Shown here: positions 1-39,097 of the stretch, one piece after another | How the letters are laid out: each line of letters begins with the position of its first letter | Position numbering within the stretch: the first letter of the stretch is position 1 | Source: a virus | Lineage: Duplodnaviria; Heunggongvirae; Uroviricota; Caudoviricetes | IMG/VR virus record: IMGVR_UViG_2609460219_000010 | Span: 1 to 39,097 of that record | Length of the DNA: 39,097 bases | Strand: one strand, 5' to 3' | Notes under the pieces: model-generated | Seen by the model: the letters and a program-made list of their open reading frames with translations, nothing else | Database searches by the model: none | What the model was told of the DNA's origin: nothing | Position numbers and translations under genes: made by a program

Positions 1-435
1 TTATTCTAAAGGTATTGCAGGCCACTCAATATCCGGTGCAGTGCTGATATCTGTTGCCGTCACAGCGTCGATATAATCCAGTACAACGTTAAGTCGGGTA
101 GTTTCTTCTTGCGTCAGTTTGCGTCCGGCCTGCAGCTTTAACTGAATCACGCTGATATTGACCATTGCTGCGTTTATCAGCGACTGTTTTTTCTGTTCAG
201 CGTCAGCTACCAGTTCATCATGAGAACGTTCCGGAGGGAGCGGCGCAGTAAATACCCCGTCTGAATACGCCCAGCCGATTCCGGGATGCTCACTGATATC
301 TGAAATATCAATGAGCTGCTGATTATCCGGCACCGTGAATTCAGCCTCGCCATCCCAGACAATGACATTCACAACCATCCCATTTTCAATAACTGCATAT
401 GACGTATTCATTATGCAAACTCCTCGATAATACAA
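1..435 (-). CDS. tail fiber assembly protein (Tfa-type chaperone)
   Basis: ORF stops at window positions 1-3 on minus strand; C-terminus ...TSTAPDIEWPAIP resembles conserved Tfa C-termini; immediately downstream of tail fibre gene; true start may be the internal Met near 411. Confidence 0.6.
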   Translation of the reverse strand: MYYRGVCIMNTSYAVIENGMVVNVIVWDGEAEFTVPDNQQLIDISDISEHPGIGWAYSDGVFTAPLPPERSHDELVADAEQKKQSLINAAMVNISVIQLKLQAGRKLTQEETTRLNVVLDYIDAVTATDISTAPDIEWPAIPLE

Positions 436-1496
436 ATCCCTGCAGCACCTTTCCCGCCCGTCATACTGGTTCCGCTATAACCGGCATCGTATGCACCACC
501 GCCACCTGAACCATATGCCTTGCCGCTAACACCACCGCCAGCGCCTGCGCGTCCACCGCCACCCCAGTACGATGTTCCGCCTTCACCGCTAACGCCGATA
601 TTTCCGGACTGACCGTCGCCTCCACATCCACCAATGATGTTTATATCGCCAGTACTCGGCACACCTCCGTTACCACCGTTTGTGTTTGTGACTCCTGACT
701 TTCCGCCGCCTGCGCCACCAGGAGCAATTAACGATGCGAATAAGCTATTACCGCCATTGATGCCGTAAGTCGCACTAACACCACCGGCCCCACCTGCGCC
801 GATAGTGACTGGATAACTATTCTGTGTCGGGGTCATTATTGAAATTATTGTTCCACCGGCCCCACCGCCAGCACCGAAAAACGTTTCATTATTGGATATA
901 GCCTTGCAGCCGCCCCCTCCGCCACCGCCGCCCGTTATTGTGACCCTGATCCGTTTTGTTCCTGGCGTCGGGGTGTACGTACCTGATGACGTGAAAACCC
1001 GGGTATTCACCAAGCGTCCCACGTATCCGTTTGTAGCTCCCAAACCAAGATAATGAATAACCTCCTGTTTGCTTGTTTTAGCCAGAATATCCCGTCCAAC
1101 ATTAGTCANGGTTGTCAGGCTGGCTGTATCATTCCCCGTAAAATACGGTAGTTTGTCTGCCGCAGTGGCAAGGCCTGCCAGTGCAGTGAGCGTGGCGTCA
1201 AGCGCCTGGAAATCCTTCCCCAAAGCCGCTTCCATTTTGGAGATAAACCCGTTCAGGTCACCATCATCAAGCACATCCAGCCCACTTTTATTAGCTGTGT
1301 ACTGTGCAAGCGCTGCCGTAATAAAGCTGGCCTGCCGAATAACCTTATTGACTTGCGCACTGGATGCTTTCCCTGCTGTAAATCCGGATAAAAGCGCAGG
1401 CAACGCTTCCCATTCCTCCTGCGACATAACATTGGCATTCCGATCAGTTGCAAACGCTTTAAAGTCATTTTTCGCCATCAGAGTAATACTCCCCAT
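411..1496 (-). CDS. tail fiber protein with glycine-rich C-terminal region
   Basis: 361 aa; long Gly-rich tracts in C-terminal two-thirds; position between baseplate genes and Tfa chaperone. Confidence 0.6.
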   Translation of the reverse strand: MGSITLMAKNDFKAFATDRNANVMSQEEWEALPALLSGFTAGKASSAQVNKVIRQASFITAALAQYTANKSGLDVLDDGDLNGFISKMEAALGKDFQALDATLTALAGLATAADKLPYFTGNDTASLTTXTNVGRDILAKTSKQEVIHYLGLGATNGYVGRLVNTRVFTSSGTYTPTPGTKRIRVTITGGGGGGGGCKAISNNETFFGAGGGAGGTIISIMTPTQNSYPVTIGAGGAGGVSATYGINGGNSLFASLIAPGGAGGGKSGVTNTNGGNGGVPSTGDINIIGGCGGDGQSGNIGVSGEGGTSYWGGGGRAGAGGGVSGKAYGSGGGGAYDAGYSGTSMTGGKGAAGICIIEEFA

Positions 1497-2158
1497 GCCC
1501 CTACATCAAAACCACTGATGAATTCGTTATCCATATCAAAACCAAAAAATTTTGAACCTTCCGATGGAGTTTCCACCGAAGGTGTTTCAATGCCACCCGC
1601 CCAAACCCCGGCGGCTTTTACTGTGAGATATCCCTGTTTAATTGCAGCAATTAACTCACGCGATACATCTGAAATATCAGTATCAGGAAGGAGCCAGACC
1701 GATATCGTCATGTCCTGGTTATCGACTATCTGCATTCGCAGTCCGGATCCTGCTGTCGCCGCGTCAAGAATTGCTGGAAGCGAATCATTCCGTCCGTCCC
1801 AGTTATTAATCGCAATCTTCGCTTTAAGGATGACACGATAAGTTTCATCGCTGAGGTACATGTATCCGGAATCAGGATCGTATGGCCCCTGNCATACACC
1901 CTGATCATATCCAAGCCCGTCGGTATCCCAGCTGAAATAGACACCTGAGATAGGCTGGCTGACAACACGGCTACGTCCGATCCACAATCCAAGAATGTCA
2001 AGTTGCACACCAACCGCAGAGTCAATATCAAATGCAGTAATCAGNCCTCTGGTGGCAGCCGCAACATCAATAAGCGGCCGGGTCATCAGATCAACATGTG
2101 CAAGAAATTTAGGTTTGGTGGCGTGGTAGTTCGTGATCAGTTCGGTGTATTTGCTCAT
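1478..2158 (-). CDS. tail/baseplate-associated protein (between baseplate J and fibre)
   Basis: 226 aa ORF overlapping neighbours by a few nt; synteny with contractile-tail baseplate modules. Confidence 0.45.
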   Translation of the reverse strand: MSKYTELITNYHATKPKFLAHVDLMTRPLIDVAAATRXLITAFDIDSAVGVQLDILGLWIGRSRVVSQPISGVYFSWDTDGLGYDQGVXQGPYDPDSGYMYLSDETYRVILKAKIAINNWDGRNDSLPAILDAATAGSGLRMQIVDNQDMTISVWLLPDTDISDVSRELIAAIKQGYLTVKAAGVWAGGIETPSVETPSEGSKFFGFDMDNEFISGFDVGAWGVLL

Positions 2159-3354
2159 GACTCCACCGTTATAACGATATTTTCCGGTGTACAGGACGCA
2201 GATTCGTTGTATCTGATATCAATGTTTGATGACGACAAAGCCCCCGGGGATTTCCCAATCGTCAGTTCCTGAATATCGTAATAGCGTGCATTCCCGCCAC
2301 TCACCACGCCAAGATTCGCCGGTGAGTAAATGCGACTTAAAAGGACCGAATCACCAATCATCAGACTATTGATATAGTCGGAAATAGCCTGCTGGATCTG
2401 CTGCCCTATCTGTGAGGTATAACCCGTAAAAACTTTTAATTTAATCCGGGCATAAACAGGTACATCACTGGAACGCGAGAATTTGATTACATGGGGATTG
2501 CCGTATTTATCCGGAACCGTAACGGATGTTGTACCGTGAGTGGCTGTCCCCTGGCCTTTATTCCCTCTAATAGCCTGAGCAATATCCGTCACATCACCGC
2601 CATCCACAATTACAGCAACAGAGTGTGGCGGTAACCCGTTACCGTCCTCCGAACCAGTATCGTTTTCATAGAGTTTGTGGCGGGTTACACCGGTTACATT
2701 AGAAACAGCACCATCCAGTGCTTCAAATGGGGTTATTGATGGCAACGCAACACTTTGCGACTGGCGGATACGTAACTCAGCATCAGTTTCTGCCGGAGAG
2801 CCAACAGTAGCCGCAGCAGGATTAGTTACCGAAACCCAGCCACGGGTTGGCGTATTAATTTCAGTGATAGTTCCAGCCAGCGCCGCCACTGCACCACTGA
2901 CGGAACATGTTGCGGTCGCCATCACTGTACCATCCACGCCGACCACCACTGAAGCAGGCAAACGCCATATCACATTATTACTGTCTTTCACGCTGCCATT
3001 AATGATGGTTGTTCCGGCAGTTCCTGTAAGAAGCAAATCAACCGTAGAGTTCGTCGCGCCTTTACGTGAAATACCATTTATTTTCACGTTACTGGTCAGT
3101 GCAGCCCCATAGCCGGTTGCCGGTGAAAAACAGTTGTAGACAGTTATCGCCATATTATTGGCATCATGAATCGCCAGCGCCGTCAGAGCCACCATCTGGC
3201 CGTCTTTGCTGTCCGGTTCGAGGTAGGCATCACTGCCATAAATCTGCTGAAAATAGCTAATCAGGGTGCTGAGTATCGTCTGATAATCAGGCGCACTGAT
3301 CCCCTCCGCGGTTACCTTTGCAGATAAACCGAGAGAATCAAGGTTCAGAGCCAT
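2155..3354 (-). CDS. baseplate J-like protein
   Basis: 399 aa; size and position typical of baseplate J (wedge) proteins; translationally coupled to flanking genes. Confidence 0.55.
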   Translation of the reverse strand: MALNLDSLGLSAKVTAEGISAPDYQTILSTLISYFQQIYGSDAYLEPDSKDGQMVALTALAIHDANNMAITVYNCFSPATGYGAALTSNVKINGISRKGATNSTVDLLLTGTAGTTIINGSVKDSNNVIWRLPASVVVGVDGTVMATATCSVSGAVAALAGTITEINTPTRGWVSVTNPAAATVGSPAETDAELRIRQSQSVALPSITPFEALDGAVSNVTGVTRHKLYENDTGSEDGNGLPPHSVAVIVDGGDVTDIAQAIRGNKGQGTATHGTTSVTVPDKYGNPHVIKFSRSSDVPVYARIKLKVFTGYTSQIGQQIQQAISDYINSLMIGDSVLLSRIYSPANLGVVSGGNARYYDIQELTIGKSPGALSSSNIDIRYNESASCTPENIVITVES

Positions 3355-3707
3355 TACGCCTCCGATGTAACAGTCGTTATTCCATAAAGAGTGTCGATTT
3401 CAGCGGAAAACATGACACGTCGGGTCGTGGTATCCACCGTCGTATTGAAAGAGAGGATTGATTTAACGCCCTGCGTTTCGAGGATGCGCTTACGGATCGC
3501 CAGGTTGTAGGTTTCCGGCTTCTGCTTACCGAGTACGGACTGGATCCACGGAGTCCCTTCGGTGGTGTCGAGAAACCATTGCCCATACCACAATTCGAAT
3601 CGCGTTTTTACCGCCTGCGCCACGGCCTCCGGTGAGTTAATCAGCCAGGTGTCATCACCGCTGCCAAAGGTGTAATCGCCATCGGCGTCTTCACGTCTGT
3701 ATCGCAT
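3354..3707 (-). CDS. small baseplate protein
   Basis: 117 aa ORF coupled between spike-like and J-like genes. Confidence 0.4.
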   Translation of the reverse strand: MRYRREDADGDYTFGSGDDTWLINSPEAVAQAVKTRFELWYGQWFLDTTEGTPWIQSVLGKQKPETYNLAIRKRILETQGVKSILSFNTTVDTTTRRVMFSAEIDTLYGITTVTSEA

Positions 3708-4459
3708 CAGTTTACCCCATCGGTATTGCTTCCACCGCGCTGAACACCGCCATGAGTGTGCGTATCATCGATTGGCTTGCCGTTAGCCTTCACGCTACCC
3801 AAAAACTCAACAGCACCAGTGATTTTTGAAGCTACACCAGAAACAACAGACCCCACCATGCCCCCCATCCAGGTTAACAGGCCATGAATGGTTACTTTCT
3901 CAGAAAAATCAGCCAGAGGGGCAACCACATCAAGGCCCCCCGGAGCGACAATTTTAATTTTCCTGGTATCAGGATTAAGCTCAAAATAGGTGCTGCCGTC
4001 GTCACTACGCAACTGTGTAGCACTGGTATTAATACCGCTAATCTTCCTTGCCTGCGACTGGGGACCGACAATACAAAACGCATCCGATAAATCATGCATT
4101 CTGTCATCAACAGGCTCCTGTATCCCGCCGTTCTGCCACCAGAAATCAATACAACGATCGGCAAAAATCATCAAACATTCATCACCGGCTTTAACTGGGA
4201 ACGTTAGCGTGCATCCTCCGCCGCGCGGGAATACCACTGGCACATCCACCAGCAATGGGTAATTTTGGGTAATGCGGTTGCCGTCATTATCCTTTTCAAC
4301 CGAACGGATAGCAGGCTGCACAACTGCCGTCATCGCATCAGGATCGAATGACTGAATAACGCCAGGCAAGGCGACACGGATCTGGTTCTTTGTTGTTTCC
4401 CGTTCAGATTTAAATGTTTCGGCAAGGTCGCCGCTGCGGGTCTGGTCAGATACTGCCAT
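3707..4459 (-). CDS. baseplate assembly protein V-like (spike)
   Basis: 250 aa; position upstream of small baseplate protein and J; Gly-rich C-terminus. Confidence 0.45.
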   Translation of the reverse strand: MAVSDQTRSGDLAETFKSERETTKNQIRVALPGVIQSFDPDAMTAVVQPAIRSVEKDNDGNRITQNYPLLVDVPVVFPRGGGCTLTFPVKAGDECLMIFADRCIDFWWQNGGIQEPVDDRMHDLSDAFCIVGPQSQARKISGINTSATQLRSDDGSTYFELNPDTRKIKIVAPGGLDVVAPLADFSEKVTIHGLLTWMGGMVGSVVSGVASKITGAVEFLGSVKANGKPIDDTHTHGGVQRGGSNTDGVN

Positions 4460-4478
4460 TTAGTAGGCTCCAGAAAGC

Positions 4479-4510
4479 AAAAAACCCGCCAAGTGGCGGG
4501 TTTGAATTTT
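4479..4510 (-). terminator. intrinsic terminator closing the moron cassette
   Basis: Hairpin CCCGCC-AAGT-GGCGGG (4485-4500) followed on the minus strand by a T6 run (plus-strand A6 at 4479-4484); lies between cassette stop (4524) and the next baseplate gene start (4459). Confidence 0.5.
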
Positions 4511-4523
4511 GAGAAATTTCAGC

Positions 4524-4952
4524 TTATGCAGTTAACGAGTCATCACCAATCTTCAGTAATTGATTAACGATTGCATCGACCTCTTCCGCATCCAGAATTA
4601 CACTTCTCGCGGTAATCCGGTTGATTTTCCGCTCAAGCTTGTAATCAGAATTAACACGTTGGGCATGCGTCATTTTCAGTTTAACGCCGATTTTCTTTAC
4701 TGCGTTAACATCAACATCGTTAAGTGCAGCTGCCTCACCACTACAAAAGGCCGTATAGACTCGCATGTGAACTCCACCTTTTAGTTTTTCACCATCTTGT
4801 GTAGCGGTCGGTACCAGATTGTTGGTGATCCGTAAGGCGGAATGGTACATACCATAGTATGCTCGGCTAATAGCATTTCTCGTCCACATCTCACCGTTTA
4901 GAGCCAGGGAATGCTTAGCCAATTCAAGAAAACAGGTATGCTCAACCGACAT
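4524..4952 (-). CDS. hypothetical protein, candidate HEPN-like (R-x6-H motif) moron gene
   Basis: 142 aa; AT-rich relative to flanking tail genes; motif SRAYYGMYH fits Rx4-6H; start overlaps upstream gene stop (coupled). Confidence 0.55.
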   Translation of the reverse strand: MSVEHTCFLELAKHSLALNGEMWTRNAISRAYYGMYHSALRITNNLVPTATQDGEKLKGGVHMRVYTAFCSGEAAALNDVDVNAVKKIGVKLKMTHAQRVNSDYKLERKINRITARSVILDAEEVDAIVNQLLKIGDDSLTA

Positions 4953-5683
4953 TAGAGTTCCCCGGCTTCAAAGCATCCGACGCATTCTGAATCCGCAAGC
5001 CCCGCAATAATAATCTCATCAGCCAAGGCATTATTCATCTGCGAAAGAAGCACTGGATCGTCTGTTTTGACTTCAACGAACAGCGTATCAAGTTCTGACA
5101 TTACATAAAAAGCATGAGCGCCAGCAAGACGAGCGCGGTACTTTTCTGCAACGTTCATCATGAGCCGCCCAATAGTTTTTAGCTCCTGAGCATGATCTTT
5201 TTGGGTATGCAGATAATTGAGCGTGTCATACCATTTGCCCATATCTTCAGGGCGCGGTACTTCCATTGCAGTTAGCATCGGCATCACCTTTTCAAGCAAA
5301 TCGATATCAACCCAGTATGCAGAAATTGTAGCAACCTCAGCCAATATCGTTGGATTAAGTGAATCAGATGCTTTCTGAATCATCACATACTGGCGAGCAT
5401 GCAAACCTAAGTTACGCAGCGCAATCGTATAGTTACAAAAAGAAACTGGATCGTTAGGCGCTATTCTCAACCCCCGCTCACAGAGTGAACATCCTTCATC
5501 TATTTCACCAAGAACAAGCTTAGCTAAGCCTTCAATTGATAGCCCCTGATAACGTTCAGGTAGTTTCTTCGCTTCACGAATGATTCGATGGATTTCAAAC
5601 TCACTCAGAAGGTTTTCACCCTTAGTTAATGAAGGAGTCAGAAGATCTAACAGTTCTCCTGATTTTGGCTGCGCTAAACTCAT
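4952..5683 (-). CDS. hypothetical protein, partner of the 142-aa gene
   Basis: 243 aa ORF, AT-rich, no recognisable phage structural features; 226-bp AT-rich upstream region with possible sigma70-like promoter and AGGA RBS. Confidence 0.55.
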   Translation of the reverse strand: MSLAQPKSGELLDLLTPSLTKGENLLSEFEIHRIIREAKKLPERYQGLSIEGLAKLVLGEIDEGCSLCERGLRIAPNDPVSFCNYTIALRNLGLHARQYVMIQKASDSLNPTILAEVATISAYWVDIDLLEKVMPMLTAMEVPRPEDMGKWYDTLNYLHTQKDHAQELKTIGRLMMNVAEKYRARLAGAHAFYVMSELDTLFVEVKTDDPVLLSQMNNALADEIIIAGLADSECVGCFEAGEL

Positions 5684-5909
5684 GTTTTAGTTATTCCTGG
5701 CTTTAATGAAGTAGCATATCGATGGCAATCCACCATCAAAAAGTCAGTGCAGTGTAATCGCTCGTCTCAAAAAACAACAGTTTTTAGAGCACATTTTGTT
5801 GTTTTTCAGGCGTTACGAATTTCAGGTTACCTTCACCCAGCCACTTTTTTACAAGGGAAAGATCCGATGATTTTCGGCGCATCCATGCTGTTCTGCAGAA
5901 GCTGGACAT

Positions 5910-6173
5910 TCAGGAATCGCGTTTCGGTACCAGGGCGACGAATGTATTCAAAGCCGTAGTTGTTACCGTCTTTGGCAGGCATAAGCCCATGTCTACTTTC
6001 AAACCATTGGTACCCAGTTTGGTGATTTTTTGAGAGGTAACTCTTTCACCGTTGATAGTCGATAACTCGCCCTGGTTTGCAACCATAGTGTAGCCACCGC
6101 ATTTAACCGTGAAGCCATCCGCCCACGCGCTGCACGCAGAAAAGACAGCTAACAGAAAAATAATACCCCTCAT
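5910..6173 (-). CDS. small secreted protein or lipoprotein (signal peptide)
   Basis: N-terminus MRGIIFLLAVFSACSAWA is a signal-peptide-like hydrophobic segment; start 3 nt after the stop of the upstream tail gene; C-terminal extent uncertain. Confidence 0.4.
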   Translation of the reverse strand: MRGIIFLLAVFSACSAWADGFTVKCGGYTMVANQGELSTINGERVTSQKITKLGTNGLKVDMGLCLPKTVTTTALNTFVALVPKRDS

Positions 6174-6176
6174 TGC

Positions 6177-7238
6177 TCATCCCCTTTGCAAAGCCGATCG
6201 CGTATACAGATCCGCCGCGCCACGCGCTTCGCACATCATATCCATGTACCACGCCTGGCCCCTTGTGTCGCCAGTGTACATAATCCCGCGCACAATATAA
6301 ACACCATCCGTTGCGATGCTGGCAGGCTGCGATGTGGTGCCGCTTAGCGTGATATTTCCGTCCGTGTTCTGGTCGGTGATCTGCCCGCCGACCATCGCGA
6401 TATCGTTGTTCGACAGCGCGGTGCGGAATACTGAAGCCTGATCCAGCTGAATGAGCCCGTTAACCCGGATGTTCGGGTTAATCAGCGCGCGGACGTTTAC
6501 GCCGTTGCCGATAGTCTGCTGTGGCATACCGATAAGNCCCGTGGCACTGTTGAGCACAATCGCGTCGTGAACATATTCGTTATTCGCCACCATCTGGCGC
6601 TGACCATCCACGAACTGCCATGTTGCGCCACATTGTCCGGCCACGTTATCCATAAGATGACGTGTCATGCCGAATAGCACCCGGCCCCGGGGGAAAACGG
6701 TAGCAGGCATTTCAGGCGTCAGACCTTCAGTCGCGCCTTTGGCCTCGAAGTCTTTCATCAGCGCGCGATTCACGTCTGCGACCGTATAACCGGCCGCCAG
6801 CGTCTGCGAAGTTATGCTGGTGGCAAAAGCCAGATCCGTATCGGCTGCCTGAATCAGAACGTAAGAATCAATGGGGCTGTCTTTTCCTGTTACCGAGTAA
6901 CGAATTTCGCCGCTGAAAATCATCCCATAGTTGCGGCCATCACTCTGGCCCACATCCGCCGCGTCGACTTCCCGCACGGTCCCGACGTCGCTGGCCGATA
7001 CCTCCGGCGCGATACCGTCGTAACCCGCAATCAGACGCACTTTCGAAAACTCCTGCCCGGTGATTCGGTTCACAGTATCTGCCGAGAGGTTATAAATTTT
7101 GATAGTCCCTATCCGGGACGCACTGCTGATGTTGAACCAGTCGATCGTAAAGGTGACTTTAAAATCACTTAGCTCAATTCCCTGACCGTTCCCGTCCACA
7201 AGCTGCAGCTCGAAATGTCTCATCCAGTTCTGTGACAT
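6177..7238 (-). CDS. baseplate hub/tail protein
   Basis: 353 aa ORF downstream of tape measure in tail module. Confidence 0.45.
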   Translation of the reverse strand: MSQNWMRHFELQLVDGNGQGIELSDFKVTFTIDWFNISSASRIGTIKIYNLSADTVNRITGQEFSKVRLIAGYDGIAPEVSASDVGTVREVDAADVGQSDGRNYGMIFSGEIRYSVTGKDSPIDSYVLIQAADTDLAFATSITSQTLAAGYTVADVNRALMKDFEAKGATEGLTPEMPATVFPRGRVLFGMTRHLMDNVAGQCGATWQFVDGQRQMVANNEYVHDAIVLNSATXLIGMPQQTIGNGVNVRALINPNIRVNGLIQLDQASVFRTALSNNDIAMVGGQITDQNTDGNITLSGTTSQPASIATDGVYIVRGIMYTGDTRGQAWYMDMMCEARGAADLYTRSALQRG

Positions 7239-7240
7239 GC

Positions 7241-7543
7241 TTACTCCGTTGATACCAGTAAATGACTGCGACCGCCCAGGTCAGTTTTCGTGGGATAATC
7301 CTGTGTGTTGTCATCGCAGACCACCAACAGCTTAAAACCAAGCCCCATACAGGCGTACTGCGCCAGCAGATCAGCACCAGTGACGAGAGGAATACCGGAG
7401 ATTACCGGCTCCTCTCTGTCGTTCTGCAGGTCCATAATCCAGTACAGATCGCGCCATATGATGCTAATCCGCCAGGTGGCACCACCCAGGACGATGCTGA
7501 ACTGCTGGTTGTCCGCTGTCAGCGGAATTTCCTGAATTATCAT
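7241..7543 (-). CDS. tail protein (small)
   Basis: 100 aa ORF coupled within tail module. Confidence 0.3.
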   Translation of the reverse strand: MIIQEIPLTADNQQFSIVLGGATWRISIIWRDLYWIMDLQNDREEPVISGIPLVTGADLLAQYACMGLGFKLLVVCDDNTQDYPTKTDLGGRSHLLVSTE

Positions 7544-8130
7544 TAGCCGCCCCCCAGTAATGACGCCACGTTACCCGTGATGCTTTTCAGCAGTGAAGTA
7601 TCTGGAGGCTTTGTGGTTTTGTTGCCGCTGTTCTGTACCGCCGACGTGCTGGCCCCTTCCTTCATGTTAGTTTTATCCGCGACGGTAATCTGCTGTGTCC
7701 GGGAGATAAGGACCTCCCTCAGGGTGAGGACGGCGGACAGGACGTTTTCGGTTGTCTTGTCCGTCGTCACTTCCAGCGCCCGGATCAACATGTTGCTGTA
7801 CAGTCGTTTACCGGTTACCACATCGAAGGGGATACGGCTTTCCTGCAGATCCAGTAGCTCCTGATACGTCTGCTGAGGACTCAGGCCGAGCAGGCTGGTA
7901 GCCGTCAGATTACTGGCAAAATCCAGCAATGCGCCGCCACCGGCGAAACCAACCTCCATCACCACTTCTGACGGTTTTTTATAGGCATGATCAGCGACAG
8001 CGGCCCCGACCTCTACCGGATGCTCTGTTATTTCAAGCATATCTGTATGCTTCTCTGAAATAACAACACTGGGAACAATCATTCCTATTTTTCTGCTCTG
8101 CTGATGAAAAAGTGTAGAGATAATATCCAC
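7543..8130 (-). CDS. tail protein following tape measure
   Basis: 195 aa ORF, start overlaps tape-measure stop. Confidence 0.35.
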   Translation of the reverse strand: MDIISTLFHQQSRKIGMIVPSVVISEKHTDMLEITEHPVEVGAAVADHAYKKPSEVVMEVGFAGGGALLDFASNLTATSLLGLSPQQTYQELLDLQESRIPFDVVTGKRLYSNMLIRALEVTTDKTTENVLSAVLTLREVLISRTQQITVADKTNMKEGASTSAVQNSGNKTTKPPDTSLLKSITGNVASLLGGG

Positions 8131-10139
8131 TAACCCACCCTCACCTGATTACTTCGCATGACCTGAGCATTTGCAGACTGTTGCCGACGTGCAACCTCAT
8201 TACCGACAGCGTGCGGATCTCCGCCACCGTAAATGTGGTAGGTATTTTGCTGGTTAACCTCTGTCACTTTGCCACTAATTCCTGCCACGGCAGCCTTATT
8301 AATCAGCTCCCGAGAATAGATATTTCTTCCATTTTCATGCTGGATAATGCTGCTCATCAATGCTGACATGGTTTGCGGATCGCTCATATTCAGGGCAGCC
8401 CTGGGATCCACTCCCAGTCGTTGCGATACAGCCCTGATATACGCAGTTGTGTTGTTATTATCAGACGCAGGTGCCCAGGTAGAGATAATTTTCTCCACAC
8501 TGTTTATTCCCCGTCCGGCGTACAGCATTAACTGACGAGCAAGAGCCCGTAATCCATCAAAAGCAGTTTCAAATCTGGCAAATCGCCCGCCCGGGCGTTC
8601 AAGAGAAGCCCCTGCCTGACCAGCAAAATTAAGGTTTCCCGGATTGTTATTCCGTTCTCCTCGTTTCGTAGCCTGTGCATATTGTTCCGGCTCATCATCC
8701 CCAAACCAGCCGCGTACCGTCCGGCCCACGCTGCGGGGATCGAATCCCCAGTGCTCTTTAATCCAGTCGGCAGTACTGTTAGCGCTGTCTGTAACCATCG
8801 GCATCGCTGACGGATTTTCGCTGNCCTGATTAAGTATCTGTTTGCCGATGCTGACGGCATCAGCCCAGCGGCCATCTTTGATAGCGTTGAGCAGGTCGGC
8901 GATCATGTTCAGTATTTTGCTGAATTCGCCCATCTGGTCGATGAAGTTGCTGAAATCCCACTTCAGGGACCATGATTTGGGGTCAATATTGAGCAGTTTC
9001 GCCAGCGCTTTCACCAGGTCGTTAACGGTCGTTTTAAGGTCACGAACCATCTTCAGCGCGGCATCAACCTCCGGTTTCCACTTGCCCCAGTCAATCAGGC
9101 TGTCGCCGCCTTCCTTCCAGGTCTGATAGTCCTCCCACAGGAGGGCAATCCCCGCCGCCAGCGCGGTAATGAGGCCAATCGGCGACATCCAGAACGTACT
9201 GTTCAGAATGCGCAACGCAATCGTCAGTGCGCCAAACAGCGAGATCAACTCCCGCGTTTGCTTATCCAGCGATTGCCACCAGGTGATGAGGCCTGATGTT
9301 CCTTCAATCAGTCTGAAGAACAGCCGCCCGATAATATCCCCGAGCGCCAGAATGCCTTTTATGGCTTTCGTCAGGGTCTGCTCGATACGCGGGAAGTTGT
9401 CCAGAATATGGCGGCGCAGGGTGTCCAGCGAACCCGCAAGCCCCCCCGCAAGATTAGAGCCGATTTTGTCACGGGCCATGCCTGCCATCGCGCTAAACTC
9501 ACGCAGGGAGGTCATAAATTTGTTGGAGCTTCTGGCCGCCTCGTCAGCATTGAAGCCGATAGCTTTCGCCATTGCGCTGTACTGCCCGGAGAAACCACCC
9601 ACACCCCGGCGCATAGCCATCANGGTATTTTCGTCAATGCCCAGCATCTGCGCATACTGGTTAGCCCGGTAATACGGCATGCCGCTGAGCTTCTGGCCTA
9701 CACCTGTAAAAATAGCGGCCATGTCACGCATGTTACCGCTGGCATCCCGTGTCTGTACCCCCAGGCGATTCAGAAATCCCTCTGCACCGGGATTGTTACG
9801 AATAAACCGGGAGAGGCTTTCCAGAGAAGATCGCGCAGCGTCCACGCTGCCGCCAACCTGCGAAACCGCATAGCCAATAGACTGAATTCCCTGGACTGTC
9901 GCGCCGGTGCGCTGTGACGCCCAGTAAAGATTATCCAGACCAGAGGCGATCTTAGCCGTGAAGGCCACCACGGACAGCGCAGCTCCTTCAACAGCCAGCC
10001 CCATTTTGATGACATTTGCAGTTGTACCGGCGAGGACAGAACCGAACTTTTTCGCTCCTGCATCATCCACACTGAAGCCAAGCGAGACGAGGAAATCTTT
10101 AATAGTTTCAGCGTTCATTATCCTCTCTCCATTTCTCAA
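8130..10139 (-). CDS. tail tape measure protein
   Basis: 669 aa, largest tail ORF, follows chaperone/frameshift pair downstream of sheath and tube; alternative start at 10118. Confidence 0.65.
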   Translation of the reverse strand: MRNGERIMNAETIKDFLVSLGFSVDDAGAKKFGSVLAGTTANVIKMGLAVEGAALSVVAFTAKIASGLDNLYWASQRTGATVQGIQSIGYAVSQVGGSVDAARSSLESLSRFIRNNPGAEGFLNRLGVQTRDASGNMRDMAAIFTGVGQKLSGMPYYRANQYAQMLGIDENTXMAMRRGVGGFSGQYSAMAKAIGFNADEAARSSNKFMTSLREFSAMAGMARDKIGSNLAGGLAGSLDTLRRHILDNFPRIEQTLTKAIKGILALGDIIGRLFFRLIEGTSGLITWWQSLDKQTRELISLFGALTIALRILNSTFWMSPIGLITALAAGIALLWEDYQTWKEGGDSLIDWGKWKPEVDAALKMVRDLKTTVNDLVKALAKLLNIDPKSWSLKWDFSNFIDQMGEFSKILNMIADLLNAIKDGRWADAVSIGKQILNQXSENPSAMPMVTDSANSTADWIKEHWGFDPRSVGRTVRGWFGDDEPEQYAQATKRGERNNNPGNLNFAGQAGASLERPGGRFARFETAFDGLRALARQLMLYAGRGINSVEKIISTWAPASDNNNTTAYIRAVSQRLGVDPRAALNMSDPQTMSALMSSIIQHENGRNIYSRELINKAAVAGISGKVTEVNQQNTYHIYGGGDPHAVGNEVARRQQSANAQVMRSNQVRVG

Positions 10140-10350
10140 TGCGCCGCTGGTTATCCGCTTTTACCGCCAGATGGTCATTCAAGAGAGCAATGTCGTACAA
10201 ATCGACAGAGCCATCTTTAAGTGCTGTATAAGGAATTAACCCGGCGTCAACCGGATTGAGAAGGTAGGACAGCCCGTCCGGCAGGCTGTTAAACGTCAGC
10301 CCTGTTGCAGGCTCTGCGTCGTGCTGGTAAGGGGTGTAGGCAAAAAATTT
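10108..10350 (-). other. -1 programmed frameshift extension of tail assembly chaperone
   Basis: In-frame heptamer A_AAT_TTT (plus coords 10344-10350, minus strand) 19 codons before stop; -1 frame stays open ~80 codons with no Met (FAYTPYQHDAEP...EKWREDNER) ending at a TGA (10108-10110) overlapping the tape-measure start. Confidence 0.5.
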
Positions 10351-10748
10351 CCCAGCGAATCGGCGACCACCCGCGCCACCAGATGAAGCATGACCAGCAG
10401 GTCAATATCATCAAACATCAGTTCGCCCCGGGTAAATACCGGCACCCATCCGTCCATATGACGCCGCGACACCACCGCAAGACAGGGATGAATAATCGCA
10501 TCGGTGTCATCTTCGGTCAGGGAAGACAGTTCCTCAGCGATACGCGGGAGCATGGTTTCAAACACCGGTTTTAACTGCTCGAATTTCACGGTGTCGATTT
10601 TGCCGTCAGCAGGCAAACGGGAGCGAATGCTCCCGAAATCTGACATCATTCCCGCCAGTACCGGCAGAAGTTTGCGGGTCACTTTCAGCTGGTCAAAAAC
10701 GCTGAGTTTTGCCACGCGATATTTCACGCCTTTGATTTCTAATTCCAT
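10296..10748 (-). CDS. tail assembly chaperone
   Basis: 150 aa ORF between tube and tape measure; contains in-frame slippery heptamer near its 3' end. Confidence 0.55.
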   Translation of the reverse strand: MELEIKGVKYRVAKLSVFDQLKVTRKLLPVLAGMMSDFGSIRSRLPADGKIDTVKFEQLKPVFETMLPRIAEELSSLTEDDTDAIIHPCLAVVSRRHMDGWVPVFTRGELMFDDIDLLVMLHLVARVVADSLGNFLPTPLTSTTQSLQQG

Positions 10749-10751
10749 GTA

Positions 10752-11192
10752 TTAAAACTCCCCGAGAACCTGGTCAATCTTGCCGCAGTCAAACACCCAC
10801 GGCATCGTATTACCGGTTTTAGCGTTGGCGTTATCCGGTTGTTTCTGGAACGCAACACTGCGTGCTGTGATGATGTCGCCGCTGACCTTGTTGCGGATCA
10901 CGATAACGTTATTCCCCCATGTGGCAGAAGACTGGCTCTGTGCGTTATACGCCAGCGACAATTTTTTATTTGTCGGTGATGTCTTCAGAAGGTTAACGGT
11001 AATCGTCCCGCTTTTATCTGCATGGAGGCTGTGCATCACTTCACCATCAGCACCGATGGTCATGGTGTTTTTAGGACCGCCCATCGCAACCACAATCCCC
11101 TCTTCAGAACTTGCCGAACCGTACCCGAGATCAATCGAACCTGTCGGCCCGGTCAGCGTCGCAGTGACATCCATAAAAGAATAGGTAGACAT
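10752..11192 (-). CDS. tail tube protein
   Basis: 146 aa ORF directly downstream of sheath-sized gene, upstream of chaperone. Confidence 0.55.
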   Translation of the reverse strand: MSTYSFMDVTATLTGPTGSIDLGYGSASSEEGIVVAMGGPKNTMTIGADGEVMHSLHADKSGTITVNLLKTSPTNKKLSLAYNAQSQSSATWGNNVIVIRNKVSGDIITARSVAFQKQPDNANAKTGNTMPWVFDCGKIDQVLGEF

Positions 11193-11202
11193 TCACTTCC
11201 CC

Positions 11203-12348
11203 TTAGCGAACAACGTTAATCTGTACGTCAGCGTAATGAACCGCGCCTGCAAGTTTTATTGCAGCCTGAATCACCGGAGCCTTACGGGCTTCACGTTCTG
11301 ATTGTGCCTGTTCATCCAGCGGCTGGGCGTATACGTAATAACCTTTGGGCAGCGTGTCACCTGATGACAACTGGCCAAGGTCGCCACCGTTCCATACGCC
11401 CGGAGCAATCAGTCCATTCTGAACGGCCTGATCCAGTGATTTTTCAACATTTGATAACAGTCGGGTAATACCGGCTTCAGTCTGGGGAACCTTCGTGGTG
11501 CTGGTATAAAGCAGGTTATAGAGGTTGGTCTGCACATAATTCTGTAACCAGTCCAGGCCGTGGCGTTCATCAAAGAAATCGCCGTTAGCCATCACTCCCT
11601 GCTGGATGATAGCTGTATCATTCTGGTAGTACACGAACACATTGCAGTTTTTTGCATCAAGTGCCGATGCCTGGCTGACTGTCAGTGTTTCATACCCGAC
11701 ACCCGGCTCCTGCTTAAACTTGAGCGTAATCGCGGTATTACTGCCATTGAAATTAACCGTGAATGCCCGGCCAAATGCAGATAACGCAGCGTATTTATTA
11801 CCCGATGAATACTGAATAAAACTGCGTGAATATCCGGCGGTTTTCAGTTCTGATGCCAAATCATCTCTGGATGCAGTCTGCAGGCATTTCTCATCGCTTG
11901 TCGTAATCGCCAGAATACGGCTTACAGAAGAGGATTCGATCGCCGCAGCCACTTTCAGCCAGTCTGCATCCGGAATATCTGCATCGTCTGCAATCCCCAG
12001 CCCATACCATGAAGTATAATCAAGCATGGCATTCACAGCCTGCTCCAGCGTCTCAGGCGTGGCCTGTTCGCTGTCTCCCTTCGTTTTCACCCAACGACCA
12101 ACAAAAACCTCCTGAGGTTTCGGTGATTGTGAGAAAAACACCTGCGCAGCCTTATATTCTGGTGATTCCACGCCAAAATCTTTTCCAATATCTTCCGCGG
12201 CAGAATAACGGCGAATGCGCTCACTTACCGGAATGATTGTGGACGGGCCGAGAATGAGTAATGCACCAAAATTTCGCCCTGATGCTGCACGCGGCGACAT
12301 GATCACATCAACATTAACAACGTTTGATACAGGCAAGCCCTGTTCCAT
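11203..12348 (-). CDS. tail sheath protein
   Basis: 381 aa ORF at sheath position of sheath-tube-chaperone-tape measure order. Confidence 0.6.
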
Positions 12349-12351
12349 AGC

Positions 12352-12918
12352 TTAATCTCCGAAAAAGATTACTGGTGCTTCCACCAGCGATTTAATACCG
12401 TACTCGCGCACAACCTTCCGGCGCAGACGCACCGTCATATCGTAGCGGCGGACCCATTGCTGATTAATAAGTTCAGGGAAGGGAATCAGACCTGTGTAAT
12501 CGCCAAGAGACAGCCCCAGCGCATTCAGTGCTGCGTTGTTCTGCGGTACAGATATACCGTCACGAAACCGGGACGCATACACCATCCCCGCCGGACCATA
12601 AAACGAAGCCATACACTCAATCGTTTCATGCCGCCAGAGCTGAGAGCCATCATCGGTCTGTCTGGTGAATGCCGGACTGTCATCATCTGACCATCCGATA
12701 ACCCCAAACGCACACCAGTTCGTTTCAGCCGGTAGCAGTGGCGGCTGCTCTTTCTGCCAGCGCGGGCGAACCATCCCGGCAGACAGGCCAGAAACGTTAC
12801 GCATCCACTGGCTTAACAGCCTGTCGAGCGCTTCGTCATAATCCGGATCGCCACTGGTTGGTATTAACCATCCGCGCTCTGTACTGGTGTTATTGCTCAA
12901 CCGGAGTTCCCCCATCAA
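12352..12918 (-). CDS. virion morphogenesis protein (head-tail joining region)
   Basis: 188 aa ORF in the block between capsid and sheath. Confidence 0.3.
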   Translation of the reverse strand: MMGELRLSNNTSTERGWLIPTSGDPDYDEALDRLLSQWMRNVSGLSAGMVRPRWQKEQPPLLPAETNWCAFGVIGWSDDDSPAFTRQTDDGSQLWRHETIECMASFYGPAGMVYASRFRDGISVPQNNAALNALGLSLGDYTGLIPFPELINQQWVRRYDMTVRLRRKVVREYGIKSLVEAPVIFFGD

Positions 12919-13279
12919 ACGGCATCAACTCACAATGCGCCTGAACGAATCCGGCCCCATAAGCTGTATACGGGTCGACGAAGGTCACACGATAATCACG
13001 GCCCTGATACGTCACGATATCGGCATCACGGCCAGTCTGTCCCTGCGTCAGTCGCTCAGTCGTCACAATCAGAATTGCACCGCTGATTACCTGCCCTGCC
13101 TGCATACGGCGGTTTTCCAGAGAGCGATCAACAGTTACGACTCCGGCAAACTGCTTTTTAACTTCACTGTCGCTGCCGATCCCGTCCTCATCAACCGTTT
13201 GCACTCGGCGTGTTACCCACAAATTGAAGTCGCAAAAATCGGGGTCAAAAAGCACATCTGTTACATCAAGAGTCGGCAT
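12890..13279 (-). CDS. virion morphogenesis protein
   Basis: 129 aa ORF, overlapping neighbours, head-tail connector block. Confidence 0.3.
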   Translation of the reverse strand: MPTLDVTDVLFDPDFCDFNLWVTRRVQTVDEDGIGSDSEVKKQFAGVVTVDRSLENRRMQAGQVISGAILIVTTERLTQGQTGRDADIVTYQGRDYRVTFVDPYTAYGAGFVQAHCELMPFDGGTPVEQ

Positions 13280-13820
13280 CTTTATCCCTCACTACATGGG
13301 TAATAGCTCTGCGATATTGCCCGGTGTCAATTAATGGTTTCGCCAGATCGGTTCCGGGAGATTCGCCAGCAACACGTCGGGCAAGTTCCAGTGTTGCCCC
13401 CTTGCGCCCCCGACGAGCCCGGGCTTCAACAGTGCTGTCAGCAAGCGGCGTAAAGCCGGTAATAGTCATGTAACGCCTGACGCCATTAGCGGCCAGCGTT
13501 CCGGCACGGTTGAGTGCGCGTTCTGCTCCCGCAGCATTACCATCAAGAGCAGCCTGCGCCGCGGTTTTGAGCTGCGGCACCGTCTGTTCTTCTGCCGATT
13601 TAACGCCGGGGACCAGGTGAGGTCGTGGCGGGATGTTCTGCTCTGGTGAGCCGTATTCGTTGAGGTAACCGATGCCCGCATTACCAAACGGAACATCATC
13701 CCGCTCGCTGTCTTCCGAAGGGATGCCGACCAGCACATCTTTTTTGGTTAACGACCTGAGCGCATCCAGAATGGCCTTAGCGTTATCCACCCTCGTTGTT
13801 ACACCGCTTTTGAAACTCAT
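13266..13820 (-). CDS. virion morphogenesis protein
   Basis: 184 aa ORF, head-tail connector block. Confidence 0.3.
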
Positions 13821-14224
13821 AGCTGGCGACCGCCTGCACCGAACATCGTGATCAACTGATAAAATTCAGCGCCATATCGGGTGTTATTCCAGAAACCTGC
13901 ATCAGGATTCAGCGTCGCGCTGGTGTCATAGCTGACGCTTACCTTGTCAACGGACTTTGAGGACTGAACACCATTGGTTGAACCGCCCGGACCACCAGCC
14001 AGCATCGCTCTGCTGTCTGCCGCCCAGAGCGTCATGTAGTGCGCAACGAACAATCCGGCAAAGTACGGAAACAACTTTTTGCCGGTGACGTTTTCACTCA
14101 GCAGTTCATCGGCCAGATTCAGACGAAACTGGATTTGCGCTTCGGGATATTTGGCAGGGTCAGCAAACTGCGGGAAGTCGCGGCGAAAATCACTTACCGC
14201 TGGCAGACTTTGATTCTTTGGCAT
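13817..14224 (-). CDS. virion morphogenesis protein
   Basis: 135 aa ORF, head-tail connector block. Confidence 0.3.
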
Positions 14225-14411
14225 TTTTTACCTCGTTACGCGCGTCTGTGGCTTTGCCAACGGATACTTCCGCGTGCGCACGAGTGAACCAGTGCGTGGC
14301 AACGTCTTCCTCCACAGCATGACGGCCTTTAACAAACTCGCGCCGTGAACCGTCGGGAAGCGTGAGCACAAACGGGGTATGTACGTGTATTACTGCATTA
14401 TTTTTTGCCAT
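14190..14411 (-). CDS. small virion-associated protein
   Basis: 73 aa ORF directly downstream of capsid gene. Confidence 0.25.
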
Positions 14412-14452
14412 CGGGTCATCCTTAATGGCCCCGCCAGGGGGCCATGTGGCTG

Positions 14453-15394
14453 TTAAATGCCATCAACGTACGAAAGGGTTTCTTTGTACACTGGCTCAAC
14501 CGCACCCAGCTTGCCGTAGTAAGTGACGATCTGATACAGACCGCGATACTGCACCGGCACGCTCTGAAGCGGAACCAGCGGGTAGCGGACGTATTTTTTA
14601 TCGTTGGTGTACGCAACCATGCGATCCTTTTTCCCCACACCACGGCCTTTCAGCCATTTAACCGCGCGGATATTCAGCGGAACACCGTTCTGGTGATAGC
14701 TGATGGTGTTGGTCTGAAGATACGTCAACAGGGACTGGTTACCCGCAGATGAAACGATGATGCTGGACAACAGAGCAAACTGCTCAGGCGGGATCAGCAA
14801 ATCACGCGGAACCACAGAGTAACCGGAAGCGGCCCACGCATCAGACAGCACCTGGTTAATGCTTGCGCGGATTTCGTCCGGTGTTGAGGTTGCCCACGTT
14901 TTAGCAGCGTTGTTGACAGGCACGCCGTCCAGGGTAACAAGGCCTTTCAGGTTTAATGCGGAATCGCCAACATACACCTGTTCATCGTTATCCATCTGCC
15001 ATTTCAGTTGCATCCCGTCATACTTCTGCGTATCGATCGGGCGTCCGACCTGCTGAGCAGCCTGCAATTCTATGACCGTCCAGCCAAGTTCCATCCCCCA
15101 CAGGTTCAGCGGGTTACCGGATTTGCCGATATCCACGTTTACGCCAGCAATAGCGGTTGAGTCTTTGCCTACCCAGTTTTTGCCATTCGGATTTGCACCA
15201 GTACCCGCAGCGGCGAAGCTGGTATTCGTCCAGCTGGAAATGTCATCTGCGATAGAGACATCTTCACGCAACTGAATATCGCGGGTCCAGGTGTACCCCA
15301 CCAGTGGCAGGTTCAGCGTCTGGTCGAGTCGCTCCAGCTCCCCGATGAGAAAGGCACCAGAGCTGTCAACGGTTGCCTGATCAAAAGTAATCAT
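14453..15394 (-). CDS. major capsid protein
   Basis: 313 aa ORF downstream of protease/scaffold and decoration-like genes. Confidence 0.55.
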   Translation of the reverse strand: MITFDQATVDSSGAFLIGELERLDQTLNLPLVGYTWTRDIQLREDVSIADDISSWTNTSFAAAGTGANPNGKNWVGKDSTAIAGVNVDIGKSGNPLNLWGMELGWTVIELQAAQQVGRPIDTQKYDGMQLKWQMDNDEQVYVGDSALNLKGLVTLDGVPVNNAAKTWATSTPDEIRASINQVLSDAWAASGYSVVPRDLLIPPEQFALLSSIIVSSAGNQSLLTYLQTNTISYHQNGVPLNIRAVKWLKGRGVGKKDRMVAYTNDKKYVRYPLVPLQSVPVQYRGLYQIVTYYGKLGAVEPVYKETLSYVDGI

Positions 15395-15405
15395 TCGTCT
15401 GTTCC

Positions 15406-15912
15406 TTAAATCTTCCAGGAAATTTCTGCATTGCCGTCAGCATCACCGGCACCTGTGAATTCAGCGTTGGTCAGCACCACGTTTTTGCCACTGACTGACG
15501 TGGACATGAATCCACCCAGCGGCACTTTGATAGATTCATCAGTGGAGACGACAACGTATACCGGGTCGCCTTTTTTGATGGTGCTGGCATCAAAATCAGA
15601 ACCGAGGTTAACGGTCACGTAGCCACGCTTCATGGCGTCGCCCGGGAAGTTCTTGCCACTCCCCACCTGGCGAACCATGTCCGGCTGCGACGTGGTCGGA
15701 TAAGGGCGCACGTAGATCCCCTTCACCTTGTCTGCGGTATCACCATCTGTCAGCGGCACGAAAAAACCGTCATCATCGTATTTACCAGCCAGGCCATAGG
15801 CAGCAAAGGCGTTATCGGATTTAAGGACCACCGGTTCGACGGTTAAGTCCTGCGGGCGAGAGACAGCCCCGGCAATGCCAACAGGCATCCGGTACAGAAA
15901 TACATTATTCAT
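15406..15912 (-). CDS. capsid accessory/decoration-like protein
   Basis: 168 aa ORF between scaffold/protease and capsid. Confidence 0.35.
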   Translation of the reverse strand: MNNVFLYRMPVGIAGAVSRPQDLTVEPVVLKSDNAFAAYGLAGKYDDDGFFVPLTDGDTADKVKGIYVRPYPTTSQPDMVRQVGSGKNFPGDAMKRGYVTVNLGSDFDASTIKKGDPVYVVVSTDESIKVPLGGFMSTSVSGKNVVLTNAEFTGAGDADGNAEISWKI

Positions 15913-15915
15913 TTT

Positions 15916-17136
15916 TTACCCTTTACGGTTTGCCCAGAATTCAGCGTTTTGTTTGTTCAGGGAAGCGATACTGGTCATGCCCATGTTTGGGCGCTGTGCA
16001 TCGCCGGTGGTGGCGCGGGTGTTTCGCCCNTTGGCAGTCTCAGACACGGCATTAAACGCCATGTCGACCGATTGTTTCGGCAATTTGCGGATATCCGCAT
16101 CACCGACGATCTGGCGAACCAGCGTTTTGTCAGCAGAAGCCAGAACCTCACGTTTGAACGCGGTCGGTTTCATCTTACGGCTCAGATCGATACCCGGAAC
16201 GATAACTTCGGCACGCCAGGCTGAGTCACCAGTAATCGTGGTTTCCTCTTCATCGTCCTCGCCGTCACCGGTCGGATTATCGTCAGACTTATTGTCGTTA
16301 TCGCCCGTCGCATTTCCTTCCAGCTTAGCCATCANGGCTTTCAGTAATGTTTTGAGGTCATCATCACTGTCGCCCGTTGGACCTCCGCCCATCTCTGGTG
16401 CTTTGTCCGGTAGCGGTTGCTGCGGGGACAGGTTGATGTTGAGATTAACGCCCTGCGGCAAATCCCCCTCATCTCCTGTAACCGATGCGGGAGCCGACTC
16501 CACCAGTTCGTTCATGGTGTCAGCGTCACCCGTTTTGATGGCCGTGCGCATGCGGGTCCACCAGCTTTTCTTTTGATTTGCCATTGTGTCTCTGTCTCCA
16601 ATTGCACAACGATTTCCGGCTCTGCCTTTAGGGACAAGAGCCACATGGTTTCCGGTAATATCAACCTGCTCAGCCTTACCCGGCTCAGTCTGCTTATATT
16701 CCGCGTCATAGCCACACGACACTTCGCGCAGGCCATCTTCGATCAGCTGAATGGCGTTTTCGTCTTTGACGATAAGGTCAGCCAGCATCAAATCAGACTG
16801 CACACCCGTCCCGCGCCGGACATTCTGAAGATGCCCGACCGCGAGCTCTTTCCAGTTCTCTGGATTCACCAGCCGCACATCCCCGTTTTCATCCTCGGGA
16901 TGCAACACCGTGATACTCATTCCTTCGAATGAGGCAAGCGTGGCCGGATGGAATACCTGCTCAGGAGAACGCGTGACGACTATTTCACCGAACTTATCGG
17001 GTTTCAGTTTTGGCAGGTCATCAGCACCATAGAGCTGCTTACCTGTTCGTCCTATCGGCACGTCTTTGCACAGCAACGAGCCGTCAGCCAGCTGATAGCG
17101 GGTTTCCCCCAGCCGGGTATTGAAAAAATATTTCAT
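15916..17136 (-). CDS. prohead protease / scaffolding protein
   Basis: 406 aa with highly acidic low-complexity middle region (DDDL..., GDGEDDEEE) typical of scaffold; position between head-morphogenesis gene and capsid. Confidence 0.4.
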
Positions 17137-17150
17137 GTGTTACCTGCGAT

Positions 17151-17924
17151 TCAGGCGGGGTAAGAATGGGAGGTGGGAAAAACAATTTCTTTATAACAGC
17201 GACAATTCGGGAACTCGCCAGCGTGACCTGTCATGCAGTCAAGCGTTGGAGGTTTGCCCCATTCGACAAATTTACCTTCCATTTCCCGATGAGAATGCCT
17301 GACATCACCATCTTCGGCTGTACGCCAGATATAACCATTCGAACCAATTGCCAGCGCACGCGCCTGATCCAGCGCGCCGGTTGCACGTCCAAGTTCAGTA
17401 CGGGCAATCAGGTCAGCTCTGGACTTTGCTATATCACCCGATGCAGCTATTTCTTTAGCAAAATGTTCCGCTCTCCCACCGGTCACAACAGCTTCAATCG
17501 CCCGATTCTGGATGTCGTACACCCTGTCAGCCGCCTCGAGGGGGAGCGATTTGATGTACTTAATCTGCTCGGCAACGATGGATTTCATCACCTGGCCTAC
17601 CGGGGCGCGGTCAACCATGTTGCGCAGCTCTGCACTGATGTTCCGGCTGTGCTGACGCCACTGCTTTTCATTCTGGCGCGCAATGTCGGCGGTAAAGTTC
17701 TCAGCAACCTTCGTCGCCCANGGGGTGATGATTTCGCTGTAGCGCTCCAGCGCATCCATGATTTCGGTGACGCTATCGTTTGAACCATCGTAGCGCCCAT
17801 TTACGATATCCCCGACCGCCCGCGCTATCTGCCGTAGGCTCGTTCGATATCGGATCTCCGCCTGGCGACTCTGGCGGGTTGTCGCCAAGTTCGCCGATGC
17901 CTGGCGGCGCTTCGTCTTCGGCAT
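17151..17924 (-). CDS. head morphogenesis protein (minor head protein)
   Basis: 257 aa ORF immediately downstream of portal; N-terminus overlaps portal ORF so true start probably internal. Confidence 0.5.
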   Translation of the reverse strand: MPKTKRRQASANLATTRQSRQAEIRYRTSLRQIARAVGDIVNGRYDGSNDSVTEIMDALERYSEIITXWATKVAENFTADIARQNEKQWRQHSRNISAELRNMVDRAPVGQVMKSIVAEQIKYIKSLPLEAADRVYDIQNRAIEAVVTGGRAEHFAKEIAASGDIAKSRADLIARTELGRATGALDQARALAIGSNGYIWRTAEDGDVRHSHREMEGKFVEWGKPPTLDCMTGHAGEFPNCRCYKEIVFPTSHSYPA

Positions 17925-19242
17925 TCTCTATGTCCTCGTCGGTAATGGATGCCCCGATGCCGGTGACGTCAGAGTTTTCGCGCAGGTCGGTCATTGCCGC
18001 CTTACGCGTCATCAATCCGTCGCCCAGCGCGGTGCTGATCGCGTTGGTGGTGTTTACGGCCACCGTTGAGCGGTCAACGTCAGACATTTGCCATAGCGGG
18101 TTAAACTCAAACGTGAAATCGTCCGGCAGTGGCTTACCGAGTTCCGAGCGGTGCATAATGTCCAGTATCCGGCGCATCGGCAGCCGTAAGCGGCGCTCCT
18201 GCAATGAGCTCACCCGGTCGTAATAGTTGGCAAGATCTGCATCACCGGTTGAAAATCCTTTCGGGGACTGTCCGAACAACCGCACCAGTGGAATACCAAC
18301 AGCGCCACTAATCTGTTCTGCAAACTGTGATAGGATGTCATCCAGACCACTGAAGCTGTACTGATGCGTTTCAAACTTATCCCGCGAGTCCATGAGCGTC
18401 ATGCCTTCATTGCTCTGGAACTGTCGAATCAGGTCGATATTCTTCAGCAACGCTTCATACGCAGGACCACCAAGTGCGATAAGCTCGCGTAGCTTCTCCA
18501 CGCTGTAGGTACGCAAATGCGCTTTGTAGACCAGCTGCGCCGCGCCGACAGTGGCGCTGTCGAACGCAGTAAGACGATCCCAGATACGCTCCACAACGGA
18601 CATGCCCCATTCGTTCTCGGTCATTTTCTGCTGGAAAGGTAGCGTGACGCCGTCGAATCGAATCAGGCGACTGTGATGGATACGCCAGGAAGGGATACCT
18701 GTCGCGGTGGTCACCACATCGTAAAACTCAGGTTTACCCAGGTCCGGCCCCATATCTTTAATGCGGCGGGTCAGTACCGGGTCAATCATCCAGCGGTCGA
18801 GCGGGAGAATCCCCTTAAACTTGCCCTTACCGATGGTTTCGGGTCGCAGCGGGGTCATTGGTGCCTGCCCCTCAATCATGATGAAACCCACCGCGCCGCC
18901 GTAGAGGCGCGACCATTTCAGCACGTCATTCAGCGCATCCCAGATTTGCAACTCATCCAGTTGTGATTCGAGAATGCCACGATCTTTTGCATCAATTTCC
19001 GAAGTGATGCGAATGCCTTTGCGGGTCATATCATCCGGGATAGCATCGACTGCTTCGCCGATGATCCAGGATGAACGATAGGACCATTCCACCAGCATGC
19101 GGTTACGACTGGTGAAATTAGCCCGGTAGGTGGATGCTGAGTGCTGGTTAGGTGTCTGCATCCCTACGCGGGCGACAAAGTTCTCATAGCCATCAGCGGT
19201 GGCCTGTGCCGTTCGCTGAGAGGCTTGCTTGTTTCGTGCCAT
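17773..19242 (-). CDS. portal protein
   Basis: 489 aa ORF directly downstream of terminase large subunit. Confidence 0.6.
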   Translation of the reverse strand: MARNKQASQRTAQATADGYENFVARVGMQTPNQHSASTYRANFTSRNRMLVEWSYRSSWIIGEAVDAIPDDMTRKGIRITSEIDAKDRGILESQLDELQIWDALNDVLKWSRLYGGAVGFIMIEGQAPMTPLRPETIGKGKFKGILPLDRWMIDPVLTRRIKDMGPDLGKPEFYDVVTTATGIPSWRIHHSRLIRFDGVTLPFQQKMTENEWGMSVVERIWDRLTAFDSATVGAAQLVYKAHLRTYSVEKLRELIALGGPAYEALLKNIDLIRQFQSNEGMTLMDSRDKFETHQYSFSGLDDILSQFAEQISGAVGIPLVRLFGQSPKGFSTGDADLANYYDRVSSLQERRLRLPMRRILDIMHRSELGKPLPDDFTFEFNPLWQMSDVDRSTVAVNTTNAISTALGDGLMTRKAAMTDLRENSDVTGIGASITDEDIENAEDEAPPGIGELGDNPPESPGGDPISNEPTADSAGGRGYRKWALRWFKR

Positions 19243-20864
19243 CAGGCCTGTCTCCCTAGCAGCTCCCAGATGTTCAGGGCTGAATTCATTGGGGCATAGT
19301 TGATCATCACCGAGTCGGCAAGGTTTGGCGACCGGGTTCCATCAGGCTGTTTATCAATAACGATTTTTCCCACACTATTAATGGAATAGGTCGGCTGCGA
19401 AAGCTCGATGATGAGTTTATCTTTGAGTGCCATGCTACTGCTGATTGAGATGATTTCGTCCGGGTTGTAAGCCATACCTTCAACCACGGCGCGCCAGGTA
19501 TTCTGAAAAAGTTTACGTAACCGCCACCAGCTCTGGGCTTTGGCGTTAGCGAAGAAGTCCTTGTTAAGACGTGCGGCTTGCCCGTTGTCCCCGCGAACAG
19601 CTTCATCATCCGGATCAAATACCGCGCCACTACCTCGAAACGGTGTGGCGAGTATTGACGGTCGGCGCGCAGCGTTACGCAGTTCGTTGATAGCGCGTGC
19701 ATCGCCGCGAACGCCAGCGCCCAGCCCGTCCTCGTCAAAGCGAAACTCTTCGAGGTTGTCCTGTTCGCAAAAGCCGAAAACCTTCTCGACGGACTGATAA
19801 ATGTCGCTGCCCACACCGGACCATTCCCGCACATTCTCCAGGAGGAAGCCATGACGGGTGGAAAAGGCATTTTTGTCCCTGCCTTCGTCGGCGACATCCA
19901 TCGCGCCAAGTCGTTTGCCTGTTGGCTGGATCCCCAGTTTGATATGCGCATCAACGGCAGCCTGTACCCATTCGGATGGAATCAGAACGCCTTCCGCTGA
20001 TGCGCTGTAGTTCAGATCAAGTTCCTGTGCCACCACCACCGGATTATCGATTTTCTCGCATTCCCTGCGATACCACTCTTCATCCTTGCGAGGATCATCC
20101 CGCCAGTGGAATGTGAATACCGGTATCTTCCCGCCATGACGCTTCTGAGCGAACGGGTTCGCCATGCCATTAACTGAACTCAGGTCAATACGGCAACGCG
20201 TCGTTTGTGACAACGCCGCATCAATCAGCAGAGGACGCTGAAGGAATGCAGCCTCATCAACCAGATAAAGCGTGGTACGGTCACCACGACCAATATTATC
20301 GCCAGCCTCGCCTTTGATAACGGCACCAGTTTCAGGAAACTCAACACGCATATATGGCGCGTGCTTCTTCTCGCTCCACGAACCGCGAAACTCTACAGGT
20401 AGTGTTTCCACGAACTTGCGCGCCTTCCAGAACAATGCTTTCGGGTCACCGGTGCTGTCGACGTATTCCTCTTTACGGGAGCCGAAACCGATAACCATTT
20501 CTTTGTTGAAGAGACAAAGCGAGCAGGCCAGTCCGATCGCGGTCCAACTGAGCCCCATTTCACGGGATTTTTCGGTAATACCATTCTCCCGATTGCCCCA
20601 GCGTTCCATAATCCAGTGGATCCACTCCTCCTGCTTAGGGAAGAGTAAAAACGGAATGGTCACCGGCAGGCCATAATCAATATTACGCGGGTCCGTTGTC
20701 ATGCCCCAGTCGATGATGAACTGAGCCGGATTGGTTCGGTAAAACTGTTTTAGTGCAGGCAATATTTCAGGATTCTGGCGAATGCGCTGTAAGCGTTCCA
20801 TCCGCCATTCAAAAACCATCTGGTAATCAGGATGTTTAAAATCGAAGGGGAATGGTAACGGCAT
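19242..20864 (-). CDS. terminase large subunit
   Basis: 540 aa; follows small subunit; size and order canonical. Confidence 0.7.
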
Positions 20865-20866
20865 AC

Positions 20867-21418
20867 TTAGNCCATCATTTTTCTATACGCCTCTGCAGCC
20901 TGCTCCGGCGTTAAGTTGGTAATTTCTGTTCTGACTGGTCCTCCATCAGCGCCAGTCACTTCATTTTTGACGTTGTCTTTAAACGCCTGAACAGAAACAT
21001 GCTTACCAAGAAGTTCGAGGTTTTTAACCTTATCAGGCCATTTGATTTTCTTCAGGAGTGCGGCGCTATCTGCGGATGCCATCTCCACGACATCCATTCC
21101 TGATAACGTTGTGCGCCATACCTTAGGCCAGTCTTTAATGGGTTTTAGCTCACCGTTTTGCAGGAGAATGTCAAGCACATCCATCTGGTCGATTTCAATA
21201 AGGCGATTAAGTACATATTCTGCATTAATACCAACAAGATCATTGCGTTGCGCTTTCAGTTCGGCGATTCTTAACTTGATGTCAGGTTTTGACAGGTTTT
21301 CGGATGCGGTACGGTTAGCTGTCTTTGCGCTGTACCCCGCCCGAATAGCCGCTTGCGTGGCGTTTAAATCGATGAGGTACTCGCGACAGAACATTTCTTG
21401 CTTGTCGGTGAGTGCCAT
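20867..21418 (-). CDS. terminase small subunit
   Basis: 183 aa; N-terminus [30 protein letters not shown] resembles small-terminase DNA-binding N-termini; first gene of packaging module. Confidence 0.7.
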
Positions 21419-21438
21419 ATAGTACCCTAGGAGATCAA

Positions 21439-22017
21439 ATGGATAATTTGTCTGAGGAATTAAAGAAGCCCCACAATGGTAGGCTTAGAGCTTACATTGC
21501 TGGATTATTTGATGCAGACAGAAACAAGAGGTGGGTTGACTGTTCCCATGCAATTACGGCCCACAATCAATGGTCGACAATAACACTTCAACATCTAGGT
21601 GCACTAGATTCTCGCCTAGTTAATGATGATGCTGAACTCATCAAGACTGGATATCTAAAAAACCCAATGCACGACTTAAGTGATCATATCACTTCTTCCT
21701 ATCTCTGGGTTTTAGGAATGTATGAACTAGTAAGAACATTAGATCAATTTGCAAAAAATGATGGATCTCCATTGAATCATGTGCGAAATGAGATACAGAT
21801 CTATAAACGTAAGATCAATCGTTTAAGAATTCCATTAGCCAAAATGGAAGCCGCAAGTAGTAACTCTGATGACTCACCAATTGCATATCCAGGATTGAAT
21901 CAAGCTTTAGGCCTTGCATGGCAATTGAATGAGCATGACTGGATCTCTCGGCGTGAATTATCTGATGATGCTCTCACATTATTCGAGCACATAAAACATT
22001 CAATGACTAATACTTAA
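21439..22017 (+). CDS. hypothetical protein, AT-rich moron
   Basis: Opposite strand to all flanking late genes; strongly AT-rich; GGAG RBS before ATG at 21439 (ORF track start 21412); followed by hairpin terminator. Confidence 0.5.
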   Translation: MDNLSEELKKPHNGRLRAYIAGLFDADRNKRWVDCSHAITAHNQWSTITLQHLGALDSRLVNDDAELIKTGYLKNPMHDLSDHITSSYLWVLGMYELVRTLDQFAKNDGSPLNHVRNEIQIYKRKINRLRIPLAKMEAASSNSDDSPIAYPGLNQALGLAWQLNEHDWISRRELSDDALTLFEHIKHSMTNT

Positions 22018-22152
22018 TTAATTCTTCTTTATCTCAGAGAATACCAGGCGGCGTTTCAGTATTGCATATCTTGATTACTGTTTTACTAGACGCCGTCCGA
22101 TGGCTTCTTTATCCGGTTTTTACATGATTATGTTCCTAATGCTATAGCCATT

Positions 22153-22182
22153 AAAAAAGCTACTCGTAGGTAGCTTTGTCTT
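22153..22182. terminator. bidirectional intrinsic terminator between convergent genes
   Basis: AGCTAC-TCGTAG-GTAGCT hairpin (22158-22175) flanked by A6 upstream and T-rich downstream. Confidence 0.4.
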
Positions 22183-22228
22183 AATCTTACTCATATTTAA
22201 GGTGAAATAATAAAACTAAAACGAAATG

Positions 22229-22435
22229 CTATTTACCAATCGTTTCCTGAATAGCATCAGTCAACCGCGGAAGGTATTTTATTGCCTCCTCCAAATCATA
22301 AGACACGTTTTTCGCATCGGTAGGGGCAGATACGGCGGCCTTGATAATTTCAAGAGCTGCTTTGGTAGCCACTAAACGCTGGTGCTCAGAATCAGATACT
22401 CGGTTATCGCCAGATTTAAAATAATTGTCCATCAT
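22229..22435 (-). CDS. hypothetical small protein
   Basis: 68 aa ORF, AT-rich, between KilA-N gene and terminator. Confidence 0.3.
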   Translation of the reverse strand: MMDNYFKSGDNRVSDSEHQRLVATKAALEIIKAAVSAPTDAKNVSYDLEEAIKYLPRLTDAIQETIGK

Positions 22436-22541
22436 AAACCCTCCATTAGATAATCAGAGCCTACAGATTACCCTTCGTCTTCATACGAATAAAGCATTAT
22501 TGCAGCCCTCACTGAAGGGCTGCCCGGATTAACCAGCAGAA

Positions 22542-23072
22542 TCACACCATTCCGGGCAAATACATTTGCACTTCATTTGCCGCTCTCTCACGTGCAACAT
22601 GAAGCAATCTTTTTCGCCCACCAACGCCCCACTTAGCCATTTGGCTTGCGCACTGGCTTATCGCTTTGGTTTCAGTATTGATGATGTGATCGATTCTATT
22701 CAGACGGGACATTGCGCCAACACCGAGACGGACAACCGTTTTGAAAACTTCATAAACTTCGATTTCAAATTCCGGCTTAATCCATGCTGCATATCTGATT
22801 GCCAGAAGTTCAACACCCCACACACCTGGTTCTGCACCACCTTTGATTATTTTAAGTGGCTGAATTTGTTCCAAAGTGCTTTTTTGCACTTTGGCCTCCA
22901 GTGCTTTTATAAAGCGTTTTATCTGCGCGCTACGCAAAAACTGGCTTGGGCGCTGTTGCTCTGTAGCCTCTCCATTTGCAACTGCTGCTGCATGGAGATC
23001 GTTTAAGTTGTAGCGTCCATCCTCATCAACACGAACGGACACACCATTGACAATAACTGTTGGGTACTTCAT
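22542..23072 (-). CDS. KilA-N domain protein
   Basis: N-terminal segment VNGVSVRVDEDGRYNLNDLHAAA matches the KilA-N/APSES-type DG-Y-N--DL signature; located after lysis cassette. Confidence 0.55.
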   Translation of the reverse strand: MKYPTVIVNGVSVRVDEDGRYNLNDLHAAAVANGEATEQQRPSQFLRSAQIKRFIKALEAKVQKSTLEQIQPLKIIKGGAEPGVWGVELLAIRYAAWIKPEFEIEVYEVFKTVVRLGVGAMSRLNRIDHIINTETKAISQCASQMAKWGVGGRKRLLHVARERAANEVQMYLPGMV

Positions 23073-23217
23073 CAGTAATTACCTTTTAGTGATGAACCTT
23101 GTCACACAGGATTCCGGCCCACAGAAAGGTACCGATCACCAAACCGGCATCCTCAAGGGTCATCCTGAAAGGTTCTGTGTTCATAAGTCGCGCGTGTGAA
23201 GCGCGTTTACTGCGGAC

Positions 23218-23242
23218 ATAAAAAAGCCCCGCATCGCGAGGC
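23218..23242 (-). terminator. intrinsic terminator downstream of Rz
   Basis: On minus strand RNA hairpin GCCUCGC-GAU-GCGGGGC (one G-U pair) followed by U6. Confidence 0.35.
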
Positions 23243-23274
23243 TCATTAAATGGACTTTGTGATTTGCAAAAAAA

Positions 23275-23724
23275 TTATTTCAGGCACTGAGTCCTGATGT
23301 ACTCCTGCAGGTAGTTAACCTGCGCGGTTATCCTGTCTATTCCACTTCGGAGACGGTAATAATTGAGTTCAGCATCTGCTGTAAGTCTTGGGCTTTCTCC
23401 ATCGCCCATGCTGCTGGCTCCGGTCGTTGACTTTGCACAGGTGGCGGAGACTTGCAGGCGCTTACGACCAGCAGAAACATCAGCACGGAGACTTTCGATA
23501 GTCGCGTTAGCATCAGCAAGTTCCTTTGTATATCTTGCGTCGAGTTCTGCTACATCACGTTGACGCTTCTGCATATCAGCGATGATGGATGTGGCTTTAT
23601 TGCGCTGCTCTTTGTAGGTCATGGCGTTATCACGGTAATGATTAACAGCCCATGACAGGCAGACGATGATGCAGATAACCAGAGCGGAGATAATCGCGGT
23701 TACTCTACTCATTGTTGCCCCCAC
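23275..23724 (-). CDS. Rz: i-spanin Rz
   Basis: 149 aa, N-terminal TM segment ([16 protein letters not shown]) and coiled-coil-like body; follows endolysin; contains embedded lipoprotein ORF. Confidence 0.75.
23337..23519 (-). CDS. Rz1: o-spanin Rz1 (embedded in Rz, +1 frame)
   Basis: Embedded ORF with lipobox-like LVVSAC followed by Pro-rich segment ([13 protein letters not shown]); exact start uncertain. Confidence 0.65.
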
Positions 23725-23758
23725 AAACAGACTTCACACTCAATCTCACGGCGAGTCA

Positions 23759-24205
23759 TCAGCCTTTCCATTGCTTACCGCCAGCGTATGTCCAGCGCCG
23801 TAGCTGATCACATGCGCCTTTGATATCGCCCTGGTTGATTTTGCGAAGAAGCGTCGATGTTCTGAAATTTCCAGCACCAACGTTGTAAACGAACGAGTAA
23901 AGAGCGCCGCGCGTTGTTTCCGGTATATCGACTTTGATGTACGGGTTAATTTGTCTGGCGACAGTGGCAAGGTCTTTATTCAGGAGGGCTTTGCATTCTG
24001 CTTCGGTATACGTTTTACCGAGCATAATGTCTTTTCCGGTATGCCCGTAACATACAGTCCATACACCAACGATATCTTTATATGGTATGTAGCTGACGCC
24101 TTCCAGACCATCGTTACCACTTGGGCCAGTGATTAACACAGATGCTATAGCAATAGCCCCGCCACCAATAGCCGCAGCAACGGCTTTTCGTAATGATGGA
24201 GGCAT
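23759..24205 (-). CDS. R: SAR endolysin (lysozyme, phage 21 R-like)
   Basis: 148 aa; N-terminal Gly/Ala-rich SAR-like segment [18 protein letters not shown]; matches my recollection of phage 21 R; start overlaps holin stop. Confidence 0.85.
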
Positions 24206-24420
24206 TATTCACCTCTCGCAGCCTTTCTTCTGTCTTCTCTGATTTTGAAGTACAGATTTGTCAGATAGGTGAGAAAGCCCAACACAAGGCTTCCAAGCAC
24301 CCCAATCGCAGCCCACTGTGATGGACTGACCTGATCCAACCACTGCAAAAACCAGTATCCCGCACTACCAGCGGATGTTCCGTAGGCAATGCCAGTTGAG
24401 ATTTTGTCCATTGATTTCAT
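24205..24420 (-). CDS. S: pinholin (phage 21 S-like)
   Basis: 71 aa, two TM segments, dual-start MKSMDK; matches my recollection of S21. Confidence 0.85.
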
Positions 24421-24538
24421 AGCAACGCCTCCGCCAGTAACGGATTGCGTAGTTCTTATATTGGGAAGGGAGAAAAAGAAGACCGCAGCATAACTATCAC
24501 TGATGAATTCAGGACATCCAGTGGCTACGGCTCAGTTA

Positions 24539-24614
24539 TGGTGCTGGTTAACGGACTTGAACCGCTACCCATTCGCTTACAAGGCGACCGCTCTACCATT
24601 GGAGCTAAACCAGC
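24539..24614 (-). tRNA. tRNA-like gene, manual fold gives anticodon UGU (Thr)
   Basis: Minus-strand 76 nt: perfect 7-bp acceptor stem GCTGGTT/AACCAGC, D-arm GCTC/GAGC, T-arm with TTCAAGT loop, 3' CCA encoded; anticodon loop CTTGTAA. Confidence 0.55.
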
Positions 24615-24619
24615 ATATT

Positions 24620-24694
24620 TGGCGGGACAGCGTGGACTCGAACCACGATAAGAAGGTTAACAGCCTTCCGTAATGACCTTTATACGACTGACCC
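24620..24694 (-). tRNA. tRNA-like gene, manual fold gives anticodon GUU (Asn)
   Basis: Minus-strand 75 nt: T-arm CGTGG-TTCGAGT-CCACG, anticodon arm GAAGG-CTGTTAA-CCTTC, CCA encoded; acceptor stem has one T-T mismatch. Confidence 0.5.
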
Positions 24695-24785
24695 AAATAA
24701 AAAAAGCCACCGTTGCAACTTAAGAGTCACTAACGGCAGCTTATGCGAATAGTGTTGCTCATTTGCTCAATAATGTCAACACGTT

Positions 24786-25331
24786 CTATGCTACATGTTT
24801 AATTTTCTCTACACGTTTCCGGTTTTTAAACGCACTATCCAGAACCGGGTAAATCATAAACAACGAGGCATTGAGGATTTCGTCAACTTCCCGTCGACAG
24901 GTTGCGAGCGATGGTTTTTGAATGCGCCCGCCGCCCCGGCATAACATCTTGCGAGGTCTTGCGACGCGATAATAGTAAGATGCAATGGCGTGCTTGGAAG
25001 AGCCGTGGGCGTAGTAGCTGAGGAGGATGCCAAAGGCTTTCTTGTCAATGTACATGACGGAATCGACGACCTGAGAAATCAACATTCCATCATCATCATT
25101 ACACATTGGCCTTGTCATAACTCTTCCCGGCTCTACGCTCTCCATGAACTTAGCTATTACGCTGCTCATGCGCTTTTCCAGACGACCTGAATAAACCCAT
25201 GCGCCCCACAGTTCAAGCCAGCCATTCAGCCACTCGTGCTGTTCTTTGGTGAGGTTTAGTTCTCTTATGCCCATGCGCCTTCTCCCTTGTGATCTGGAAT
25301 GGTTTTTACTGAGAACGTCATGCAGCCTCAC
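24786..25331 (-). CDS. Q: late-gene antiterminator Q-like protein
   Basis: 181 aa ORF in the Q slot between ninG and the lysis cassette; Cys-containing C-terminal region; assignment mainly positional. Confidence 0.55.
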
Positions 25332-25932
25332 TTCTGCTGTTTCGCAGTTTTTTAAGTTTCTGTTGATACTCCGCCTTGATGGCCCTGCACTCTTCGACAG
25401 TCCAGCGATGGCGGTTATGGTTTGATTCGATTTCGTCTACTGCTTCCTGCCCGATGCGGTTAATCAGTTCGACGCGATACGGAACGAGATTTCCGCTTTT
25501 ATGTTGGTTGCATACCACGCATTGCTTGTGAATATTGCGTTCATCAAATCGGAGTTGAGGCGCCGCAGCAGTTGTCCGGTAATGCCCGGCATCCCACTGA
25601 GCAGACGTGAGCGTTCCGCACGAGATACATGGTAAGTCGCGGTCTCTTTCTCTGATGAAGGCGTTTACGGCTTGTTGGGCTTGTTTAATCCAGTAACTGC
25701 GGGGCTTTAAGGCGAGTTTTCGAATCTTAAGTTTATCTTTCTGTTTCTGCTCCTCTCGTCGTCGTTTCTTCTCTGCTGCTTTTTCCGCTTTTTCGCGTTC
25801 TTTGCTTCGTCGCTCGAGTGCTATCTTGGTTCCACACTCTGGAGAGCACCACCACTGATTAGCGAATGCAGGGTGAAACCATTCCCGACATTCATCGTTT
25901 TTACATCGTCTTCGCGCTGGTTTAGCCATCAT
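25318..25932 (-). CDS. ninG: NinG (Rap) recombination protein
   Basis: 204 aa; sequence matches my recollection of lambda NinG (basic [20 protein letters not shown] stretch, Cys clusters). Confidence 0.85.
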
Positions 25933-26134
25933 CTTCTTCCTCGTGCATCGAGCTATTCGAATCGCTCATCAGCTCTGCACAGCAGTACTCACACACGTGA
26001 ACTTCCAGCACATGCAGCTTCTGACCGCAATTAGCGCACGTTAAAGCCCGCTCGACGCTTTCTTGTTCGTAACTTCGATTTGGGTCAATCACCTTGTATT
26101 CCTCGCACGATGTCTTAGCCACCGGATATCCCAC
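25922..26134 (-). CDS. ninF: NinF
   Basis: C-terminal ...[49 protein letters not shown] recalled as lambda NinF; N-terminal extent uncertain. Confidence 0.7.
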
Positions 26135-26271
26135 AGGTGAGCCGTGTAGTTGAAGGTTTTTACGTCAGATTCTTTTGGGATTGGCTTGCGTTTATTTCTG
26201 GAGCGTTTCGTTGGAAGGTATTTGCAGTTTTCGCAGATGATGTCGGTGATGCTTCGTCGCTGTCGTCTCAT
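26089..26271 (-). CDS. ninE: NinE
   Basis: From internal Met: [23 protein letters not shown]...[20 protein letters not shown] recalled as lambda NinE; ORF track version starts upstream at 26361. Confidence 0.7.
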
Positions 26272-26795
26272 TCTGCCCTCCTGACGCCCTGCCCGATCGC
26301 CATCAATGCCGCTTTGGATACGGTAGTAAACATCCGTCGAGGACTGATGAACGGTCGCCAAATCAGCAACATGGAACCTTTGCTGTTTCCCTTCTTCTCC
26401 AGCCCTGTCGATGGTTCGATAAAATTAATCCGTCCATCAGTAATGATGCGAACTTCGTCAATACTCTCCAGAGCCTTGCTGAACCATCCGACAGACATAT
26501 CCTCTGGCACAAGCATCACTATCGTCTGTCGCTGTTGTATGCACTGCTCAGCGGCTTTTTCCACCCACGGCCTGATATTGCTGTACGGTGGGTTATTCCA
26601 GATTGCACCGTGGCTTATCCACTCAGAATTTAGCGCGTCGTCAGCCTCAGTTAGCCAGTGAGCGCACAGAGCGTTTTTGTCGCTCGCTGCTGAATCCAGC
26701 CAGAATCCAAACTCAATATCCAGCGCATCAAAAAGCCAGAGCGGCGTTTGCCAGCAGTCCTTATCGTGTGCTGGCGTATTTGATTTGATAGTCAT
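26268..26795 (-). CDS. phage Dam-type DNA N6-adenine methyltransferase
   Basis: Motifs CWQTP and NPPYS (catalytic NPPY) seen in translation; start taken at MTIKSNT adjacent to ninB stop. Confidence 0.75.
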
Positions 26796-27232
26796 GCAGC
26801 CCGATCTCCCCATCGCGCTTTCCACTCCAGAGCCAGTCGCGCTTCGTCTGACCACTTAACGCCACGCTCTGTACCGAATGCCTGTATAAGCTCTAATAGC
26901 TCCGCAAATTCGCTTACACGCATCCTGCTGGTTGACTGGCCTATTACCACAAAGCCATTCCCGGCAAGGTTAGGAACAACATCCTGCTGCTTTAATGCTG
27001 CGGTAAACACACACTTCCAGCTTTCTGCATCCAGCCAGCGACCATGCCATTCAACCTGACGAGAGACGTCACCAAGGCAAGCCCAAAGCTTTCGATTCTG
27101 GTCTAAGCTGCGGTTGCGTTCCTGAATGGTTACTACGATTGGTTTGGTTGGGTCTGGAAGAATTTGCTGTACCGCGTGAATAGCGTTTTGCTGATGTGCT
27201 GGAGATCGAATTTCAAAGGTTAGTTTTTTCAT
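26792..27232 (-). CDS. ninB: NinB recombination protein
   Basis: MKKLTFEIRSPAHQQNAIHAVQQILPDP... recalled as lambda NinB; start set at MKKLTF. Confidence 0.85.
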   Translation of the reverse strand: MKKLTFEIRSPAHQQNAIHAVQQILPDPTKPIVVTIQERNRSLDQNRKLWACLGDVSRQVEWHGRWLDAESWKCVFTAALKQQDVVPNLAGNGFVVIGQSTSRMRVSEFAELLELIQAFGTERGVKWSDEARLALEWKARWGDRAA

Positions 27233-27305
27233 GACTTCCCTCTCCCCCAAATAAAAAGGCCTGCGATTACCAGCAGGCCTGTTATTAGCTCAGTGATGTA
27301 GATGG

Positions 27306-27596
27306 TCATCTTTTAACTCCATATACCGCCAATACCCGTTTCATCGCGGCACTCTGGCGACACTCCTTAAAAATCAGGTTCGTGCTCATCTTTCCTTCCC
27401 GTTCTTCCCTGGTAGCAAACCGGTAATACACCGTTCGCCAGACCTTACCTTCGATAACCAGAAGACCTGCCCGTGCCATTTTAGCCGCGGCCTGATTTAT
27501 GCTGGTTACTGTTGCGCCTGTTAGCGCGGCAACGTCCGGCGCACAGAAGCTATTATGCGTCCCCAGGTAATGAATAATTGCCTCTTTGCCCGTCAT
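27306..27596 (-). CDS. ren: Ren
   Basis: 96 aa, recalled as lambda Ren; directly downstream of P. Confidence 0.85.
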   Translation of the reverse strand: MTGKEAIIHYLGTHNSFCAPDVAALTGATVTSINQAAAKMARAGLLVIEGKVWRTVYYRFATREEREGKMSTNLIFKECRQSAAMKRVLAVYGVKR

Positions 27597-28294
27597 ACAC
27601 TTGCTCCTTTCAGTCCGAACTTAGCTTTGATTTCTGCGATCTTCGCCAGAGCCTGTGCACGATTTAGAGGTCTACCGCCCATGACAGGAAGTTGTTTTAC
27701 TGGTTCAGGGATCGCCTCACCACGGTTAATTCTCGCAGTCATATGGACAAGCTCATCTGCGGCCTTACGGCGTAATTCCGCATCAGTAAGCGCATTGGCC
27801 CGCATGTTCTGATACAGGTTGGTAACCAGCCAGTAGTGCGCGTTTGATTTCCACGGATAAGACTCCGCATCCGGATACAGGCCTCGCTTCCGGCAATACT
27901 CGTAAACCATATCAACCAGCTCGCTGACGTTTGGCAGTCCGGCGATAACGGATGCTTCTTCCCGGCACCATGCAACAAACTGCCCGGGTGATGGCAGAAA
28001 TGGTCGATTCTGCCGACGGGCTACGCGCATTCCTGCGTTAACCTGTTCCATTGTGGTGATCCCGTTTTCCCGGAAAGCCAGAACCCACTGGCGGCGGATT
28101 TCGTTCAGTTCGTTCTGGTCACGGTTAGCCAGACTCGCCGGGAAAGTTGCCAGTAACTGGCTGAACACACCGTTGATGATCTGCGCTACCTGCTGTACCT
28201 GTGGCTTTTCGTCGTACTGTTCCGGCATGTTGTTGGCGATCCGACGCATCTGCTCACGGTCAAAGTTAACCATCTGTGCGGCGATGTTTTTCAT
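27593..28294 (-). CDS. P: replication protein P (helicase loader)
   Basis: 233 aa, near-identical to my recollection of lambda P across full length. Confidence 0.9.
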   Translation of the reverse strand: MKNIAAQMVNFDREQMRRIANNMPEQYDEKPQVQQVAQIINGVFSQLLATFPASLANRDQNELNEIRRQWVLAFRENGITTMEQVNAGMRVARRQNRPFLPSPGQFVAWCREEASVIAGLPNVSELVDMVYEYCRKRGLYPDAESYPWKSNAHYWLVTNLYQNMRANALTDAELRRKAADELVHMTARINRGEAIPEPVKQLPVMGGRPLNRAQALAKIAEIKAKFGLKGASV

Positions 28295-29310
28295 AGATCC
28301 ACCCCGTAAATCCAGTCAGTGTTTGTCAGGTCGAGTTTTGGTTTTCCGGCTGTCACGCCAGCCTGTTGCTTGTTACGGTTGATTTCGAGCTGGGTCCACT
28401 TGTCGCGGAGTTTGGCCGGACTCAGCACGTTACCGGACCAGAAGTTGTCCTGGCAGGCCCAGCGGAAAAGCACACACATATCGCGGTGGTTACGTCCGTC
28501 ACGTTCACGCATCAGGCGGATATCGTTAGCCCACCCAGCAAAATTCGGTTTTCTGGCTGATGGCGCGATGGTCTTCACCATGTCAAACATCCACTCTGCG
28601 GCGGTCAGGTCTTCTGCTGTCCCCCACTTGCTGCCGCTCTGAATCGCAGCATCCGCTTTCACCACAGGAAGGTCGTTTTCTGGCAGGTCAGAGGATTCGC
28701 CAGAATTCTCGGACGAATAAGGTTTTATATTGTCTTTTGTTAGTTTGTCTTTTGTGTTTACCTGATTCGGGTAAGTGCCTTTACCTGATTTGGGTAAACT
28801 TTTCTTACCTGATTCAGGTAAATTTANCTCTTTCAGGTAAACTTTATTTTTCTTACCTGATTCGGGTAATGTTGACCATTCACTGACCACATTATTAATG
28901 CCTATATTCCGCCCGCTCTGAATAAAAATCCCACGCTTTACCAGAGCACTTTTTGCAGCAGAACACTTGTGCGGCAATATCCCGGTTAATTCGGAAAGTT
29001 GCTCGTTGCTAACCCAATCCAGTTTTTTATTAAAGCCATATGTTTTGCGCATGACAGCCAGAAAGACCAGAAGCTGGTGCTGTGTTAATCCGGCCAGCAT
29101 CACAGCTTCCAGCAACTCATTTGCAATGCGCGTATAACCATCATCGAGATCTGCCACGCGCGGCTCCTTTTGTGCCGCATCCGGCACTGGAAAATTGAAT
29201 ATCTCAGCAGTGTTTGCCATAATTCCTCCCGCAATGAGTGTGTTACGATTTGCACCTGAAAGTCGGTTCTGTTCCCGCAGACCGACTTTCGCCATTTTTG
29301 AACCTGTCAT
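28291..29310 (-). CDS. O: replication initiator O-like protein (hybrid: non-lambda N-terminal domain, lambda-type C-terminal domain)
   Basis: C-terminus ...RWACQDNFWSGNVLSPAKLRDKWTQLEINRNKQQAGVTA.KPKLDLTNTDWIYGVDL recalled as lambda O C-terminus; N-terminal half differs; iterons inside the gene. Confidence 0.8.
   Translation of the reverse strand: MTGSKMAKVGLREQNRLSGANRNTLIAGGIMANTAEIFNFPVPDAAQKEPRVADLDDGYTRIANELLEAVMLAGLTQHQLLVFLAVMRKTYGFNKKLDWVSNEQLSELTGILPHKCSAAKSALVKRGIFIQSGRNIGINNVVSEWSTLPESGKKNKVYLKEXNLPESGKKSLPKSGKGTYPNQVNTKDKLTKDNIKPYSSENSGESSDLPENDLPVVKADAAIQSGSKWGTAEDLTAAEWMFDMVKTIAPSARKPNFAGWANDIRLMRERDGRNHRDMCVLFRWACQDNFWSGNVLSPAKLRDKWTQLEINRNKQQAGVTAGKPKLDLTNTDWIYGVDL
28758..28869. 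repeat. origin iterons (four to five 17-bp repeats TTACCTGATTCGGGTAA) inside O
   Basis: Copies at 28758-28774, 28781-28797, 28805-28821, 28853-28869 plus a degenerate copy around an N near 28827; each internally palindromic; AT-rich tract adjacent. Confidence 0.7.
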
Positions 29311-29852
29311 ATTGCCCCCAGCATGGTGGTGACCATCGCCATCAATGGACCAGCCAGATCTGGGTCCACTCGAAACATCGACACAATGCCTTCACTCATC
29401 TCCTTCAGTTTCTGGTGGCGTGGTGCGTTGAGAATGACCGCCTGCTTTGCCTCACTGAGTTCCTTTTCCATTTCAGCCAGCCGAGCCATGAAGCTATCCT
29501 GCTCAACCAGGTGGCCGCGATATTCCAGCGGTAGTACCGCCAGAATTGCCGGGGTCAGTTCACGCACGTTATTTCGGTATTTTTCAGAATCGAATTTGTT
29601 ATCGAGGAAGCGGAACAGCTTCTGGCGTGCACGACTGACATCATCAGGAAAATCGATGGTGCCGCCGCCCTGTGCTCGATACTCATTCACAATGAGTGCG
29701 GCAACTACATCCTGATTATCTTCAGCAGACCAGGCGCGGACGGCATCACGAATTTTTTCGTGGCCTGGCACCTGTTTTATTTGAGAACGATTTATCACCG
29801 CAGTCGGGCTAAATCCGCTAGTCTGTTGGTATGTAAGTGGTTGCATAATCAT
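29307..29852 (-). CDS. putative CII-like regulator (cII slot)
   Basis: 181 aa ORF between cro and O; assignment positional. Confidence 0.45.
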   Translation of the reverse strand: MIMQPLTYQQTSGFSPTAVINRSQIKQVPGHEKIRDAVRAWSAEDNQDVVAALIVNEYRAQGGGTIDFPDDVSRARQKLFRFLDNKFDSEKYRNNVRELTPAILAVLPLEYRGHLVEQDSFMARLAEMEKELSEAKQAVILNAPRHQKLKEMSEGIVSMFRVDPDLAGPLMAMVTTMLGAI

Positions 29853-29876
29853 CGCCTTATCAGTTAACGCCGCAGA

Positions 29877-30110
29877 TTAGGCGGCAGAATTACTCGCGTT
29901 AAACAATGGTGCGAGGTCGGGACGAATATCTGCTGGCTTAATCTTTCCACCAGTGGCTGAGACAATTTTCATTACATAGCGGGCATCAATTCCGCCACCG
30001 TGTAGCCAACGCCAAACAGTGGGCTGGGCTACACCGCATAGATCTGCCAGTCGTTTTTGACTACCTGTAATACTGATTGCGAGTTGAATGGTTTGATTTG
30101 TCATTATCAA
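29877..30110 (-). CDS. cro: Cro-like repressor (HTH)
   Basis: 77 aa, HTH-like segment SQKRLADLCGVAQPTVWRW; divergent from cI across a 100-bp operator region. Confidence 0.65.
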   Translation of the reverse strand: MIMTNQTIQLAISITGSQKRLADLCGVAQPTVWRWLHGGGIDARYVMKIVSATGGKIKPADIRPDLAPLFNASNSAA

Positions 30111-30136
30111 TTCCTATTGGTATTACAATGAATGGA

Positions 30137-30165
30137 ATAATAGCAATGCGTATTAACCATGGCAA
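30137..30165 (-). promoter_or_regulatory. candidate PR promoter
   Basis: Minus strand -35 TTGCCA, 17-bp spacer, -10 TATTAT, about 27 nt upstream of cro ATG. Confidence 0.4.
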
Positions 30166-30170
30166 TAGCA
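30138..30170. promoter_or_regulatory. candidate OR operator repeats (AATAGCAAT core)
   Basis: Two copies of the AATAGCAAT/CAATAGCA motif overlapping the PR -10 and -35; same motif recurs at candidate OL. Confidence 0.4.
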
Positions 30171-30179
30171 AAACGTGTT

Positions 30180-30207
30180 TTGACCATCAATACGCAAGCG
30201 TATAAAT
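30180..30207 (+). promoter_or_regulatory. candidate PRM promoter (leaderless cI transcript)
   Basis: TTGACC, 15-16 bp spacer, TATAAA/ATAAAT ending about 9 nt before cI ATG at 30216. Confidence 0.35.
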
Positions 30208-30215
30208 TAAAACTT

Positions 30216-30908
30216 ATGAAAAAAGAAACTCTTGCTGATCGCTTAAACCTAGCGATGGAACAATCTGGGATGTCTCAAGGCGCTCTTGCAAAGGCGTCTG
30301 GCGTAGCTCAACCCACAATCTGGAGACTGACAAGCGGCAACGCGCGCGGCTCAACAAAAATTGTTGAAATAGCTAATGCATTGGGTGTTCGAACAGAGTG
30401 GCTCTCATCAGGCATAGGCCCGATGAGAAATGACGGTCAACAATCAGGGAAGCCTACTGTCAACCATTCCAAATACTTCAAGATTGACGTTCTTGATATA
30501 GAAGTGAGTGCCGGGCCGGGAGTCATCAACCGTGAGTTTGTAGAAGTCCTACGCTCGGTTGAGTACTCGTTTGACGATGCTCGTCACATGTTCGATGGCA
30601 GGAAGGCGGAAAATATCCGCATCATTAACGTACGTGGTGACAGCATGTCAGGAACAATCGAACCAGGTGATCTGCTGTTCGTTGATATCACGGTTAAATC
30701 TTTCGACGGTGATGGCATCTATGCGTTTCTGTACGACGACACAGCCCATGTAAAGCGCCTGCAAATGATGAAGGATAAGCTGTTGGTTATCTCTGATAAC
30801 AAGAGCTACTCACCGTGGGANCCGATCGAGAAAGACGAGATGAACCGGGTGTTCATCTTCGGTAAAGTTATTGGGAGCATGCCCCAGACGTACAGGAAAC
30901 ATGGATAA
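30216..30908 (+). CDS. cI: CI-type repressor (HTH + S24 LexA-like autopeptidase)
   Basis: N-terminal HTH (QGALAKASGVAQPTIWRL); C-terminal Ser-Lys dyad motifs GDSM and VKRL; not lambda cI. Start taken at internal Met 30216. Confidence 0.75.
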   Translation: MKKETLADRLNLAMEQSGMSQGALAKASGVAQPTIWRLTSGNARGSTKIVEIANALGVRTEWLSSGIGPMRNDGQQSGKPTVNHSKYFKIDVLDIEVSAGPGVINREFVEVLRSVEYSFDDARHMFDGRKAENIRIINVRGDSMSGTIEPGDLLFVDITVKSFDGDGIYAFLYDDTAHVKRLQMMKDKLLVISDNKSYSPWXPIEKDEMNRVFIFGKVIGSMPQTYRKHG

Positions 30909-30974
30909 TCAGTACTGTGCTGATGAGTCGTTTAGGGGATAGTAAATTTAATTAGAATTAGACGAGAGCGATTT

Positions 30975-31839
30975 ATGGATTGTGACGCTTTACAGGATAT
31001 AAAAATCTCTCTTAGGTATGACGGAAAAGATGCTTTAAATCATGAAATAGATTTGAACTGCCTAGGAGAATCCCTAAAGGGTTTTTCTAAAGTTCTCTCA
31101 ACAGCAGCTTCTTTCTCTGTTACACAAAAATATAGTAAATACATTAATTATCAGGAAGTTAAGGTTTACGCACGCGAAGCAAAAGCTAACTGCTTTACTC
31201 TTGAAGCAGTTCTTAACTTCGCCACTCAGAACCAGTTGTTCTCGGGGATCGCCGCAACTATACTTGGCGCAATACTACAATATATTTTTGCGAGAAATTC
31301 TAACAAGAAAGATGAAATGAAAGCTTTGCAGCAGTCACTTGAAAAGGCCATAGAGGCACTAGGAAACAAGGATGCTGGAACCATTGATAAGTTGATCTCT
31401 TTGATTGACCGAATGGCTGTAGAGCTTCGCCCCTCTGTAAGGCAGGCAGTATCACCTATTGGTAATACTTGCGATCAGATAAGTGTTGCAACAAATGTTG
31501 ACGGCTGCCTTCTAAAAGTTAACGAGAGAGATAAAGCTGAAATTGATAGGCTTGATGATGATGAAGTTCTCGGTCTTCGTGAGTATCGTGCTTTTCTTAC
31601 AGAATTTGATGCACAAAATATGACAGCTAAAATAATTTTAGATGGTGATGACTCNAAAAAAGAGAATCACTGCTGAAATTAGCGATCCAGCTGCAGGAAA
31701 GAAGAATAACCCGTATATTAGAGCTCTTAGTGCATATATATCAACCAAAGGTGATCCATCTGCAGTATTCACTATAACCGCAAAGGCTACTGTTAAAAAA
31801 GGCCAGATAAACAGGTTATTTATTGTAGATGCGAAATGA
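30975..31839 (+). CDS. hypothetical protein in rex position (candidate superinfection-exclusion/defence), frame-disrupted at an A-run
   Basis: AT-rich ORF directly after cI on same strand; predicted single TM segment ([19 protein letters not shown]); frames 30975..31676 and 31642..31839 join if the N at 31655 before AAAAAA is dropped; own terminator follows. Confidence 0.5.
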
Positions 31840-31843
31840 TTTC

Positions 31844-31870
31844 CCCGGCCGTCGTGCCGGGTTTTCTTTT
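31844..31870 (+). terminator. intrinsic terminator after rex-position ORF
   Basis: CCCGGC-CGTCGT-GCCGGG hairpin followed by TTTTCTTTT. Confidence 0.5.
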
Positions 31871-31996
31871 GCCTCCCCTCATCACACACCGTTCAAAAAA
31901 CCACCACAACCCCCGCTTCAGTTATCGCTATGCGATGCAAGTCACAAAATTAATTCCTTTTGCTATCAAACAGTTAATATCAAAATACATCAATCA

Positions 31997-32038
31997 ATAG
32001 CAATAAGTATTGATATCACCAATAGCAATAGCTATTAT
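31997..32038 (+). promoter_or_regulatory. candidate PL promoter with OL operator palindrome
   Basis: TTGATA (32010-32015), 17-bp spacer, TATTAT (32033-32038); palindrome AATAGC-AATA-GCTATT (32020-32035) and second CAATAGCAATA copy upstream. Confidence 0.4.
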
Positions 32039-32111
32039 CACCATGTCGCAACAACACAACGATACGGCAACCACCTGTTTCACCGTTGCGATGACCGCTT
32101 AGATCCGCAGT

Positions 32112-32522
32112 TTGAATTTCAGCAGGCTTCGGGGAGTGCGAGGGGTGAAACGGACGCGTGAACGTCGGTGTGACCAGCTGAAATCAACACAACACTTTAT
32201 ACCTCAGTCGCTTCAACGAGGCGGCTTAGTTATGACAACCGGCGGCCATCCACCGCCTGAATACGCGCAGAAGTCTCTATATGTTCAGCAGCCCAGCTTA
32301 CGGGCAGGAGTTTTTATGGTTCATCAACATTACGGAACGCAGACCGTTAATCGCGGCGCGGTCATGCCAGGAATGCTGGTCAAACACAAAGATGGTACCT
32401 GGACTGCATCAGCTAATTTACGCGGGCGGCTTTATCTGCATCGCGGCATCGAGCGCACTTATACCCGTGATTTGCTCGTAGAAGTTTTTCTCGACGGACG
32501 CGGTAACGGCCTGAATCACTAA
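32112..32522 (+). CDS. hypothetical protein in the N/kil slot (Arg-rich N-terminus if long start is used)
   Basis: 136 aa ORF (alternative start 32232) between candidate PL and gam; N-terminal RLRGVRGVKRTRERR. Confidence 0.35.
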   Translation: MNFSRLRGVRGVKRTRERRCDQLKSTQHFIPQSLQRGGLVMTTGGHPPPEYAQKSLYVQQPSLRAGVFMVHQHYGTQTVNRGAVMPGMLVKHKDGTWTASANLRGRLYLHRGIERTYTRDLLVEVFLDGRGNGLNH

Positions 32523-32598
32523 CCCCCCTTTCCTGTTTTCCTAATCAGCCTGGCATTTCGCGGGCGATATTTTCACAGCCATTTTCAGGAGTTCAGNC

Positions 32599-32895
32599 AT
32601 GAACGCTTATTACATTCAGGATCGTCTTGAGGCTCAGAGCTGGGCGCGTCACTACCAGCAGATCGCCCGTGAAGAGAAAGAGGCAGAACTGGCAGACGAC
32701 ATGGAAAAAGGCCTGCCCCAGCACCTGTTTGAATCGCTATGCATCGATCATTTGCAACGCCACGGGGCCAGCAAAAAAGCTATTACCCGTGCGTTTGATG
32801 ACGATGTTGAGTTTCAGGAGCGCATGGCAGAACACATCCGGTACATGGTTGAAACCATTGCTCACCATCAGGTTGATATTGATTCAGAGGTATAA
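32599..32895 (+). CDS. gam: Gam (RecBCD inhibitor)
   Basis: 98 aa, matches recollection of lambda Gam short form; upstream in-frame sequence resembles long-form N-terminus. Confidence 0.9.
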
Positions 32896-32900
32896 AACGG

Positions 32901-33686
32901 ATGAGTACAGCACTCGCAACGCTGGCAGGGAAGCTGGCTGAACGTGTCGGCATGGATTCTGTCGACCCAGAGGAACTGATCACCACTCTTCGCCAGACGG
33001 CATTTAAAGGTGATGCCAGCGATGCGCAGTTCATCGCATTGTTGATCGTCGCCAACCAGTACGGCCTTAATCCGTGGACGAAAGAAATTTACGCCTTCCC
33101 TGATAAGCAGAACGGCATTGTTCCGGTGGTGGGCGTTGATGGCTGGTCCCGCATCATCAATGAAAACCAGCAGTTTGATGGCATGGACTTTGAGCAGGAC
33201 AATGAATCCTGCACATGCCGGATTTACCGCAAGGACCGTAATCATCCGATCTGCGTTACCGAATGGATGGATGAATGCCGCCGCGAACCATTCAAAACTC
33301 GCGAAGGCAGAGAAATCACGGGGCCGTGGCAGTCGCATCCCAAACGGATGTTACGTCATAAAGCCATGATTCAGTGTGCCCGTCTGGCCTTCGGATTTGC
33401 TGGTATCTATGACAAGGATGAAGCCGAGCGCATTGTCGAAAATACCGCATACACTGCAGAACGTCAGCCGGAACGCGACATCACTCCGGTTAACGATGAA
33501 ACCATGCAGGAGATTAACACTCTGCTGATTGCCCTGGACAAAACATGGGATGACGACTTATTGCCGCTCTGTTCCCAGATATTTCGCCGCGACATTCGCG
33601 CATCGTCAGAACTGACACAGGCCGAAGCAGTGAAAGCTCTTGGATTCCTGAAACAGAAAGCCTCTGAGCAGAAGGTGGCTGCATGA
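32901..33686 (+). CDS. bet: Bet single-strand annealing recombinase
   Basis: 261 aa, near-identical to my recollection of lambda Bet. Confidence 0.95.
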
Positions 33687-34363
33687 CACCGGACATTATC
33701 CTGCAGCGTACCGGGATCGACGTGAGAGCTGTCGAACAGGGGGATGATGCGTGGCACAAATTACGGCTCGGCGTCATCACCGCTTCAGAAGTTCACAACG
33801 TGATAGCAAAGCCCCGCTCAGGAAAGAAGTGGCCTGACATGAAAATGTCCTACTTCCACACCCTGCTGGCTGAGGTTTGCACCGGTGTGGCTCCGGAAGT
33901 TAATGCTAAGGCGCTGGCCTGGGGAAAACAGTACGAGAACGACGCCAGAACCCTGTTTGAATTCACTTCCGGCGTGAATGTTACTGAATCCCCGATCATC
34001 TATCGCGACGAAAGTATGCGCACAGCCTGCTCTCCCGATGGTTTATGCAGTGACTGCAATGGCCTTGAGCTGAAATGCCCGTTTACCTCCAGGGATTTCA
34101 TGAAGTTCCGGCTCGGTGGTTTCGAGGCCATAAAGTCGGCTTACATGGCCCAGGTGCAGTACAGCATGTGGGTGACGCGAAAAGATGCCTGGTACTTTGC
34201 CAACTATGACCCGCGCATGAAGCGTGAAGGCCTGCATTATGTCGTGATTGAGCGGGATGAAAATTACATGGCGAGTTTTGACGAGATGGTGCCGGAGTTC
34301 ATCGAAAAAATGGACGAGGCACTGGCTGAAATTGGTTTTGTATTTGGGGAGCAATGGCGATGA
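33683..34363 (+). CDS. exo: Exo 5'-3' exonuclease
   Basis: 226 aa, near-identical to my recollection of lambda Exo. Confidence 0.95.
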
Positions 34364-34707
34364 CGCATCCTCACGATAATATCCGGGTAGGCGCGATCAC
34401 TTTCGTCTACTCCGTTACAAAGCGAGGCTGGGTATTTCCCGGCCTTTCTGTTATCAGAAATCCACTGAAAGCACAGCGGCTGGCTGAGGAGATAAATAAT
34501 AAACNGGGGGGCTGTATGCACAAAGCATCTCCTGTTGAGTTAAGAACGAGTATCGAGATGGCACATAGCCTCGCTCAAATTGGAGTCAGGTTTGTGCCAA
34601 TACCAGCAGAAACAGACGAAGAATTTCATACGTTAGCCACATCCCTTTCACAAAAGCTGGAAATGATGGTGGCGAAAGCAGAAGCAGATGAGAGAGACCA
34701 GGTATGA
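34354..34707 (+). CDS. small b-region ORFs (lambda orf61/orf63-like), fused in this reading frame across an N
   Basis: C-terminal 63 residues [21 protein letters not shown]... form an independent unit; an N at 34505 before a G-run affects whether the upstream ORF terminates in another frame. Confidence 0.5.
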
Positions 34708-34783
34708 CAACCACTGAATGCATTTTTCTGGCAGCGGGCTTCATATTCTGTGTGCTTATGCTTGCCGACATGGGGCTTGTTTA

Positions 34784-34999
34784 ATGACACCTCAGCAAGA
34801 AAACGCCCTTCGCAGCATTGCCCGTCAGGCTAATTCTGAAATCAAAAAAGCCAGACAGCAGTTTCCGGATAAAAACGTCGATGACATTTGCCGTAGCGTA
34901 CTGAAGAAGCACCGCGAAACGGTAACGCTGATGGGATTCACACCGACTCATTTAAGCCTGGCGATCGGCATGTTAAACGGCGTTTTTAAGGAACGGTGA
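34784..34999 (+). CDS. small b-region protein (lambda orf60a-like)
   Basis: MTPQQENALRSIARQANSEIKKARQQF... ; start taken at internal Met (ORF track 34718). Confidence 0.5.
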   Translation: MTPQQENALRSIARQANSEIKKARQQFPDKNVDDICRSVLKKHRETVTLMGFTPTHLSLAIGMLNGVFKER

Positions 35000-35098
35000 A
35001 CATGAAAAGCAAAATTATCAGGGAGCTACAGGCTCCTTTTTTTATTATTCGCATTTACCCTCAAGCGTATTAACCAACAATTCAGGGATTAATGAAAG

Positions 35099-35320
35099 AT
35101 GGCAGACATCATTGATTCAGCATCAGAAATCGAAGAATTACAGCGCAATACAGCAATAAAAATGCGTCGTCTGAACCACCAGGCTATATCTGCCACTCAT
35201 TGTTGTGAGTGTGGCGATCCCATAGATGAACGAAGACGCCTGGTCGTTCAGGGTTGTCGGACTTGTGCAAGTTGCCAGGAAGATCTGGAGCTTATCAGTA
35301 AACAGAGAGGTTCGAAGTGA
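35099..35320 (+). CDS. TraR/DksA-family C4 zinc-finger protein (lambda orf73-like)
   Basis: 73 aa with CCECG...CRTCASC four-Cys zinc-finger spacing typical of TraR/DksA C-terminal domains. Confidence 0.7.
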   Translation: MADIIDSASEIEELQRNTAIKMRRLNHQAISATHCCECGDPIDERRRLVVQGCRTCASCQEDLELISKQRGSK

Positions 35321-35568
35321 GCGTAATTCACTCTCAGGCACTGCGTGAAGCGGCAGAGCAGGCAATGCATGACAACTGGGGATTTGACGCGGACCTTTTC
35401 CATGAGCTGGTAACACCATCGATTGTGCTGACACTGCTGGATGAACGGGAAAGAAACCAGCAATACATCAAACGCCGCGACCAGGAGAACGAGGATATTG
35501 CGCTAACGGTGGGGAAACTGCGTGTTGAGCTGGAGACAGCAAAAATCAAAACTCAACGAGCAGCGTGA
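35317..35568 (+). CDS. hypothetical protein (b-region)
   Basis: 83 aa ORF, start overlaps upstream stop. Confidence 0.4.
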   Translation: MSVIHSQALREAAEQAMHDNWGFDADLFHELVTPSIVLTLLDERERNQQYIKRRDQENEDIALTVGKLRVELETAKIKTQRAA

Positions 35569-35866
35569 GTAGAAGGTGTTATCTCGGATGGAAGTAAGCG
35601 TATTGCTGAACTGGAGGCCTGGGTTGAATACACAAGAGCTGCATACGTAAGAGCAAAAGACAAGGGAGATTTGATCAGAGTTATTACCAGCCAACCAACG
35701 GGATTTTACGCTTACGTACCATGTAATTAGGAATCCTTGAAGTGGCAGCCTAACTGCGGATACACTGAAATGGCGATTTGGTAACATGTTTCGCACAAGG
35801 GTGTTACTACGCTTAGAGATAATCAGCCATGATTAAACGCTTTGTAAAAAGTAAAAGGAAATTACA

Positions 35867-36481
35867 ATGAAAAAATCAATACTAATTTTAGGGCTTACGT
35901 TAATTGTCTCATCTCAAATACCATCGGCAATGGCNAAAAATGAATCAAAACTATGGGTTGTTGTTGATCGAACGGAAAGACATACCTGCCCTTCAAGTAA
36001 ATGTGGAGTGGCTGGGAAACTATTTTTCAGGGAAGGCGTAGATTTTCTAGAAAAAAAAGGTGAATGGGTTCGTATAACTGAGCCATATTCAGCCTCATGT
36101 GTTGGAGGGGAAAGCGAATATATTAAAGAAGGTAATAAATCCTGCACAAGAAAAAATGGAATCGTTAATGGCAAGTTTTCAGAATGGGTTAAACTTAGTG
36201 ATCTTAGCAGTGAAAGGCCATCAGATCCTGCTGAAAATGCGAGCGGAGATGATACTTTAATCAAAGGATCTGATGACTACCGTATATACAAAAAAGAGTT
36301 TTCTTCGGCAGCTAGGAAGTTAATAAATGAAGGGGTCTGCACGGAAAGCGATTTTAAGGAAATCGGAGGGTGGATGGCATCAAGCAATAAGGGTGAAAAC
36401 ATCTATTTCACATATTGCGGAGGAATGACGTTGTCGAACAGAATATACCTAGATGTTAAAAGTGGAAAGACTTTTAGATAA
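35867..36481 (+). CDS. secreted Cys-containing protein, AT-rich moron
   Basis: N-terminal signal peptide MKKSILILGLTLIVSSQIPSAM; AT-rich; AAGGAA RBS; strong terminator downstream. Confidence 0.55.
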   Translation: MKKSILILGLTLIVSSQIPSAMXKNESKLWVVVDRTERHTCPSSKCGVAGKLFFREGVDFLEKKGEWVRITEPYSASCVGGESEYIKEGNKSCTRKNGIVNGKFSEWVKLSDLSSERPSDPAENASGDDTLIKGSDDYRIYKKEFSSAARKLINEGVCTESDFKEIGGWMASSNKGENIYFTYCGGMTLSNRIYLDVKSGKTFR

Positions 36482-36551
36482 TATGATATTACCAATGACA
36501 GTATTGATTTAATGCCTCCATAGAATTATCTCTAGGAAGTAGGTATAAGAA

Positions 36552-36589
36552 AAGCCCGCACAATGAGCTGCTGCGGGCTTTGTGTTATT
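36552..36589 (+). terminator. intrinsic terminator after secreted-protein gene
   Basis: Perfect 9-bp stem AAGCCCGCA/TGCGGGCTT with 11-nt loop, followed by TGTGTTATT. Confidence 0.5.
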
Positions 36590-37108
36590 CGCCATATTTT
36601 ATGAAGCAAATACGACACTATAGATAATTAAGCGTTGCTGGTTGTCGATTCCTCAATCACTCCTGTGGATGACTCTCTTCTTGTATGTGCCATTGAAGGG
36701 GAATATCGCGTAAAAAGATACCGGAAGTATCCGCGCCGCCATTATTGTCTTTCTCCTGATGCAGGAAAAGCAGAATGATCCTACCCACGTAATATGGACA
36801 CAGGCCTAAGCGAGGTTCTGGTTTTCAAATTGTTCCGGACTGAGGCCGCCACACCAACTGTGCCACGCGTCGCTTCAGGCGTGCGCCTTGCGAGTTTGGT
36901 GAGTACATCGCGTTACTGAGCCGCCAGGATGATGCACGTGTGCGCTGGCGTATAAAATCGATCAGCAGAAAACGTTGCGGTAAGTGCGGCGAGAGAGTTC
37001 CTGTTAATTCATGCCCGTGTAATGGTGACTCACAATGCTGGGTGACCAAAGGCTGGCACGAAACAAAATTAATGATATAAATCTCTGTGACATGTCACGG
37101 AGGCGGCA

Positions 37109-37537
37109 ATGAAATTAGACCAGCAATATCTAAAAGATCTACTTATCGCATTCGAAAAAACTCGTGGCCCTGACACGATGCTTAGTGAACTAGAGGATAA
37201 TGGCTTTAATAGATATGACCAAGATTTTATTTTCCATATGCGATTATTATGTGACTACGAATTAATAGTCAGGGTTGATGGAAAACCTGGATTCGGTCAT
37301 ATAATGTCCAAAGCGTTAGGGGAAGGTGTTGGATATAGTTGGATCGAAGTACCACTGAGGTTGACAGCAAGAGGGCATGATTTTATTGCTGACTTACGTC
37401 AAAAGGATGTCTGGCAAGCTATAAAAACAAACTTTAAGGATGAGGGAATTAGTACACTTATGAGTGTTTCAAAATCACTAGCAAAAGGCTTTGCAAGGAA
37501 AAAGATAAAAGATATTACAGGAATAGATATTGAATAA
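37109..37537 (+). CDS. hypothetical protein, AT-rich moron upstream of xis
   Basis: 142 aa, strongly AT-rich, GGAGG RBS, own hairpin terminator. Confidence 0.55.
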   Translation: MKLDQQYLKDLLIAFEKTRGPDTMLSELEDNGFNRYDQDFIFHMRLLCDYELIVRVDGKPGFGHIMSKALGEGVGYSWIEVPLRLTARGHDFIADLRQKDVWQAIKTNFKDEGISTLMSVSKSLAKGFARKKIKDITGIDIE

Positions 37538-37582
37538 TTCTTAGCATCAAGCAACTACTGCCTTTGGTGGAAATTATATCTG

Positions 37583-37608
37583 AACTCGCTACGGCGAGTT
37601 TTGTTTTA
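37583..37608 (+). terminator. intrinsic terminator
   Basis: AACTCGC-TACG-GCGAGTT hairpin followed by TTGTTTTA. Confidence 0.45.
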
Positions 37609-37620
37609 TGGAGATGATAA

Positions 37621-37788
37621 ATGCACTTCCGAGTCACAGGTGAATGGAATGGAGAGCCATTCAACAGGGTTATCGAAGCAGAGAACATCAACGACTGCTA
37701 TAACCACTGGATGATATGGGCGCAGATAGCGCATGCAGACGTAACCAATATTCGAATTGAAGAACTGAAAGAACACCAAGCCGCCTGA
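37621..37788 (+). CDS. small ORF upstream of xis (55 aa)
   Basis: Below ORF-track cutoff; GGAG RBS; stop lies inside the next terminator hairpin. Confidence 0.35.
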   Translation: MHFRVTGEWNGEPFNRVIEAENINDCYNHWMIWAQIAHADVTNIRIEELKEHQAA

Positions 37789-37800
37789 TGGCGGTTTTTT
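37780..37800 (+). terminator. intrinsic terminator upstream of xis
   Basis: CCGCC-TGAT-GGCGG hairpin followed by T6. Confidence 0.45.
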
Positions 37801-37827
37801 CTTGCGTGTAATTGCGGAGACTTTGCG

Positions 37828-38046
37828 ATGTACTTGACACTTCAGGAGTGGAACGCACGCCAGCGACGCCCAAGAAGCCTTGAAACAGTTCGTCGATGGG
37901 TTCGCGAATGCAGGATATTCCCACCTCCGGTTAAGGATGGAAGAGAGTATCTGTTCCACGAATCAGCGGTAAAGGTTGACTTAAATCGACCAGTAACAGG
38001 TAGCCTTTTGAAGAGGATCAGAAATGGGAAGAAGGCGAAGTCATGA
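37828..38046 (+). CDS. xis: excisionase Xis
   Basis: 72 aa, matches recollection of lambda Xis essentially throughout. Confidence 0.9.
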   Translation: MYLTLQEWNARQRRPRSLETVRRWVRECRIFPPPVKDGREYLFHESAVKVDLNRPVTGSLLKRIRNGKKAKS

Positions 38047-39097
38047 GCGCCGGGATTTACCCCCTAACCTTTATATAAGAAACAATGGATATTACTGCTA
38101 CAGGGACCCAAGGACGGGTAAAGAGTTTGGATTAGGCCGAGACAGGAGGATAGCAATCACTGAAGCAATACAGGCCAATATTGAGTTACTCTCAGACAGC
38201 GGACGCAAATCACTGATAGACAGAATTAAAGGCGGTGACGCAATCACTCTTCATGTGTGGCTTGACCGATATGAAAGAATCCTCACCGAAAGGGGGATCA
38301 GGCCGAAAACTCTACTCGACTACGCCAGCAAAATCANGGCAATCCGAAGAAAATTGCCGGACAAACCGCTCACTGACATATCAACGAAAGAAGTGGCAGC
38401 AATGCTAAACACCTACGTAGCAGAAGGTAAAGCAGCTTCCGCAAAATTAATCAGGTCAACCCTTGTTGACGTTTTTCGTGAAGCAATAGCCGAGGGGCAT
38501 GTGGCAACGAATCCGGTAACAGCAACCCGTACAGCAAAGTCAGAAGTAAGGCGCTCAAGGCTGACAGCTAATGAGTATGTCGAGATTTACCATGCAGCCG
38601 AACCTCTCCCTATCTGGCTAAGGCTGGCGATGGATTTGGCCGTCGTTACAGGGCAGAGAGTCGGCGATTTGTGCAGAATGAAATGGTCAGACATAAACGA
38701 CAACCATCTTCACATTGAACAGAGTAAAACAGGGGCTAAACTCGCCATTCCGCTAACGCTAACGATTGACGCGCTCAATATCTCATTGGCTGATACACTA
38801 CAGAAATGCAGGGAGGCCAGCAGCAGTGAAACTATAATCGCATCAAAGCATCACGATCCTCTTTCCCCGAAAACAGTATCAAAGTATTTTACAAAGGCGA
38901 GAAATGCATCTGGACTCTCATTTGATGGAAACCCGCCAACATTCCATGAACTGCGTAGCCTGTCAGCGAGGCTATACCGGAACCAGATTGGCGATAAATT
39001 TGCTCAACGTCTTCTCGGGCATAAATCAGATTCAATGGCGGCGCGGTATAGGGACAGCCGTGGACGGGAATGGGACAAAATTGAAATCGACAAATGA
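38024..39097 (+). CDS. int: tyrosine integrase (lambda Int family)
   Basis: N-terminal ~55 aa and C-terminal catalytic segment (..HELRSLSARLY.., ..GREWDKIEI) match lambda Int; central core-binding region diverged; overlaps xis as in lambda. Confidence 0.95.
   Translation: MGRRRSHERRDLPPNLYIRNNGYYCYRDPRTGKEFGLGRDRRIAITEAIQANIELLSDSGRKSLIDRIKGGDAITLHVWLDRYERILTERGIRPKTLLDYASKIXAIRRKLPDKPLTDISTKEVAAMLNTYVAEGKAASAKLIRSTLVDVFREAIAEGHVATNPVTATRTAKSEVRRSRLTANEYVEIYHAAEPLPIWLRLAMDLAVVTGQRVGDLCRMKWSDINDNHLHIEQSKTGAKLAIPLTLTIDALNISLADTLQKCREASSSETIIASKHHDPLSPKTVSKYFTKARNASGLSFDGNPPTFHELRSLSARLYRNQIGDKFAQRLLGHKSDSMAARYRDSRGREWDKIEIDK

Follow-up and report, generated by a model that had tools for sequence, protein, structure and literature searches.

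Bacterial immunity commonly employs HEPN nucleases as effectors, and the AF0298/UPF0332 branch of the superfamily is without the catalytic His. Proteins of the AF0298 type (HEPN-T; PF05168, UPF0332/COG2250; structures 2hsb and 9xbd) carry an Ex3[KR] motif and a main motif that lacks the His, together with an alternative His that is also conserved in AbiV, and this pattern of conserved residues has been read as an alternative active site (PMC3710099). For COG2250 HEPN proteins, pairing with a minimal nucleotidyltransferase has been reported, chiefly from thermophiles (PMC2701414). In the HepT/MntA type VII toxin-antitoxin (TA) system, the product of an adjacent MNT gene AMPylates the HEPN toxin, which has a canonical RX4HXY motif with a modifiable Tyr. 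For HEPN proteins of the AF0298 type, we found no published experiment that demonstrates RNase activity.

Temperate phages carry HEPN proteins as cargo at accessory-gene positions, as in HepS of Gifsy-1, Tha-1/2 of S. aureus phages and Butters gp57r, each of which is a single protein that has a canonical Rx4-6H motif with an essential His, holds itself inactive and is triggered by tail proteins. HepS (PMC13043305) and Tha (PMC11087260) are precedents for abortive infection by prophage HEPN proteins. A HEPN effector is accompanied by a helical-repeat partner in LA2681 (TPR-fused or operonic) and AbiU2 (Sel1-repeat gene) (PMC3710099).

Here we describe a two-gene locus in a 39,097-nt stretch of DNA from a tailed phage (IMG/VR record IMGVR_UViG_2609460219_000010; the whole stretch is called the window below). 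Its HEPN gene, B, is of the AF0298 type, yet falls below the Pfam and NCBIfam thresholds, and its upstream partner, A, encodes a TPR-like protein in temperate phages of enterobacteria and Vibrio, where the COG2250 proteins have a nucleotidyltransferase. Unlike HepS, Tha-1/2 and Butters gp57r, B is a His-less HEPN that always occurs with this dedicated partner. With modest confidence, and judging from sequence and predicted structure, we favor the reading that the pair is a mobile prophage cargo module, uncharacterized to date, that probably acts in defense or in a TA-like manner.

Results

Locus and exchangeable cargo slot

The window belongs to a lambdoid-regulated, SEN34-like E. coli prophage and encodes a Q antiterminator (PF06530, 1.5e-24). 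The features of the locus are as follows.

3707-4459: gpV-type spike gene (PF18352, 6e-44)
4482..4503, minus strand: intrinsic terminator, AAACCCGCC-ACTT-GGCGGGTTT with a T-run after it, immediately 5' of the spike RBS; left edge of the slot
4524..4952, minus strand: gene B, 142 aa, AF0298/UPF0332-type HEPN-fold protein (PF05168, HEPN-T)
4949..4953, minus strand: TAATG, in which the stop of A overlaps the start of B
4952..5683, minus strand: gene A, 243 aa, TPR-like partner, upstream of B
5684..5832, minus strand: cassette-specific spacer, 149 bp, 37.6% GC
5833..6173, minus strand: STY1065/STY2022-family small protein (phrog_3443) with a signal-peptide-like N-terminus; right boundary gene
6177-7238: baseplate hub gene (phrog_196 'baseplate hub', 1e-85; weak match to PF22759)

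An earlier reading of the window, made from its letters only (the sequence-only reading), had proposed that two coupled ORFs of 243 and 142 aa interrupt a baseplate cluster as a moron. Both ORFs proved to be real genes, with dN/dS values of 0.05-0.14 that indicate strong purifying selection, and they do lie between baseplate genes, the hub on one side and the spike on the other. Their stop/start overlap, which was read in the sequence, fits translational coupling. The slot (4504-5832) is also AT-rich, as had been noted, at 43.1% GC against 50.2% and 52.4% in the flanking structural genes, although 9.7% of all windows of equal size in the 39 kb have a GC content as low or lower.

Among 353 complete E. 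coli genomes having the same backbone, 32 (~9%) carry the A-B cassette, while in other strains the slot is filled by a YafO toxin pair, DUF2335, DUF4282 or other genes, small uncharacterized ones among them. Comparison of loci with different cargo placed the breakpoints at ~4504 (the left homology ends at 4501-4518) and at 5833-5846. The pair shows two traits of a moron, presence/absence polymorphism within a syntenic backbone and deviant base composition, and these observations support A-B being exchangeable cargo and not baseplate machinery. To our knowledge, no hotspot has been described between the hub and spike genes of SEN34-like myoviruses.

Terminator, spacer and upstream gene

The terminator at the left edge of the slot has a 9-bp stem with six GC pairs and a T6 run (dG -15.7 kcal/mol, z -4.05). 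Its stem and T-run, as well as the RBS and ATG of the spike gene, are kept in 8/8 aligned cargo variants, including Salmonella phage SEN34, and flank homology between loci of differing cargo extends through it. Since it is common to every cargo variant, we assign the terminator to the backbone; the sequence-only reading had correctly seen a hairpin with U6, but had taken it to be the cassette's own. Like other morons and cargo hotspots of temperate phages, such as the lambdoid morons and the P2 gpA-gpQ hotspot, A-B combines presence/absence polymorphism, lower GC content and a downstream terminator in an arrangement compatible with Q antitermination; here, however, one fixed backbone terminator serves all cargos and is not introduced by the moron.

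Upstream of A, a 226-bp AT-rich non-coding region had been reported. An AT-rich spacer is indeed present, but its length was inflated by a frameshift in the window copy: a 1-bp deletion (GGGG to GGG, 5986-5988) truncates the STY1065/STY2022-family gene to an ORF of 87 aa (5910-6173). In E. coli 09A19CPO009, the single relative aligned base by base, this gene encodes 113 aa and ends at 5833, leaving a spacer of 149 bp. The spacer contains an AT-rich hairpin with a T-run at about 5769-5809 (dG -10.1, z -2.7) and a TACACT box at 5751-5756, 68 nt before the ATG of A. Cassettes in other phage backbones have a TA(C/A)ACT box at a similar distance (~65 nt where counted, in locus L005), which is accompanied by a good -35 element (TTGAAA, 17-nt spacing) in the Enterobacter and Serratia copies and by a poor one in the window. 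The possible promoter of the sequence-only reading was not supported by a sigma-70 consensus scan of the spacer region, which returned no minus-strand promoter. Among candidates picked by eye, either the spacing was unfavorable (15 nt) or the -10 box was weak, and for this reason no promoter is claimed.

Gene B is a non-canonical HEPN protein

Direct searches with B in Pfam, NCBIfam and PDB returned nothing, with every Pfam and NCBIfam match below threshold, and a narrow profile of B reached 2hsb with an E-value of 0.16 at best; the family assignment thus required a structure model and a wider profile. In the predicted structure, B forms an up-down helical bundle that is superposable on solved HEPN domains. 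The profile built from its relatives matched the HEPN structures 9xbd (6.9e-10) and 2hsb (6.5e-6), 18 of 62 distant relatives of B matched PF05168 (best 1.4e-7), and many further distant matches were annotated as PF05168 or named UPF0332. These results place B in the HEPN superfamily, as a non-canonical member of the AF0298 type within HEPN-T/PF05168 (UPF0332, COG2250), and agree with the HEPN assignment made from sequence. In PADLOC-DB v2.0.0 both proteins gave sub-threshold matches (B to HEPN_IX, E 0.0094, 14 bits; A to PDC-M71B, E 0.037). RefSeq accessions taken from a locus of identical length and 99.9% DNA identity had no match in the literature and did not occur in the portion of the DefensePredictor supplements that was accessible, and a literature search on PDB 9XBD gave nothing relevant.

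The HEPN call had been made on the motif SRAYYGMYH (residues 29-37), taken as an Rx4-6H catalytic signature. This motif is present, but its R30-x6-H37 lies in helix 2; in alignments to solved relatives, R30 falls on a Thr of AF0298 and H37 on a Tyr of 9xbd. We therefore rejected it as the catalytic Rx6H. An objection from lack of conservation, which would have counted against the sequence-only reading, fails, since both R30 and H37 are kept among homologues. At the canonical position B reads R99-V-N-S-D103-Y104, with the Arg kept and the His missing, and the counterpart of R99-x3-D103-Y104 is LRNRSDY in 9xbd and LREESDY in AF0298. Such a motif is typical of the AF0298 family (PMC3710099). The HEPN call was thus right but rested on the wrong residues, and RNase activity of B is less certain than it would be with a canonical motif.

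Across 62 sequences at 23-47% identity, E21, R25, R99 and Y104 were invariant and H62 and D103 were conserved in at least 90%; in 12 partner-linked homologues all six residues were invariant. E21-x3-R25 forms the second motif, Ex3[KR], 9xbd and AF0298 both have a His at the position of H62, and R30, Y32, Y33 and H37 are further conserved. Judging from the helix topology, H62, as opposed to H37, is the candidate for the alternative His of PMC3710099. Metal-independent RNase activity is a candidate property of B.

Gene A is a TPR-like partner

A consists of a TPR-like helical repeat (residues ~7-181) and a C-terminal beta-beta-alpha-beta domain (186-240). TPR models of Pfam match one of its two most distant counterparts (at loci L058 and L059). 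We also considered A as a minimal nucleotidyltransferase and rejected this candidate: no nucleotidyltransferase match was found in Pfam, NCBIfam or PADLOC, no G[SG]...DxD signature was seen by eye in the A alignment, and the fold is wrong. The pair therefore departs from HepT/MntA on both sides, A being without the signature or fold of an MNT and B having R-x3-D-Y, with an invariant Tyr and no His, in place of RX4HXY, and neutralization by AMPylation would not be expected.

Pairing and distribution

A match to the A profile lay immediately upstream of B, abutting or overlapping it, in 46 of the 49 loci with a B-profile match. At one of the 49 (L035), the upstream DNA is missing and pairing could not be assessed. 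At the two most distant loci, L058 and L059, the partners are 270 and 260 aa long and gave weak, full-length hhalign matches to A; the partner in a Vibrio phage matched A with an hhalign probability of 92%. Genome contigs were also profile-searched with A, where a narrow peptide pattern yielded three loci. Together, these data support A and B being an obligate, coupled pair from 100% to about 30% identity within the clade.

The pair occupies diverse sites: the tail module of a lambda-like siphovirus, a different myovirus tail module, the interval that separates replication from lysis genes in the sewage-derived Klebsiella phage Chronis and in a lambdoid prophage (L064), and the interval between gpA and portal of a P2-like Vibrio phage. 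The Chronis and L064 copies broadly resemble HepS, Tha-1/2 and Butters gp57r in lying between replication and late/lysis genes. The gpA-side site corresponds to the gpA-gpQ anti-phage hotspot of P2 (PMC9122126), so that a homologous pair is found at a described hotspot.

Among more distant HEPN relatives, one is without a full partner, one lies in a ribosomal protein operon, one has a 252-aa neighbor with no similarity to A, and one has a 195-aa neighbor with a weak C-terminal match to A (E 0.016). Because of these exceptions, the pairing rule is limited to the clade and does not extend to all 1206 related clusters.

Although LA2681 and AbiU2 share with A-B the combination of a HEPN effector and a helical-repeat partner, they are listed with a conserved Rx4-6H motif or in other HEPN clades, and are by description set apart from it. 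DefensePredictor's DS-28 is also a two-gene HEPN system, but its HEPN gene is of another size (163 aa) and lies at the 5' end; since gene order and size differ, we do not equate it with A-B.

Discussion

How a defense or TA-like cargo module of this kind might work can be outlined from the conserved features. B would be a latent RNase or RNA-binding toxin, with a putative active site at one end of its helical bundle, assembled from E21/R25, H62, R99 and D103/Y104. Through translational coupling, A would be made in fixed proportion to B and may keep it inactive, as an antitoxin or as a sensor, until a trigger, for instance a protein made by an infecting phage, releases B, leading to abortive infection or to prophage addiction. 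Any transcript begun in the cassette's own spacer would, in the lysogen, end at the conserved terminator and not reach the spike gene, while in the lytic phase polymerase modified by Q would pass this terminator. No promoter passes the consensus scan, so expression in the lysogen is a prediction; the cassette points the same way as the late operon and would be transcribed late in the lytic phase as well, and a role that benefits the phage fits equally well.

Several other explanations have to be weighed against this module. A plain addiction TA module without an anti-phage role, in which B is the toxin and A a labile proteinaceous antitoxin that stabilizes the prophage or cassette, is unlikely in our estimation. 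The layout is typical of TA loci (an upstream partner, overlapping stop and start, small size), a YafO-family toxin pair fills the same slot in other strains, and HEPN-T proteins have been classed with MNT-HEPN TA modules (PMC2701414). A is large for a simple antitoxin, however, its TPR scaffold is more typical of a sensor, and the pair is found where anti-phage or accessory genes are reported; from sequence alone, this explanation and the favored one are inseparable. An equally low probability is given to B being a catalytically inactive HEPN that binds nucleotide or RNA and forms a regulatory or adaptor complex with A. The missing canonical His would fit such a role, Rx4-6H being lost in HEPN domains fused to nucleotidyltransferases, which are potential substrate-binding domains, and domains without conserved polar residues being probable non-catalytic binders (PMC3710099). 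Against it stand the six invariant or nearly invariant polar positions of B at 23-47% identity, a pattern that the same study takes as an alternative active site.

Less probable still is a counter-defense or lytic accessory function exerted from the late operon, for example neutralizing host immunity or remodeling host RNA. The cassette lies within the Q-dependent late operon and points the same way, an independent promoter was not confirmed, and the pair is also present in the sewage-isolated phage Chronis; nevertheless, only ~9% of near-identical backbones carry it, with the YafO TA toxin or small genes elsewhere, and the cassette-specific spacer has a TA(C/A)ACT box that is common to unrelated backbones. 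Finally, the notion that A and B are structural or assembly components of the tail or baseplate, peculiar to this phage, is effectively refuted. Its sole support is the position within the baseplate cluster, while searches of Pfam, PHROGs and NCBIfam matched neither protein to a structural family (their PHROG families, 22649 and 5176, are both of 'unknown function'), most phages with the same baseplate genes do not have the pair, other phages carry it outside their structural regions, and the folds are HEPN and TPR.

Returning to the defense or TA-like cargo module, a more specific form of it is possible but doubtful: A-B may represent a new, widespread two-component abortive-infection family in which a His-less AF0298-type HEPN, itself an active RNase via H62/R99/D103/Y104, is gated by a TPR-like sensor that binds it through a small C-terminal domain. 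If so, the large UPF0332/COG2250 HEPN branch would gain its first function and its first mechanism of activation outside of MNT pairing, and the hub-spike junction of SEN34-like myoviruses would be a defense hotspot bounded by a fixed, insulating terminator.

As a small, strictly conserved unit with a new kind of partner, A-B offers a tractable E. coli case for the His-less branch, and its cargo sites elsewhere carry TA or defense genes. If the pair were shown to be toxic, to cleave RNA or to protect against phage, this would give a function to two PHROG families that have none assigned, test the alternative-active-site hypothesis for His-less HEPN proteins, and add a TPR plus HEPN-T sensor-effector design to the defense catalog. 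The conserved terminator before the spike gene, for its part, suggests a way in which a cargo slot may be insulated from the late structural genes in a lysogen.

Prophage setting of the cassette

The window is a lambdoid-regulated prophage, encoding a CI-type repressor, O/P replication genes, NinG, the Q antiterminator (PF06530, 1.5e-24), lysis genes, terminase and integrase. In its tail module it is similar to Salmonella phage SEN34 (genus Brunovirus), and near-identical copies occur in E. coli chromosomes. Every gene in the cassette's part of the window lies on the minus strand, and the stop of gene A overlaps the start of gene B in a TAATG.

Features of the cassette and its flanks, in order of transcription
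6177-7238, minus: baseplate hub gene, upstream of the cassette (phrog_196 'baseplate hub', 1e-85)
5910-6173, minus: small STY1065/STY2022-family gene, upstream of the cassette, as a truncated ORF of 87 aa
5769-5809, minus: AT-rich hairpin with T-run (10-13 bp, mostly A-U; dG -10.1, z -2.7)
4952-5683, minus: gene A, 243 aa
4524-4952, minus: gene B, 142 aa
4482-4503, minus: intrinsic terminator hairpin with T-run (9-bp stem, 6 GC pairs), directly upstream of the spike RBS
3707-4459, minus: gpV-type spike gene, downstream of the cassette (PF18352, 6e-44)
Further downstream, minus: 'contractile injection system sheath initiator' (annotation from a near-identical E. coli locus)
Further downstream, minus: Baseplate_J, wedge protein

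Exchangeable cargo between hub and spike

Breakpoints against loci with other cargo placed the bounds of the slot at about 4504 and 5833-5846. The AT-richness noted in the sequence-only reading was borne out but is moderate: GC content is 43.1% in the slot vs 50.2% and 52.4% in the flanking structural genes, and ~10% of windows of that size across the 39 kb are equally low or lower. Among the 353 complete E. coli genomes matching the hub-spike region, 32 carry the cassette at high identity, and the slot has other contents elsewhere.

Alternative contents of the hub-spike slot
E. coli 07_3722: divergent allele of the A-B pair
E. coli EC17CM13 (comparison locus L010, 801-1791): YafO-family toxin (Pfam YafO, 3.9e-17) with an unannotated 189-aa gene upstream
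Other strains (loci among L008, L009 and L013): DUF2335 membrane protein; DUF4282 protein; pair of 184 and 56 aa
SEN34: two unrelated small genes
Further loci: other hypothetical genes, or nothing annotated

Since the content of the slot is exchangeable, a structural role for A and B is effectively excluded, and the moron reading gains support in the broad sense. In SEN34-like prophages the slot may act as a cargo or defence hotspot not described so far.

The narrower claim, that the cassette has its own terminator, was not borne out. A hairpin with a T-run is present (dG -15.7 kcal/mol, z -4.05 vs shuffles), but it is common to all cargo variants and SEN34 and is not part of the cassette. In other-cargo loci, homology to the left flank of the window continues through the hairpin and ends at window 4501-4518; across eight aligned cargo variants, including SEN34, the stem, T-run, spike RBS and ATG are kept while the sequence just upstream is unrelated. 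In phage lambda, Q allows late transcription to read through terminators. By analogy, late Q-dependent transcription would pass the terminator before the spike gene, and transcripts begun in the lysogen would end there. Since the terminator is kept under every cargo, we interpret it as a fixed insulator bounding a cargo slot within the Q-dependent late operon. Its stem is fixed and its loop variable among the variants (loci L002 and L008-L013; SEN34).

The upstream gene and the cassette spacer

Where E. coli 09A19CPO009 has a GGGG run, the window has GGG (5986-5988), and the loss of this one G shortens the STY1065/STY2022-family gene from 113 aa to 87 aa. In the intact frame this gene ends at 5833 and the spacer is 149 bp; the 226-bp AT-rich stretch described earlier, taken as non-coding, is thus specific to the window copy, inflated by the 1-bp deletion. 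All E. coli matches at 100% coverage span 1602 bases against 1601 in the query, in keeping with the same indel. The frameshifted gene may be a pseudogene or reflect a sequencing error in the homopolymer run. Its N-terminus (MRGIIFLLAVFSACSAWA) resembles a signal peptide or lipoprotein signal.

The spacer at 5684-5832 is cassette-specific and contains the AT-rich hairpin, which sits just downstream of the would-be stop of the intact upstream gene and could be a weak terminator for it. No sigma-70-like promoter passed our scan of the minus strand. A TACACT box lies 68 nt before the A ATG. Cassettes of Lelliottia, Enterobacter and Serratia phages have a similarly placed TA(C/A)ACT box (about 65 nt before the ATG in comparison locus L005), accompanied in the last two genera, but not in the window, by a good -35 (TTGAAA, 17-nt spacer). 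The cassette may therefore plausibly have a promoter. The AT-rich hairpin overlaps the -35 region expected for the TACACT box.

A and B travel as a pair

When all fetched loci were searched with A and B profiles, an A match lay immediately upstream of B in 46 of 49 B-matching loci (one, L035, had no upstream DNA for judging), the A stop abutting or overlapping the B start, which supports the coupling seen in the sequence-only reading. In the two viral copies that are most distant (34% and 32% identity), the proteins encoded upstream are 270 and 260 aa long and align full-length but weakly to the A profile (hhalign E 1.7e-3 and 3.4e-4); TPR Pfam models match one of them. In a Vibrio P2-like phage the partner is a 262-aa protein, matched to A with a probability of 92%. 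Selection on both genes is strongly purifying (dN/dS 0.08-0.14 for A, 0.05-0.07 for B). Since a distant B relative has a 195-aa partner similar to the C-terminal domain of A alone, and that weakly (E 0.016), there is a faint hint that this domain is the constant, HEPN-facing part and the repeats the variable part.

Most copies of the pair are housed in the same hub-spike slot, including on backbones with no more than 47-62% identity in the hub protein; others lie elsewhere.

Locations of the pair outside the hub-spike slot
Lelliottia lambda-like siphovirus prophage: directly after the tape-measure gene
A different myovirus-like prophage, in Serratia and Enterobacter: among other morons (pRha, DUF3761)
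Klebsiella phage Chronis: between replication and lysis genes
Lambdoid prophage: between the replication P gene and NinE/RusA/Q
Vibrio P2-like phage: between portal/ogr-like genes and replication gene A

The Vibrio position is the gpA-gpQ interval, an anti-phage hotspot (Rousset et al., PMC9122126). The Chronis position broadly corresponds to that of accessory genes such as hepS, a defence gene of Gifsy-1 found between replication and antirepressor genes (PMC13043305).

One predicted protein, P0022 (243 aa), comes from a metagenomic contig of 2.1 kb. It shares 89% identity with B across 65% of B and additionally has Pfam domains of FAD/NAD-binding oxidoreductases; the probable cause is a chimeric assembly or a miscalled ORF, not a true fusion.

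Gene B belongs to the HEPN superfamily

The sequence of B matched nothing in Pfam, NCBIfam or the PDB. An exhaustive HMMER search found 1206 clusters related to B; Pfam HEPN (PF05168) matches 18 of 62 sampled relatives, and the profile of the relatives matches the solved HEPN proteins 9xbd (6.9e-10) and 2hsb, i.e., AF0298 (6.5e-6). Because of these matches among its relatives, we classify B, as judged by homology, as an HEPN-T protein of the AF0298 type.

The sequence-only reading had pointed to SRAYYGMYH as an HEPN-like Rx6H motif. Its residues are indeed conserved (R30 invariant and H37 at least 90% among the 62 sequences), but both are on helix 2 (residues 21-43), and alignment to the solved relatives sets R30 opposite Thr in AF0298 and H37 opposite Tyr in 9xbd. 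The canonical position is instead R99-VNSD-Y104, which aligns to LRNRSDY in 9xbd and LREESDY in AF0298 and has no histidine. In the AF0298 family the Rx4-6H histidine is likewise absent, with Asp instead and the Arg kept, and an alternative active site may be formed by a second conserved His, located N-terminal to the motif (Anantharaman et al., PMC3710099). Many HEPN families also have an Ex3[KR] motif (PMC3710099). In B, both residues of E21-x3-R25 are invariant, and the counterpart of H62 is a His in each of the solved relatives. The helix order in a model of B would bring E21, R25, H62, R99, D103 and Y104 to one end of the bundle, with H37 about 24 A further along helix 2.

At the Y104 equivalent, 9xbd has Tyr and 9xbc has Phe (RNRSDY vs RNRSDF in the aligned region), suggesting that this residue is being probed experimentally. 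Both are recent PDB entries (125-131-aa 'HEPN domain-containing protein') and, of the solved proteins, come closest in sequence to the B family; our literature search for them found no paper. A distant PF05168 relative, P0250 (133 aa; locus L068, 3001-3402, on a 6.1-Mb contig), lies between the genes for ribosomal proteins S10 and L3, an unusual position inside the S10 operon.

Possible function of the pair

The analysis shows the fold and family of B, its conserved polar constellation, the obligate coupling to A, the cargo status and the hotspot locations. Of the readings considered, a two-component HEPN module has the best support, and we lean modestly towards it. B would then act as a latent RNase or an RNA-binding toxin, with A as its neutralising or sensing partner, and the module, presumably expressed in the lysogen, would work in abortive infection or as an addiction system. 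A plain TA addiction module is a rival account. The operon layout is similar to that of HEPN-MNT type VII TA systems, but the defining features of these, the MNT and the RX4HXY motif, are missing from A-B. Like A-B, HepS, Tha and Butters gp57r are prophage HEPN cargo; unlike the pair, they are solo proteins with canonical motifs. B might also be a non-catalytic HEPN adaptor, or the pair might serve a phage-benefit or counter-defence function.

PADLOC models gave no significant match to A or B, the PHROG families of both are of 'unknown function', and a literature search under RefSeq accessions (from an identical-length, near-identical locus) found nothing. The pair is a credible, testable candidate, one of many uncharacterised candidate defence modules.

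Other accessory-looking genes lie elsewhere in the prophage: a DUF7946 protein gene (30975-31676, plus) adjoins the CI-type repressor, a YdaT_toxin-domain protein gene (29307-29852, minus) lies beside replication gene O, a KilA-N protein gene (22542-23072, minus) follows the lysis genes, and a DUF2513 protein gene (37109-37537, plus) is near the integrase.

Follow-up and report, generated by a model that had tools for sequence, protein, structure and literature searches.

The G/GT-type programmed -1 frameshift of the tail assembly chaperone is a class reportedly set out by Xu, Hendrix and Duda in 2004. In the lambda model, G and GT, at a ratio of ~30:1, bind the tape measure protein and T binds the tube protein (PMC5009743). 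The slip site reported for E/E+E' of P2 is TTTTTTG, which works without a hairpin (PMC3091744). In this class the two proteins share an N-terminus and are produced at a fixed ratio, both being required for tail assembly and missing from virions. The paper on phage Adele describes a -1 frameshift leading from TAC-N to TAC-NC, with a conserved GTTTTT motif, in the Vandenendeviridae and Andersonviridae (PMC12846349).

The locus considered here lies on the minus strand of a 39,097-nt stretch of DNA, referred to below as the window, and it shares the sequence features of the class: overlapping ORFs between the tube and tape measure genes, a second ORF in the -1 frame lacking a plausible start of its own, an in-register heptamer, and conservation of the arrangement. 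As far as sequence can tell, it is very probably a site of programmed -1 ribosomal frameshifting, of the kind described for lambda G/GT and P2 E/E+E', in the tail chaperone of a SEN34-like (Brunovirus-like) E. coli prophage with a contractile tail. The frameshift itself is textbook phage biology, and it has been missed in the public annotation of this lineage: no frameshift product is annotated in SEN34, YP3, vB_EcoM-689R2 or the E. coli RefSeq prophages, and the SEN34 paper makes no mention of a frameshift.

The chaperone ORF and its -1 frame

On the minus strand, the genes for sheath, tube, chaperone, -1 ORF and tape measure follow each other in the canonical order. The sheath gene (11203..12348) matches Pfam DUF3383 (E 7e-101) and phrog_205 'tail sheath' (E 2e-134), and its presence shows the tail to be contractile. 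The tube gene (10752..11192) matches the Pfam KPP10_Orf10/PhiTE tube family (E 8.8e-61). The chaperone ORF (10296..10748), found in the list of ORFs, encodes a 0-frame product of 150 aa, 'G', which matches Pfam Phage_TAC_15 (PF21822) across residues 6-138 with 106.3 bits (E 2.1e-30), well over the gathering cut-off of 22 bits, and phrog_1688 'tail assembly chaperone' (E 3.1e-64). The tape measure gene (8130..10118; 662 aa from the ATG at 10118) matches phrog_2276 (E 2e-281). RefSeq starts it at the same ATG and names the product 'lytic transglycosylase', and the C-terminal part of the protein has transglycosylase-like matches. The preliminary description had placed a chaperone directly upstream of the tape measure gene, and the Pfam and phrog matches bear this order out.

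The 0-frame codons of the chaperone ORF at the site are ...GAT TCG CTG GGA AAT TTT TTG CCT... Here a 13-nt run, GGGAAATTTTTTG (10341..10353), contains three overlapping heptamers, all in the 0-frame register: G_GGA_AAT (10353..10347), A_AAT_TTT (10350..10344) and T_TTT_TTG (10347..10341). The second of these is the X_XXY_YYZ heptamer that had been pointed out earlier in the GGA-AAT-TTT of the chaperone ORF, and it stands where it was said to stand. Its distance from the stop had been given as 19 codons; 16 sense codons follow AAT, so the correct figure is 17.

The -1 frame is open for 97 codons from stop to stop (10401..10108). Counted from the AAA at 10350, it contains 80 sense codons (KFFAYTP...REDNER) and no Met, and it ends at a TGA (10108..10110) that overlaps the start of the tape measure gene (ATG 10118..10116), all of which agrees with the ~80 Met-free codons first described. 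The tape measure ATG is preceded by the Shine-Dalgarno sequence GGAGAGAGG. The translated extension, or 'T' domain (10111..10343), matches the full 40-position profile of Pfam DUF6889 (PF21829) with 73.3 bits (E 1.3e-20; gathering cut-off 23.9 bits, exceeded), and also phrog_4364 (E 2.1e-23). A PDB sequence search gave nothing meaningful and an NCBIfam search no family, and an AlphaFold2 model of the fusion, built on a 30-sequence alignment, reached a mean pLDDT of 44 and a pTM of 0.25, which is too poor for fold comparison.

That slippage occurs, how efficiently, on which heptamer and with which protein partners, we infer from the sequence. Most ribosomes would stop at the TGA of the chaperone ORF, with G as their product. 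A minority would move one base back on GGA-AAU-UUU-UUG, either on A_AAU_UUU, where tRNA-Asn would occupy the P site and tRNA-Phe the A site, or one codon further on, at the P2 site U_UUU_UUG, where the two would be tRNA-Phe and tRNA-Leu, respectively. The predicted junction peptide is ...SLGNFFAYTPYQ in the first case and ...SLGNFLAYTPYQ in the second. Shifted ribosomes would then add 78 further -1 codons, giving a predicted fusion, 'GT', of 213 aa, the C-terminal part of which is DUF6889. The expected masses are ~16.5 kDa for G and ~23.6 kDa for GT. If the roles are as in lambda, G would coat the tape measure protein, as would the G part of GT, and the T domain would recruit the tube protein, its likely binding partner, while neither G nor GT would be present in the virion. 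The phage-encoded tRNA-Asn(GUU) was considered as a helper specific to frameshifting and rejected, as the Thr/Asn tRNA cassette also occurs in phage 21, SfI, BTP1 and others.

Coding status and conservation of the -1 frame

Past the stop of G, 26 of the 33 differences from SEN34 fall on third positions of the -1 frame, with dN 0.047 and dS 1.31 (dN/dS about 0.04); the comparison with YP3 over the same part gives dN 0.054 and dS 1.08. Within the overlap of the two frames, differences cluster at third positions of the -1 frame, which are second positions of the G frame, and therefore it is the T frame that is constrained there and not the tail of G. Judged by these substitution patterns, the -1 frame is under strong purifying selection and the extension is real coding sequence.

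Taken alone, the slippery string is not conspicuous. AAATTTT is not enriched in the window (5 copies against 10.4 expected), and the 47 non-nested long ORFs (11,088 codons) contain 39 in-register heptamers, or ~3.5 per 1000 codons. These figures would suit a functionless heptamer, present by chance next to a gene that has decayed or was mis-sequenced, as would the fact that the -1 frame is broken in one relative (L024). A -1 frame that extends at least 30 codons beyond the 0-frame stop is found at three places only in the window, the GGGAAATTTTTTG cluster among them. The comparative data speak against chance: the -1 frame is full-length in 73 of the 74 complete close relatives, none of the 80 close relatives has lost the slippery run, and the four slip-site codons show a suppression of synonymous variation, with no synonymous change in 112 pairwise comparisons. 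Together with the selection on the -1 frame and the wider conservation given next, this comparative evidence is decisive against chance occurrence of the site; the chance reading is effectively refuted by it, and its probability is next to nil.

The wider comparison covered 98 loci, made up of the window, 17 phage records and 80 species-representative genomes, which extend over several phyla from enterics to Burkholderia and Acidobacteria. In all 98, DUF6889 lies in the -1 frame relative to the chaperone ORF and overlaps it, and in all 98 there is an in-register T_TTY (U_UUY) tetramer, which in 97 occupies one conserved position. The tetramer lies 59-71 nt before an invariant Leu-Pro motif in the 89 loci where this distance is measurable. 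One Pseudomonas prophage (L145) has C_CCT_TTT at the usual distance from the Leu-Pro motif, with a homologous fusion junction predicted, but its G-frame tail, from site to stop, falls short of that of its closest relatives by a few codons. In the 35 high-GC loci, flanking ORFs use TTC against TTT in a proportion of 1171 to 267, and the slip-site Phe is TTT in 33 of 35. The preliminary description had proposed conservation in homologues as a check, to be failed by loci without a slippery site or with stops in the -1 frame; the loci keep both the -1 arrangement and the slippery tetramer or heptamer, and no refutation was obtained. Its reading of the locus as a programmed -1 frameshift is supported.

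In public records the -1 ORF is handled differently. The locus is matched in 315 of 5426 complete E. coli genomes (about 6%), and in those that have it PGAP calls a 54-aa 'DUF6889 family protein', a separate ORF started at CTG in RefSeq; other records name the product 'NTP pyrophosphohydrolase', and in the records of SEN34, YP3 and vB_EcoM-689R2 a stretch of 177 nt is left unannotated. Short ORFs are called at the DUF6889 position in several phage records, and the databases contain 29 clusters of stand-alone DUF6889-type ORFs. All this would fit an independent small protein of 46-78 aa whose ORF starts past the chaperone stop. Against this, the CTG used by RefSeq lacks a convincing Shine-Dalgarno sequence, the -1 frame has neither ATG nor GTG, and the one canonical start in frame, a TTG, would leave 30 aa only and cut the DUF6889 match. 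The scan for promoters between G and the tape measure gene found none, and one terminator-like match was at chance level; an Rfam scan of 9900..10900 gave no match at E up to 1. With no promoter-like site or Rfam element between G and tape measure, no alternative expression signal is seen. Moreover, every annotated DUF6889 start, the RefSeq CTG included, has upstream of it both L24 and P25, which are invariant in the family and form the Leu-Pro of LPDG, and conserved -1 frame sequence that continues back to the slip site. The -1 relation, overlap and slippery site found at every locus would be needless for an independent gene, which is considered extremely unlikely. Read as part of a frameshift product, DUF6889 would be its C-terminal (T) domain, which would provide a role for a Pfam DUF and correct the gene model.

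The slip site and its possible stimulators

Two of the three overlapping heptamers are credible slip sites. A_AA.U_UU.U is a member of the efficient E. coli heptamer class H_HH.U_UU.Y, and U_UUY is an efficient tetramer (PMC4066793). G_GGA_AAT was rejected as the functional heptamer, because the base before GGA varies (G/T/A/C) in enteric-type relatives while GGAAATTTTTTG is invariant in them, and because N = U after AAA falls outside the efficient V_VV.A_AA.R class (PMC4066793). The 80 close relatives, and all the enteric-type relatives examined, have GGAAATTTTTTG without variation. The preliminary description had named A_AAT_TTT as the slip site. The heptamer is there, but its standing as the sole or actual site does not follow, as T_TTT_TTG overlaps it and the two are inseparable here.

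No structure was found downstream of the site in the window. When stretches of 61 and 124 nt were folded singly, the z-scores were -0.47 and -0.67, no stem that begins 5-9 nt past the heptamer exceeds 2 bp, and RNAalifold on 14 diverse family sequences returned 0 pairs and no consensus structure. On these results a downstream RNA stimulator was ruled out for the window lineage, and in consequence the efficiency of frameshifting could be low. The relatives with four Ts are built otherwise: a stem of 6 bp or more is present in 37 of 41. The hairpin lies 6 nt downstream of the site, with 92.6% of its cells paired and covariation at 6 of its 7 pairs.

These relatives also bear on transcriptional slippage, in which an extra U, put in by the polymerase on the T6, would leave part of the mRNAs encoding G-T in frame. 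The slippery run is a homopolymer, and poly-U and poly-A heptamers can cause transcriptional slippage (PMC4066793). A public assembly, L098, has seven Ts at this point and encodes the 213-aa fusion in frame (P0001), which shows the run to be indel-prone at some level. As a natural fusion P0001 was rejected, the seven Ts in the contig being an indel or a sequencing error. Efficient polymerase slippage usually needs runs longer than six Ts, and the T6 of the window is below that length. In many relatives there are four Ts only, with the covarying hairpin exactly 6 nt on, which is a signature of ribosomal -1 frameshifting. Furthermore, at no locus does the site depart from the X_XXY_YYZ or Z_ZZN codon register, and this constancy counts against polymerase slippage because register matters to ribosomes only. 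Slippage by the polymerase is thus regarded as very unlikely.

Upstream of the site, a Shine-Dalgarno-like element, GGGUGGUC (10365..10372), ends 14 nt 5' of A_AAU_UUU, and stimulatory Shine-Dalgarno sequences are spaced at 9-14 nt (PMC5009743). Its duplex with the 3' tail of 16S rRNA is predicted at -12.7 kcal/mol against a background of -5.1 in the same ORF. Codons 125-129, at the element, show zero synonymous changes in 119 pairwise comparisons, whereas the spacer codons vary, and of 16 further enteric-type variants 15 keep a complementarity to the 16S tail of at least -10.7, also where the sequence is not the same. The same region also encodes a conserved Arg-Val-Val/Ile motif. GGGUGGUC is put forward as a hypothetical 5' stimulator of frameshifting.

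It is possible, although we would stop short of calling it probable, that in this one family (Phage_TAC_15 plus DUF6889) the signal has been rebuilt in either of two interchangeable designs, both of which keep an invariant U_UUY core. In the first, a bare X_XXU_UUU or an imperfect G/U_CCU_UUU would be followed 6 nt on by the covarying hairpin of 6-11 bp; its hosts are Acinetobacter, Burkholderiales and Bryobacterales. In the second, found in enterics and Photorhabdus, a run of T6-T7 would create a second heptamer, of the P2 type, and there is no hairpin. The enteric branch, including the window, would couple this second design to the 5' Shine-Dalgarno-like stimulator at 14 nt. The hairpin part of the proposal is well supported; the Shine-Dalgarno part, and functional compensation between the designs, we infer. 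If the proposal is true, DUF6889 moves from 'unknown function' or 'NTP pyrophosphohydrolase' to T domain. The family also forms a natural series of stimulators, namely hairpin, long T run and possible Shine-Dalgarno, about a single conserved slip on tRNA-Phe. Such a series could serve in studies of the tuning of frameshift efficiency. The scientific value is modest.

Comparison with described frameshift systems

Lambda G/GT and the present locus have in common two overlapping ORFs between the major tail gene and the tape measure gene, with the T part in the -1 frame and without its own start. Lambda is a siphovirus, its proteins belong to other families than those of the window, and its slip is on G_GGA_AAG with tRNA-Lys, whereas the shifty A-site tRNA in the window would be tRNA-Phe or possibly tRNA-Leu. 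Lambda and P2, like the window, have no downstream stimulatory structure. With E. coli dnaX and IS911 the window would share a heptamer combined with a possible internal Shine-Dalgarno-like stimulator, at a spacing of 9-14 nt, but 3' structures, which dnaX and IS911 use as well, are absent from the window.

The phages of the Adele paper are, like this one, myoviruses with a poly-T slip motif near the 3' end of TAC-N (PMC12846349), and the window's tube protein matches a Pfam family named after KPP10 ORF10, a further likeness. In that work, too, a downstream 'hypothetical protein' became the C-terminal domain of a long isoform, on the argument that the -1 frame is conserved. The phage families and genomes are other than those of the window. 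Homologous T domains are present in Klebsiella phage Mulock (QFG06717.1) and Burkholderia phage Magia (QPB08698.1), in which a 'tape measure chaperone frameshift product' is annotated in GenBank, in both cases as a database annotation only; a literature search found no paper on Mulock. The gene order is the same, and the T domains are 64% (Mulock) and 40% (Magia) identical to that of the window by tblastn. The run of Mulock is identical, GGGAAATTTTTTG, and Magia has C_CCT_TTT with a downstream hairpin.

P2 E/E+E' shares with the window an E. coli host, a contractile tail and a position upstream of the tape measure gene, as well as a -1 shift at TTTTTTG in the same codon register, the window having T_TTT_TTG at 10347..10341. 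The chaperone family differs, that of the window being Phage_TAC_15 plus DUF6889, and the two proteins are larger, with 150/213 aa for G/GT against 91/142 aa in P2. The window also differs from P2 in that a 5' extension of its run creates another perfect heptamer, A_AAT_TTT, and in that a candidate Shine-Dalgarno-like element lies upstream.

The tail module and the overlapping -1 frame

The tail genes are all on the minus strand and run from sheath (12348..11203; DUF3383, E 7e-101; phrog_205) through tube (11192..10752; KPP10_Orf10/PhiTE tube, E 9e-61) and a 150-aa tail assembly chaperone, G (10748..10296; Phage_TAC_15, E 2e-30; phrog_1688, E 3e-64), to the tape measure gene (10118..8130; phrog_2276, E 2e-281), whose ATG at 10118 is preceded by GGAGAGAGG. 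The module is 97% identical to that of Escherichia phages vB_EcoM-689R2, 611R5, 683R1 and 606R2, and ∼80% identical to that of Salmonella phage SEN34 (Brunovirus) and Yersinia phage YP3; a match is present in 315 of 5426 complete E. coli genomes. In its C-terminal third (8130..8800, minus strand) the tape measure matches the endolysin/transglycosylase families phrog_873 and phrog_7182, and RefSeq names the whole protein 'lytic transglycosylase', pointing to a domain within it that degrades the cell wall. Seventeen ambiguous bases (N; e.g. at 9623) occur in the window, several of them in structural genes (tape measure and portal-region ORFs), where they give X in translation, but none in the frameshift region.

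The frame lying -1 to G is open from 10401 to a TGA at 10110..10108 (minus strand), 8 nt inside the tape measure gene. The preliminary description, which proposed a programmed -1 frameshift at an A_AAT_TTT heptamer, had this frame open and free of Met for ∼80 codons and ending over the tape measure start; the sequence agrees, with 80 residues counted from AAA at 10350 (KFFAYTPYQHDAEP...EKWREDNER). The translation matches Pfam DUF6889 across all 40 profile positions (73 bits, E 1.3e-20) and phrog_4364 (E 2e-23); this domain is referred to as T. In the segment 3' of the chaperone stop, SEN34 differs at 33 positions, 26 of them third positions of the -1 frame (dN 0.047, dS 1.31), and comparison with YP3 gives dN 0.054 and dS 1.08. 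In the overlap, differences cluster at -1-frame third positions, which are the second positions of the chaperone frame, so the -1 frame is the constrained one there. The 15-residue tail of the short chaperone is, judging from these substitutions, free to vary.

RefSeq models the -1 ORF as an independent gene, a 54-aa 'DUF6889 family protein' starting at a CTG (e.g. 789..953 of L179, the homologous locus in E. coli NZ_CP051751.1), and stand-alone entries exist in public databases (including proteins P0122, P0124, P0125 and P0127). Many NCBI entries call it 'NTP pyrophosphohydrolase', a name without support in this analysis. The independent gene is contradicted on three counts. It lacks a start codon, the frame having neither ATG nor GTG and a sole TTG that would leave 30 aa and cut the Pfam domain; the family-invariant Leu-Pro of an LPDG motif, and conservation reaching back to the slip site, both lie upstream of the annotated CTG; and the -1 overlap is universal in the loci compared.

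The predicted slip site and its conservation

Near its 3' end the chaperone ORF reads GAT TCG CTG GGA AAT TTT TTG CCT. Three heptamers, G_GGA_AAT, A_AAT_TTT and T_TTT_TTG, overlap in register within the slippery run GGGAAATTTTTTG (10353..10341, minus strand). A_AAT_TTT at 10350..10344 has the X_XXY_YYZ register claimed for it, but its AAT is 17 codons before the stop and not 19 as first described. The string itself is not unusual, bare AAATTTT occurring five times in the window against 10.4 expected. The 47 non-nested long ORFs (11,088 codons) contain 39 in-register heptamers, and in only three places in those ORFs, the chaperone cluster among them, does the -1 frame run at least 30 codons beyond the 0-frame stop. 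ORF 26855..26268 has another in-register heptamer, G_GGA_AAC (26385..26391, minus strand), 40 codons ahead of its stop; the -1 frame there is open for 100 codons, 59 of them beyond the stop, but a plus-strand ORF (26137..26661) overlaps, so that either reading may be the real one. G_GGG_GGC at 7549..7555 (minus strand) comes three codons ahead of the end of ORF 8130..7543. Its -1 frame is just the following gene (7543..7241), which abuts the stop and has an ATG of its own, and the arrangement looks like a usual gene overlap rather than recoding.

G_GGA_AAT was set aside as the slip site because all four bases (G, T, A and C) are found ahead of GGA in enteric-type relatives, whereas GGAAATTTTTTG is constant. 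A_AAU_UUU, at the position common to relatives with only four Ts, belongs to the H_HH.U_UU.Y class, which a systematic measurement in E. coli places among the most efficient heptamers, with U_UUY among the best tetramers (PMC4066793). All relatives with a longer T run have a perfect U_UUU_UUN, even where the first heptamer is imperfect (e.g. C_AGT_TTT_TTT). A_AAU_UUU and U_UUU_UUG may both be used; the sequence data do not separate them, and their predicted products are one residue apart (GNF-F-AYT versus GNF-L-AYT). Adjacent tRNA-Thr(UGU) and tRNA-Asn(GUU) genes are found at 24539..24694 (minus strand), and the Asn codon AAU is the P-site codon of A_AAU_UUU. The tie is probably coincidental, because the cassette recurs, 99% identical, in phage 21, SfI, BTP1 and many more phages.

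Conservation was examined in 98 diverse loci, comprising the window, 17 phage records with the DUF6889 domain and 80 loci from species-representative genomes found by T-domain alignment (Acinetobacter, Burkholderia, Achromobacter, Cupriavidus, Photorhabdus, Xenorhabdus, Pseudomonas, Desulfovibrio, Bryobacterales and others), and in 80 close relatives from viral contigs. Selection of the 98 via the T domain leaves out any relatives without it. The DUF6889 frame overlaps the chaperone ORF in the -1 relation in 98/98, and an in-register T_TTY tetramer is likewise present in 98/98, 59–71 nt before the invariant Leu-Pro in the 89 measurable loci. Homologues with a missing slippery site or a broken -1 frame had been named as the check on the proposal; with arrangement and tetramer kept in every one of these loci, the frameshift interpretation is strongly supported and stands unrefuted. 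A chance pattern is excluded by the same comparative data.

The codon before the slip is A_AAT in enterics, Acinetobacter and Photorhabdus, C_CCT in Burkholderia and others, G_GGT in some lineages, and G_CCT or T_CCT, giving imperfect heptamers, in Achromobacter and others; further lineages have T_TTT_TTY. A Pseudomonas prophage (L145) has C_CCT_TTT at the usual distance from Leu-Pro and a predicted homologous fusion junction; the G-frame tail between site and stop falls a few codons short of that in its nearest relatives. Across this variation the constant element is a predicted tRNA-Phe slip from UUU (rarely UUC) onto UUU. TTT is the site codon in 33 of 35 high-GC loci, although TTC outnumbers TTT by 1171 to 267 in the ORFs on either side; this is selection at the nucleotide level, beyond mere conservation of Phe. 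Among the close relatives GGGAAATTTTTT is kept in 80/80, and the -1 frame is full length in 73 of 74 complete loci. The sole exception, L024 (IMGVR_UViG_643348546_000003), has a 1-nt indel just past LPDG that breaks the frame after 37 codons, the explanation being either prophage decay or an error in sequencing.

Downstream and upstream elements

No downstream stimulatory structure was found in the window. The closest hairpin begins 27 nt away, the best stem starting 5–9 nt downstream has 2 bp, and folding gave z-scores of -0.67 and -0.47. Nor was a consensus RNA structure found across the whole family, which splits cleanly by site type. A stem of at least 6 bp at 5–9 nt is present in 37 of 41 unique sequences where the slip TTT is followed by A, making four Ts (median 9 bp), whereas only 5 of 36 have one where more Ts follow, as in the window (median 3 bp). 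In the four-T relatives (X_XXT_TTT then A) the hairpin starts from 6 nt after the heptamer; in L085, L091, L094, L095, L099, L101, L104, L109, L148, L158 and other loci it lies near 1210–1250 or 1510–1550 in locus coordinates, ∼7 nt past the slip site. Its arms covary (GGGCUGCU/AGCAGCCC, GGACUG/CAGUCC, GAUCUGCUU/AAGCAGAUC, GGGUUGGUU/AACCAGCCC). It is absent from the lineage of the window. In 26 aligned hairpin-type sequences, selected among the stem-bearing ones, 92.6% of cells pair, with double (compensatory) changes in six of seven pairs; slid controls pair in 25–43% of cells, and 0/500 shuffles reached any hairpin measure. That one family switches between stimulator designs while keeping the tRNA-Phe slip fixed is a possible, if slightly doubtful, reading of these comparisons.

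Transcriptional slippage on the run could yield the same protein. In a Logan contig (SRR23924998_45326; L098, 1897..1910) the run contains seven Ts rather than six, which probably reflects a true indel or a homopolymer error in sequencing, and gene callers therefore predict the 213-aa G–T fusion as a single ORF (P0001); this shows only that the run is indel-prone. Slippage by the polymerase leaves unexplained the strict codon register and the four-T relatives with their covarying hairpin at 6-nt spacing, features of ribosomal frameshifting.

Eight enteric-type phages were compared along the chaperone ORF: where two of them encode the same amino acid, the codons differ in 45% of pairs, a share that drops to 10–22% between about codons 123 and 148. 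There is no difference at codons 125–129 (GTG GCG CGG GTG GTC) in 119 comparisons, nor at codons 134–137 (GGA AAT TTT TTG) in 112, while the spacer codons between them vary freely. Within the first block is a Shine-Dalgarno-like GGGUGGUC (10372..10365, minus strand), ending 14 nt before A_AAU_UUU; Shine-Dalgarno stimulators of -1 frameshifting work 9–14 nt upstream (PMC5009743). Its predicted pairing with the 16S rRNA 3' tail is -12.7 kcal/mol, against -5.1 for other windows of the ORF. In further enteric-type relatives the block sequence differs, yet 15/16 reach -10.7 kcal/mol or better. The block also codes for a conserved Arg-Val-Val/Ile motif, and the element is absent from Photorhabdus relatives. 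Our hypothesis is that GGGUGGUC may act as a 5' frameshift stimulator in the enteric branch.

Predicted products and known systems

The sequences show the anatomy of the site, a -1 frame that is coding and constrained, and the conservation of frame relation and slip site. The proposed mechanism is that a minority of ribosomes would slip -1 on the run to make a 213-aa fusion, GT (135 G plus 78 T residues), beside the 150-aa G. On the lambda model, G would bind the tape measure protein, as would the G portion of GT, and the T domain would recruit the tube protein, the G:GT ratio being set by slip efficiency; in lambda the ratio of the two proteins is ∼30:1 (PMC5009743). Structure prediction of GT gave a pLDDT of 44, too poor a model for comparing the folds of G and T with those of known chaperones.

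The conserved tail-chaperone frameshift is the phenomenon of Xu, Hendrix and Duda (cited in PMC5009743), and in a 2025 paper the same reasoning is applied to poly-T sites of other myovirus families (PMC12846349). GenBank already annotates a 'tape measure chaperone frameshift product' in Klebsiella phage Mulock and Burkholderia phage Magia. For the lineage of the window itself no recognition of it was found: the records of SEN34, YP3 and vB_EcoM-689R2 are blank there, and the SEN34 paper makes no mention of a frameshift. The reported slip site of P2 E/E+E' is U_UUU_UUG (TTTTTTG), without a hairpin (PMC3091744), and the U_UUU_UUG of the window is identical, in the same register and likewise hairpin-free. 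Both the phenomenon and the slip sequence, matching that of P2, are already known, and the window's lineage would add another case.

Follow-up and report, generated by a model that had tools for sequence, protein, structure and literature searches.

A probable antisense cargo gene of an uncharacterised protein family at the lysis–terminase junction of a prophage

What is a lone plus-strand gene doing between the lysis cassette and the terminase genes of a prophage, where its neighbours run in the opposite direction? We addressed this question for ORF192, a 192-aa reading frame in a viral sequence of 39,097 nucleotides (IMG/VR record IMGVR_UViG_2609460219_000010, positions 1 to 39,097), the whole of which is referred to here as the window.

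Gene neighbourhood of ORF192

The genes for TerS, TerL and the portal lie on one side of ORF192, and the KilA-N domain gene, Rz, lysozyme and holin lie on the other. The features of the region are as follows.

20867–21418, minus strand: terminase small subunit gene terS, the left flank (Pfam Terminase_2, E 2.6e-40)
21419–22089, no strand: low-GC cargo cassette (GC 0.38), from the base after the terS start codon to the point where T28R homology resumes
21429–21433, plus strand: Shine-Dalgarno sequence AGGAG, read from the sequence, 5 nt before the ORF192 ATG
21439–22017, plus strand: ORF192 (192 aa), ATG at 21439 and stop codon at 22015–22017, resting on the ORF and its translation, homologs, dN/dS and an AF2 model
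22229–22435, minus strand: 68-aa ORF, convergent with ORF192 and in the late-gene direction (ORF list; PHROGs match to the uncharacterised phrog_5901)
22542–23072, minus strand: KilA-N domain gene, flanked by the lysis cassette and the cargo slot (Pfam KilA-N, E 7e-18)
23275–24420, minus strand: lysis cassette, the right flank, with Rz (23275–23724), lysozyme (23759–24205) and a P21-type holin (24205–24420)

A preliminary description of this DNA had placed ORF192 between the lysis cassette and the terminase, converging on a 68-aa ORF, an arrangement confirmed by the gene map and the phrog_5901 match. It had also called ORF192 the sole plus-strand gene in a minus-strand block of ~20 kb. ORF192 is indeed alone on the plus strand from Q/holin to the structural genes, and the other plus-strand ORFs of at least 90 aa from position 1 to ~29.8 kb are each nested in a longer minus-strand ORF, but the block is larger than had been stated, at ~29 kb.

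Start site, composition and promoter

Two starts can be drawn for ORF192, the ATG at 21439 and a GTG at 21412 that gives an extended version. The N-terminus read from the ATG, MDNLSEELKKPHNG, is kept in other genera, which supports ATG 21439 as the start, and the junction alignment shows the AGGAG to be conserved as well in the Enterobacter loci that carry ORF192. The product is a soluble protein of 22.0 kDa with a pI of 6.3 by its physico-chemical values, without a transmembrane segment; it is hydrophilic throughout, with a maximum 19-residue Kyte-Doolittle hydropathy of 0.67, and contains neither a hydrophobic segment nor a lipobox.

The gene differs in composition from its surroundings, with a GC content of 0.387 (GC3 0.31) against 0.464 for terS, 0.526 for TerL and 0.496 for the window, and the Enterobacter and Klebsiella copies show the same deviant low GC. 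These values and the AGGAG agree with the ~192-aa, markedly AT-rich plus-strand ORF with a good ribosome-binding site described earlier, as does its divergent start ~20 bp from that of terS: the terS ATG ends at 21418, leaving a gap of 20 bp.

A consensus sigma-70 scan of the plus strand from 20800 to 21440 returned no promoter with at least 9 of 12 matches. The only promoter-like candidate on this strand, TTGACA at 21289–21294 followed by a 15-nt spacer and TACGGT, lies inside terS and combines a perfect −35 with a poor −10 element. Because the low-GC cassette brings just 20 bp of DNA upstream of ORF192, any promoter of the gene would have to lie in the terS 5' coding region; the statement of the preliminary description that the promoter must lie within the terminase 5' region was thus reasonable.

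The cargo slot at the terS start

In an alignment of the junction with those of sister prophages, homology breaks exactly at the terS start codon and, on the right, the megablast match to T28R begins at query position 679, which corresponds to window position 22090. The preliminary description had proposed a check for presence or absence of the gene at this junction, and related E. coli prophages were found to hold other antisense genes or none: among nine with the same TerS, the slot contains a different antisense gene in seven, has no gene on that strand in one and is empty in the last, that of strain 2824. The occupants in T28R and SM107 show no remote homology to ORF192, and the search of the alternative slot cargo for known defence genes gave none, its sole match being a protease-domain similarity.

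Prophages of Enterobacter, Klebsiella and Pantoea, as well as metagenomic ones, hold homologs of ORF192 (47–86% identity) at this junction, likewise antisense. The Enterobacter copies (86%) begin 20 bp from terS although the TerL and lysis genes of these phages differ, and the Pantoea copy (74%) begins 21 bp from terS. The Klebsiella copies (81%) have the lysis cassette on one side and the terminase region on the other, and copies from IMG/VR, with 50% and 47% identity, run antisense between lysozyme and TerS/TerL. The earlier proposal that ORF192 is cargo draws support from the polymorphism of the slot, the break at the terS ATG and the same-junction homologs in other prophage lineages. Sequence comparison thus supports horizontal acquisition of ORF192 into a polymorphic cargo slot, and we consider it very likely that ORF192 is genuine cargo at a hotspot.

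Conservation and predicted fold of the protein family

ORF192 has 95 close homologs at word-index sensitivity and belongs to a family of 886 clusters at 50% identity, drawn from many bacterial phyla and two archaea. In the comparisons of the gene with Enterobacter and Klebsiella copies, the two dN/dS values are 0.135 and 0.234. An alignment of 132 diverse members contains at least 20 positions that are near-invariant across phyla, with R28, D57, D64, E96, R99, R128, R130, K135, D145 and R171 as the invariant arginine, lysine, aspartate and glutamate residues. The AlphaFold (AF2) model, with a pLDDT of 89.6, predicts a helical bundle, then a conserved loop, a small β-sheet and, at the C-terminus, a helix. 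The model resembles only generic helical bundles, and the fold offers no clue to mechanism.

Could the frame be a chance or decaying ORF devoid of function? The gene has no functional annotation anywhere and no convincing promoter, as such an ORF would; the low dN/dS (0.13–0.23), the near-invariant positions, the confident model and the good ribosome-binding site argue so strongly against this that we regard it as exceedingly improbable. By these measures ORF192 is a real gene.

The single protein had no match in Pfam, NCBIfam, PHROGs or PADLOC. Pfam searches with the 132 family members found no family, HEPN families included, and PADLOC-DB v2.0.0 returned no defence family at E up to 1. Against the PDB, the sequence profile gave a sole match to a terpene synthase, which we rejected as spurious. 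A literature search by accession and sequence motif yielded no match to ORF192, and the sequence is absent from the DefensePredictor supplementary files. These searches, which agree with the earlier remark that the protein has no recognisable motif, place ORF192 in an uncharacterised protein family. The preliminary description had named two possibilities against its own reading, a non-coding frame and homology to a phage late protein; the frame is under purifying selection, and no such homology was found.

We also compared ORF192 with HEPN-domain toxins and abortive-infection proteins: the 132 members contain no histidine among the invariant or near-invariant positions and no Rx4-6H motif, and HEPN families gave no Pfam match. 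In structural comparisons of the model, de novo designed bundles, hemerythrin and FAT domains scored as high as HEPN or higher.

Distribution in other elements and genomes

Outside the terS-proximal slot, the family occurs in a range of mobile elements. An Aeromonas copy lies in a prophage island with TIR, KAP NTPase and catalase genes, with superoxide dismutase and ankyrin cargo also adjacent; an Acinetobacter prophage copy adjoins an integrase, a Vibrio inovirus copy adjoins an ADP-ribosyltransferase toxin, and a copy in a Serratia island is accompanied by HicAB and a primase. Within two genes of 47 species-representative loci we found Avs2, type IIG restriction-modification, DRT, GajB-like, PDC-S06, capP, integrases, PIN and Gp49. 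The association of the family with defence genes is nonetheless weak, because many distant homologs are single genes amid housekeeping genes. No recurrent partner emerged when the genes around 58 loci were clustered, and we rejected a conserved partner gene for the family.

By DNA, ORF192 was found in 0 of 50,697 sequenced phages, and by protein in two doubtful records; the family is present in 10 of 2.9 million IMG/VR contigs, and ORF192 is absent from 5,426 complete E. coli genomes. This near-absence from sequenced phages and complete E. coli genomes indicates that ORF192 is rare cargo. The family also occurs in chromosomes without prophage context, including those of Archaea and of CPR bacteria such as Saccharibacteria. 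As judged from these loci, the family has a patchy distribution that is not lineage-conserved, and mobile elements often carry it.

The distribution bears on two further readings of the gene. In the first, ORF192 would be a lysogenic-conversion or host-physiology factor, acting in stress tolerance, regulation or signalling and expressed from the prophage as bor is, with its product in the cytoplasm. The bor gene of lambda (Barondess and Beckwith) is reportedly a lysogenic-conversion moron between Rz and cos/Nu1. It is antisense to late transcription and expressed by the prophage, and its product is a small lipoprotein of the outer membrane that has a signal peptide. ORF192 matches bor in slot, after lysis and before packaging, and in orientation; the ORF192 protein differs from the Bor lipoprotein in being hydrophilic, without a lipobox and without a match to any Pfam family, Bor included. 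The distant homologs amid housekeeping genes, the catalase, superoxide dismutase and ankyrin cargo beside the Aeromonas copy, a STAS-domain gene that precedes the verrucomicrobial copies and a PilZ (c-di-GMP binding) domain in one member are all consistent with a role in host physiology. Yet the STAS link is confined to one clade and the PilZ link to one protein, no DNA-binding, signalling or enzymatic domain was detected in ORF192 itself, and the family is scattered and associated with mobile elements. We judge a host-physiology role unlikely.

In the second, ORF192 would be a counter-defence (anti-immune) protein with a host defence system as its target. In favour, the protein is small and stand-alone, and the hotspot in relatives holds an AcrIF11-like ADP-ribosyltransferase (L008) and an Acb2/Tad1-hairpin protein (L011). 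Against this, the gene runs opposite to early as well as late phage transcription and would therefore be poorly expressed during infection; moreover, the family is widespread in prophage-free chromosomal contexts, including Archaea and Saccharibacteria, and nearly absent from sequenced phage genomes. A counter-defence function thus appears improbable.

Comparison with known systems

Several characterised phage systems share parts of this layout. Phage phi80 encodes a tail assembly inhibitor, TaiEcA (orf63, with 57 homologs), and AtiEcA, which counters it (He et al. 2024, PMC11364771). The taiEcA gene is antisense and lies between rha and the packaging genes; lysogens express it, and Q lowers its expression (PMC11364771). 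By the phi80 gene map, the KilA-N gene of the window corresponds in position to rha. Like ORF192, TaiEcA is a single protein of ~200 aa encoded between lysis/rha-type genes and the packaging module, antisense to a Q-dependent late operon with a small late-direction ORF alongside, and travels as cargo on prophages and other mobile elements at several hotspots. The two proteins differ in sequence: TaiEcA has an RNDLAH (Rx4H) motif, which ORF192 lacks, and we rejected homology on the basis of a BLASTP match of E 0.015 over 18 residues and an hhalign profile probability of 0.4% against TaiEcA. The small ORFs also differ, since that of the window converges on the 3' end of the antisense gene while that of phi80 diverges from the 5' end.

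This resemblance raises the possibility that ORF192 is a solitary toxin or addiction gene, or an abortive-infection sensor-effector with the small late ORF as its antidote, in the manner of Tai/Ati or Tha/Ith. A small late-direction ORF adjoins ORF192 in three settings, with a length of 68 aa in the window, 72 aa in Enterobacter and 70 aa in locus L082, a layout resembling that of phi80 taiEcA/atiEcA. These small neighbours are, however, unrelated to one another and to AtiEcA, and the Klebsiella, Aeromonas, Acinetobacter and chromosomal copies have no such neighbour. The 68-aa ORF of the window is common in Salmonella and E. coli prophages, where it is far more widespread than ORF192; it adjoins a different cargo gene in T28R, and it is neither homologous to AtiEcA nor co-inherited with ORF192. 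We therefore rejected a role for the 68-aa ORF as antidote or dedicated partner of ORF192, and consider the toxin–antidote reading as a whole decidedly improbable.

Tha and Ith of Staphylococcus aureus phage 80alpha are regulated as a noncontiguous operon (Rostol et al. 2024, PMC11087260), in which an antisense gene is nested in a long phage operon and lysogenic and lytic expression are mutually exclusive (PMC11087260). ORF192 is likewise an antisense gene nested inside an operon, as known from the gene map. The arrangement in 80alpha differs: the inhibitor is the antisense gene, the cI operon contains the defence gene, and the system shares no homology with ORF192.

A final comparison is with morons as reportedly defined for the HK97/HK022-type lambdoid phages (by Juhala, Hendrix and colleagues, 2000). 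The classical moron brings its own promoter and terminator. ORF192 resembles a moron as an extra gene between genes that are adjacent in relatives (the slot of strain 2824 being empty), with deviant base composition and independent orientation; its cassette differs from the classical kind in having just 20 bp upstream, no clear terminator and weak hairpins.

A tentative model for ORF192

We tentatively propose that ORF192 is a stand-alone accessory moron in the lysis–terminase slot of a lambdoid E. coli prophage, acting as follows. The dormant prophage would transcribe the gene from a promoter, weak or regulated, within the 5' part of the terS coding sequence. Both phi80 taiEcA and lambda bor are precedents for antisense genes at this position that lysogens express, and we lean slightly towards expression of ORF192 in lysogens. 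Its product would act alone in the cytoplasm and benefit the lysogen, most likely by interference with superinfecting phages; an anti-phage function is possible, if doubtful. The ten invariant charged residues may make up a site for binding or catalysis, with a phage protein, nucleotide or nucleic acid as its target. Once the prophage is induced, late transcription modified by Q would run antisense through ORF192 and lower its expression, following the logic of a noncontiguous operon, and this reduction would limit self-harm. It is rather unlikely that ORF192 founds a family of single-protein immunity against phages or mobile elements, comprising ~900 clusters in Bacteria and some Archaea, spread by tailed prophages, inoviruses and integrative islands, silenced by late antisense transcription and built on a fold arrangement without a solved relative.

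The slot is of a type already known. Our searches of Pfam, PADLOC, PHROGs and the PDB found no entry for the ORF192 family. Should ORF192 be active in lysogens, a widely dispersed and uncharacterised family would join the accessory and immune repertoire of temperate phages, and the terS-proximal slot of this P22/lambda-like prophage group would be productive for finding similar genes; should it be inactive, it would be an ordinary hypothetical moron. At least seven unrelated, uncharacterised genes occupy the slot in the same antisense orientation, and the sharp boundary of the cassette at the terS start codon offers a simple means to collect cargo genes across genomes.

The hairpin and 3' tail downstream of ORF192

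Two further elements lie between ORF192 and the 68-aa ORF.

22018–22126, plus strand: 3' tail common to the Enterobacter and Klebsiella copies (alignments)
22153–22182, no strand: A/T-flanked hairpin with arms at 22156–22163 and 22170–22177, an A-run before and a T-run after

The preliminary description had read the second of these as a bidirectional hairpin terminator. The hairpin is present, but it is weak (dG −10.2 and −11.4 kcal/mol; z −1.6 and −1.4 against shuffles) and was not called by the terminator scan. It also lies inside a segment common to T28R, EC931 and SW4848 and travels with the 68-aa ORF module instead of with ORF192. A weak bidirectional terminator at this position is plausible.

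Within the 3' tail, GGCGGCG (22047–22053) and CGCCGTC (22091–22097) can form a stem. Covariation gave no support for this stem or for a structure of the tail, and Rfam returned only sub-threshold noise, so we rejected a conserved RNA structure or sRNA here. The sRNA svsR was likewise set aside, as it sits at cI. The tail contains broken remnants of a small minus-strand ORF (MxKPDxEAI...), and a 20-nt element within it (22100–22119) also adjoins the unrelated cargo gene of T28R.

ORF192 occupies a swap site at the terS start codon

The window, an E. coli prophage of lambdoid/P22-like type, carries a 192-aa plus-strand gene, ORF192, between TerS and a KilA-N gene. The genes of this region are arranged as follows.

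17773-19242, minus strand: portal gene
19242-20864, minus strand: TerL
20867-21418, minus strand: TerS
21439-22017, plus strand: ORF192, 192 aa
22229-22435, minus strand: 68-aa ORF (phrog_5901), convergent with ORF192
22542-23072, minus strand: KilA-N gene
23275-24420, minus strand: Rz, lysozyme and P21-type holin
24539-24694, minus strand: tRNA-Thr (TGT) and tRNA-Asn (GTT), between holin and the Q antiterminator

Related E. coli prophages have the same tRNA-Thr/tRNA-Asn placement between Q and holin. The preliminary description of a ~192-aa, AT-rich ORF with a good ribosome-binding site close to terS is confirmed: ORF192 encodes 192 aa, has AGGAG 5 nt upstream of its ATG and a divergent gap of 20 bp between that ATG and the one of terS, and is low in GC (0.387, GC3 0.31), where terS has 0.464, TerL 0.526 and the whole window 0.496. 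It encodes a hydrophilic protein of 22.0 kDa and pI 6.3 that lacks a transmembrane segment. The same description named it the only plus-strand gene in the block, and an ORF scan agrees: over the first 29.8 kb, all other plus-strand ORFs that reach 90 aa nest within longer minus-strand ORFs, leaving ORF192 as the sole credible antisense gene. Seventeen single N bases are scattered over the window (e.g. 1109, 6537, 20871, 28827), none of them inside the segment from 21412 to 22435 that holds ORF192, a hairpin and the 68-aa ORF; the N at 20871 hits the final codons of terS.

By megablast of this segment against 5,426 complete E. coli genomes, ORF192 was found in none, and only the module comprising the 68-aa ORF and hairpin was matched, in four genomes. 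The terminase and lysis genes on either side are common. Presence or absence at this junction among related prophages had been put forward as a check, and across the nine prophages that have this TerS and TerL, ORF192 is replaced or missing in all but the window.

Occupants of the slot beside terS in these nine prophages (prophage: occupant, strand)
Window: ORF192, 192 aa, plus
SM107: hypothetical, 143 aa, plus
T28R: hypothetical, 182 aa, plus
SCU-171: YodC/DUF2158 and DUF6953, plus; S1 peptidase, minus
ERP001: hypothetical, 78 aa, plus
WAT: hypothetical, 90 aa, plus
LWY24: hypothetical, 72 aa, plus
Eco_23-2667: DUF6979, minus; no plus-strand gene
Strain 2824: empty

In seven of the nine, a plus-strand gene begins 20-27 bp from the terS ATG. 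Seven different antisense genes of 72-192 aa and unknown function were found in the slot (the window and loci L001-L004 and L090-L093 of other genomes), and a PADLOC search of the alternative occupants matched no known defence protein. When the junctions are aligned, they are identical up to and including the terS start codon and then diverge totally (boundary at 21419). Comparison with T28R puts the cassette's right edge at ~22090, and these edges therefore delimit a cassette at 21419-22089 with merely 20 bp 5' of ORF192. The slot directly after the terS start codon is a polymorphic swap site with sharp bounds.

The family recurs at this junction and is widely dispersed

Homologs occupy the same junction in other hosts. 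An 86% identical copy lies antisense, 20 bp from terS, in Enterobacter prophages that differ in TerL (Terminase_6C or Terminase_3), capsid and lysis genes, and a 74% copy lies antisense, 21 bp from terS, in a Pantoea prophage. Klebsiella prophages carry an 81% copy, again antisense, between the lysis cassette and the terminase region, and two IMG/VR prophages (50% and 47% identity) have one antisense between lysozyme and TerS/TerL. The ORF192 family thus re-enters the slot, antisense again, in several prophage lineages. The Klebsiella copies keep company with further cargo such as a Beta_protein gene and a P4 cII-like gene (L009 5516-7145); one Klebsiella locus has an Acb2/Tad1-hairpin gene in the same region (L011 7114-7407), and an Enterobacter-type locus has an AcrIF11-like ADP-ribosyltransferase gene nearby (L008 8928-9413). 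From the AcrIF11-like, Acb2/Tad1-hairpin and Beta_protein genes, the lysis-terminase region mixes candidate counter-defence and accessory genes.

A word-indexed search returned 95 homologs. Among them, those from E. coli, E. albertii, Enterobacter and Klebsiella are 81-99% identical to ORF192, one from Pantoea 74%, and those from Serratia, Marinomonas, Aeromonas, Vibrio and Acinetobacter 41-50%. An exhaustive profile search gave 886 clusters at 50% identity (174 with E <1e-30), nearly all single-domain proteins of 160-230 aa. Scanning one genome per species yielded 53 loci, spread over Cyanobacteria, several proteobacterial classes, Verrucomicrobia, Nitrospirota, Chloroflexi, Acidobacteria, Bacteroidetes, Saccharibacteria and two Archaea. 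The family is scarce in phage collections: a DNA search found ORF192 in none of 50,697 phage records, a protein search found two doubtful Acinetobacter records, and IMG/VR holds 10 family loci in 2.9 million contigs.

Away from the terminase junction, copies lie in an Aeromonas prophage accessory island, alongside genes for catalase, SOD, TIR or HNH, and KAP NTPase; in an Acinetobacter prophage, adjacent to its integrase; on a Serratia island that also has HicAB and a DUF927 primase; beside a NOV_C protein gene in Marinomonas; and amid housekeeping genes in several metagenomic genomes. A Vibrio inovirus (L089 7001-8545) has a 46% homolog as its last gene, after Zot and secretin and followed by an ADP-ribosyltransferase toxin gene. 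Neighbour clustering of 58 family loci revealed no partner common beyond close relatives. Within two genes of the species-representative loci we found three integrases, two PIN genes, two Gp49/HigB genes and a Zot, together with one Avs2, type IIG restriction enzymes, a DRT reverse transcriptase, a GajB-like helicase, PDC-S06 and capP; housekeeping neighbours are numerous too. The association with mobile elements is real and that with defence genes weak. ORF192 is a horizontally acquired stand-alone gene of a widely dispersed, often mobile-element-borne family.

Conservation and predicted structure

Across 132 diverse family members, W90, E96, R99 and W161 are invariant, and R28, W32, G54, D57, S87, Y95, R128, R130, P132, K135, D145 and R171, among others, are at least 90% conserved. 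Conserved motifs are SYLWVLGxYE..RT, RLRIPLAK, TDSPIAYP and RRELSD. The family lacks the HEPN Rx4-6H motif, because no histidine is invariant. With dN/dS values of 0.135 against the Enterobacter copy and 0.234 against the Klebsiella copy, ORF192 is a real gene under selection.

The ORF192 protein matched nothing in Pfam, PADLOC v2, PHROGs v4 or NCBIfam, Pfam gave no consistent match over the 132 members, and PDB sequence profiles gave no meaningful match. An AlphaFold2 model built from a 40-sequence alignment is confident (pLDDT 89.6, pTM 0.84), with predicted helices at residues 2-20, 26-39, 44-70, 80-105, 113-127 and 171-190, a highly conserved loop at 128-150 and three predicted short strands within 151-170. 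Foldseek of this model against PDB and viral models returned no match with E <0.5. The absence of a recognisable motif, remarked on in the preliminary description, extends to profile-library and structure searches, which found no known family or fold; the family is uncharacterised. One distant 278-aa member (in family alignment A5, probably P0204) bears an extra PilZ (c-di-GMP-binding) domain (E 9e-6); no other domain fusion was seen among family members.

The convergent module and the 3' tail

A convergent ORF and a bidirectional terminator had also been described. Both the 68-aa ORF and an A/T-flanked hairpin between it and ORF192 exist (22153-22182, arms 22156-22163 and 22170-22177), but the latter folds weakly (dG about -10 to -11 kcal/mol, z about -1.5) and was not called by a terminator scan; that it acts as a bidirectional terminator is a possibility only. 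T28R has the 68-aa ORF and hairpin beside a different cargo gene, and the E. coli genomes EC931 and SW4848 also carry them. Together they make up a small module, separate and independent, that is oriented like the late genes. Relatives of the 68-aa ORF abound (>1,000 Salmonella contigs, hundreds of E. coli contigs) and are much commoner than ORF192. In Enterobacter the ORF that comes after ORF192 is an unrelated one of 72 aa, and we reject the 68-aa ORF as a partner of ORF192 on this ground and on the other cargo in T28R.

A 109-bp tail 3' of ORF192 (22018-22126) is common to the Enterobacter and Klebsiella copies and is not conserved in Pantoea or more distant ones. It holds a GC stem (22047-22053/22091-22097), a 20-nt element (22100-22119) also present beside T28R's unrelated cargo gene, and the broken remains of a small ORF on the minus strand (MxKPDxEAI...). 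A covariation test gave no support for structure in the tail, and Rfam no match above threshold.

Expression and comparison with known systems

A sigma-70 consensus scan of the plus strand found no promoter in 20800-21440. A relaxed search left a single promoter-like candidate upstream of the slot, at 21289-21315 (+), inside terS on the antisense strand, with a perfect -35 TTGACA (21289-21294), a 15-nt spacer and TACGGT; it would be common to all prophages with this TerS. A -10-like TATAGT at 21418-21423 lacks a usable -35. With no promoter in the scan, we infer ORF192 transcription in lysogens on the basis of architecture and precedent rather than sequence.

The arrangement is of a known kind. 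Lambda bor has the same junction and orientation as ORF192. In phi80, taiEcA (orf63, 204 aa) is an antisense gene situated between rha and the packaging region, adjoining atiEcA (orf64) in the late direction; TaiEcA is present in lysogens and stops tail assembly of incoming lambdoid phages, its level drops on Q expression in what the authors term a noncontiguous operon, and Tai homologs lie mostly upstream of the packaging module (PMC11364771). Tha/Ith of S. aureus 80alpha follow the same noncontiguous-operon logic (PMC11087260). ORF192 nevertheless has no sequence similarity to TaiEcA, nor the 68-aa ORF to AtiEcA, and ORF192 lacks the lipoprotein features of Bor and the motif of HEPN proteins; these differences place ORF192 outside the Tai and Bor families and argue against a HEPN protein.

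The earlier reading of ORF192 as lysogen-expressed cargo holds for cargo, given the polymorphic slot and the horizontal gene, and its remainder is reasonable. ORF192 would be expressed while the prophage is dormant and silenced by late transcription antisense to it, and its product may protect, most likely against phages. The finding would gain weight if ORF192 proved active against phages, since its family has many members and no annotation. As a separate observation, TaiEcA (L022 4366-4980, minus strand) has an R-N-D-L-A-H (Rx4H) motif of HEPN type.

Follow-up and report, generated by a model that had tools for sequence, protein, structure and literature searches.

A predicted 18-bp operator shared by candidate promoters PR and PL in the immunity region of a lambda-like E. 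coli prophage, very probably of ST104/BTP1 specificity

The window considered in this study (the whole stretch of 39,097 nucleotides, IMG/VR record IMGVR_UViG_2609460219_000010) carries a repressor gene and a cro-type gene that diverge from an intergenic region of 111 bp. Beyond the repressor gene lie a cargo gene, in the position known as the rex slot, and a hairpin:

29877..30104, minus strand: gene for a Cro-type protein of 75 aa with a YdaS-family helix-turn-helix; first in the transcript from PR
30216..30908, plus strand: cI repressor gene (230 aa; N-terminal helix-turn-helix, predicted C-terminal S24 self-cleaving domain)
30975..31839, plus strand: rex-slot cargo gene (Pfam DUF7946, 2.2e-55, and DUF7947, 3.7e-13)
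31844..31871, plus strand: hairpin resembling an intrinsic terminator (CCCGGC-CGTCGT-GCCGGG, then TTTTCTTTTG), at the end of the cI-cargo operon

The product of the cro-type gene matches the Pfam family YdaS_toxin (9.6e-15), with weak matches to P22_Cro and HTH_3. PGAP calls the same coding sequence, and the protein is 69% identical to Cro of phage BTP1. The repressor had been described, in a first-pass annotation made from the sequence, as something other than lambda cI, and so it is: the two are 24% identical, with an E-value of 0.017. Its Pfam matches (Peptidase_S24, 1.8e-18; HTH_3, 1.8e-6) give it the helix-turn-helix and the predicted self-cleavage domain that would be expected of a lambdoid repressor, and Ala99-Gly100, Ser143, and Lys180 align with Ala111-Gly112, Ser149, and Lys192 of lambda, i.e., with the cleavage site and the catalytic pair. 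The solved structure closest to the N-terminal domain is that of the 434 repressor (E about 2e-5). CI is 85% identical to the CI of BTP1, and the helix-turn-helix (residues 18-57) is the same in both. The recognition helix, AQPTIWRL, is invariant in 24 members of the CI family; one variant helix, AQPSIWKL, was encountered, and the operators in that case differ slightly. The N-terminal domain of CI and Cro share the recognition helix GVAQPT(I/V)WR.

The cargo gene, present as a single coding sequence of 288 aa in E. coli genomes, is probably cotranscribed with cI. In phage 4A7 the stretch from 30908 to 31844 is occupied by other genes, with homology resuming exactly at 31844; the rex-slot gene is a swappable cassette.

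The region between cro and cI holds two candidate promoters and four sites of operator type:

30108..30125, minus strand: ORx, a candidate weak operator-like site (TAATACCAATAGGAATTG) in the PR leader, overlapping the cro Shine-Dalgarno sequence
30137..30165, minus strand: candidate PR, with -35 TTGCCA (30165-30160), a 17-nt spacer, and a TG-extended -10 TATTAT (30142-30137)
30138..30155, plus strand: OR1, predicted operator (TAATAGCAATGCGTATTA; repeat family D1), over the PR -10
30163..30180, plus strand: OR2, predicted operator (CAATAGCAAAACGTGTTT), spanning the PR -35, with the PRM -35 directly adjoining
30180..30208, plus strand: candidate PRM, with TTGACC, a 17-nt spacer, and TAAATT (30203-30208)
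30188..30205, plus strand: OR3, candidate operator (CAATACGCAAGCGTATAA), overlapping the PRM spacer and -10

The first-pass annotation had pointed to TTGCCA-17-TATTAT on the minus strand, overlapped by two repeats, as PR. These elements are present, the repeats being an exact copy of AATAGCAAT at 30139-30147 and a copy with one mismatch, AATAGCAAA, at 30164-30172. The candidate promoter matches 10 of the 12 hexamer positions in addition to the TG, and its predicted start lies near 30130. The 5' ends of OR2 and OR1 supply the TTG of the PR -35 and the PR -10, respectively, and both are kept in all relatives.

A second set of elements lies past the cargo gene:

31951..31968, minus strand: OLx, an operator-like or accessory element (TGATAGCAAAAGGAATTA), upstream of OL and following an A-rich tract
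31975..31992, plus strand: OL3, candidate operator (TAATATCAAAATACATCA), degenerate here, with 9 of 18 consensus positions
31995..32012, plus strand: OL2, predicted operator (CAATAGCAATAAGTATTG), over the PL -35
32010..32038, plus strand: candidate PL, with TTGATA (32010-32015), a 17-nt spacer, and TATTAT (32033-32038)
32020..32037, plus strand: OL1, predicted operator (CAATAGCAATAGCTATTA), over the PL -10

Here too the elements that had been noted earlier were found: the candidate PL (10 of 12 positions; predicted start near 32045), the palindrome AATAGC-AATA-GCTATT that overlaps it, at 32021-32036, and a further copy of the motif, CAATAGCAATA, at 31995-32005. OL1 is the most symmetric of the sites, with 14 of 18 positions self-complementary, and it is matched by the scoring matrix described below on the minus strand as well. 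OL2 begins 25 bp before OL1, and OL3 begins 20 bp before OL2.

The recurring AATAGCAAT is a half-site of an 18-bp palindromic operator, with the consensus CAATAGCAA|TTGCTATTG, and the full palindrome of which it forms one half is CAATAGCAATTGCTATTG. Four strong copies of the operator, starting at 30138, 30163, 31995, and 32020, are arranged in two pairs with 25 bp from start to start within each, and each pair spans the -10 and -35 elements of a promoter: PR on the minus strand, PL on the plus strand. A search for the motif across the prophage had been suggested as a check. In the 39-kb window, AATAGCAAT occurs three times where 0.44 occurrences are expected, a count reached in none of 100 shuffles, so the motif is beyond chance. 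A search of the window for repeats returned a single family of four 17-nt copies, whose start-to-start spacings are 25, 1832, and 25. When a scoring matrix was trained solely on OR1 and OR2 of homologous prophages from other genera, the four copies in the window took ranks 1 to 4 among 78,160 positions, with scores of 21-26 bits (OR1, the top match of the window, 26.1; OR2, rank 2, 25.3; OL2, rank 3, 25.0; OL1, rank 4, 21.0). The best score per shuffled window (n=50) had a mean of 13 and a maximum of 20.1. Matches to promoter hexamers alone are not significant (6 in the region against 4.7 +/- 2.3 expected from shuffles), and the two top matches (10/12) are those that overlap operators. It is thus confirmed that a shared operator motif, far beyond chance, lies at these coordinates.

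The same sites stand out when homologous loci are compared. Footprinting in about 30 loci, from Salmonella, Klebsiella, Kluyvera, Citrobacter, Enterobacter, Proteus, Providencia, Morganella, and Serratia, shows OR1, OR2, and OR3 to be conserved and the 7-nt spacers between them variable. Among homologous sites, the information per column is 1.82 bits for OR1 (computed over 27 distinct sequences) and 1.55 bits for OR2, as against about 0.6 for spacers and flanks. The distance from the start of OR1 to that of OR2 is exactly 25 bp in every locus examined. OR1 and OR3 of BTP1 each differ from those of the window at 2 of 18 positions, and OR2 is identical; OR1 of phage Fraca, TAATAGCAATTGCTATTG, fits the consensus at 17 of 18. 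Perfect palindromes occur in relatives: TAATAGCAATTGCTATTA, at the position of OL3 in loci of the Enterobacter group, and CAATAGCATATGCTATTG, in a Pantoea locus. Paired distal sites beside a PL-like promoter, 0.9-3 kb beyond cI, were found in 29 of the 33 loci scanned. Footprinting and motif statistics together bear out the earlier proposal that one operator motif is common to OR/PR and the distal OL/PL.

OR has three sites at steps of 25 bp and a weaker fourth; OL has two strong sites and at most two weak ones. OR3 has the internal dyad ATACGC-AA-GCGTAT. Its start follows that of OR2 by 25 bp, or by 24 bp in some distant loci, and its sequence is kept nearly base for base in relatives. The OR1/OR2 matrix gives it a low score and does not detect it. 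The overlapping PRM -10 may account for part of its conservation. Besides OR3, weaker operator-like sites lie at 30108-30125, 31951-31968, and 31975-31992. ORx, the first of these, scores 15.9 bits (rank 6 of 78,160). Close relatives have a counterpart at 28-30 bp from OR1 that ranks between 4 and 17 when their loci of about 6 kb are scored; in distant relatives it is weak. A fixed offset of 30 bp between ORx and OR1 was considered and rejected on account of that variation, and phased cooperativity with OR1 is therefore not claimed. The AGGAAT half of ORx may perhaps be conserved merely as a ribosome-binding site. OLx, with 15.2 bits (rank 7 of 78,160), resembles ORx (repeat D9), and a pattern search found the block containing it, AAATTCCTTTAGCTATCA, in 22 of 23 related loci, with nearly the same reading. 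It overlaps a match to the IHF consensus, the core of which, WATCA[A/G]NNNNTTR, is present in 16 of the 23 loci. An IHF site is suggestive but no firmer than that, since the core partly coincides with operator half-sites. Both ORx and OLx are weak, and neither need be an operator.

The first-pass annotation had paired a plus-strand TTGACC (30180-30185) with TATAAA (30201-30206) and had regarded the start of cI as leaderless-like. Both hexamers are present, the second 9 nt before the ATG at 30216, but they are only 15 nt apart; the partner of TTGACC at 17 nt is TAAATT, more likely the PRM -10. The promoter so composed matches 9 of 12 positions, and its predicted start is the A of the cI ATG. 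In 32 of 33 loci, exactly 7 nt separate the -10 from this ATG, the sequence of the 7-nt linker is unconstrained and contains no Shine-Dalgarno sequence, the start codon is ATG in all loci compared, and the variants of the -10 found in relatives, TAGATT and TAAGTT, retain the final T. The fixed spacing upholds the leaderless-type start as a candidate, and cI probably begins at the first base of its own mRNA. If TATAAA were the -10 after all, the architecture would be the same, but the cI mRNA would have a leader of 2-4 nt and would not be strictly leaderless. That is improbable. TATAAA is indeed closer to TATAAT at positions 1-5, and it stands 9 nt before the ATG; it is also kept, within TATAAATT, in 30 of 33 loci. 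Its spacer is the shorter one, however, and the variants TATAGATT and TATAAGTT retain the last-position T in the register of TAAATT, not in that of TATAAA. Moreover, the PRM promoters of lambda and of CP-933P both start at the A of the AUG (PMC8630535). It is scarcely credible that cI begins instead at the in-frame ATG at 30159, with 19 additional residues and a conventional leadered mRNA. The longest cI reading frame does run from 30159 to 30908, and the GenBank record of BTP1 starts c1 at an upstream TTG. Against this, the ATG at 30159 sits in the spacer between OR1 and OR2, and it was rejected as the start because phage 4A7, 97% identical, has no such ATG; the linker of one relative is shorter by 1 nt, disrupting the frame upstream of cI; and OR2, OR3, and the PRM hexamers would have to double as coding sequence for the extension. 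The start called by PGAP is 30216, and the reading frame from that ATG was verified.

From the observed sites, with their statistics and conservation, and from the geometry of the promoters and the homologies of the proteins, a mechanism can be proposed in which binding, cooperativity, activation, looping, the order of occupancy, and SOS induction are modelled by analogy on lambda, 434, and CP-933P. CI dimers would recognise the 18-bp two-fold operator through the helix AQPTIWRL. Since the strong sites cover the -10 and -35 of both PR and PL, CI bound to OR1/OR2 and OL1/OL2 would shut off both early operons. At OR2, which abuts the PRM -35, CI would probably stimulate its own transcription: about 44 bp separate the centre of OR2 from the cI ATG downstream, so that, with the start at 30216, this centre stands near -44, as against -42 in lambda, and the geometry of activation would be similar but not the same. 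OR3, over the PRM -10, would allow cI to be turned down at high levels of CI, or by binding of the YdaS-family Cro. Transcripts from PRM would begin with the A of the cI AUG, give or take about one base, and would thus be leaderless; they would also carry the cargo gene and end at the hairpin at 31844. Finally, RecA-stimulated self-cleavage of CI at Ala99-Gly100 would induce the prophage.

That CI or Cro binds the candidate operators is supported indirectly by the joint conservation of recognition helix and half-site. Operators common to CI and Cro are the norm in lambdoid phages, so binding by Cro belongs to the main model and is not a rival to it. A different matter is whether the main ligand of these sites could be Cro alone or the YdaT-like protein encoded in the cII slot, and not CI. 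The recognition helix of Cro is nearly the same as that of CI, and related switches have YdaT proteins that bind inverted repeats (PMC9986795). But the sites co-occur with the invariant CI helix even where the gene in the cII slot differs (annotated as CII-family, 282 nt in BTP1 and 222 nt in a Klebsiella phage, compared with a YdaT-type gene of about 540 nt in the window), and the only characterised YdaT site, TTGATTN6AATCAA, is different and sits at the cro/ydaT junction (PMC9986795), all of which makes another main ligand very improbable. Perhaps, then, the motif is no operator, merely an accident of AT-rich promoter DNA conserved only for the sake of the promoters? The sites do overlap -10 and -35 hexamers, in an AT-rich region where promoter-like matches are common. 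Yet conservation extends to all 18 positions of the operator, also where these fall outside the hexamers; two oppositely oriented promoters 1.8 kb apart carry the same 18-mer, with identical spacings of 25 bp; relatives have perfect dyads; and no shuffle reached the observed motif scores. This reading is strongly disfavoured and has next to no likelihood.

Heteroimmune phages (Turner, IdasGreatGrand, and others) are homologous to the window from 32046 on, and the immunity module therefore ends at the predicted start of PL. A put RNA of the HK022/HK639 type in the PL leader was considered and, as far as the sequence can tell, rejected: the z-score of the fold is +0.63, the leader has no similarity to HK639 putL-like or M3-like RNAs, and an Rfam scan of 29000-33000 (E<=1) found no structured RNA. 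No N gene was seen downstream of PL.

The general plan is that of lambda: the order and orientation of the genes, a tripartite OR between divergent cI and cro, an OL about 2 kb away past a cargo slot, operators over the -10 and -35 of PR and PL, an OR2 that abuts the PRM -35, a cI start of (here candidate) leaderless type, and a repressor with a (here predicted) self-cleaving S24 domain. The spacing of the sites belongs to the likeness as well, with 25/25 at OR and 25/20 at OL here and 24/23 and 24/20 annotated in lambda. The particulars differ: the lambda operator is of the 17-bp TATCACCGCCAGTGGTA type, that of the window 18 bp, CAATAGCAATTGCTATTG; and the window, unlike lambda, has an all-helical Cro of the YdaS/P22-Cro type, a YdaT-like gene in the cII slot, and the extra operator-like ORx and OLx. 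The repressor and the Cro of 434 have very similar recognition helices and use the same operators, and the likeness of the two helices in the window suggests the same for it, but the 434 helix is QQSIEQL (here QPTIWRL), and the 434 operator is only 14 bp long, ACAA-N6-TTGT. The cryptic prophage CP-933P (PaaR2/YdaS/YdaT) and Rac (RacR/YdaS/YdaT) also combine a Cro of the YdaS family with a cII-slot protein of the YdaT family (in the window, YdaT_toxin at 8.4e-30). The divergent intergenic region of CP-933P (97 bp, compared with 111 bp) is likewise packed with 18-bp palindromes, and a PL-like promoter with similar operators lies past its cargo slot; there, the operators are 18-bp palindromes and PRM was found to be leaderless by 5' RACE (Jurenas et al. 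2021, PMC8630535). However, PaaR2 and RacR are short repressors without the S24 domain that CI of the window possesses, the operators of CP-933P are four equally spaced palindromes with the half-site GTTTAGTAA (the window has CAATAGCAA), and its cargo is a toxin-antitoxin pair.

The closest likeness is to BTP1/ST104 (also ST160 and SE1). Apart from the CI and Cro similarities given above, these phages have in common with the window the sequence and spacing of OR1-OR3 and paired OL sites upstream of PL. BTP1 also carries an accessory or defence gene, bstA, in the rex slot, transcribed from the cI promoter; in lysogens, cI and bstA are expressed at a high level as one operon, from a single transcript start (PMC7067206). 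There are differences too: BTP1/ST104 are P22-like podoviruses of Salmonella, whereas the window is from a prophage of E. coli that is lambda-like; the cII of BTP1 is of the CII family and is accompanied by an N gene, where the window has a YdaT-family gene in the cII slot; and the cargo is BstA in the one and a DUF7946/DUF7947 protein in the other.

With divergent repressor and cro genes, a short control region, and one operator at OR and OL over PR and PL, the region is very probably a lysis/lysogeny (immunity) switch, belonging to a lambdoid prophage whose operator specificity is that of ST104/BTP1. Assignment to that specificity draws on the sameness of the repressor's predicted DNA-binding domain and of the predicted operators; by the rule of thumb that 92% identity of CI indicates the same specificity (PMC2629481), the 85% shared with BTP1 falls short. 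Lambda immunity was not found, as blastn of 29000-33000 against lambda 35300-38400 gave no match. The earlier suggestion of a distinct specificity embedded among lambda-identical modules is supported, with refinements: the specificity is not lambda's, but neither is it peculiar to this prophage, and the flanks are lambda-like but not identical, with about 97% identity and only from 32516 rightwards. The ST104 specificity has been listed as distinct and experimentally unstudied (Villafane et al. 2008, PMC2629481), and a literature search found no published operator or operator map for the ST104/BTP1 immunity type. The region is well formed but unremarkable for its type, which is very common and little studied, and it adds nothing conceptually new to the lambda paradigm.

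The type, in its operator and recognition helix, is conserved across many enterobacterial genera and includes the epidemic-associated Salmonella phage BTP1, for whose unusually high spontaneous induction the 18-bp operator and promoter layout may offer a hypothesis. The operator map might also serve to predict homoimmunity between prophages of different hosts, and the repressor/operator pair is a potential orthogonal genetic part. A bolder reading, that there are four operator-type sites per side (three in lambda) and that a single immunity group spans the Enterobacterales, is tentative and on balance unlikely. Were it true, ORx, lying on the ribosome-binding site of cro, could block cro as a roadblock or at the level of translation, and ORx and OLx (the latter upstream of OL3, by the IHF-like core) could be extra anchors for a loop between OL and OR, a regulatory layer that lambda lacks. 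A helix and operator unchanged from Escherichia to Proteus, Providencia, and Morganella would also run against the usual rapid diversification of immunity specificities.

The ST104/BTP1-type specificity was found over that range of genera, and the immunity core (cro, OR, and the N-terminal domain of CI) is present at an identity of at least 95% in 718 of 5,426 complete E. coli genomes (13%). Several database records, that of BTP1 c1 among them, begin the repressor gene within its own predicted promoter.

Judged from its sequence, the region follows the canonical plan of a lambdoid switch and belongs to the ST104/BTP1 immunity type, which is widespread. The first-pass annotation had proposed a switch built on an operator motif shared by candidate PR and PL, with a leaderless cI start, and the computational evidence supports that interpretation with refinements. 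The map direction of the window is the reverse of the conventional lambda map, and PGAP, on an E. coli chromosome 99.9% identical to it, gives the same cro and cI coding sequences with the same cI start.

Features of the switch region (OR1-OR3 and OL1-OL3, predicted operator sites at PR and PL; ORx and OLx, weaker operator-like candidates; PRM, cI promoter)
29877-30104, minus: cro-type gene, 75 aa (YdaS-family, 9.6e-15; P22_Cro match weak)
30108-30125: ORx, candidate (matrix score 15.9 bits, rank 6; control-region match)
30165-30137, minus: PR candidate, TTGCCA-17-TATTAT plus an upstream TG; -10 in OR1, -35 in OR2
30180-30185 and 30203-30208, plus: PRM candidate, TTGACC and TAAATT, 17 nt apart
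30188-30205: OR3, CAATACGCAAGCGTATAA, starting 25 bp after OR2 and overlapping the -10 of the plus-strand promoter facing cI
30216-30908, plus: repressor gene cI, 230 aa (HTH_3 and Peptidase_S24 domains)
30975-31839: cargo gene (DUF7946 and DUF7947), downstream of cI
31844-31861: terminator-like hairpin, after the cargo gene and before the second control region
31951-31968: OLx, candidate (matrix score 15.2 bits, rank 7; control-region match)
32010-32038, plus: PL candidate, TTGATA-17-TATTAT; -35 in OL2, -10 in OL1
32020-32037 and 31995-32012: OL1, CAATAGCAATAGCTATTA, self-complementary at 14 of 18 positions, and OL2, CAATAGCAATAAGTATTG, an 18-bp imperfect palindrome
32317-32522: kil-like ORF, past the second control region and followed by gam, bet and exo

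Every hexamer and motif copy listed at first pass was found in the window. The sequence AATAGCAAT occurs three times in the 39 kb, against 0.44 expected, each time within one of the two control regions, and a repeat search returned a single family of four 17-nt copies (30138, 30163, 31995 and 32020; start-to-start spacings 25, 1832 and 25). The repeat units are imperfect palindromes of 18 bp, with the consensus CAATAGCAA followed by TTGCTATTG, so the motif originally noted is one half-site. In phage Fraca, 17 of the 18 positions of OR1, TAATAGCAATTGCTATTG, agree with this consensus; other relatives carry perfect dyads of this type. Operators are spaced 25/25 at OR and, if the degenerate OL3 candidate (31975-31992) is included, 25/20 at OL, compared with 24/23 and 24/20 in the annotation of the lambda record.

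Coliphages 4A7, 4C10, D2, 1W, 3W, Perceval and PhiR30_1 have the same cI, at 97% identity, and cI N-terminal domains 50-87% identical are found in the Salmonella P22-like phages BTP1, ST104, ST160 and SE1, in Klebsiella phages and in others; one-per-species genomes across Enterobacterales provided a further 39 loci. When the 120 nt upstream of cI in homologous loci are aligned, OR1, OR2 and OR3 are almost base-for-base constant from Escherichia to Proteus, Providencia, Morganella and Serratia, and the 7-nt spacers and outer flanks vary freely. Among 27 distinct sequences, the columns of OR1 average 1.82 bits of information and those of OR2 1.55, compared with 0.59-0.67 in spacers and flanks. 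A weight matrix trained only on OR1 and OR2 of other loci, excluding the window and 4A7, places the window's four sites at ranks 1-4 among 78,160 positions, with scores of 21-26 bits; in 50 shuffled windows the top score averaged 13.0 and reached at most 20.1. Paired or tripled sites lie beside a PL-like promoter 0.9-3 kb past cI in 29 of the 33 loci scanned. Of the 25 family members sampled, 24 have an unchanged recognition helix, AQPTIWRL; the operators of the single variant, AQPSIWKL, differ slightly.

An operator-like 18-mer, AAATAGCTAATGCATTGG (12/18), also lies inside cI (30367-30384), at the codons for EIANALG. It recurs in all relatives, a conservation most simply seen as a coding-sequence effect.

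ORx and OLx resemble each other in the repeat search. ORx overlaps the cro Shine-Dalgarno within the PR leader, and its counterparts in relatives, 28-30 bp from OR1, score modestly. OLx belongs to a block, AAATTCCTTTAGCTATCA, preceded by an A-tract; a pattern search places this block in 22 of the 23 related loci, nearly unchanged, and in 16 of the 23 the OLx/OL3 junction fits the IHF core consensus (scanned as WATCA[A/G]NNNNTTR). The window's match, TATCAAACAGTTA to WATCAANNNNTTR (31963-31975), has an A-rich tract about 8 nt upstream. At about 75 bp before the predicted start of PL, it recalls the IHF site upstream of PL in lambda. It may nonetheless be coincidental, because it is made partly of operator half-sites.

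The repressor was said not to be lambda cI, and indeed the two share just 24% identity. Its identity to BTP1 CI is 85%, with residues 18-57 (the helix-turn-helix) unchanged, and its nearest solved N-terminal domain is that of the 434 repressor. The Ala-Gly cleavage site and Ser/Lys pair align with those of lambda, so RecA-dependent induction would be expected, by analogy with the S24/LexA family. Cro is 69% identical to BTP1 Cro. It shares 40% identity, and the stretch GVAQPT(I/V)WR, with the N-terminal domain of its own phage's cI, which would fit CI and Cro reading the same operators, as in 434.

For the cI promoter, the proposed TTGACC stands, but its proposed partner TATAAA, 15 nt away, probably gives way to TAAATT at 17. 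Across 33 loci this -10 reads TAAATT, TAGATT or TAAGTT, and the start codon, always ATG, follows after 7 nt in 32 of them; in the remaining one the gap is 6 nt. The linker bases are unconstrained (e.g., AAAACTT, GAATATT, CGCATTC, TCAGGGC), and no Shine-Dalgarno precedes the ATG. This geometry fits the proposed leaderless-type start. It is shared with PRM of lambda and with PRM of CP-933P, where leaderless expression was demonstrated by 5' RACE and protein sequencing (PMC8630535). An upstream in-frame ATG (30159) was rejected as the cI start, since it is missing in 4A7, a close coliphage relative. In the homologous BTP1 prophage, cI and downstream bstA are reported to make up an operon that has a single transcript start and is highly expressed in lysogens (PMC7067206). 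The GenBank/RefSeq c1 of BTP1 (L002 2465-3190) begins 36 nt before the conserved ATG, at the TTG that is the -35 hexamer in the predicted PRM; this start is probably mis-annotated, since a ribosome-binding site is missing.

Villafane et al. 2008 (PMC2629481) give the repressor of ST104 a specificity type of its own, listed as unstudied, and BTP1 papers treat CI(BTP1) as the prophage repressor (PMC7067206); literature searches found no published operator of the window's sequence type. At ≥95% identity, the immunity core (29877-30480; cro, OR and the N-terminal domain of cI) occurs in 718 of 5,426 complete E. coli genomes. Almost all of these have a single copy, and the type is thus one of the more common prophage immunity types of E. 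coli.

The surrounding modules had been called lambda-identical. They are lambda-like, but the lambda alignment covers only 32516 to 35615, at 97%. Heteroimmune phages (Turner, IdasGreatGrand and others) align from 32046, directly past the PL -10. Homology with 4A7 runs to the cI stop (30907) and returns at the terminator hairpin (31844), so the gene in the rex slot, between cI and OL, is a cleanly swapped cassette. In BTP1 this slot is occupied by BstA and in lambda by RexAB, so the DUF7946/DUF7947 gene of the window is a candidate prophage defence gene; it weakly matches the PADLOC defence candidate PDC-S42 (E 1e-4). In the window the gene appears as two overlapping ORFs (DUF7946, 30975-31676; DUF7947, 31642-31839). 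The split is probably a sequence artefact, since 99.9%-identical E. coli genomes have a single 288-aa CDS and the window has one additional ambiguous base in an A-run (N at 31655). Further N bases at 30821 (cI codon 202) and 32598 (just 5' of the gam start), together with this one, point to a source sequence of draft quality.

The cII slot (29307-29852, minus) encodes a 181-aa YdaT-family protein (Pfam 8.4e-30), the end of its gene overlapping the start of an O-like replication gene. The arrangement is the same in HK639, where a 546-nt 'CII-like' gene comes after a 228-nt cro. Reading by eye only, no TTGATTN6AATCAA-type site was seen at the cro/ydaT junction.

In the interval from PL to the kil-like ORF (32046-32316), no gene for an N-like antiterminator and no nut or put element is recognisable. 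This leader has no Rfam match and no similarity to the HK639 putL-like RNA, and its fold z-score is +0.63. Upstream of kil the frame stays open; it encodes GVKRTRERR, a stretch rich in Arg, and has no start codon that convinces. In Enterobacter-group relatives (L011, L013-L017, L019, L022) the PL leader, CATCGAAACGAAACATCGACAGCTGAGCGAAGT, is close to an HK639 sequence (L047 6100-6140) just downstream of pL and ahead of the annotated putL-like RNA. Prophages of the Enterobacter group may therefore combine this immunity module with RNA-based antitermination.

Follow-up and report, generated by a model that had tools for sequence, protein, structure and literature searches.

Introduction

In phage lambda, the rexA and rexB genes lie downstream of cI and before OL/pL. 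The Rex system is expressed with the repressor in lysogens, has a membrane component and leads to abortive infection; its hallmark is the exclusion of T4 rII mutants, with loss of the membrane potential. The lactococcal AbiP protein is anchored to the membrane by its N-terminus, binds nucleic acids and also acts by abortive infection. The BstA protein of the Salmonella prophage BTP1 has a KilA-N-like N-terminal domain. BstA mediates abortive infection and is encoded by one gene downstream of cI, presumably transcribed from the cI promoter and followed by its own Rho-independent terminator (PMC8585504). The region from cI to N was described as a hotspot harbouring rexAB and bstA, with expression presumably driven by the repressor promoter (Owen et al. 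2021, PMC8585504). Lysogens of phage phi80, unlike lambda lysogens, do not allow T4 to plate and lower the P1 titre approximately 10-fold; the gene was not named (Rotman et al. 2010, PMC2885432).

In this work we analysed a gene (the target gene) located between the repressor and the left promoter of a lambdoid prophage with a lambda-like early region (IMG/VR record IMGVR_UViG_2609460219_000010; the whole 39,097-nt stretch of DNA is called the window). A sequence-only reading had proposed it as a candidate exclusion or defence gene, disrupted in frame at an A-run. As judged from the comparisons below, the repressor-to-pL slot holds here an intact cassette with a single cargo gene, homologous to phi80 gene 40A, and a defence role of its protein is plausible as a prediction. 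Part of this is known already: Pfam and RefSeq list the family, phi80 records have included it since 1988, the slot is recognised as a hotspot, and the defence role has been predicted by machine learning.

Results

Organisation of the repressor-to-pL region

The features of the locus are collected in Table 1. The product of the cI-type gene matches Pfam Peptidase_S24 (2.1e-18) and HTH_3 (1.5e-6); its start was placed at the ATG at 30216, which matches the 693-nt RefSeq coding sequence (the program-made ORF begins at 30159). The target gene follows on the same strand and is AT-rich (38.4% GC, vs. 46.9% in cI and 49.6% in the window). A scan of 29800-32700 revealed neither a terminator-like nor a promoter-like site on the + strand of the 66-nt spacer between both genes. 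Downstream, a 6-bp, all-GC hairpin (31844-31861) followed by TTTTCTTTTG begins 5 bases past the stop codon of the second of the two frames into which the target gene is broken. This terminator is kept in L008, a Klebsiella-type copy, where stem and loop show paired base changes, and is also common to phages bearing other cargo.

Repeats of the 17-mer CAATAGCAAT type are present twice between cro and cI (30138 and 30163) and twice after the terminator (31995 and 32020), and the promoter scan detected a promoter-like site on the - strand at 30165-30137, at the right operator region. The target gene is located between cI and the left operator/promoter, and therefore it has the same position as lambda rexA/rexB. 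The sequence-only reading had described an AT-rich ORF behind the repressor gene without a terminator between them, closed by a hairpin and a T-run and placed in the rex slot, and this layout was found again at every point.

Table 1. Coordinates of the features of the locus in the window.
Feature	Position	Strand	Remarks
cro-like HTH gene	29877..30110	-	77-aa ORF; divergent from cI; equivalent in fetched locus L001 annotated as helix-turn-helix protein
Right operator region	30138..30179		two 17-nt repeat copies, TAATAGCAATGCGTATT and CAATAGCAAAACGTGTT; repeat family D1
cI-type repressor gene	30216..30908	+	HTH_3 and Peptidase_S24; annotated WP_000712396.1 in L001
cI-to-target spacer	30909..30974	+	66 nt
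Target gene, DUF7946-DUF7947 protein	30975..31839	+	homologue of phi80 gene 40A; 287 codons without the N at 31655
Hydrophobic TM-like helix	31236..31292	+	codons 88-106, 19 residues, followed by RNSNKK
C-terminal beta domain (DUF7947), OB-fold	31563..31836	+	residues about 197-287
N + A6	31655..31661	+	apparent +1 frameshift from an ambiguous homopolymer-length call
Intrinsic terminator	31844..31870	+	CCCGGCCGTCGTGCCGGG then TTTTCTTTTG; closes the cI and cargo unit
Left operator repeats	31995-32011, 32020-32036	+	overlap the pL-like promoter; layout as in annotated phi80 OL/pL
pL-like promoter	32010-32038	+	TTGATA, 17 nt, TATTAT

Unlike in phi80 and lambda, there is no N-like antiterminator gene between the pL-like promoter and the kil-like gene (32040-32600). 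Since no N gene follows pL, an RNA like HK022 put was considered and rejected: the stretch 32045-32215 folds no better than its shuffles (z = +1.0). An Rfam scan of 29500-33000 revealed no RNA element. The gene in the position of cII (29307-29852, - strand) encodes a YdaT-domain protein and not a lambda-type CII; its RefSeq copies are named 'toxin YdaT domain-containing protein'. The virion module (window 1-20000) is 96% identical to the myovirus-type phages vB_EcoM-606R2/611R5 and approximately 82% identical to Salmonella phage SEN34. A myovirus-type virion module is joined here to a lambda-like early region, and the genome is therefore a mosaic.

The frame break at an ambiguous homopolymer

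As given, the target gene consists of two overlapping ORFs, 30975..31676 (233 aa) and 31642..31839 (65 aa). Dropping the N at 31655 yields a single ORF of 864 nt and 287 codons, as had been proposed from the letters, and the repaired product is identical at every residue (100% identity) to the RefSeq protein WP_000340376.1 (287 aa). In the alignment, the relatives read CTC-AAAAAAG where the window has CTCNAAAAAAG, and the complete E. coli genomes align to the 1001-nt query across 1000 nt. The gene is present in 77 of 5426 complete E. coli genomes; all 77 have A6 and none has A7. These figures were obtained with 81-nt probes: the A6 probe matched all 77 genomes at 99% identity or more (100% among the matches listed), while the A7 probe gave 98.8% in all 77. 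A6 was also found in the 34 close copies within the fetched loci (34/34), and the A-run is broken in the Klebsiella-type copies (CC-AACAGG).

The window harbours 17 isolated Ns (1109, 1892, 2045, 6537, 8824, 9623, 16030, 16335, 17721, 20871, 28827, 30821, 31655, 32597, 34505, 35935 and 38337). Fourteen of them overlap a fetched relative, and each of the 14 marks the start of a homopolymer. In 12 cases the N takes the place of a run base that is present in the relatives; in the other two (31655, before A6, and 34505, before a G-run) the N is extra. This pattern looks like homopolymer-length uncertainty in base calling, not mutation.

If the frameshift were real, the copy in this isolate would be an A7 pseudogene or the OFF state of a phase-variable gene. 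The extra symbol before A6 would fit this, and true inactivations of the gene do occur elsewhere (IS1 in NZ_CP128594, an IS in L073 and a +1 C in L047/L048). However, the symbol is an N and not an A, it belongs to a set in which every comparable N marks the start of a homopolymer, the protein has otherwise zero differences from the intact one, and A7 is absent from the 77 complete genomes and the 34 fetched copies. Six or seven A are, in addition, short for a contingency tract. A contingency tract was rejected, as the length of the run is constant (77/77 and 34/34) and the tract is interrupted in Klebsiella-type copies; we regard a real frameshift as highly improbable. Both phase variation and decay are unsupported, because A6 is constant in the complete E. 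coli genomes and the fetched close copies, the run is broken in Klebsiella and the Ns stand at homopolymer starts. Rather than decay or a genetic switch, the apparent frameshift most likely reflects an ambiguity of the sequencing, and the true sequence at 31655 is almost certainly A6, which gives the 287-aa WP_000340376.1. The sequence-only reading had left open a phase-variable, a decayed and a mis-called gene; the mis-call stands and the other two fall, decay also in view of the dN/dS reported below.

There is a practical consequence: single Ns beside homopolymers in this record are base-calling ambiguities that should not be taken as frameshifts, and the ORF calls adjoining the 17 N positions are of uncertain length.

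A family shared with phi80 gene 40A

The repaired protein matches two Pfam domains: DUF7946 (PF25678) at residues 11-191, across the full profile (E 3.8e-55, 187.2 bits vs. a cutoff of 27), and DUF7947 (PF25679) at residues 201-287 (E 1.4e-18, 67.1 bits vs. a cutoff of 27). The DUF7947 match requires the removal of the N, because this domain sits in the second frame of the window. PHROG 5147, a family without a function label, was matched as well. Among annotated phages the clearest relative is phi80, whose gene 40A (PHI80_46, AFV29182.1) is 62% identical across 99% of the length; the only other record matched was Bacteriophage sp. BK070131 (50% identity). The product had been said to match nothing recognisable from the letters alone, a statement that these searches overturn.

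The phi80 40A protein has, like the target protein, DUF7946 and DUF7947, and its gene occupies the slot between cI and the annotated OL/pL. The two loci differ in the repressor and in the region downstream of pL, where phi80 has the N gene and nutL and the window has neither. The label 'acetate kinase superfamily domain' given to phi80 40A in the databases found no support in the Pfam scan. In the 1988 phi80 record X13065 (L089, X13065.1, 3001-3856) the homologue is split into 40A (209 aa) and 40B (95 aa), while the 2012 phi80 genome has one 288-aa gene, and tblastn on X13065 needs two frames. This split seems to be an old sequencing error, comparable to the N at 31655.

Word-indexed searches retrieved 65 and then 119 homologues, with hosts that include Klebsiella, Enterobacter, Serratia, Proteus, Morganella, Neisseria, Vitreoscilla and Xanthomonas. 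A profile search against 1.84 billion representatives gave about 490 hits, nearly all of 270-300 aa and with the same layout. In the main texts covered, a set without Rotman 2012 (the phi80 genome) and Brenes and Laub 2025, no mention of the DUF7946/DUF7947 family, PDC-S42, WP_000340376 or phi80 40A was found.

Conservation, repressor linkage and cassette exchange

The target gene is intact in 79 of 89 loci by a strict test, most of the others being contig ends or start offsets, and dN/dS against a Klebsiella-type copy is 0.055. These alignments show a gene that is intact in its relatives and, by this ratio, under strong purifying selection. Of 86 loci, 69 have an S24 repressor gene directly upstream on the same strand; in the close copies, the median distance between the two genes is 67 nt. 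Pfam confirmed an upstream S24 repressor in 10 of 10 diverse loci with cargo approximately 37-100% identical to the window protein. In most of the other loci the upstream gene encodes a short HTH repressor, and about five have no adjoining repressor gene.

The pairing with the repressor is not fixed. In L002 (NZ_CP014111.1) the same gene (99.9% identity) stands behind a cI with a different DNA-binding N-terminal region and different operators (the comparison covered window 29850-30450 and 31976-32045), and the cassette has therefore recombined between immunity types. The terminator and the pL-kil-gam-bet-exo region recur in the phages Perceval and PhiR68_2 (96% identity), whose slot holds a different two-gene cassette (L090:1916-3466 and L091:2016-3471, respectively) encoding proteins of approximately 340 aa and 150-168 aa. 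The smaller protein is annotated as transmembrane in Perceval, and neither cassette protein had a Pfam or PADLOC match. The layout of this two-gene cassette resembles RexAB. Across these comparisons, the target gene behaves as a swappable accessory cassette.

Some copies are disrupted. Two 99.3%-identical IMG/VR prophage copies (L047, 5001-5862; L048, 2223-3084) carry a +1 C at the equivalent of window 31060, which could itself be a homopolymer error. An IS is inserted past residue 161 in L073 (5001-7113), and an IS1 in the complete genome NZ_CP128594.1. Such disruptions may mean that the gene is costly, or simply that prophages decay.

Predicted architecture of the protein

The approximately 490 representatives have one predicted build in common: an N-terminal domain comes first, then a single conserved hydrophobic helix and a helical bundle, and an OB-fold closes the C-terminus. 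In the target protein, residues 88-106 have a mean Kyte-Doolittle value of 1.85 and form the only such peak, in agreement with the single TM-like segment that had been noticed before. The helix of the family has a median KD19 of 1.83, with at least 1.6 in 67 of 73 members. Lysines and arginines average 3.3 in the 10 residues after the helix vs. 0.25 in the 8 residues before it (73 members). The position of the helix is conserved and its sequence is not, except for a near-invariant glycine (G91). The hydrophobicity and the charge bias fit a predicted membrane helix that leaves the C-terminal 180 residues in the cytoplasm. This topology is tentative, because the 87-residue N-terminal domain has 10 K/R and no signal peptide.

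AlphaFold2 was run on P0002, which is 91% identical to the repaired protein, with 73 diverse sequences (mean pLDDT 81). The model has, from the N-terminus, a strand (9-16), a long helix (27-50) and a further strand (75-80), all with moderate confidence, followed by the hydrophobic helix (92-108), further helices (112-129, 134-150 and 152-158) and a beta-rich C-terminal domain. The predicted alpha/beta N-terminal domain harbours the conserved motif R-Y-D-G-x-D-A-x-x-H. Residues invariant across the 73 sequences include G17 and H23 in this motif and D212, D237, P238, Y247 and K270 in the OB domain, with K219 and R230 nearly invariant (at least 90%).

The fold search, a check that the sequence-only reading had called for, gave only generic folds. 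The C-terminal domain was recognised as a generic OB-fold, its best match being the metal-binding SilF/CusF and not a nucleic-acid binder. The helical part matched only generic bundles, and the N-terminal domain gave nothing informative, even with the better model. A profile search against the PDB sequences found nothing under E 0.02, only short helical matches.

Evidence for an anti-phage role and comparison with known systems

The exact protein, WP_000340376.1, is listed in the 'uncharacterized_clusters' sheets of DefensePredictor as a predicted novel defence gene, with mean log-odds of 6.28 (an assembly from the 69-strain, mainly ECOR, set) and 7.45 (another genome), the cutoff being 4. If the model draws on genomic context, this call is not fully independent of the argument from the slot. 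The contig of WP_000340376.1 is absent from the paper's table of 94+24 tested units. The PADLOC candidate family PDC-S42 gave a weak partial match (E 1.5e-4; residues 9-127 vs. 4-113 of the 302 positions of the profile), and the same profile matches 40 of 73 family members (best E 6.5e-7). The likeness to PDC-S42 covers the N-terminal 120 residues or so, the profile is of similar length to the protein, and PDC-S42 is itself only a candidate family. Pfam, NCBIfam and PADLOC revealed no similarity to any exclusion family or named defence family.

The DUF7946/DUF7947 family resembles no characterised system. RexA and RexB homology was rejected: there is a single gene here, and hhalign gave probabilities of 0.1% against RexA and 0.3% against RexB. 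BstA shares the one-gene arrangement behind cI; it belongs to a different family, has no membrane helix and possesses the aba self-immunity DNA element. Membership of the BstA family was also rejected, as Pfam and PADLOC (in a release assumed to include the BstA model) returned only DUF7946, DUF7947 and the weak PDC-S42 match. The likeness to AbiP is one of concept only, an analogy. DS-7, a validated DefensePredictor hit in which a basic patch follows a membrane helix, has no significant similarity to the target protein. SNIPE is a nuclease system, and Pfam found no nuclease domain in the target protein. The Tai system of phi80 (orf63) was judged unrelated because it is located elsewhere, upstream of the packaging genes.

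Discussion

Taken jointly, that the gene is intact and that it encodes an anti-phage membrane protein expressed in lysogens is somewhat probable from what its sequence and its relatives tell. The exclusion or defence role proposed by the sequence-only reading fits the repressor linkage, the PDC-S42 match, the DefensePredictor call and the phenotypes of phi80 lysogens; the function itself we infer. In lysogens, the maintenance promoter would drive cI and the target gene as one unit, with the transcript ending at the hairpin (31844-31870). The product would be anchored in the membrane with its OB-fold domain in the cytoplasm, and would act on superinfecting phages. The OB-fold domain may recognise phage nucleic acid or protein at the cytoplasmic side of the inner membrane, and the membrane helix would then compromise the membrane, giving abortive infection, that is, the outcome of Rex in one polypeptide. 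Alternatively, the membrane helix might block genome entry.

An entry block could also be the whole function of the protein: interference with the injection machinery (superinfection exclusion), with survival of the cell, as for P22 SieA and HK97 gp15. The single conserved membrane-type helix and the lack of a recognisable enzymatic or toxin domain would suit it, SieA is described as a prophage-expressed exclusion protein (PMC10883804), and SNIPE shows that defence is possible at the site of injection (PMC13190303). We consider it unlikely: the protein has no sequence or profile likeness to the exclusion families in Pfam, NCBIfam and PADLOC, approximately 180 residues including the OB-fold lie on the predicted cytoplasmic side of the helix, and what phi80 is reported to do to P1 is to lower its yield, with prophage induction, and not to prevent infection (PMC2885432). 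Doubtful to much the same degree is a lysogen-expressed cargo that serves something other than defence, such as prophage induction, repressor stability, host envelope physiology or virulence. Precedent exists in bstA, which was first tied to virulence phenotypes (PMC8585504), and the tight linkage to S24 repressors would also be expected of a regulatory partner of the repressor. However, a gene tied specifically to one repressor would not be expected beside repressors with unrelated DNA-binding domains and operators, as this one is, and unrelated cassettes replace it in near-identical backbones, so that it is a dispensable cargo. To our knowledge, the characterised occupants of the slot (rexAB, bstA and HK022 nun) all have exclusion functions.

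The reading of the target gene as a lysogen-expressed anti-phage gene can be extended to the family. Tentatively, the DUF7946-DUF7947 proteins, including phi80 gp40A, may constitute a widespread single-polypeptide defence in which a membrane-anchored OB-fold sensor perceives some component of a phage that is entering or replicating and itself executes exclusion; in this full form we hold the proposal to be rather less probable than not. If true, the family would explain the T4 block and the P1 depression by phi80 lysogens, and it would differ in mechanism from RexAB, BstA, SieA and SNIPE and form a class of its own. The repressor-to-pL slot is a classic site of lysogen-expressed exclusion genes, and the family occupies it in hosts ranging from Enterobacteriaceae to the Neisseria and Xanthomonas types. 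Through phi80, the long-standing T4/P1 observation becomes directly testable, and the outcome would be either a new single-gene membrane defence or the removal of a candidate.

Follow-up and report, generated by a model that had tools for sequence, protein, structure and literature searches.

The interval between the early left promoter, PL, and gam in this lambdoid genome raises the question of what stands in the place of the N protein and its nut site. The first-pass annotation of the window (the whole 39,097-nt stretch of phage DNA analysed here) reported no lambda N, cIII or kil in this interval and suggested either that its one long ORF (32112-32522) encodes a divergent N/Nun-like protein or that an RNA-based mechanism operates. 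In our explanation there is no N-like protein, the ORF ends in a Kil protein, and the leader is modular and includes an RNA element, here called X, that may act on transcription; taken whole, including the inferred role of X, this is plausible at slightly less than an even chance. Feature coordinates are collected in Table 1.

Table 1. Features of the early left region and their basis (window coordinates)
Feature	Position	Strand	Basis
Intrinsic terminator	31844..31869	+	stem CCCGGC-CGTCGT-GCCGGG then TTTTCTTTT
OL operators	31995-32011 and 32020-36	+	repeat CAATAGCAATnnGTATT at 31995, 32020
PL promoter	-35 TTGATA at 32010, -10 TATTAT at 32033-38, spacer 17	+	promoter scan, 10/12 matches
PL transcript start module, first 27 nt (TCGCAACAACACAACGATACGGCAACC)	32046..32072	+	common to other lambdoid PL transcripts
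Element X, conserved non-coding structured RNA cassette	32094..32185	+	homologues, covariation
Spurious upstream extension of the kil frame (from TTG 32112 or ATG 32232)	32112..32315	+	non-coding by comparison
P1-P2 leader element	32198..32258	+	shared with other phages, covariation
Small hairpin GCCC-AGCUUAC-GGGC and kil Shine-Dalgarno AGGAG	32291..32310	+	read from sequence
kil, predicted 68-aa KilR-type (Rac/phi80) cell-division inhibitor	32316..32522, stop included	+	NF008465, PHROG 294
gam, next left-operon gene	32599..32895	+	Pfam Gam PF06064, E 3e-65

PL sits where it had been placed, at 32010-32038 between operator repeats, and transcription probably starts near 32045. The operator family comprises four copies, the CAATAGCAATnnGTATT repeats at OL being found also at OR/PR (30138, 30163). 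Upstream of OL/PL, the listed terminator closes a cI-distal cargo gene (DUF7946/7947), and homology to the PL module of relatives starts at this terminator. Downstream, the left operon runs in the order PL, leader, kil, gam, bet (from 32901) and exo (from 33683). The first strong intrinsic terminator after the leader in a terminator scan of the window is at 35020-35038, and the scan placed no strong one between X and kil, gam, bet or exo.

The long ORF exists and its translation includes RLRGVRGVKRTRERR, as annotated, but by comparative test the long form is not a gene. Among distinct relatives, the 68 codons upstream of kil carry an in-frame TAG or a frameshift in 24 of 43 and are open in only 19, an outcome that the first-pass annotation had named beforehand as speaking against a protein. 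A C to T change at 32205 creates an in-frame TAG in 16 variants, and frameshifting indels occur at 32141, 32183, 32269 and 32306. Polymorphisms in the extension fall over the three codon positions without bias (10/7/10) and comprise 9 synonymous and 19 non-synonymous changes; those in kil show third-position bias (2/5/20), and kil is intact in 41 of the 43 relatives. No Pfam match to the 136-aa ORF was found at E ≤ 0.1, and tblastn searches with the extension (E up to 10) returned near-identical leader DNA only, with no N or Nun. By this comparison the 136- or 97-aa ORF is almost certainly an artefact of ORF calling, the kil frame happening to stay open upstream across PL leader that is not translated. 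The arginine-rich stretch lies within this extension, which has no good start; its codons (32124-32168) fall inside X, and the peptide noticed earlier would simply be the translation of X's G-rich core (GGGGAGUGCGAGGGGUGAAACGGACGCGUGAACGUCGG).

That an arginine-rich N/Nun-like factor is made all the same, either as a 136-aa fusion of an arginine-rich motif to Kil or as a 20-31-aa peptide from TTG 32112 or GTG 32145, is improbable in the extreme. The KRTRERR in the translation does look like arginine-rich motifs, a likeness that we take to extend to N; a purine run (GGGGAG/GAGGG) lies ahead of GTG 32145, and some depositors have annotated the long ORF or a 31-aa ORF. Set against this are the stops and frameshifts in relatives and the excess of non-synonymous changes described above. 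GTG 32145 is ATG in 6 of 40 distinct relatives, the start not being lost, but insertions of 1 nt at 32141 and 5 nt at 32183 throw out the reading frame near this codon and beyond. The same frame in an Enterobacter homologue (L162) reads GSARGEADVRALA-stop, a non-basic peptide, and N/Nun homology, boxA, boxB and a matching site in the right operon are all absent. Membership of the lambda N family was rejected, as the ORF is not conserved, N/Nun homology is lacking and nut sites are missing from both operons. The N/Nun-like protein was accordingly abandoned, and what had been claimed of a protein comes down to an ordinary matter of annotation: a kil of the KilR type to which a spurious 5′ stretch was joined. 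In some public phage records that stretch is still carried, under the names of a 139-aa ‘Kil’ or a ‘membrane carboxypeptidase’.

Between PL and gam there is almost certainly a single gene, for a predicted 68-aa division inhibitor of the KilR type; it starts at ATG 32316 and makes up the last 68 codons (residues 69-136) of the 136-aa ORF. The reported absence of N, cIII and kil holds for the lambda-type forms, but not for a kil of the KilR type (NF008465, PHROG 294). The protein matches NCBIfam NF008465 over model positions 1-70 of 73 (E 1.8e-17) and PHROG 294 with E 1.3e-37. By BLASTP the protein is 41% identical to phi80 Kil and 36% identical to Rac KilR, the KilR alignment running from the first residue of each protein. 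PGAP calls a 207-nt kil in each of the 4 E. coli genomes inspected. Full-length homology, a size of ~68-73 aa and an early-left place upstream of recombination genes all agree with the KilR type, and in place and length (68 aa, 36-41% identity) the protein resembles Rac KilR and phi80 Kil; it is unrelated in sequence to lambda Kil. Because its NF008465 score of 63 bits falls under the curated cutoff of 92, it is best described as a diverged subfamily of KilR-type proteins. In Rac, KilR is an inhibitor of FtsZ and cell division, as well as of cell elongation (PMC12482147, PMC5793797). The small hairpin and Shine-Dalgarno sequence ahead of kil have counterparts in other phages, where whichever gene comes first after P1-P2 is preceded in the same way. 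Rac has a small RNA, kilS, upstream of kilR where the window has P1-P2; kilS was rejected as a homologue of the leader, the sequences being unrelated.

Comparison with other phages shows the leader to be modular, with three parts: the 27-nt start, ~95 nt of X, and P1-P2. The start module is 92.6% identical to the sequence directly after the -10 element in one lambdoid locus (L121) and 81% identical in another (L025). Both of those loci continue into a boxA-like GCTCATTAACAA that the leader in the window lacks. Since the start module is shared and the sequence from 32196 onward follows tL1A in other phages, the leader is shown to lack the boxA/nutL, N, tL1A or putL cassette of other lambdoids, with X in its place.

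X consists of a 5′ motif (GACCGCUUAGA), hairpin Xa (32105-32132, loop AAUUUCAG), a G-rich motif (GAGUGCGAGGGGUGAA), hairpin Xb (32150-32169, with a G.G mismatch) and a final motif (GUGUGACCAGCUGAAA); its core begins ~50 nt past the inferred PL start. Diverged homologues were found in Enterobacter (L162, L167), in Trabulsiella (L158, L166) and in two further loci (L109, L170), giving five lineages, drawn from Escherichia, Enterobacter, Trabulsiella and a metagenome; pattern scans of metagenomes and IMG/VR for more lineages yielded only L166, L167 and L170. Homologues in other genera are 70-82% identical to the window and keep both hairpins, and the three single-stranded motifs are invariant. 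Across the five lineages, 9 of 15 pairs are changed on both sides in a compensatory manner, and 96.2% of cells are paired as against 16-44% when the partners are slid, values that 0 of 500 shuffles reach; these counts come from five lineages only, with the structure derived from the same sequences and one of the alignments fitted by a model. A covariance model of X (R3) detects one copy in the window at 131.7 bits (next best 8.1) and none in the right operon. About 12% of sites at 32079-32195 are polymorphic, compared with ~29% at kil third codon positions, and window-type copies of the leader are 96-99% identical. No conserved protein gene or partner lies alongside or downstream of X in the loci compared. 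X is absent from Rfam and none was found in the searchable literature, a scope outside which King et al. 2011 on HK639 RNAs falls.

The P1-P2 element opens with a long irregular hairpin, P1 (32198-32234), the base of which sequesters AUG 32232; a CAACC linker and then P2 (GGCGG-CCAUCCA-CCGCC, 32241-32257) follow. It is common to phi80, HK639, HK225, ENT1, KO-TP1 and S9-5, and the corresponding model (R2) finds a single copy in the window at 88.5 bits. In P1, 7 of 15 pairs are changed on both sides and 97.9% of cells are paired versus 35-49% with partners slid, values reached in 0 of 500 shuffles; a first MAFFT alignment mis-registered the shorter stems and was left out of these counts. P1-P2 is the sole part of the leader that stands out thermodynamically (z = -2.9), the whole leader and 32046-32200 folding no more stably than shuffled sequence (z ~0). 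A kilR-type gene lies within 2.5 kb downstream in 87 of the 101 loci with enough downstream sequence. P2 was considered as an intrinsic terminator and rejected: in the window it is followed by UGAAUACGCG, with no U-tract, and the terminator scan makes no call. The corresponding tail in HK639 and L162 is AGCAUAUUUU. P1-P2 is homologous to the part of the phi80 tL1 region that lies past tL1A and ahead of the rho-dependent tL1B (57-67 bits under R2, together with HK639), and in HK639 the homologue is annotated ‘terminator’. The window copy differs from both in having no preceding intrinsic terminator and no U-tract after P2, and it is not a canonical terminator.

P1-P2 is a separate and widespread leader element of the kil module, and more likely serves termination, processing or translation control ahead of the toxic kil. 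A very different possibility is that ATG 32232 starts a regulatory leader peptide, MTTGGHPPP, in which stalling at polyproline would link translation to the control of termination ahead of kil. That AUG and the 8 codons behind it hardly vary among more than 100 loci, and the S9-5 variant has a 3-nt deletion that keeps the frame. Yet the peptide is very improbable, as the AUG and GAG(G) are buried in P1 and two loci (L165, L144) have a 2-nt linker deletion that changes the reading to MRRRPSTA and retains P2. Past PPP, neither sequence nor frame is conserved, and the ORF can be as short as 16 aa or so long that it is fused to the gene that follows; the PPP codons are the 3′ arm of P2, whose invariance is partly imposed by the search pattern. 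As a kil-module element, P1-P2 is a second undescribed structured leader, tied to the toxic kil module across Enterobacteriaceae, many prophages of which have it ahead of kil.

Searches for known antitermination signals were negative. With as many as 2 mismatches allowed, the leader has no boxA, and the right operon has none with up to 1. Nor was a boxB-like pair found: small perfect hairpins occur only at 32241-57 and 29885-69, and these differ in stem as well as loop. The first-pass statement that the interval has no obvious boxB-type hairpin holds, but the leader carries two conserved structured elements. With a put covariance model (R1) that recovered HK022 putL (93 bits), putR (50 bits) and ten other putL sequences as controls, the best match in the window scored 8.7 bits (E 0.9) and lay outside the leader; true put RNAs score 50-104 bits. 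Rfam searches of the window in gathering and E-value modes returned two tRNAs and noise only, and nothing in the leader recurs on the PR side of the window.

The resemblances of X to known systems are nonetheless instructive. With lambda N/nut and HK022 Nun it shares the early-left place after PL, and its translation is arginine-rich; the leader differs from theirs in having no conserved ORF, boxA, boxB pair or N/Nun homology. The mechanism of put antitermination is described in PMC9378689; terminators downstream are suppressed in cis, in dependence on the beta′ zinc-binding domain. X resembles the put RNAs of HK022 and HK639 in being structured, ~75-95 nt long and built of two stem-loops, and in lying just downstream of the early promoter PL in N-less lambdoid phages, with no dedicated protein partner or cofactor gene nearby. 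It differs from put in sequence and in two-stem structure (≤8.7 bits), and HK022 has a putR, whereas the window has no right-operon copy of X. The RNA-based mechanism suggested at first pass is partly supported in its general form, a conserved and covarying X occupying the place of putL, but not in its HK022 form. HK639 has the same YdaS/YdaT-type cro-cII pair as the window, and after its cII-like gene, in the right operon, lies an ‘M3-like RNA’, likewise a non-coding RNA in an early operon of a lambdoid phage. This RNA was rejected as a relative of X, there being no similarity and no copy in the window. The HK639 RNAs, the M3-like RNA among them, were reportedly described by King et al. in 2011.

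The position of X can be compared directly among phages with otherwise matching early left operons. HK639, L167 and L109 are identical over ~55 nt both 5′ and 3′ of a central segment, which is putL in the first of these HK639-like operons and X in the other two. In phi80, the same 5′ flank leads to the nutL boxA at the X insertion point. L162 has an intrinsic terminator, a hairpin with a T-run, that separates X from P1-P2/kil; HK639, in which put is required, is arranged likewise. In L162, L167, L109, L170 and L158, X is found 600-1900 nt upstream of P1-P2/kil, with unrelated genes between.

The reading that X is an RNA-based signal draws on position and covariation and is partly supported by them. 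X may well be a cis-acting signal that renders early-left transcription termination-resistant without a phage protein, although we would stop short of calling this probable. The X RNA would emerge just downstream of PL and act on the RNA polymerase transcribing it; the polymerase so modified would resist termination along the left operon with no phage protein needed, and X would be the functional counterpart of HK022/HK639 put RNA while sharing neither sequence nor fold with it. More tentative again is the proposal that X represents a new class of self-sufficient, processive antiterminator RNA, a third lambdoid solution beside N/nut and put and exchangeable with putL. The absence of a right-operon X, despite a lambda tR2-like terminator at 27280-27257 (between ren and ninB), counts against an antiterminator role. 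In addition, since the first strong terminator is at 35020-35038, an antiterminator is not obviously needed for the genes nearest X.

These same observations, the lack of a right-operon copy and of any terminator between X and kil in the window, would fit a leader RNA with some other role: Rho loading or blocking, stability or processing, or a target through which a small RNA or protein tunes kil and the red genes. Such a role is somewhat unlikely on present evidence. In PMC5793797 (citing Cardinale 2008), KilR-type genes of Rac are described as restrained by Rho/NusG-dependent termination, phi80 has an annotated rho-dependent tL1B downstream of its P1-P2 homologue, and the 270-nt untranslated leader is C-rich and G-poor at 32040-32100 and 32160-32300. 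However, in operons that bear intrinsic terminators and are identical in all else, X is exchanged precisely for putL and lines up with nutL, as would be expected of a functional replacement for an antitermination signal, and it is separable from kil by the 600-1900 nt noted in five loci. It is more doubtful still that 32073-32195 is a functionless spacer left by loss of a nutL-N-tL1A or put cassette, its conservation reflecting recent common ancestry, and the companion proposal, that early-left antitermination is unneeded because the terminator was lost along with N, is similarly improbable. Both would suit the flanks, which elsewhere adjoin boxA (32046-32072) and tL1A (32196 onward), the lack of a strong terminator before 35020, the near-identity of window-type copies and a fold that is not unusually stable. 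What a spacer does not readily accommodate is that homologues at 70-82% identity in other genera keep the hairpins by compensatory changes and the three motifs unchanged, that X is a self-contained cassette in a different operon context, or that the leader at 32079-32195 is less polymorphic than kil third positions (~12% against ~29%).

If X does modify RNA polymerase, it would be only the second class of phage antiterminator RNA that is independent of protein. It would then offer a tractable comparison for the put-RNA polymerase structure and could account for the timing of kil and red gene expression in prophages. If it does not modify the polymerase, the question becomes how early transcription passes terminators without N or put. 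In either case, functional E. coli lambdoid phages of a very common family (Bievrevirus-like) lack both N/nut and put and carry X in that place. The same N-less leader is present in the isolated phages Perceval, 4A7, 1W, 3W and the PhiR series, and the leader/kil module is found at a coverage of at least 80% in 2023 of 5426 complete E. coli genomes (~37%).

The prophage is lambdoid, with its + strand corresponding to the lambda "leftward" direction. PL lies among operator repeats (CAATAGCAATnnGTATT; 31995 and 32020), and the same repeats are found at OR (30138 and 30163), so that promoter match and recurring operators support PL well where the first-pass annotation had placed it. From 31844 to gam, the sequence shares 90–99% identity with phages that have been isolated (Perceval, 4A7, 1W, 3W and the PhiR series; genus Bievrevirus), and among 5426 complete E. 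coli genomes 2023 carry it at ≥80% coverage.

Features of the early region and of the PL leader RNA
Feature	Position	Strand	Remarks
S24/HTH repressor	30159–30908		
YdaS-type cro	30110–29877	-	
YdaT/CII-like gene, O, P, ren	after cro	-	
PL promoter	32010–32038	+	TTGATA-17-TATTAT
Hairpin Xa	32105–32132	+	outer pairs C-G/U-A, G-C/A-U; inner pairs A-U/C-G/G-C, G-C/A-U
Hairpin Xb	32150–32169	+	pair 1 A-U/G-C/G.U; pair 4 G-C/U-A/G.U; pair 5 A-U/G-C
gam, bet, exo	32599–34363	+	
Strong lambda tR2-like intrinsic terminator	27257–27280	-	AGGCCTGCTGGTAATCGCAGGCCTTTTTATTT; between ren and ninB
Two tRNA genes	24542–24694	-	between Q-like gene and lysis genes

The open reading frame described in the N/kil slot (32112–32522) is present, but the gene is confined to its last 68 codons. 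For residues 69–136 there are matches to NCBIfam NF008465 ("FtsZ inhibitor protein"; model positions 1–70 of 73; E = 1.8e-17; 63 bits, below the curated cutoff of 92 bits) and to PHROG 294, "Kil" (E = 1.3e-37). The 68-aa protein is 36% identical to Rac KilR (E = 9e-13), with the alignment beginning at residue 1 in both, and 41% identical to phi80 Kil (E = 5e-16). AGGAG sits 5′ of the ATG at 32316, and PGAP annotates the 207-nt gene in all E. coli genomes inspected. The slot, which had been reported to lack kil, contains a KilR-type kil at 32316–32522, a member of a known family and ordinary as a protein finding. Public annotations of the region conflict, and include a 139-aa "Kil", a "membrane carboxypeptidase", a 31-aa hypothetical ORF and, in phage Turner, a 93-aa out-of-frame ORF.

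The arginine-rich N-terminus ascribed to the longer protein lies in the in-frame extension upstream of kil (32112–32315). Coding potential was assessed in 38–43 distinct related sequences from phages, E. coli genomes and IMG/VR. The kil coding sequence has 27 polymorphic sites, 2/5/20 over the codon positions, with 20 synonymous and 8 non-synonymous changes and zero stops, and 41 of 43 sequences keep the 68-aa frame intact. In the extension, which is just as long, the number of polymorphic sites is again 27, but they divide 10/7/10, and 19 changes are non-synonymous against 9 synonymous. A C-to-T change at 32205 creates an in-frame TAG in 16 variants, indels of +1, +5, −1 and −2 nt are found, and the frame is open in only 19 of 43 sequences. 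The stops, the indels and the flat codon-position spread demonstrate that the leader is non-coding and the arginine-rich N-terminus no part of a protein. The peptide singled out earlier, RLRGVRGVKRTRERR, is encoded by 32124–32168, the G-rich core of an RNA cassette that we call X (32094–32185) plus its hairpin Xb; the corresponding frame in the Enterobacter intestinihominis locus L162 reads GSARGEADVRALA-stop. The arginine richness is an artefact that follows from an RNA motif rich in G and in CGN.

No Pfam family was found for the long ORF, and a tblastn search of 50,697 phage records with its upstream 68 residues (E up to 10) returned no N or Nun gene, matching only near-identical leader DNA or P1-P2, a leader element at 32198–32258. 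No boxA was found in the leader (≤2 mismatches) or the right operon (≤1 mismatch). Just two small perfect hairpins occur, at 32241–32257 in the leader and 29885–29869 after cro; they are dissimilar, and no leader sequence repeats were found on the PR side. With neither protein homology nor nut sites, the divergent N/Nun-like protein proposed earlier was rejected.

The other proposal was an RNA-based mechanism. A put covariance model, R1, was built from ten members of a set comprising HK022 putL (taken from the HK022 record, with numbering that agrees with PMC9378689), 13 more distinct putL-like sequences from fetched loci, and HK022 putR. In control loci R1 gave 93–104 bits for putL and 50 bits for putR. 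Its best match in the whole window scored 8.7 bits (E = 0.9) and lay outside the leader, eight window-type loci gave no match, and Rfam had none for the leader. A classical HK022-type put is thus absent from the window; what stands of the proposal is a conserved structured RNA, X, in the put/nut slot. N-less lambdoid phages are already known, namely HK022 and HK639 (PMC9378689, PMC12315714). Elsewhere, put-like RNAs occur in ~25 of the fetched IMG/VR loci, a putL-like RNA is present in the P22-like Salmonella phage S9-5 (Lederbergvirus; L015 912–996), and in two loci (L026, L029) the put RNA directly abuts P1-P2 with no terminator between.

The PL leader is modular, consisting of a start module, X and P1-P2. 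The start module (32046–32072, TCGCAACAACACAACGATACGGCAACC) recurs where transcription from PL begins in other lambdoids (L121, L025), and there a boxA-like GCTCATTAACAA follows it. PL transcripts of several lambdoid phages open with a small hairpin with an A/C-rich loop (UCGC-AACAACACA-GCGA in L121; UCGA-AACGAAACA-UCGA in phi80 and HK639; similar at 32046–32062 in the window; also L016 ~1741–1757), which could be a 5′-end stability or pause element.

From 32196 on, the window matches a segment of phi80, HK225, HK639, ENT1, KO-TP1 and S9-5 that comes after an intrinsic terminator, 3′ of the N or put region; in phi80 it lies between tL1A and the rho-dependent tL1B, and the HK639 annotation labels its second hairpin "terminator". 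P1 is an irregular hairpin of 15 bp in which UAUA pairs with UAUG at the base, burying the AUG at 32232 noted earlier as an alternative start, and P2 is GGCGG-CCAUCCA-CCGCC, after a CAACC linker. Across 35 distinct sequences from phages and from Citrobacter, Enterobacter, Leclercia, Kluyvera, Lelliottia, Trabulsiella, Scandinavium and Escherichia genomes, both sides change in 7 of the 15 P1 pairs, 97.9% of cells are paired versus 35–49% with slid partners, and 0 of 500 shuffles were as high as the observed score. P2 is nearly invariant, but was required by the search patterns. Linker indels of −3 and −2 nt leave P2 intact, and those of −2 turn the putative leader peptide MTTGGHPPP into MRRRPSTA, which counters a leader peptide and places the constraint on the RNA. 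P1-P2 is single-copy in the window, and a kilR-type gene follows within 2.5 kb in 87 of the 101 loci with enough downstream sequence. In Rac (L137 2906–3003), the annotated small RNA kilS ends in an intrinsic terminator ~175 nt upstream of kilR, a comparable "pre-kil" position, although its sequence is unrelated to X and P1-P2.

Between the start module and P1-P2, 32073–32195 at first looked like unique spacer, with no distant BLAST matches and no unusual fold stability. Homologues were found by searching the species-representative genomes fetched for P1-P2: 32086–32192 has diverged counterparts in E. intestinihominis (82% identity) and Trabulsiella odontotermitis (L158, 70%), and there are more copies in IMG/VR (L166, L167) and metagenome (L109, L170) loci. 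Each homologue sits a short way 3′ of a PL-type promoter; there is no conserved ORF alongside X, and the following genes differ in every lineage. In an alignment of PL leaders (A8), HK639, L167 and L109 have one initial transcribed sequence, ...CCATCGAAACGAAACATCGAYAGCTGAG.GAAGTTAGCCAGCGGCGAAGTGGAG, and the same 3′ flank, TTTACCAGCAGCTCTTTGCGAGGGGCTGACGGTAAAC..., which leads into the first gene. The stretch enclosed by the two flanks is an annotated putL-like RNA in HK639 and X in L167 and L109; phi80 has the same 5′ flank, then an annotated nutL boxA. Judged from the alignment, putL, X and nutL are thus alternative cassettes at one leader position.

X comprises three invariant single-stranded motifs, GACCGCUUAGA, GCGAGGGGU and GUGACCA, and two hairpins. 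Both sides change in 9 of 15 stem pairs (seven distinct sequences), and 96.2% of cells are paired versus 16–44% when slid, values that 0 of 500 shuffles reach; these figures come from five lineages only, with the structure derived from those same sequences and the alignment (A9) fitted by a model, a hand alignment also having been made. X, like P1-P2, is a conserved structured RNA. It differs from put in sequence and structure while agreeing with it in position and context, and it does not match nut. No description of X or P1-P2 was found in Rfam or the searchable literature, a search not covering King 2011, the likeliest relevant paper. X is a candidate for a new class of cis-acting RNA located close to the promoter in lambdoid early operons.

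Tentatively, and by analogy with put, X may act as a cis signal on the nascent PL transcript that would modify elongating RNA polymerase. An antiterminator-like role is suggested because X replaces putL in operons that keep intrinsic terminators before kil and the recombination genes (GGCUGCC-AGGUA-GGCGGCC-UUUUU in L162), because X has no protein partner, and because no other early antitermination system could be recognised in viable phages that carry X. Against antitermination, the window's right operon has no copy of X despite its tR2-like terminator (27280–27257), and in window-type phages nothing terminator-like lies between X and kil-gam-bet-exo, the first strong terminator being at 35020–35038.

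These two absences keep two alternatives serious. X could have a regulatory role other than antitermination, one version being control of Rho access to the 270-nt untranslated leader before a toxic gene; in Rac, Rho/NusG silences kilR (PMC5793797). We consider this somewhat less likely than antitermination, set beside the exchange of X for putL. That X has little or no function is less likely still, set beside the paired changes in its stems. Antiterminator-like action on elongating polymerase is the reading we would tentatively prefer.

The window's right operon yielded no N, put, X or M3-like element. In its cro-ydaT region (29853–29885) the gap is 24 nt, and a hairpin, GCCGC-CUAAUCU-GCGGC, overlaps the last part of cro; relatives of a different immunity type have a perfect boxA (CGCTCTTTAACAA) and no obvious boxB between cro and the YdaT/CII-like gene (L006 ~1777–1845). 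HK639 carries an annotated "M3-like RNA" after its CII-like gene (L168 2611–2670), with close copies in L054, L159, L041, L154, L080, L144 and L081 but none anywhere in the window. Four to five direct repeats of ~23 nt (TTTACCTGATTCGGGTAA...) inside O (28753–28874) look like lambda-type origin iterons. The tR2-like terminator is upstream of a Q-like gene (24786–25331), and at the corresponding point Perceval has a 4-kb insert encoding EmrE, a YbcK recombinase and, on the other strand, a hydrolase.

Among the ambiguous bases (n) in the window are 32598, just 5′ of the gam ATG, and 31655. The latter coincides with an apparent split between DUF7946 and DUF7947, which are one 287-aa ORF in E. coli S1 and occupy the rexAB-position slot between cI and OL/PL (30975–31839), with a weak PADLOC PDC-S42 match (E = 1.5e-4). 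Cargo there varies from relative to relative, with a HipA-family kinase and DUF3037, a SIR2-family protein or an ASCH-domain protein in others (L004 2137–3000; L005, L007, L001, L002), and the slot looks like a defence or moron hotspot.

Follow-up and report, generated by a model that had tools for sequence, protein, structure and literature searches.

An exported two-domain protein is encoded in the prophage

The stretch of DNA analyzed here (IMG/VR virus record IMGVR_UViG_2609460219_000010, 39,097 nucleotides; referred to as the window) carries an open reading frame (ORF) of 204 amino acids plus stop codon on the + strand at positions 35867 to 36481. The ATG is the first start codon past the upstream stop, and an RBS, AAGGA, lies at 35855 to 35859, 7 nt 5′ of the ATG. 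A single ambiguous base in the ORF, an N at 35936, falls in a GCN codon, and residue 23 is Ala whatever the base. The product begins with MKKSILILGLTLIVSSQIPSAMA followed by KNESK. By inspection, this N-terminus divides into a positive n-region (MKK), an 11-residue hydrophobic core (SILILGLTLIV), and a c-region (SSQIPSAMA, followed by K) with Ala at -3 and -1. Residues 1 to 23 (35867 to 35935, + strand) are predicted to form a Sec/SPase I signal peptide cleaved between A-M-A and K, a reading taken from the sequence and from the low model pLDDT and anchored homologs described below. Six Cys residues are present in the mature product.

The initial annotation had described a 204-aa ORF with a signal peptide and several Cys, and the coordinates, the n-, h-, and c-regions, and the six mature Cys agree with that description. 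It had also called the RBS strong; an RBS is present, but its strength is good rather than exceptional. The claimed contrast in composition with the neighbors was confirmed, with a GC of 0.38 and GC3 of 0.30 for the ORF against a GC of 0.52 to 0.53 and GC3 of 0.58 to 0.63 for bet and exo. A PHROGs search matched the protein to phrog_8310 over 204/204 positions (E 1e-135), and the same protein is found in RefSeq as WP_000748282.1, an accession that is identical in relatives. These entries are labeled "unknown function" and "hypothetical protein," respectively, and give no functional information. Together with the purifying selection described below, the PHROG match and the near-identical annotations support the coding sequence. 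Two other readings of the locus were rejected. A lipoprotein is incompatible with the lack of a lipobox Cys (residues 1 to 40 are without any Cys); the LPAM_1 profile gave a sub-threshold match to the protein. An antisense ORF at 35914 to 36264 (116 aa) is not supported as coding, as substitutions between copies track the third codon positions of the + frame.

The gene lies between two gene remnants in the exo-xis segment

Gene order was established from Pfam scans of the window ORFs and from how near-identical records (phage Chlobot, E. coli LH10-b-1) are annotated. On the + strand, the order is bet, exo, DUF1317/DUF1382, a small ORF, TraR/DksA, a truncated Ea22, the 204-aa gene, an S24 peptidase fragment, DUF2513, xis, and int. 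The genes from bet to int are co-directional with the 204-aa gene, and torS is next in the chromosome. The gene is located in the exo-xis segment of the pL early-left operon. It had initially been assigned to the b-region; that label is wrong, with exo, DUF1317, DUF1382, TraR, and Ea22 on one side and DUF2513, xis, and int on the other. In E. coli LH10-b-1 (L002, 8806-12718), the integrase abuts torS, which marks the integration site of this prophage type, and the region upstream of bet has been replaced by structural genes of another phage, making it a rearranged prophage. At 34354 to 34707 of the window, DUF1317 and DUF1382 appear as one fused 117-aa ORF in which an ambiguous base gives an X. 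Near-identical genomes have them as overlapping but separate genes, and the fusion probably reflects sequence quality (N also occurs at 35936 and in int).

Both flanks of the gene are degraded. On the left, a truncated Ea22-like gene remnant occupies 35317 to 35568 on the + strand (Pfam Ead_Ea22, E 3.5e-20, profile positions 2 to 110 of 139). In a 99.7%-identical genome, the RefSeq annotation of this remnant is that of a frameshifted, incomplete gene, and homology to common Ea22-bearing prophages stops near 35616. On the right, an S24 peptidase (UmuD/HumD-like) remnant at 36632 to 36778 on the + strand has 83% nucleotide identity with an S24 peptidase gene that is intact on plasmid p09EL50 and appears in RefSeq as "DNA repair protein, incomplete." It adjoins a fragment of about 90 bp, at 36776 to 36864, that matches, at 96 to 100% identity, the termini of IS3-family elements annotated in many E. 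coli genomes. The position of this IS3 end beside the S24 remnant suggests an IS-mediated rearrangement of the interval. The homology breaks that delimit the cassette fall at about 35616 to 35725 and at 36483 to 36632. With a 3-kb query, the exo-xis flanks matched thousands of E. coli genomes, while the gene was found in 134 of 5,426 complete genomes; it is missing at the same position in most related prophages. A search for flanking repeats as insertion scars yielded only short matches at chance level. A second AT-rich cassette was noted at 37109 to 37601. It consists of the DUF2513 gene (GC 0.36, GC3 0.28, Pfam E 7.7e-11) with its own terminator-like hairpin at 37582 to 37601 and resembles another moron between the 204-aa gene and xis.

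Candidate signals for transcription of the gene

A hairpin with arms at 36551 to 36560 and 36572 to 36581 (AAAGCCCGCA and TGCGGGCTTT) begins 70 nt past the stop codon. It has a 10-bp perfect stem, an 11-nt loop, and a ΔG of -17.6 kcal/mol and is followed by TTTGTGTTATT. Perfect hairpins of at least 9 bp number 3 in the 39-kb window, against 1.3 expected from shuffled sequences. The hairpin and its T-tract (36551 to 36592, + strand) resemble an intrinsic terminator. The T-tract is interrupted, and a simple terminator scan made no + strand call here; on the - strand, it called a shorter version of the hairpin. Given the A-tract upstream of the hairpin, the structure could be a bidirectional terminator. 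The perfect 9-bp hairpin terminator of the initial annotation is thus present as a hairpin, with a stem one pair longer than claimed, and its role as a terminator is a prediction. Two inverted repeats were also seen, both at about chance level for the region: one of 12 nt around the hairpin (36524 to 36535 and 36618 to 36629, 92% complementary) and a perfect one of 10 nt around the ORF (35814 to 35823 and 36525 to 36534).

A consensus promoter scan of the + strand found none. The sole candidate is a weak σ70 promoter matching the consensus at 8 of 12 positions, with TTGAAG at 35737 to 35742, an 18-nt spacer, and TACACT at 35761 to 35766. It lies in a 142-bp upstream region (35725 to 35866, + strand) that contains the RBS as well and moves with the ORF, matching copies on P1/P7-like phage-plasmids at about 85% nucleotide identity from exactly 35725. 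In the P1-like copy, both hexamers are invariant and the spacer carries 5 substitutions; at 85% identity, 12 positions would be conserved by chance with a p of about 0.14, and the conservation of the hexamers is not statistically decisive. Across genera, the upstream DNA showed no conservation past the RBS/start region. An Rfam search around the gene gave no match. The lysogenic conversion proposed by the initial annotation would require transcription in the repressed prophage, for which this weak 8-of-12 match is the one candidate promoter. Whatever the status of its own promoter, pL read-through would transcribe the gene in lytic growth.

The protein joins an SH3b-type domain to an unnamed C-terminal module

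Structure prediction had been proposed as a check on the initial annotation. An AlphaFold model built with 48 homologs was confident (pLDDT 90.7), with values of 48 to 68 over residues 1 to 23 and above 95 from residue 27, where the fold begins; the signal peptide is disordered in the model. Approximately residues 27 to 116 (35945 to 36214, + strand) form an SH3b-type domain with a Cys-rich insert and inferred disulfides C41-C46 and C78-C93. Pfam SH3_3 (PF08239) scored 16.2 bits against the 204-aa protein, under the cutoff of 27. The same profile was found in 31 of 44 longer relatives, reaching an E value of 1.6e-14, and some relatives have a precomputed PF08239 assignment. The SH3b fold of the N-terminal half is strongly supported by these results. 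SH3b is the fold type that docks endolysins and autolysins onto peptidoglycan, and other ligands are possible too. In the known SH3b proteins (SH3_3 PF08239, lysostaphin, phage endolysins, and the N-terminus of NlpC/P60 proteins), the domain is attached to a catalytic domain that is absent from the 204-aa protein. In contrast with Gram-positive wall enzymes that carry SH3b, the protein is predicted to be soluble and periplasmic, in diderm hosts. Compared with classical SH3b, it adds an insert of about 30 residues and two disulfides, and its ligand binding is predicted.

The C-terminal alpha+beta domain, residues 122 to 204 (36230 to 36478, + strand), contains the motifs SDD, GGWxxS, YFTYCGG, and NRIYL and an inferred disulfide, C158-C184. 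Modeled alone, these 83 residues gave a pLDDT of 92 and a helix-helix-three-strand module. No relatives of the C-domain were found in BFVD, Pfam, NCBIfam, or PADLOC, and sequence matches in PDB were artifactual. PDB profile matches to de novo-designed four-fold TIM barrels were rejected as a repeat-summation artifact in which no single stretch passed the threshold; they rest on one helix motif, SDDxRxxKxAxxKxAxxLI. There is strong support for the C-terminal ~80 residues being an autonomous, unnamed alpha+beta module that also occurs alone, as lipoproteins of about 100 aa.

A widespread family of exported proteins carries the C-domain

An exhaustive profile search with the C-domain found 530 cluster representatives (clusters at 50% identity), 402 of them at an E value of ≤1e-10. 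This is a lower bound, and the family has 530 or more protein clusters. The domain is C-terminal in nearly all of the listed proteins; in an exception, P0151, it lies close to the N-terminus and precedes an Imm-like membrane domain. Of the 229 retrieved sequences, 134 combine the two domains; another 86 have only the C-domain, and many of these are lipoproteins of about 100 aa. The extra N-terminal parts are mostly anchors (zinc-ribbon plus transmembrane [TM] segment), with single cases of ankyrin, IalB, and Imm_superinfect. All sources label the relatives "hypothetical" or "exported hypothetical."

The Cys residues of the family come and go in pairs. In the 134 two-domain relatives, C41 and C46 are both present in 103 and both absent in 31, and C78 and C93 are both present in 107 and both absent in 27; neither pair is ever represented by a single Cys. 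C158 and C184 are present in 224 of 224. Since the three pairs are gained or lost only as pairs, they are inferred to form structural disulfides, which points to an oxidizing compartment. A signal peptide, lipobox, or TM anchor was found in 197 of the 216 relatives with enough N-terminus, and most exceptions are truncated gene calls. Species-level matches are confined to diderm lineages: Pseudomonas, Vibrio, Shewanella, Marinobacter, Rhodobacteraceae, Rhizobiales, Burkholderiales, Campylobacterota, Terriglobia, and Vampirovibrionales. Judging from the signal peptide, the anchored relatives, the paired Cys, and the diderm-only distribution, the 204-aa product is almost certainly exported to the periplasm. 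Strong support exists for the predicted course of Sec export and cleavage after Ala23, giving a soluble ~20-kDa protein that folds in the periplasm and contains three disulfides. The initial annotation had proposed a product acting in the periplasm or outside the cell, and these data bear out the export part of that proposal.

Copies on mobile elements appear to be maintained by selection

P1/P7-like phage-plasmids carry copies with about 90% protein identity, located directly 3′ of an intact S24 peptidase gene. The segment in common with the P1-like copies, about 85% identical, extends from 35725 to 36483, i.e., the 142 bp upstream plus the ORF, and ends at the stop codon. The hairpin lies outside this shared DNA, and the P1-like copy has a different terminator of its own. 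A comparison of the two 85%-identical copies gives 87 differences, 60 of them at third codon positions; by codon, 56 changes are synonymous and 22 nonsynonymous. Pseudomonas and Aeromonas homologs, also 204 aa long, have 60 to 69% protein identity. These substitution patterns indicate that the gene is intact and under purifying selection; a lack of conservation, which would have spoken against the initial annotation, is not what the homology search found. In the P1/P7-like plasmids (L079, 5763-6440; L080, 5174-5851), genes for a Tad2-like (anti-Thoeris) protein and a dUTPase are just downstream on the opposite strand, which places the homolog in an accessory or counter-defense neighborhood of these plasmids.

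Relatives were found on several other kinds of element. One in an Aeromonas prophage sits between the antiterminator and lysis genes, and small Pseudomonas islands carry one directly after the integrase. A 5.3-kb ColE1 plasmid of Citrobacter has a relative as its sole cargo gene, and prophage-like regions of Agrobacterium and Rhizobium encode the stand-alone C-domain form. Among sequenced phage genomes, 1 of 50,697 carries the gene. At least five kinds of mobile element have captured the family independently of one another. The family is mainly one of stand-alone envelope genes on chromosomes, repeatedly picked up by mobile elements, a conclusion drawn from the lack of a conserved partner, the varied neighbors (see below), and its presence in a single phage genome.

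Additional arrangements were recorded on plasmids and islands. IncA-type plasmids contain a captured exo-xis segment (DUF1317, DUF1382, TraR, the 204-aa gene, and DUF2513). In Citrobacter freundii pA18-1 (L081, 4847-8704), for example, it is flanked by Tn5403 and IS5 and neighbors trkG and an arsenic-resistance operon. Plasmids of Klebsiella, Enterobacter, and Citrobacter encode identical copies of the protein. The conserved Pseudomonas mini-island (L007-L011 and L003-L005) extends about 5 kb past the integrase. Besides this tyrosine integrase and the 204-aa homolog, it encodes proteins of 337 and about 236 aa and has ORFs of 105 and 130 aa. The ~236-aa protein, read by eye as putatively KilA-N-like, has no Pfam assignment on record, and the 337-aa protein has no Pfam match. 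In some genomes, this island is inserted near nadB and rpoE, and it might be a phage satellite.

Neighboring genes and comparisons with known families

Clustering of about 1,000 neighbors from 66 species-level loci revealed no conserved gene partner. A Pfam scan of the 150 immediate neighbors returned 129 different families, and the commonest, phage integrase, occurred only 4 times. Most of the species-level loci are in an ordinary chromosomal context, among housekeeping genes. A cognate toxin-immunity pair or other multigene system was considered and is unlikely, as no partner recurs across the 66 loci. Searches of the full protein against Pfam, NCBIfam, and PADLOC returned just the sub-threshold SH3_3 and LPAM_1 matches, and no defense, exclusion, toxin, or virulence family was matched in Pfam, NCBIfam, PHROGs, or PADLOC-DB v2. 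No match to lysozyme inhibitors or immunity proteins (Ivy, MliC/PliC, PliG, PliI, and Tsi/Tai type) was found by sequence or by fold. Literature searches by accession, phage name, and SH3b, periplasm, and exclusion terms found no work on the 204-aa protein. The initial annotation had allowed for a virulence-associated product. Family searches and the distribution of relatives provided no evidence of a virulence link, and a dedicated virulence role is made less likely by how widely relatives occur in free-living environmental bacteria.

A moron-type gene that may encode a wall-docked protective binder

The data strongly support a moron-type accessory gene that is intact, was acquired horizontally, and lies in the exo-xis part of a lambdoid prophage pL operon. 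It is regarded as horizontal cargo because it is AT-rich, lies between gene remnants, and is missing at this position from most related prophages; the cargo proposed by the initial annotation is borne out on the same grounds. Of the properties that define morons (PMC3594210), the gene shows deviating composition, absence from related phages, and a predicted terminator of its own. The feature is therefore of an ordinary kind, moron-like prophage cargo, with one uncharacterized domain. It resembles the envelope morons of other phages (lambda bor and lom, HK97 gp15, and φ80/N15 cor) in deviating GC, predicted terminator, exported product, and absence from related phages. It has no sequence or fold relation to any of them. 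In contrast to these genes, it maps to the early-left operon, not to the late or tail region, and its promoter is only a candidate.

For the function of the product, the reading that best accounts for the data is a moron-type, peptidoglycan-docked periplasmic binder that protects the wall, to which we assign a probability of roughly 0.4. With no recognizable catalytic domain or conserved partner gene, the protein would probably work alone as a binder. The SH3b domain, to judge from its fold, may hold the protein on cell wall peptidoglycan. The conserved C-module, rich in aromatic and Asp/Ser/Asn residues, would then bind a conserved envelope ligand, most probably a wall-degrading enzyme or the glycan strand. 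The carrier could benefit if its wall were shielded from lysozyme-type enzymes, from bacteriocin or type VI effectors, or from the wall-piercing enzymes of superinfecting phages. The components of this reading differ in strength. The anatomy and export are very probable. A noncatalytic, wall-associated binder has a little better than an even chance of being correct. A protective function for the wall is tentative and, taken by itself, would be a doubtful bet.

The wall-protective proposal was suggested by the resemblance in lifestyle to stand-alone periplasmic lysozyme inhibitors. Like Ivy, MliC/PliC, PliG, PliI, and T4 Spackle, which it does not resemble in sequence, the family consists of small, disulfide-bonded, exported proteins that are partner-less, occur in soluble and lipoprotein versions, are scattered in Proteobacteria, and have short invariant motifs. 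A broader version of the proposal makes the C-module the founder of a widespread portable protective class, an inhibitor or shield against wall-degrading enzymes that is delivered by SH3b and captured by phages, phage-plasmids, plasmids, and islands; this we consider rather unlikely.

The mostly ordinary chromosomal contexts of the family fit a housekeeping envelope role equally well, and they count against a protective binder. General envelope homeostasis, with the protein acting as a wall-membrane tether or stress factor outside any conflict, has a modest chance of being the correct explanation. The prophage copy would then be a chance acquisition and could be neutral baggage in E. coli, in line with a cassette that sits amid gene remnants. 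The varied membrane anchors (zinc-ribbon plus TM, lipobox) are those of tethering proteins, and most species-level loci lie among housekeeping genes. Capture by five or more kinds of mobile element, with purifying selection persisting there, is harder to reconcile with such a role, and the position of the gene as sole cargo of a 5.3-kb plasmid argues for a selectable, portable benefit. The same distribution bears on a role in the lytic cycle. T4 Spackle and RI exclude secondary infections, and a delayed-early product expressed from pL via N antitermination might similarly exclude them or tune wall and lysis timing from the periplasm. Its location in the pL operon, in the same direction as bet, exo, xis, and int, is consistent with such a role, as are the lack of a strong promoter of its own and the P1-like copies, which likewise follow a same-strand upstream gene. 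We nevertheless judge it quite unlikely: the family occurs on a ColE1 plasmid, in integrase islands, and at hundreds of chromosomal loci that have no phage lytic programme, only 1 of 50,697 sequenced phage genomes has the gene, and the terminator and AT-rich composition are typical of add-on cargo.

The ligand itself could be other than the wall. Superinfection exclusion by receptor masking, as with Cor and Llp, would have it bind a protein of the outer or inner membrane that incoming phages use. A small, exported, disulfide-bonded, prophage-encoded protein with lipoprotein variants in its family suits this mode of action, and one relative is fused to an Imm_superinfect membrane domain. That fusion is just 1 of 44, however, and no sequence match to the Cor, Llp, SieA, or Imm families was found. 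Moreover, identity between E. coli and Pseudomonas reaches 69%, and the motifs are near-invariant across Alpha- and Gammaproteobacteria and Campylobacterota; such cross-class conservation fits a universal ligand better than a lineage-specific receptor, and receptor masking is accordingly very unlikely. Finally, the C-domain might be catalytic, its conserved Ser-Asp-Asp, Ser, Asn, and Tyr making the protein a small wall-modifying enzyme targeted by SH3b as in endolysins. The pairing of SH3b with a second domain mirrors the architecture of wall hydrolases, and several polar residues are invariant. We hold this highly improbable, as an 80-residue module of helix and three strands does not resemble the known hydrolase folds and families, the invariant Cys pair shows the pattern of a structural disulfide, and it would be hazardous for a prophage to secrete a wall hydrolase constitutively.

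If the wall-protective reading is correct, the proteins would be a new family among the few periplasmic wall protectors of Gram-negative bacteria and would represent a new kind of benefit that prophages and plasmids bring to their hosts. Whatever its function, the C-module is missing from Pfam and PDB and merits a family entry and a structure.
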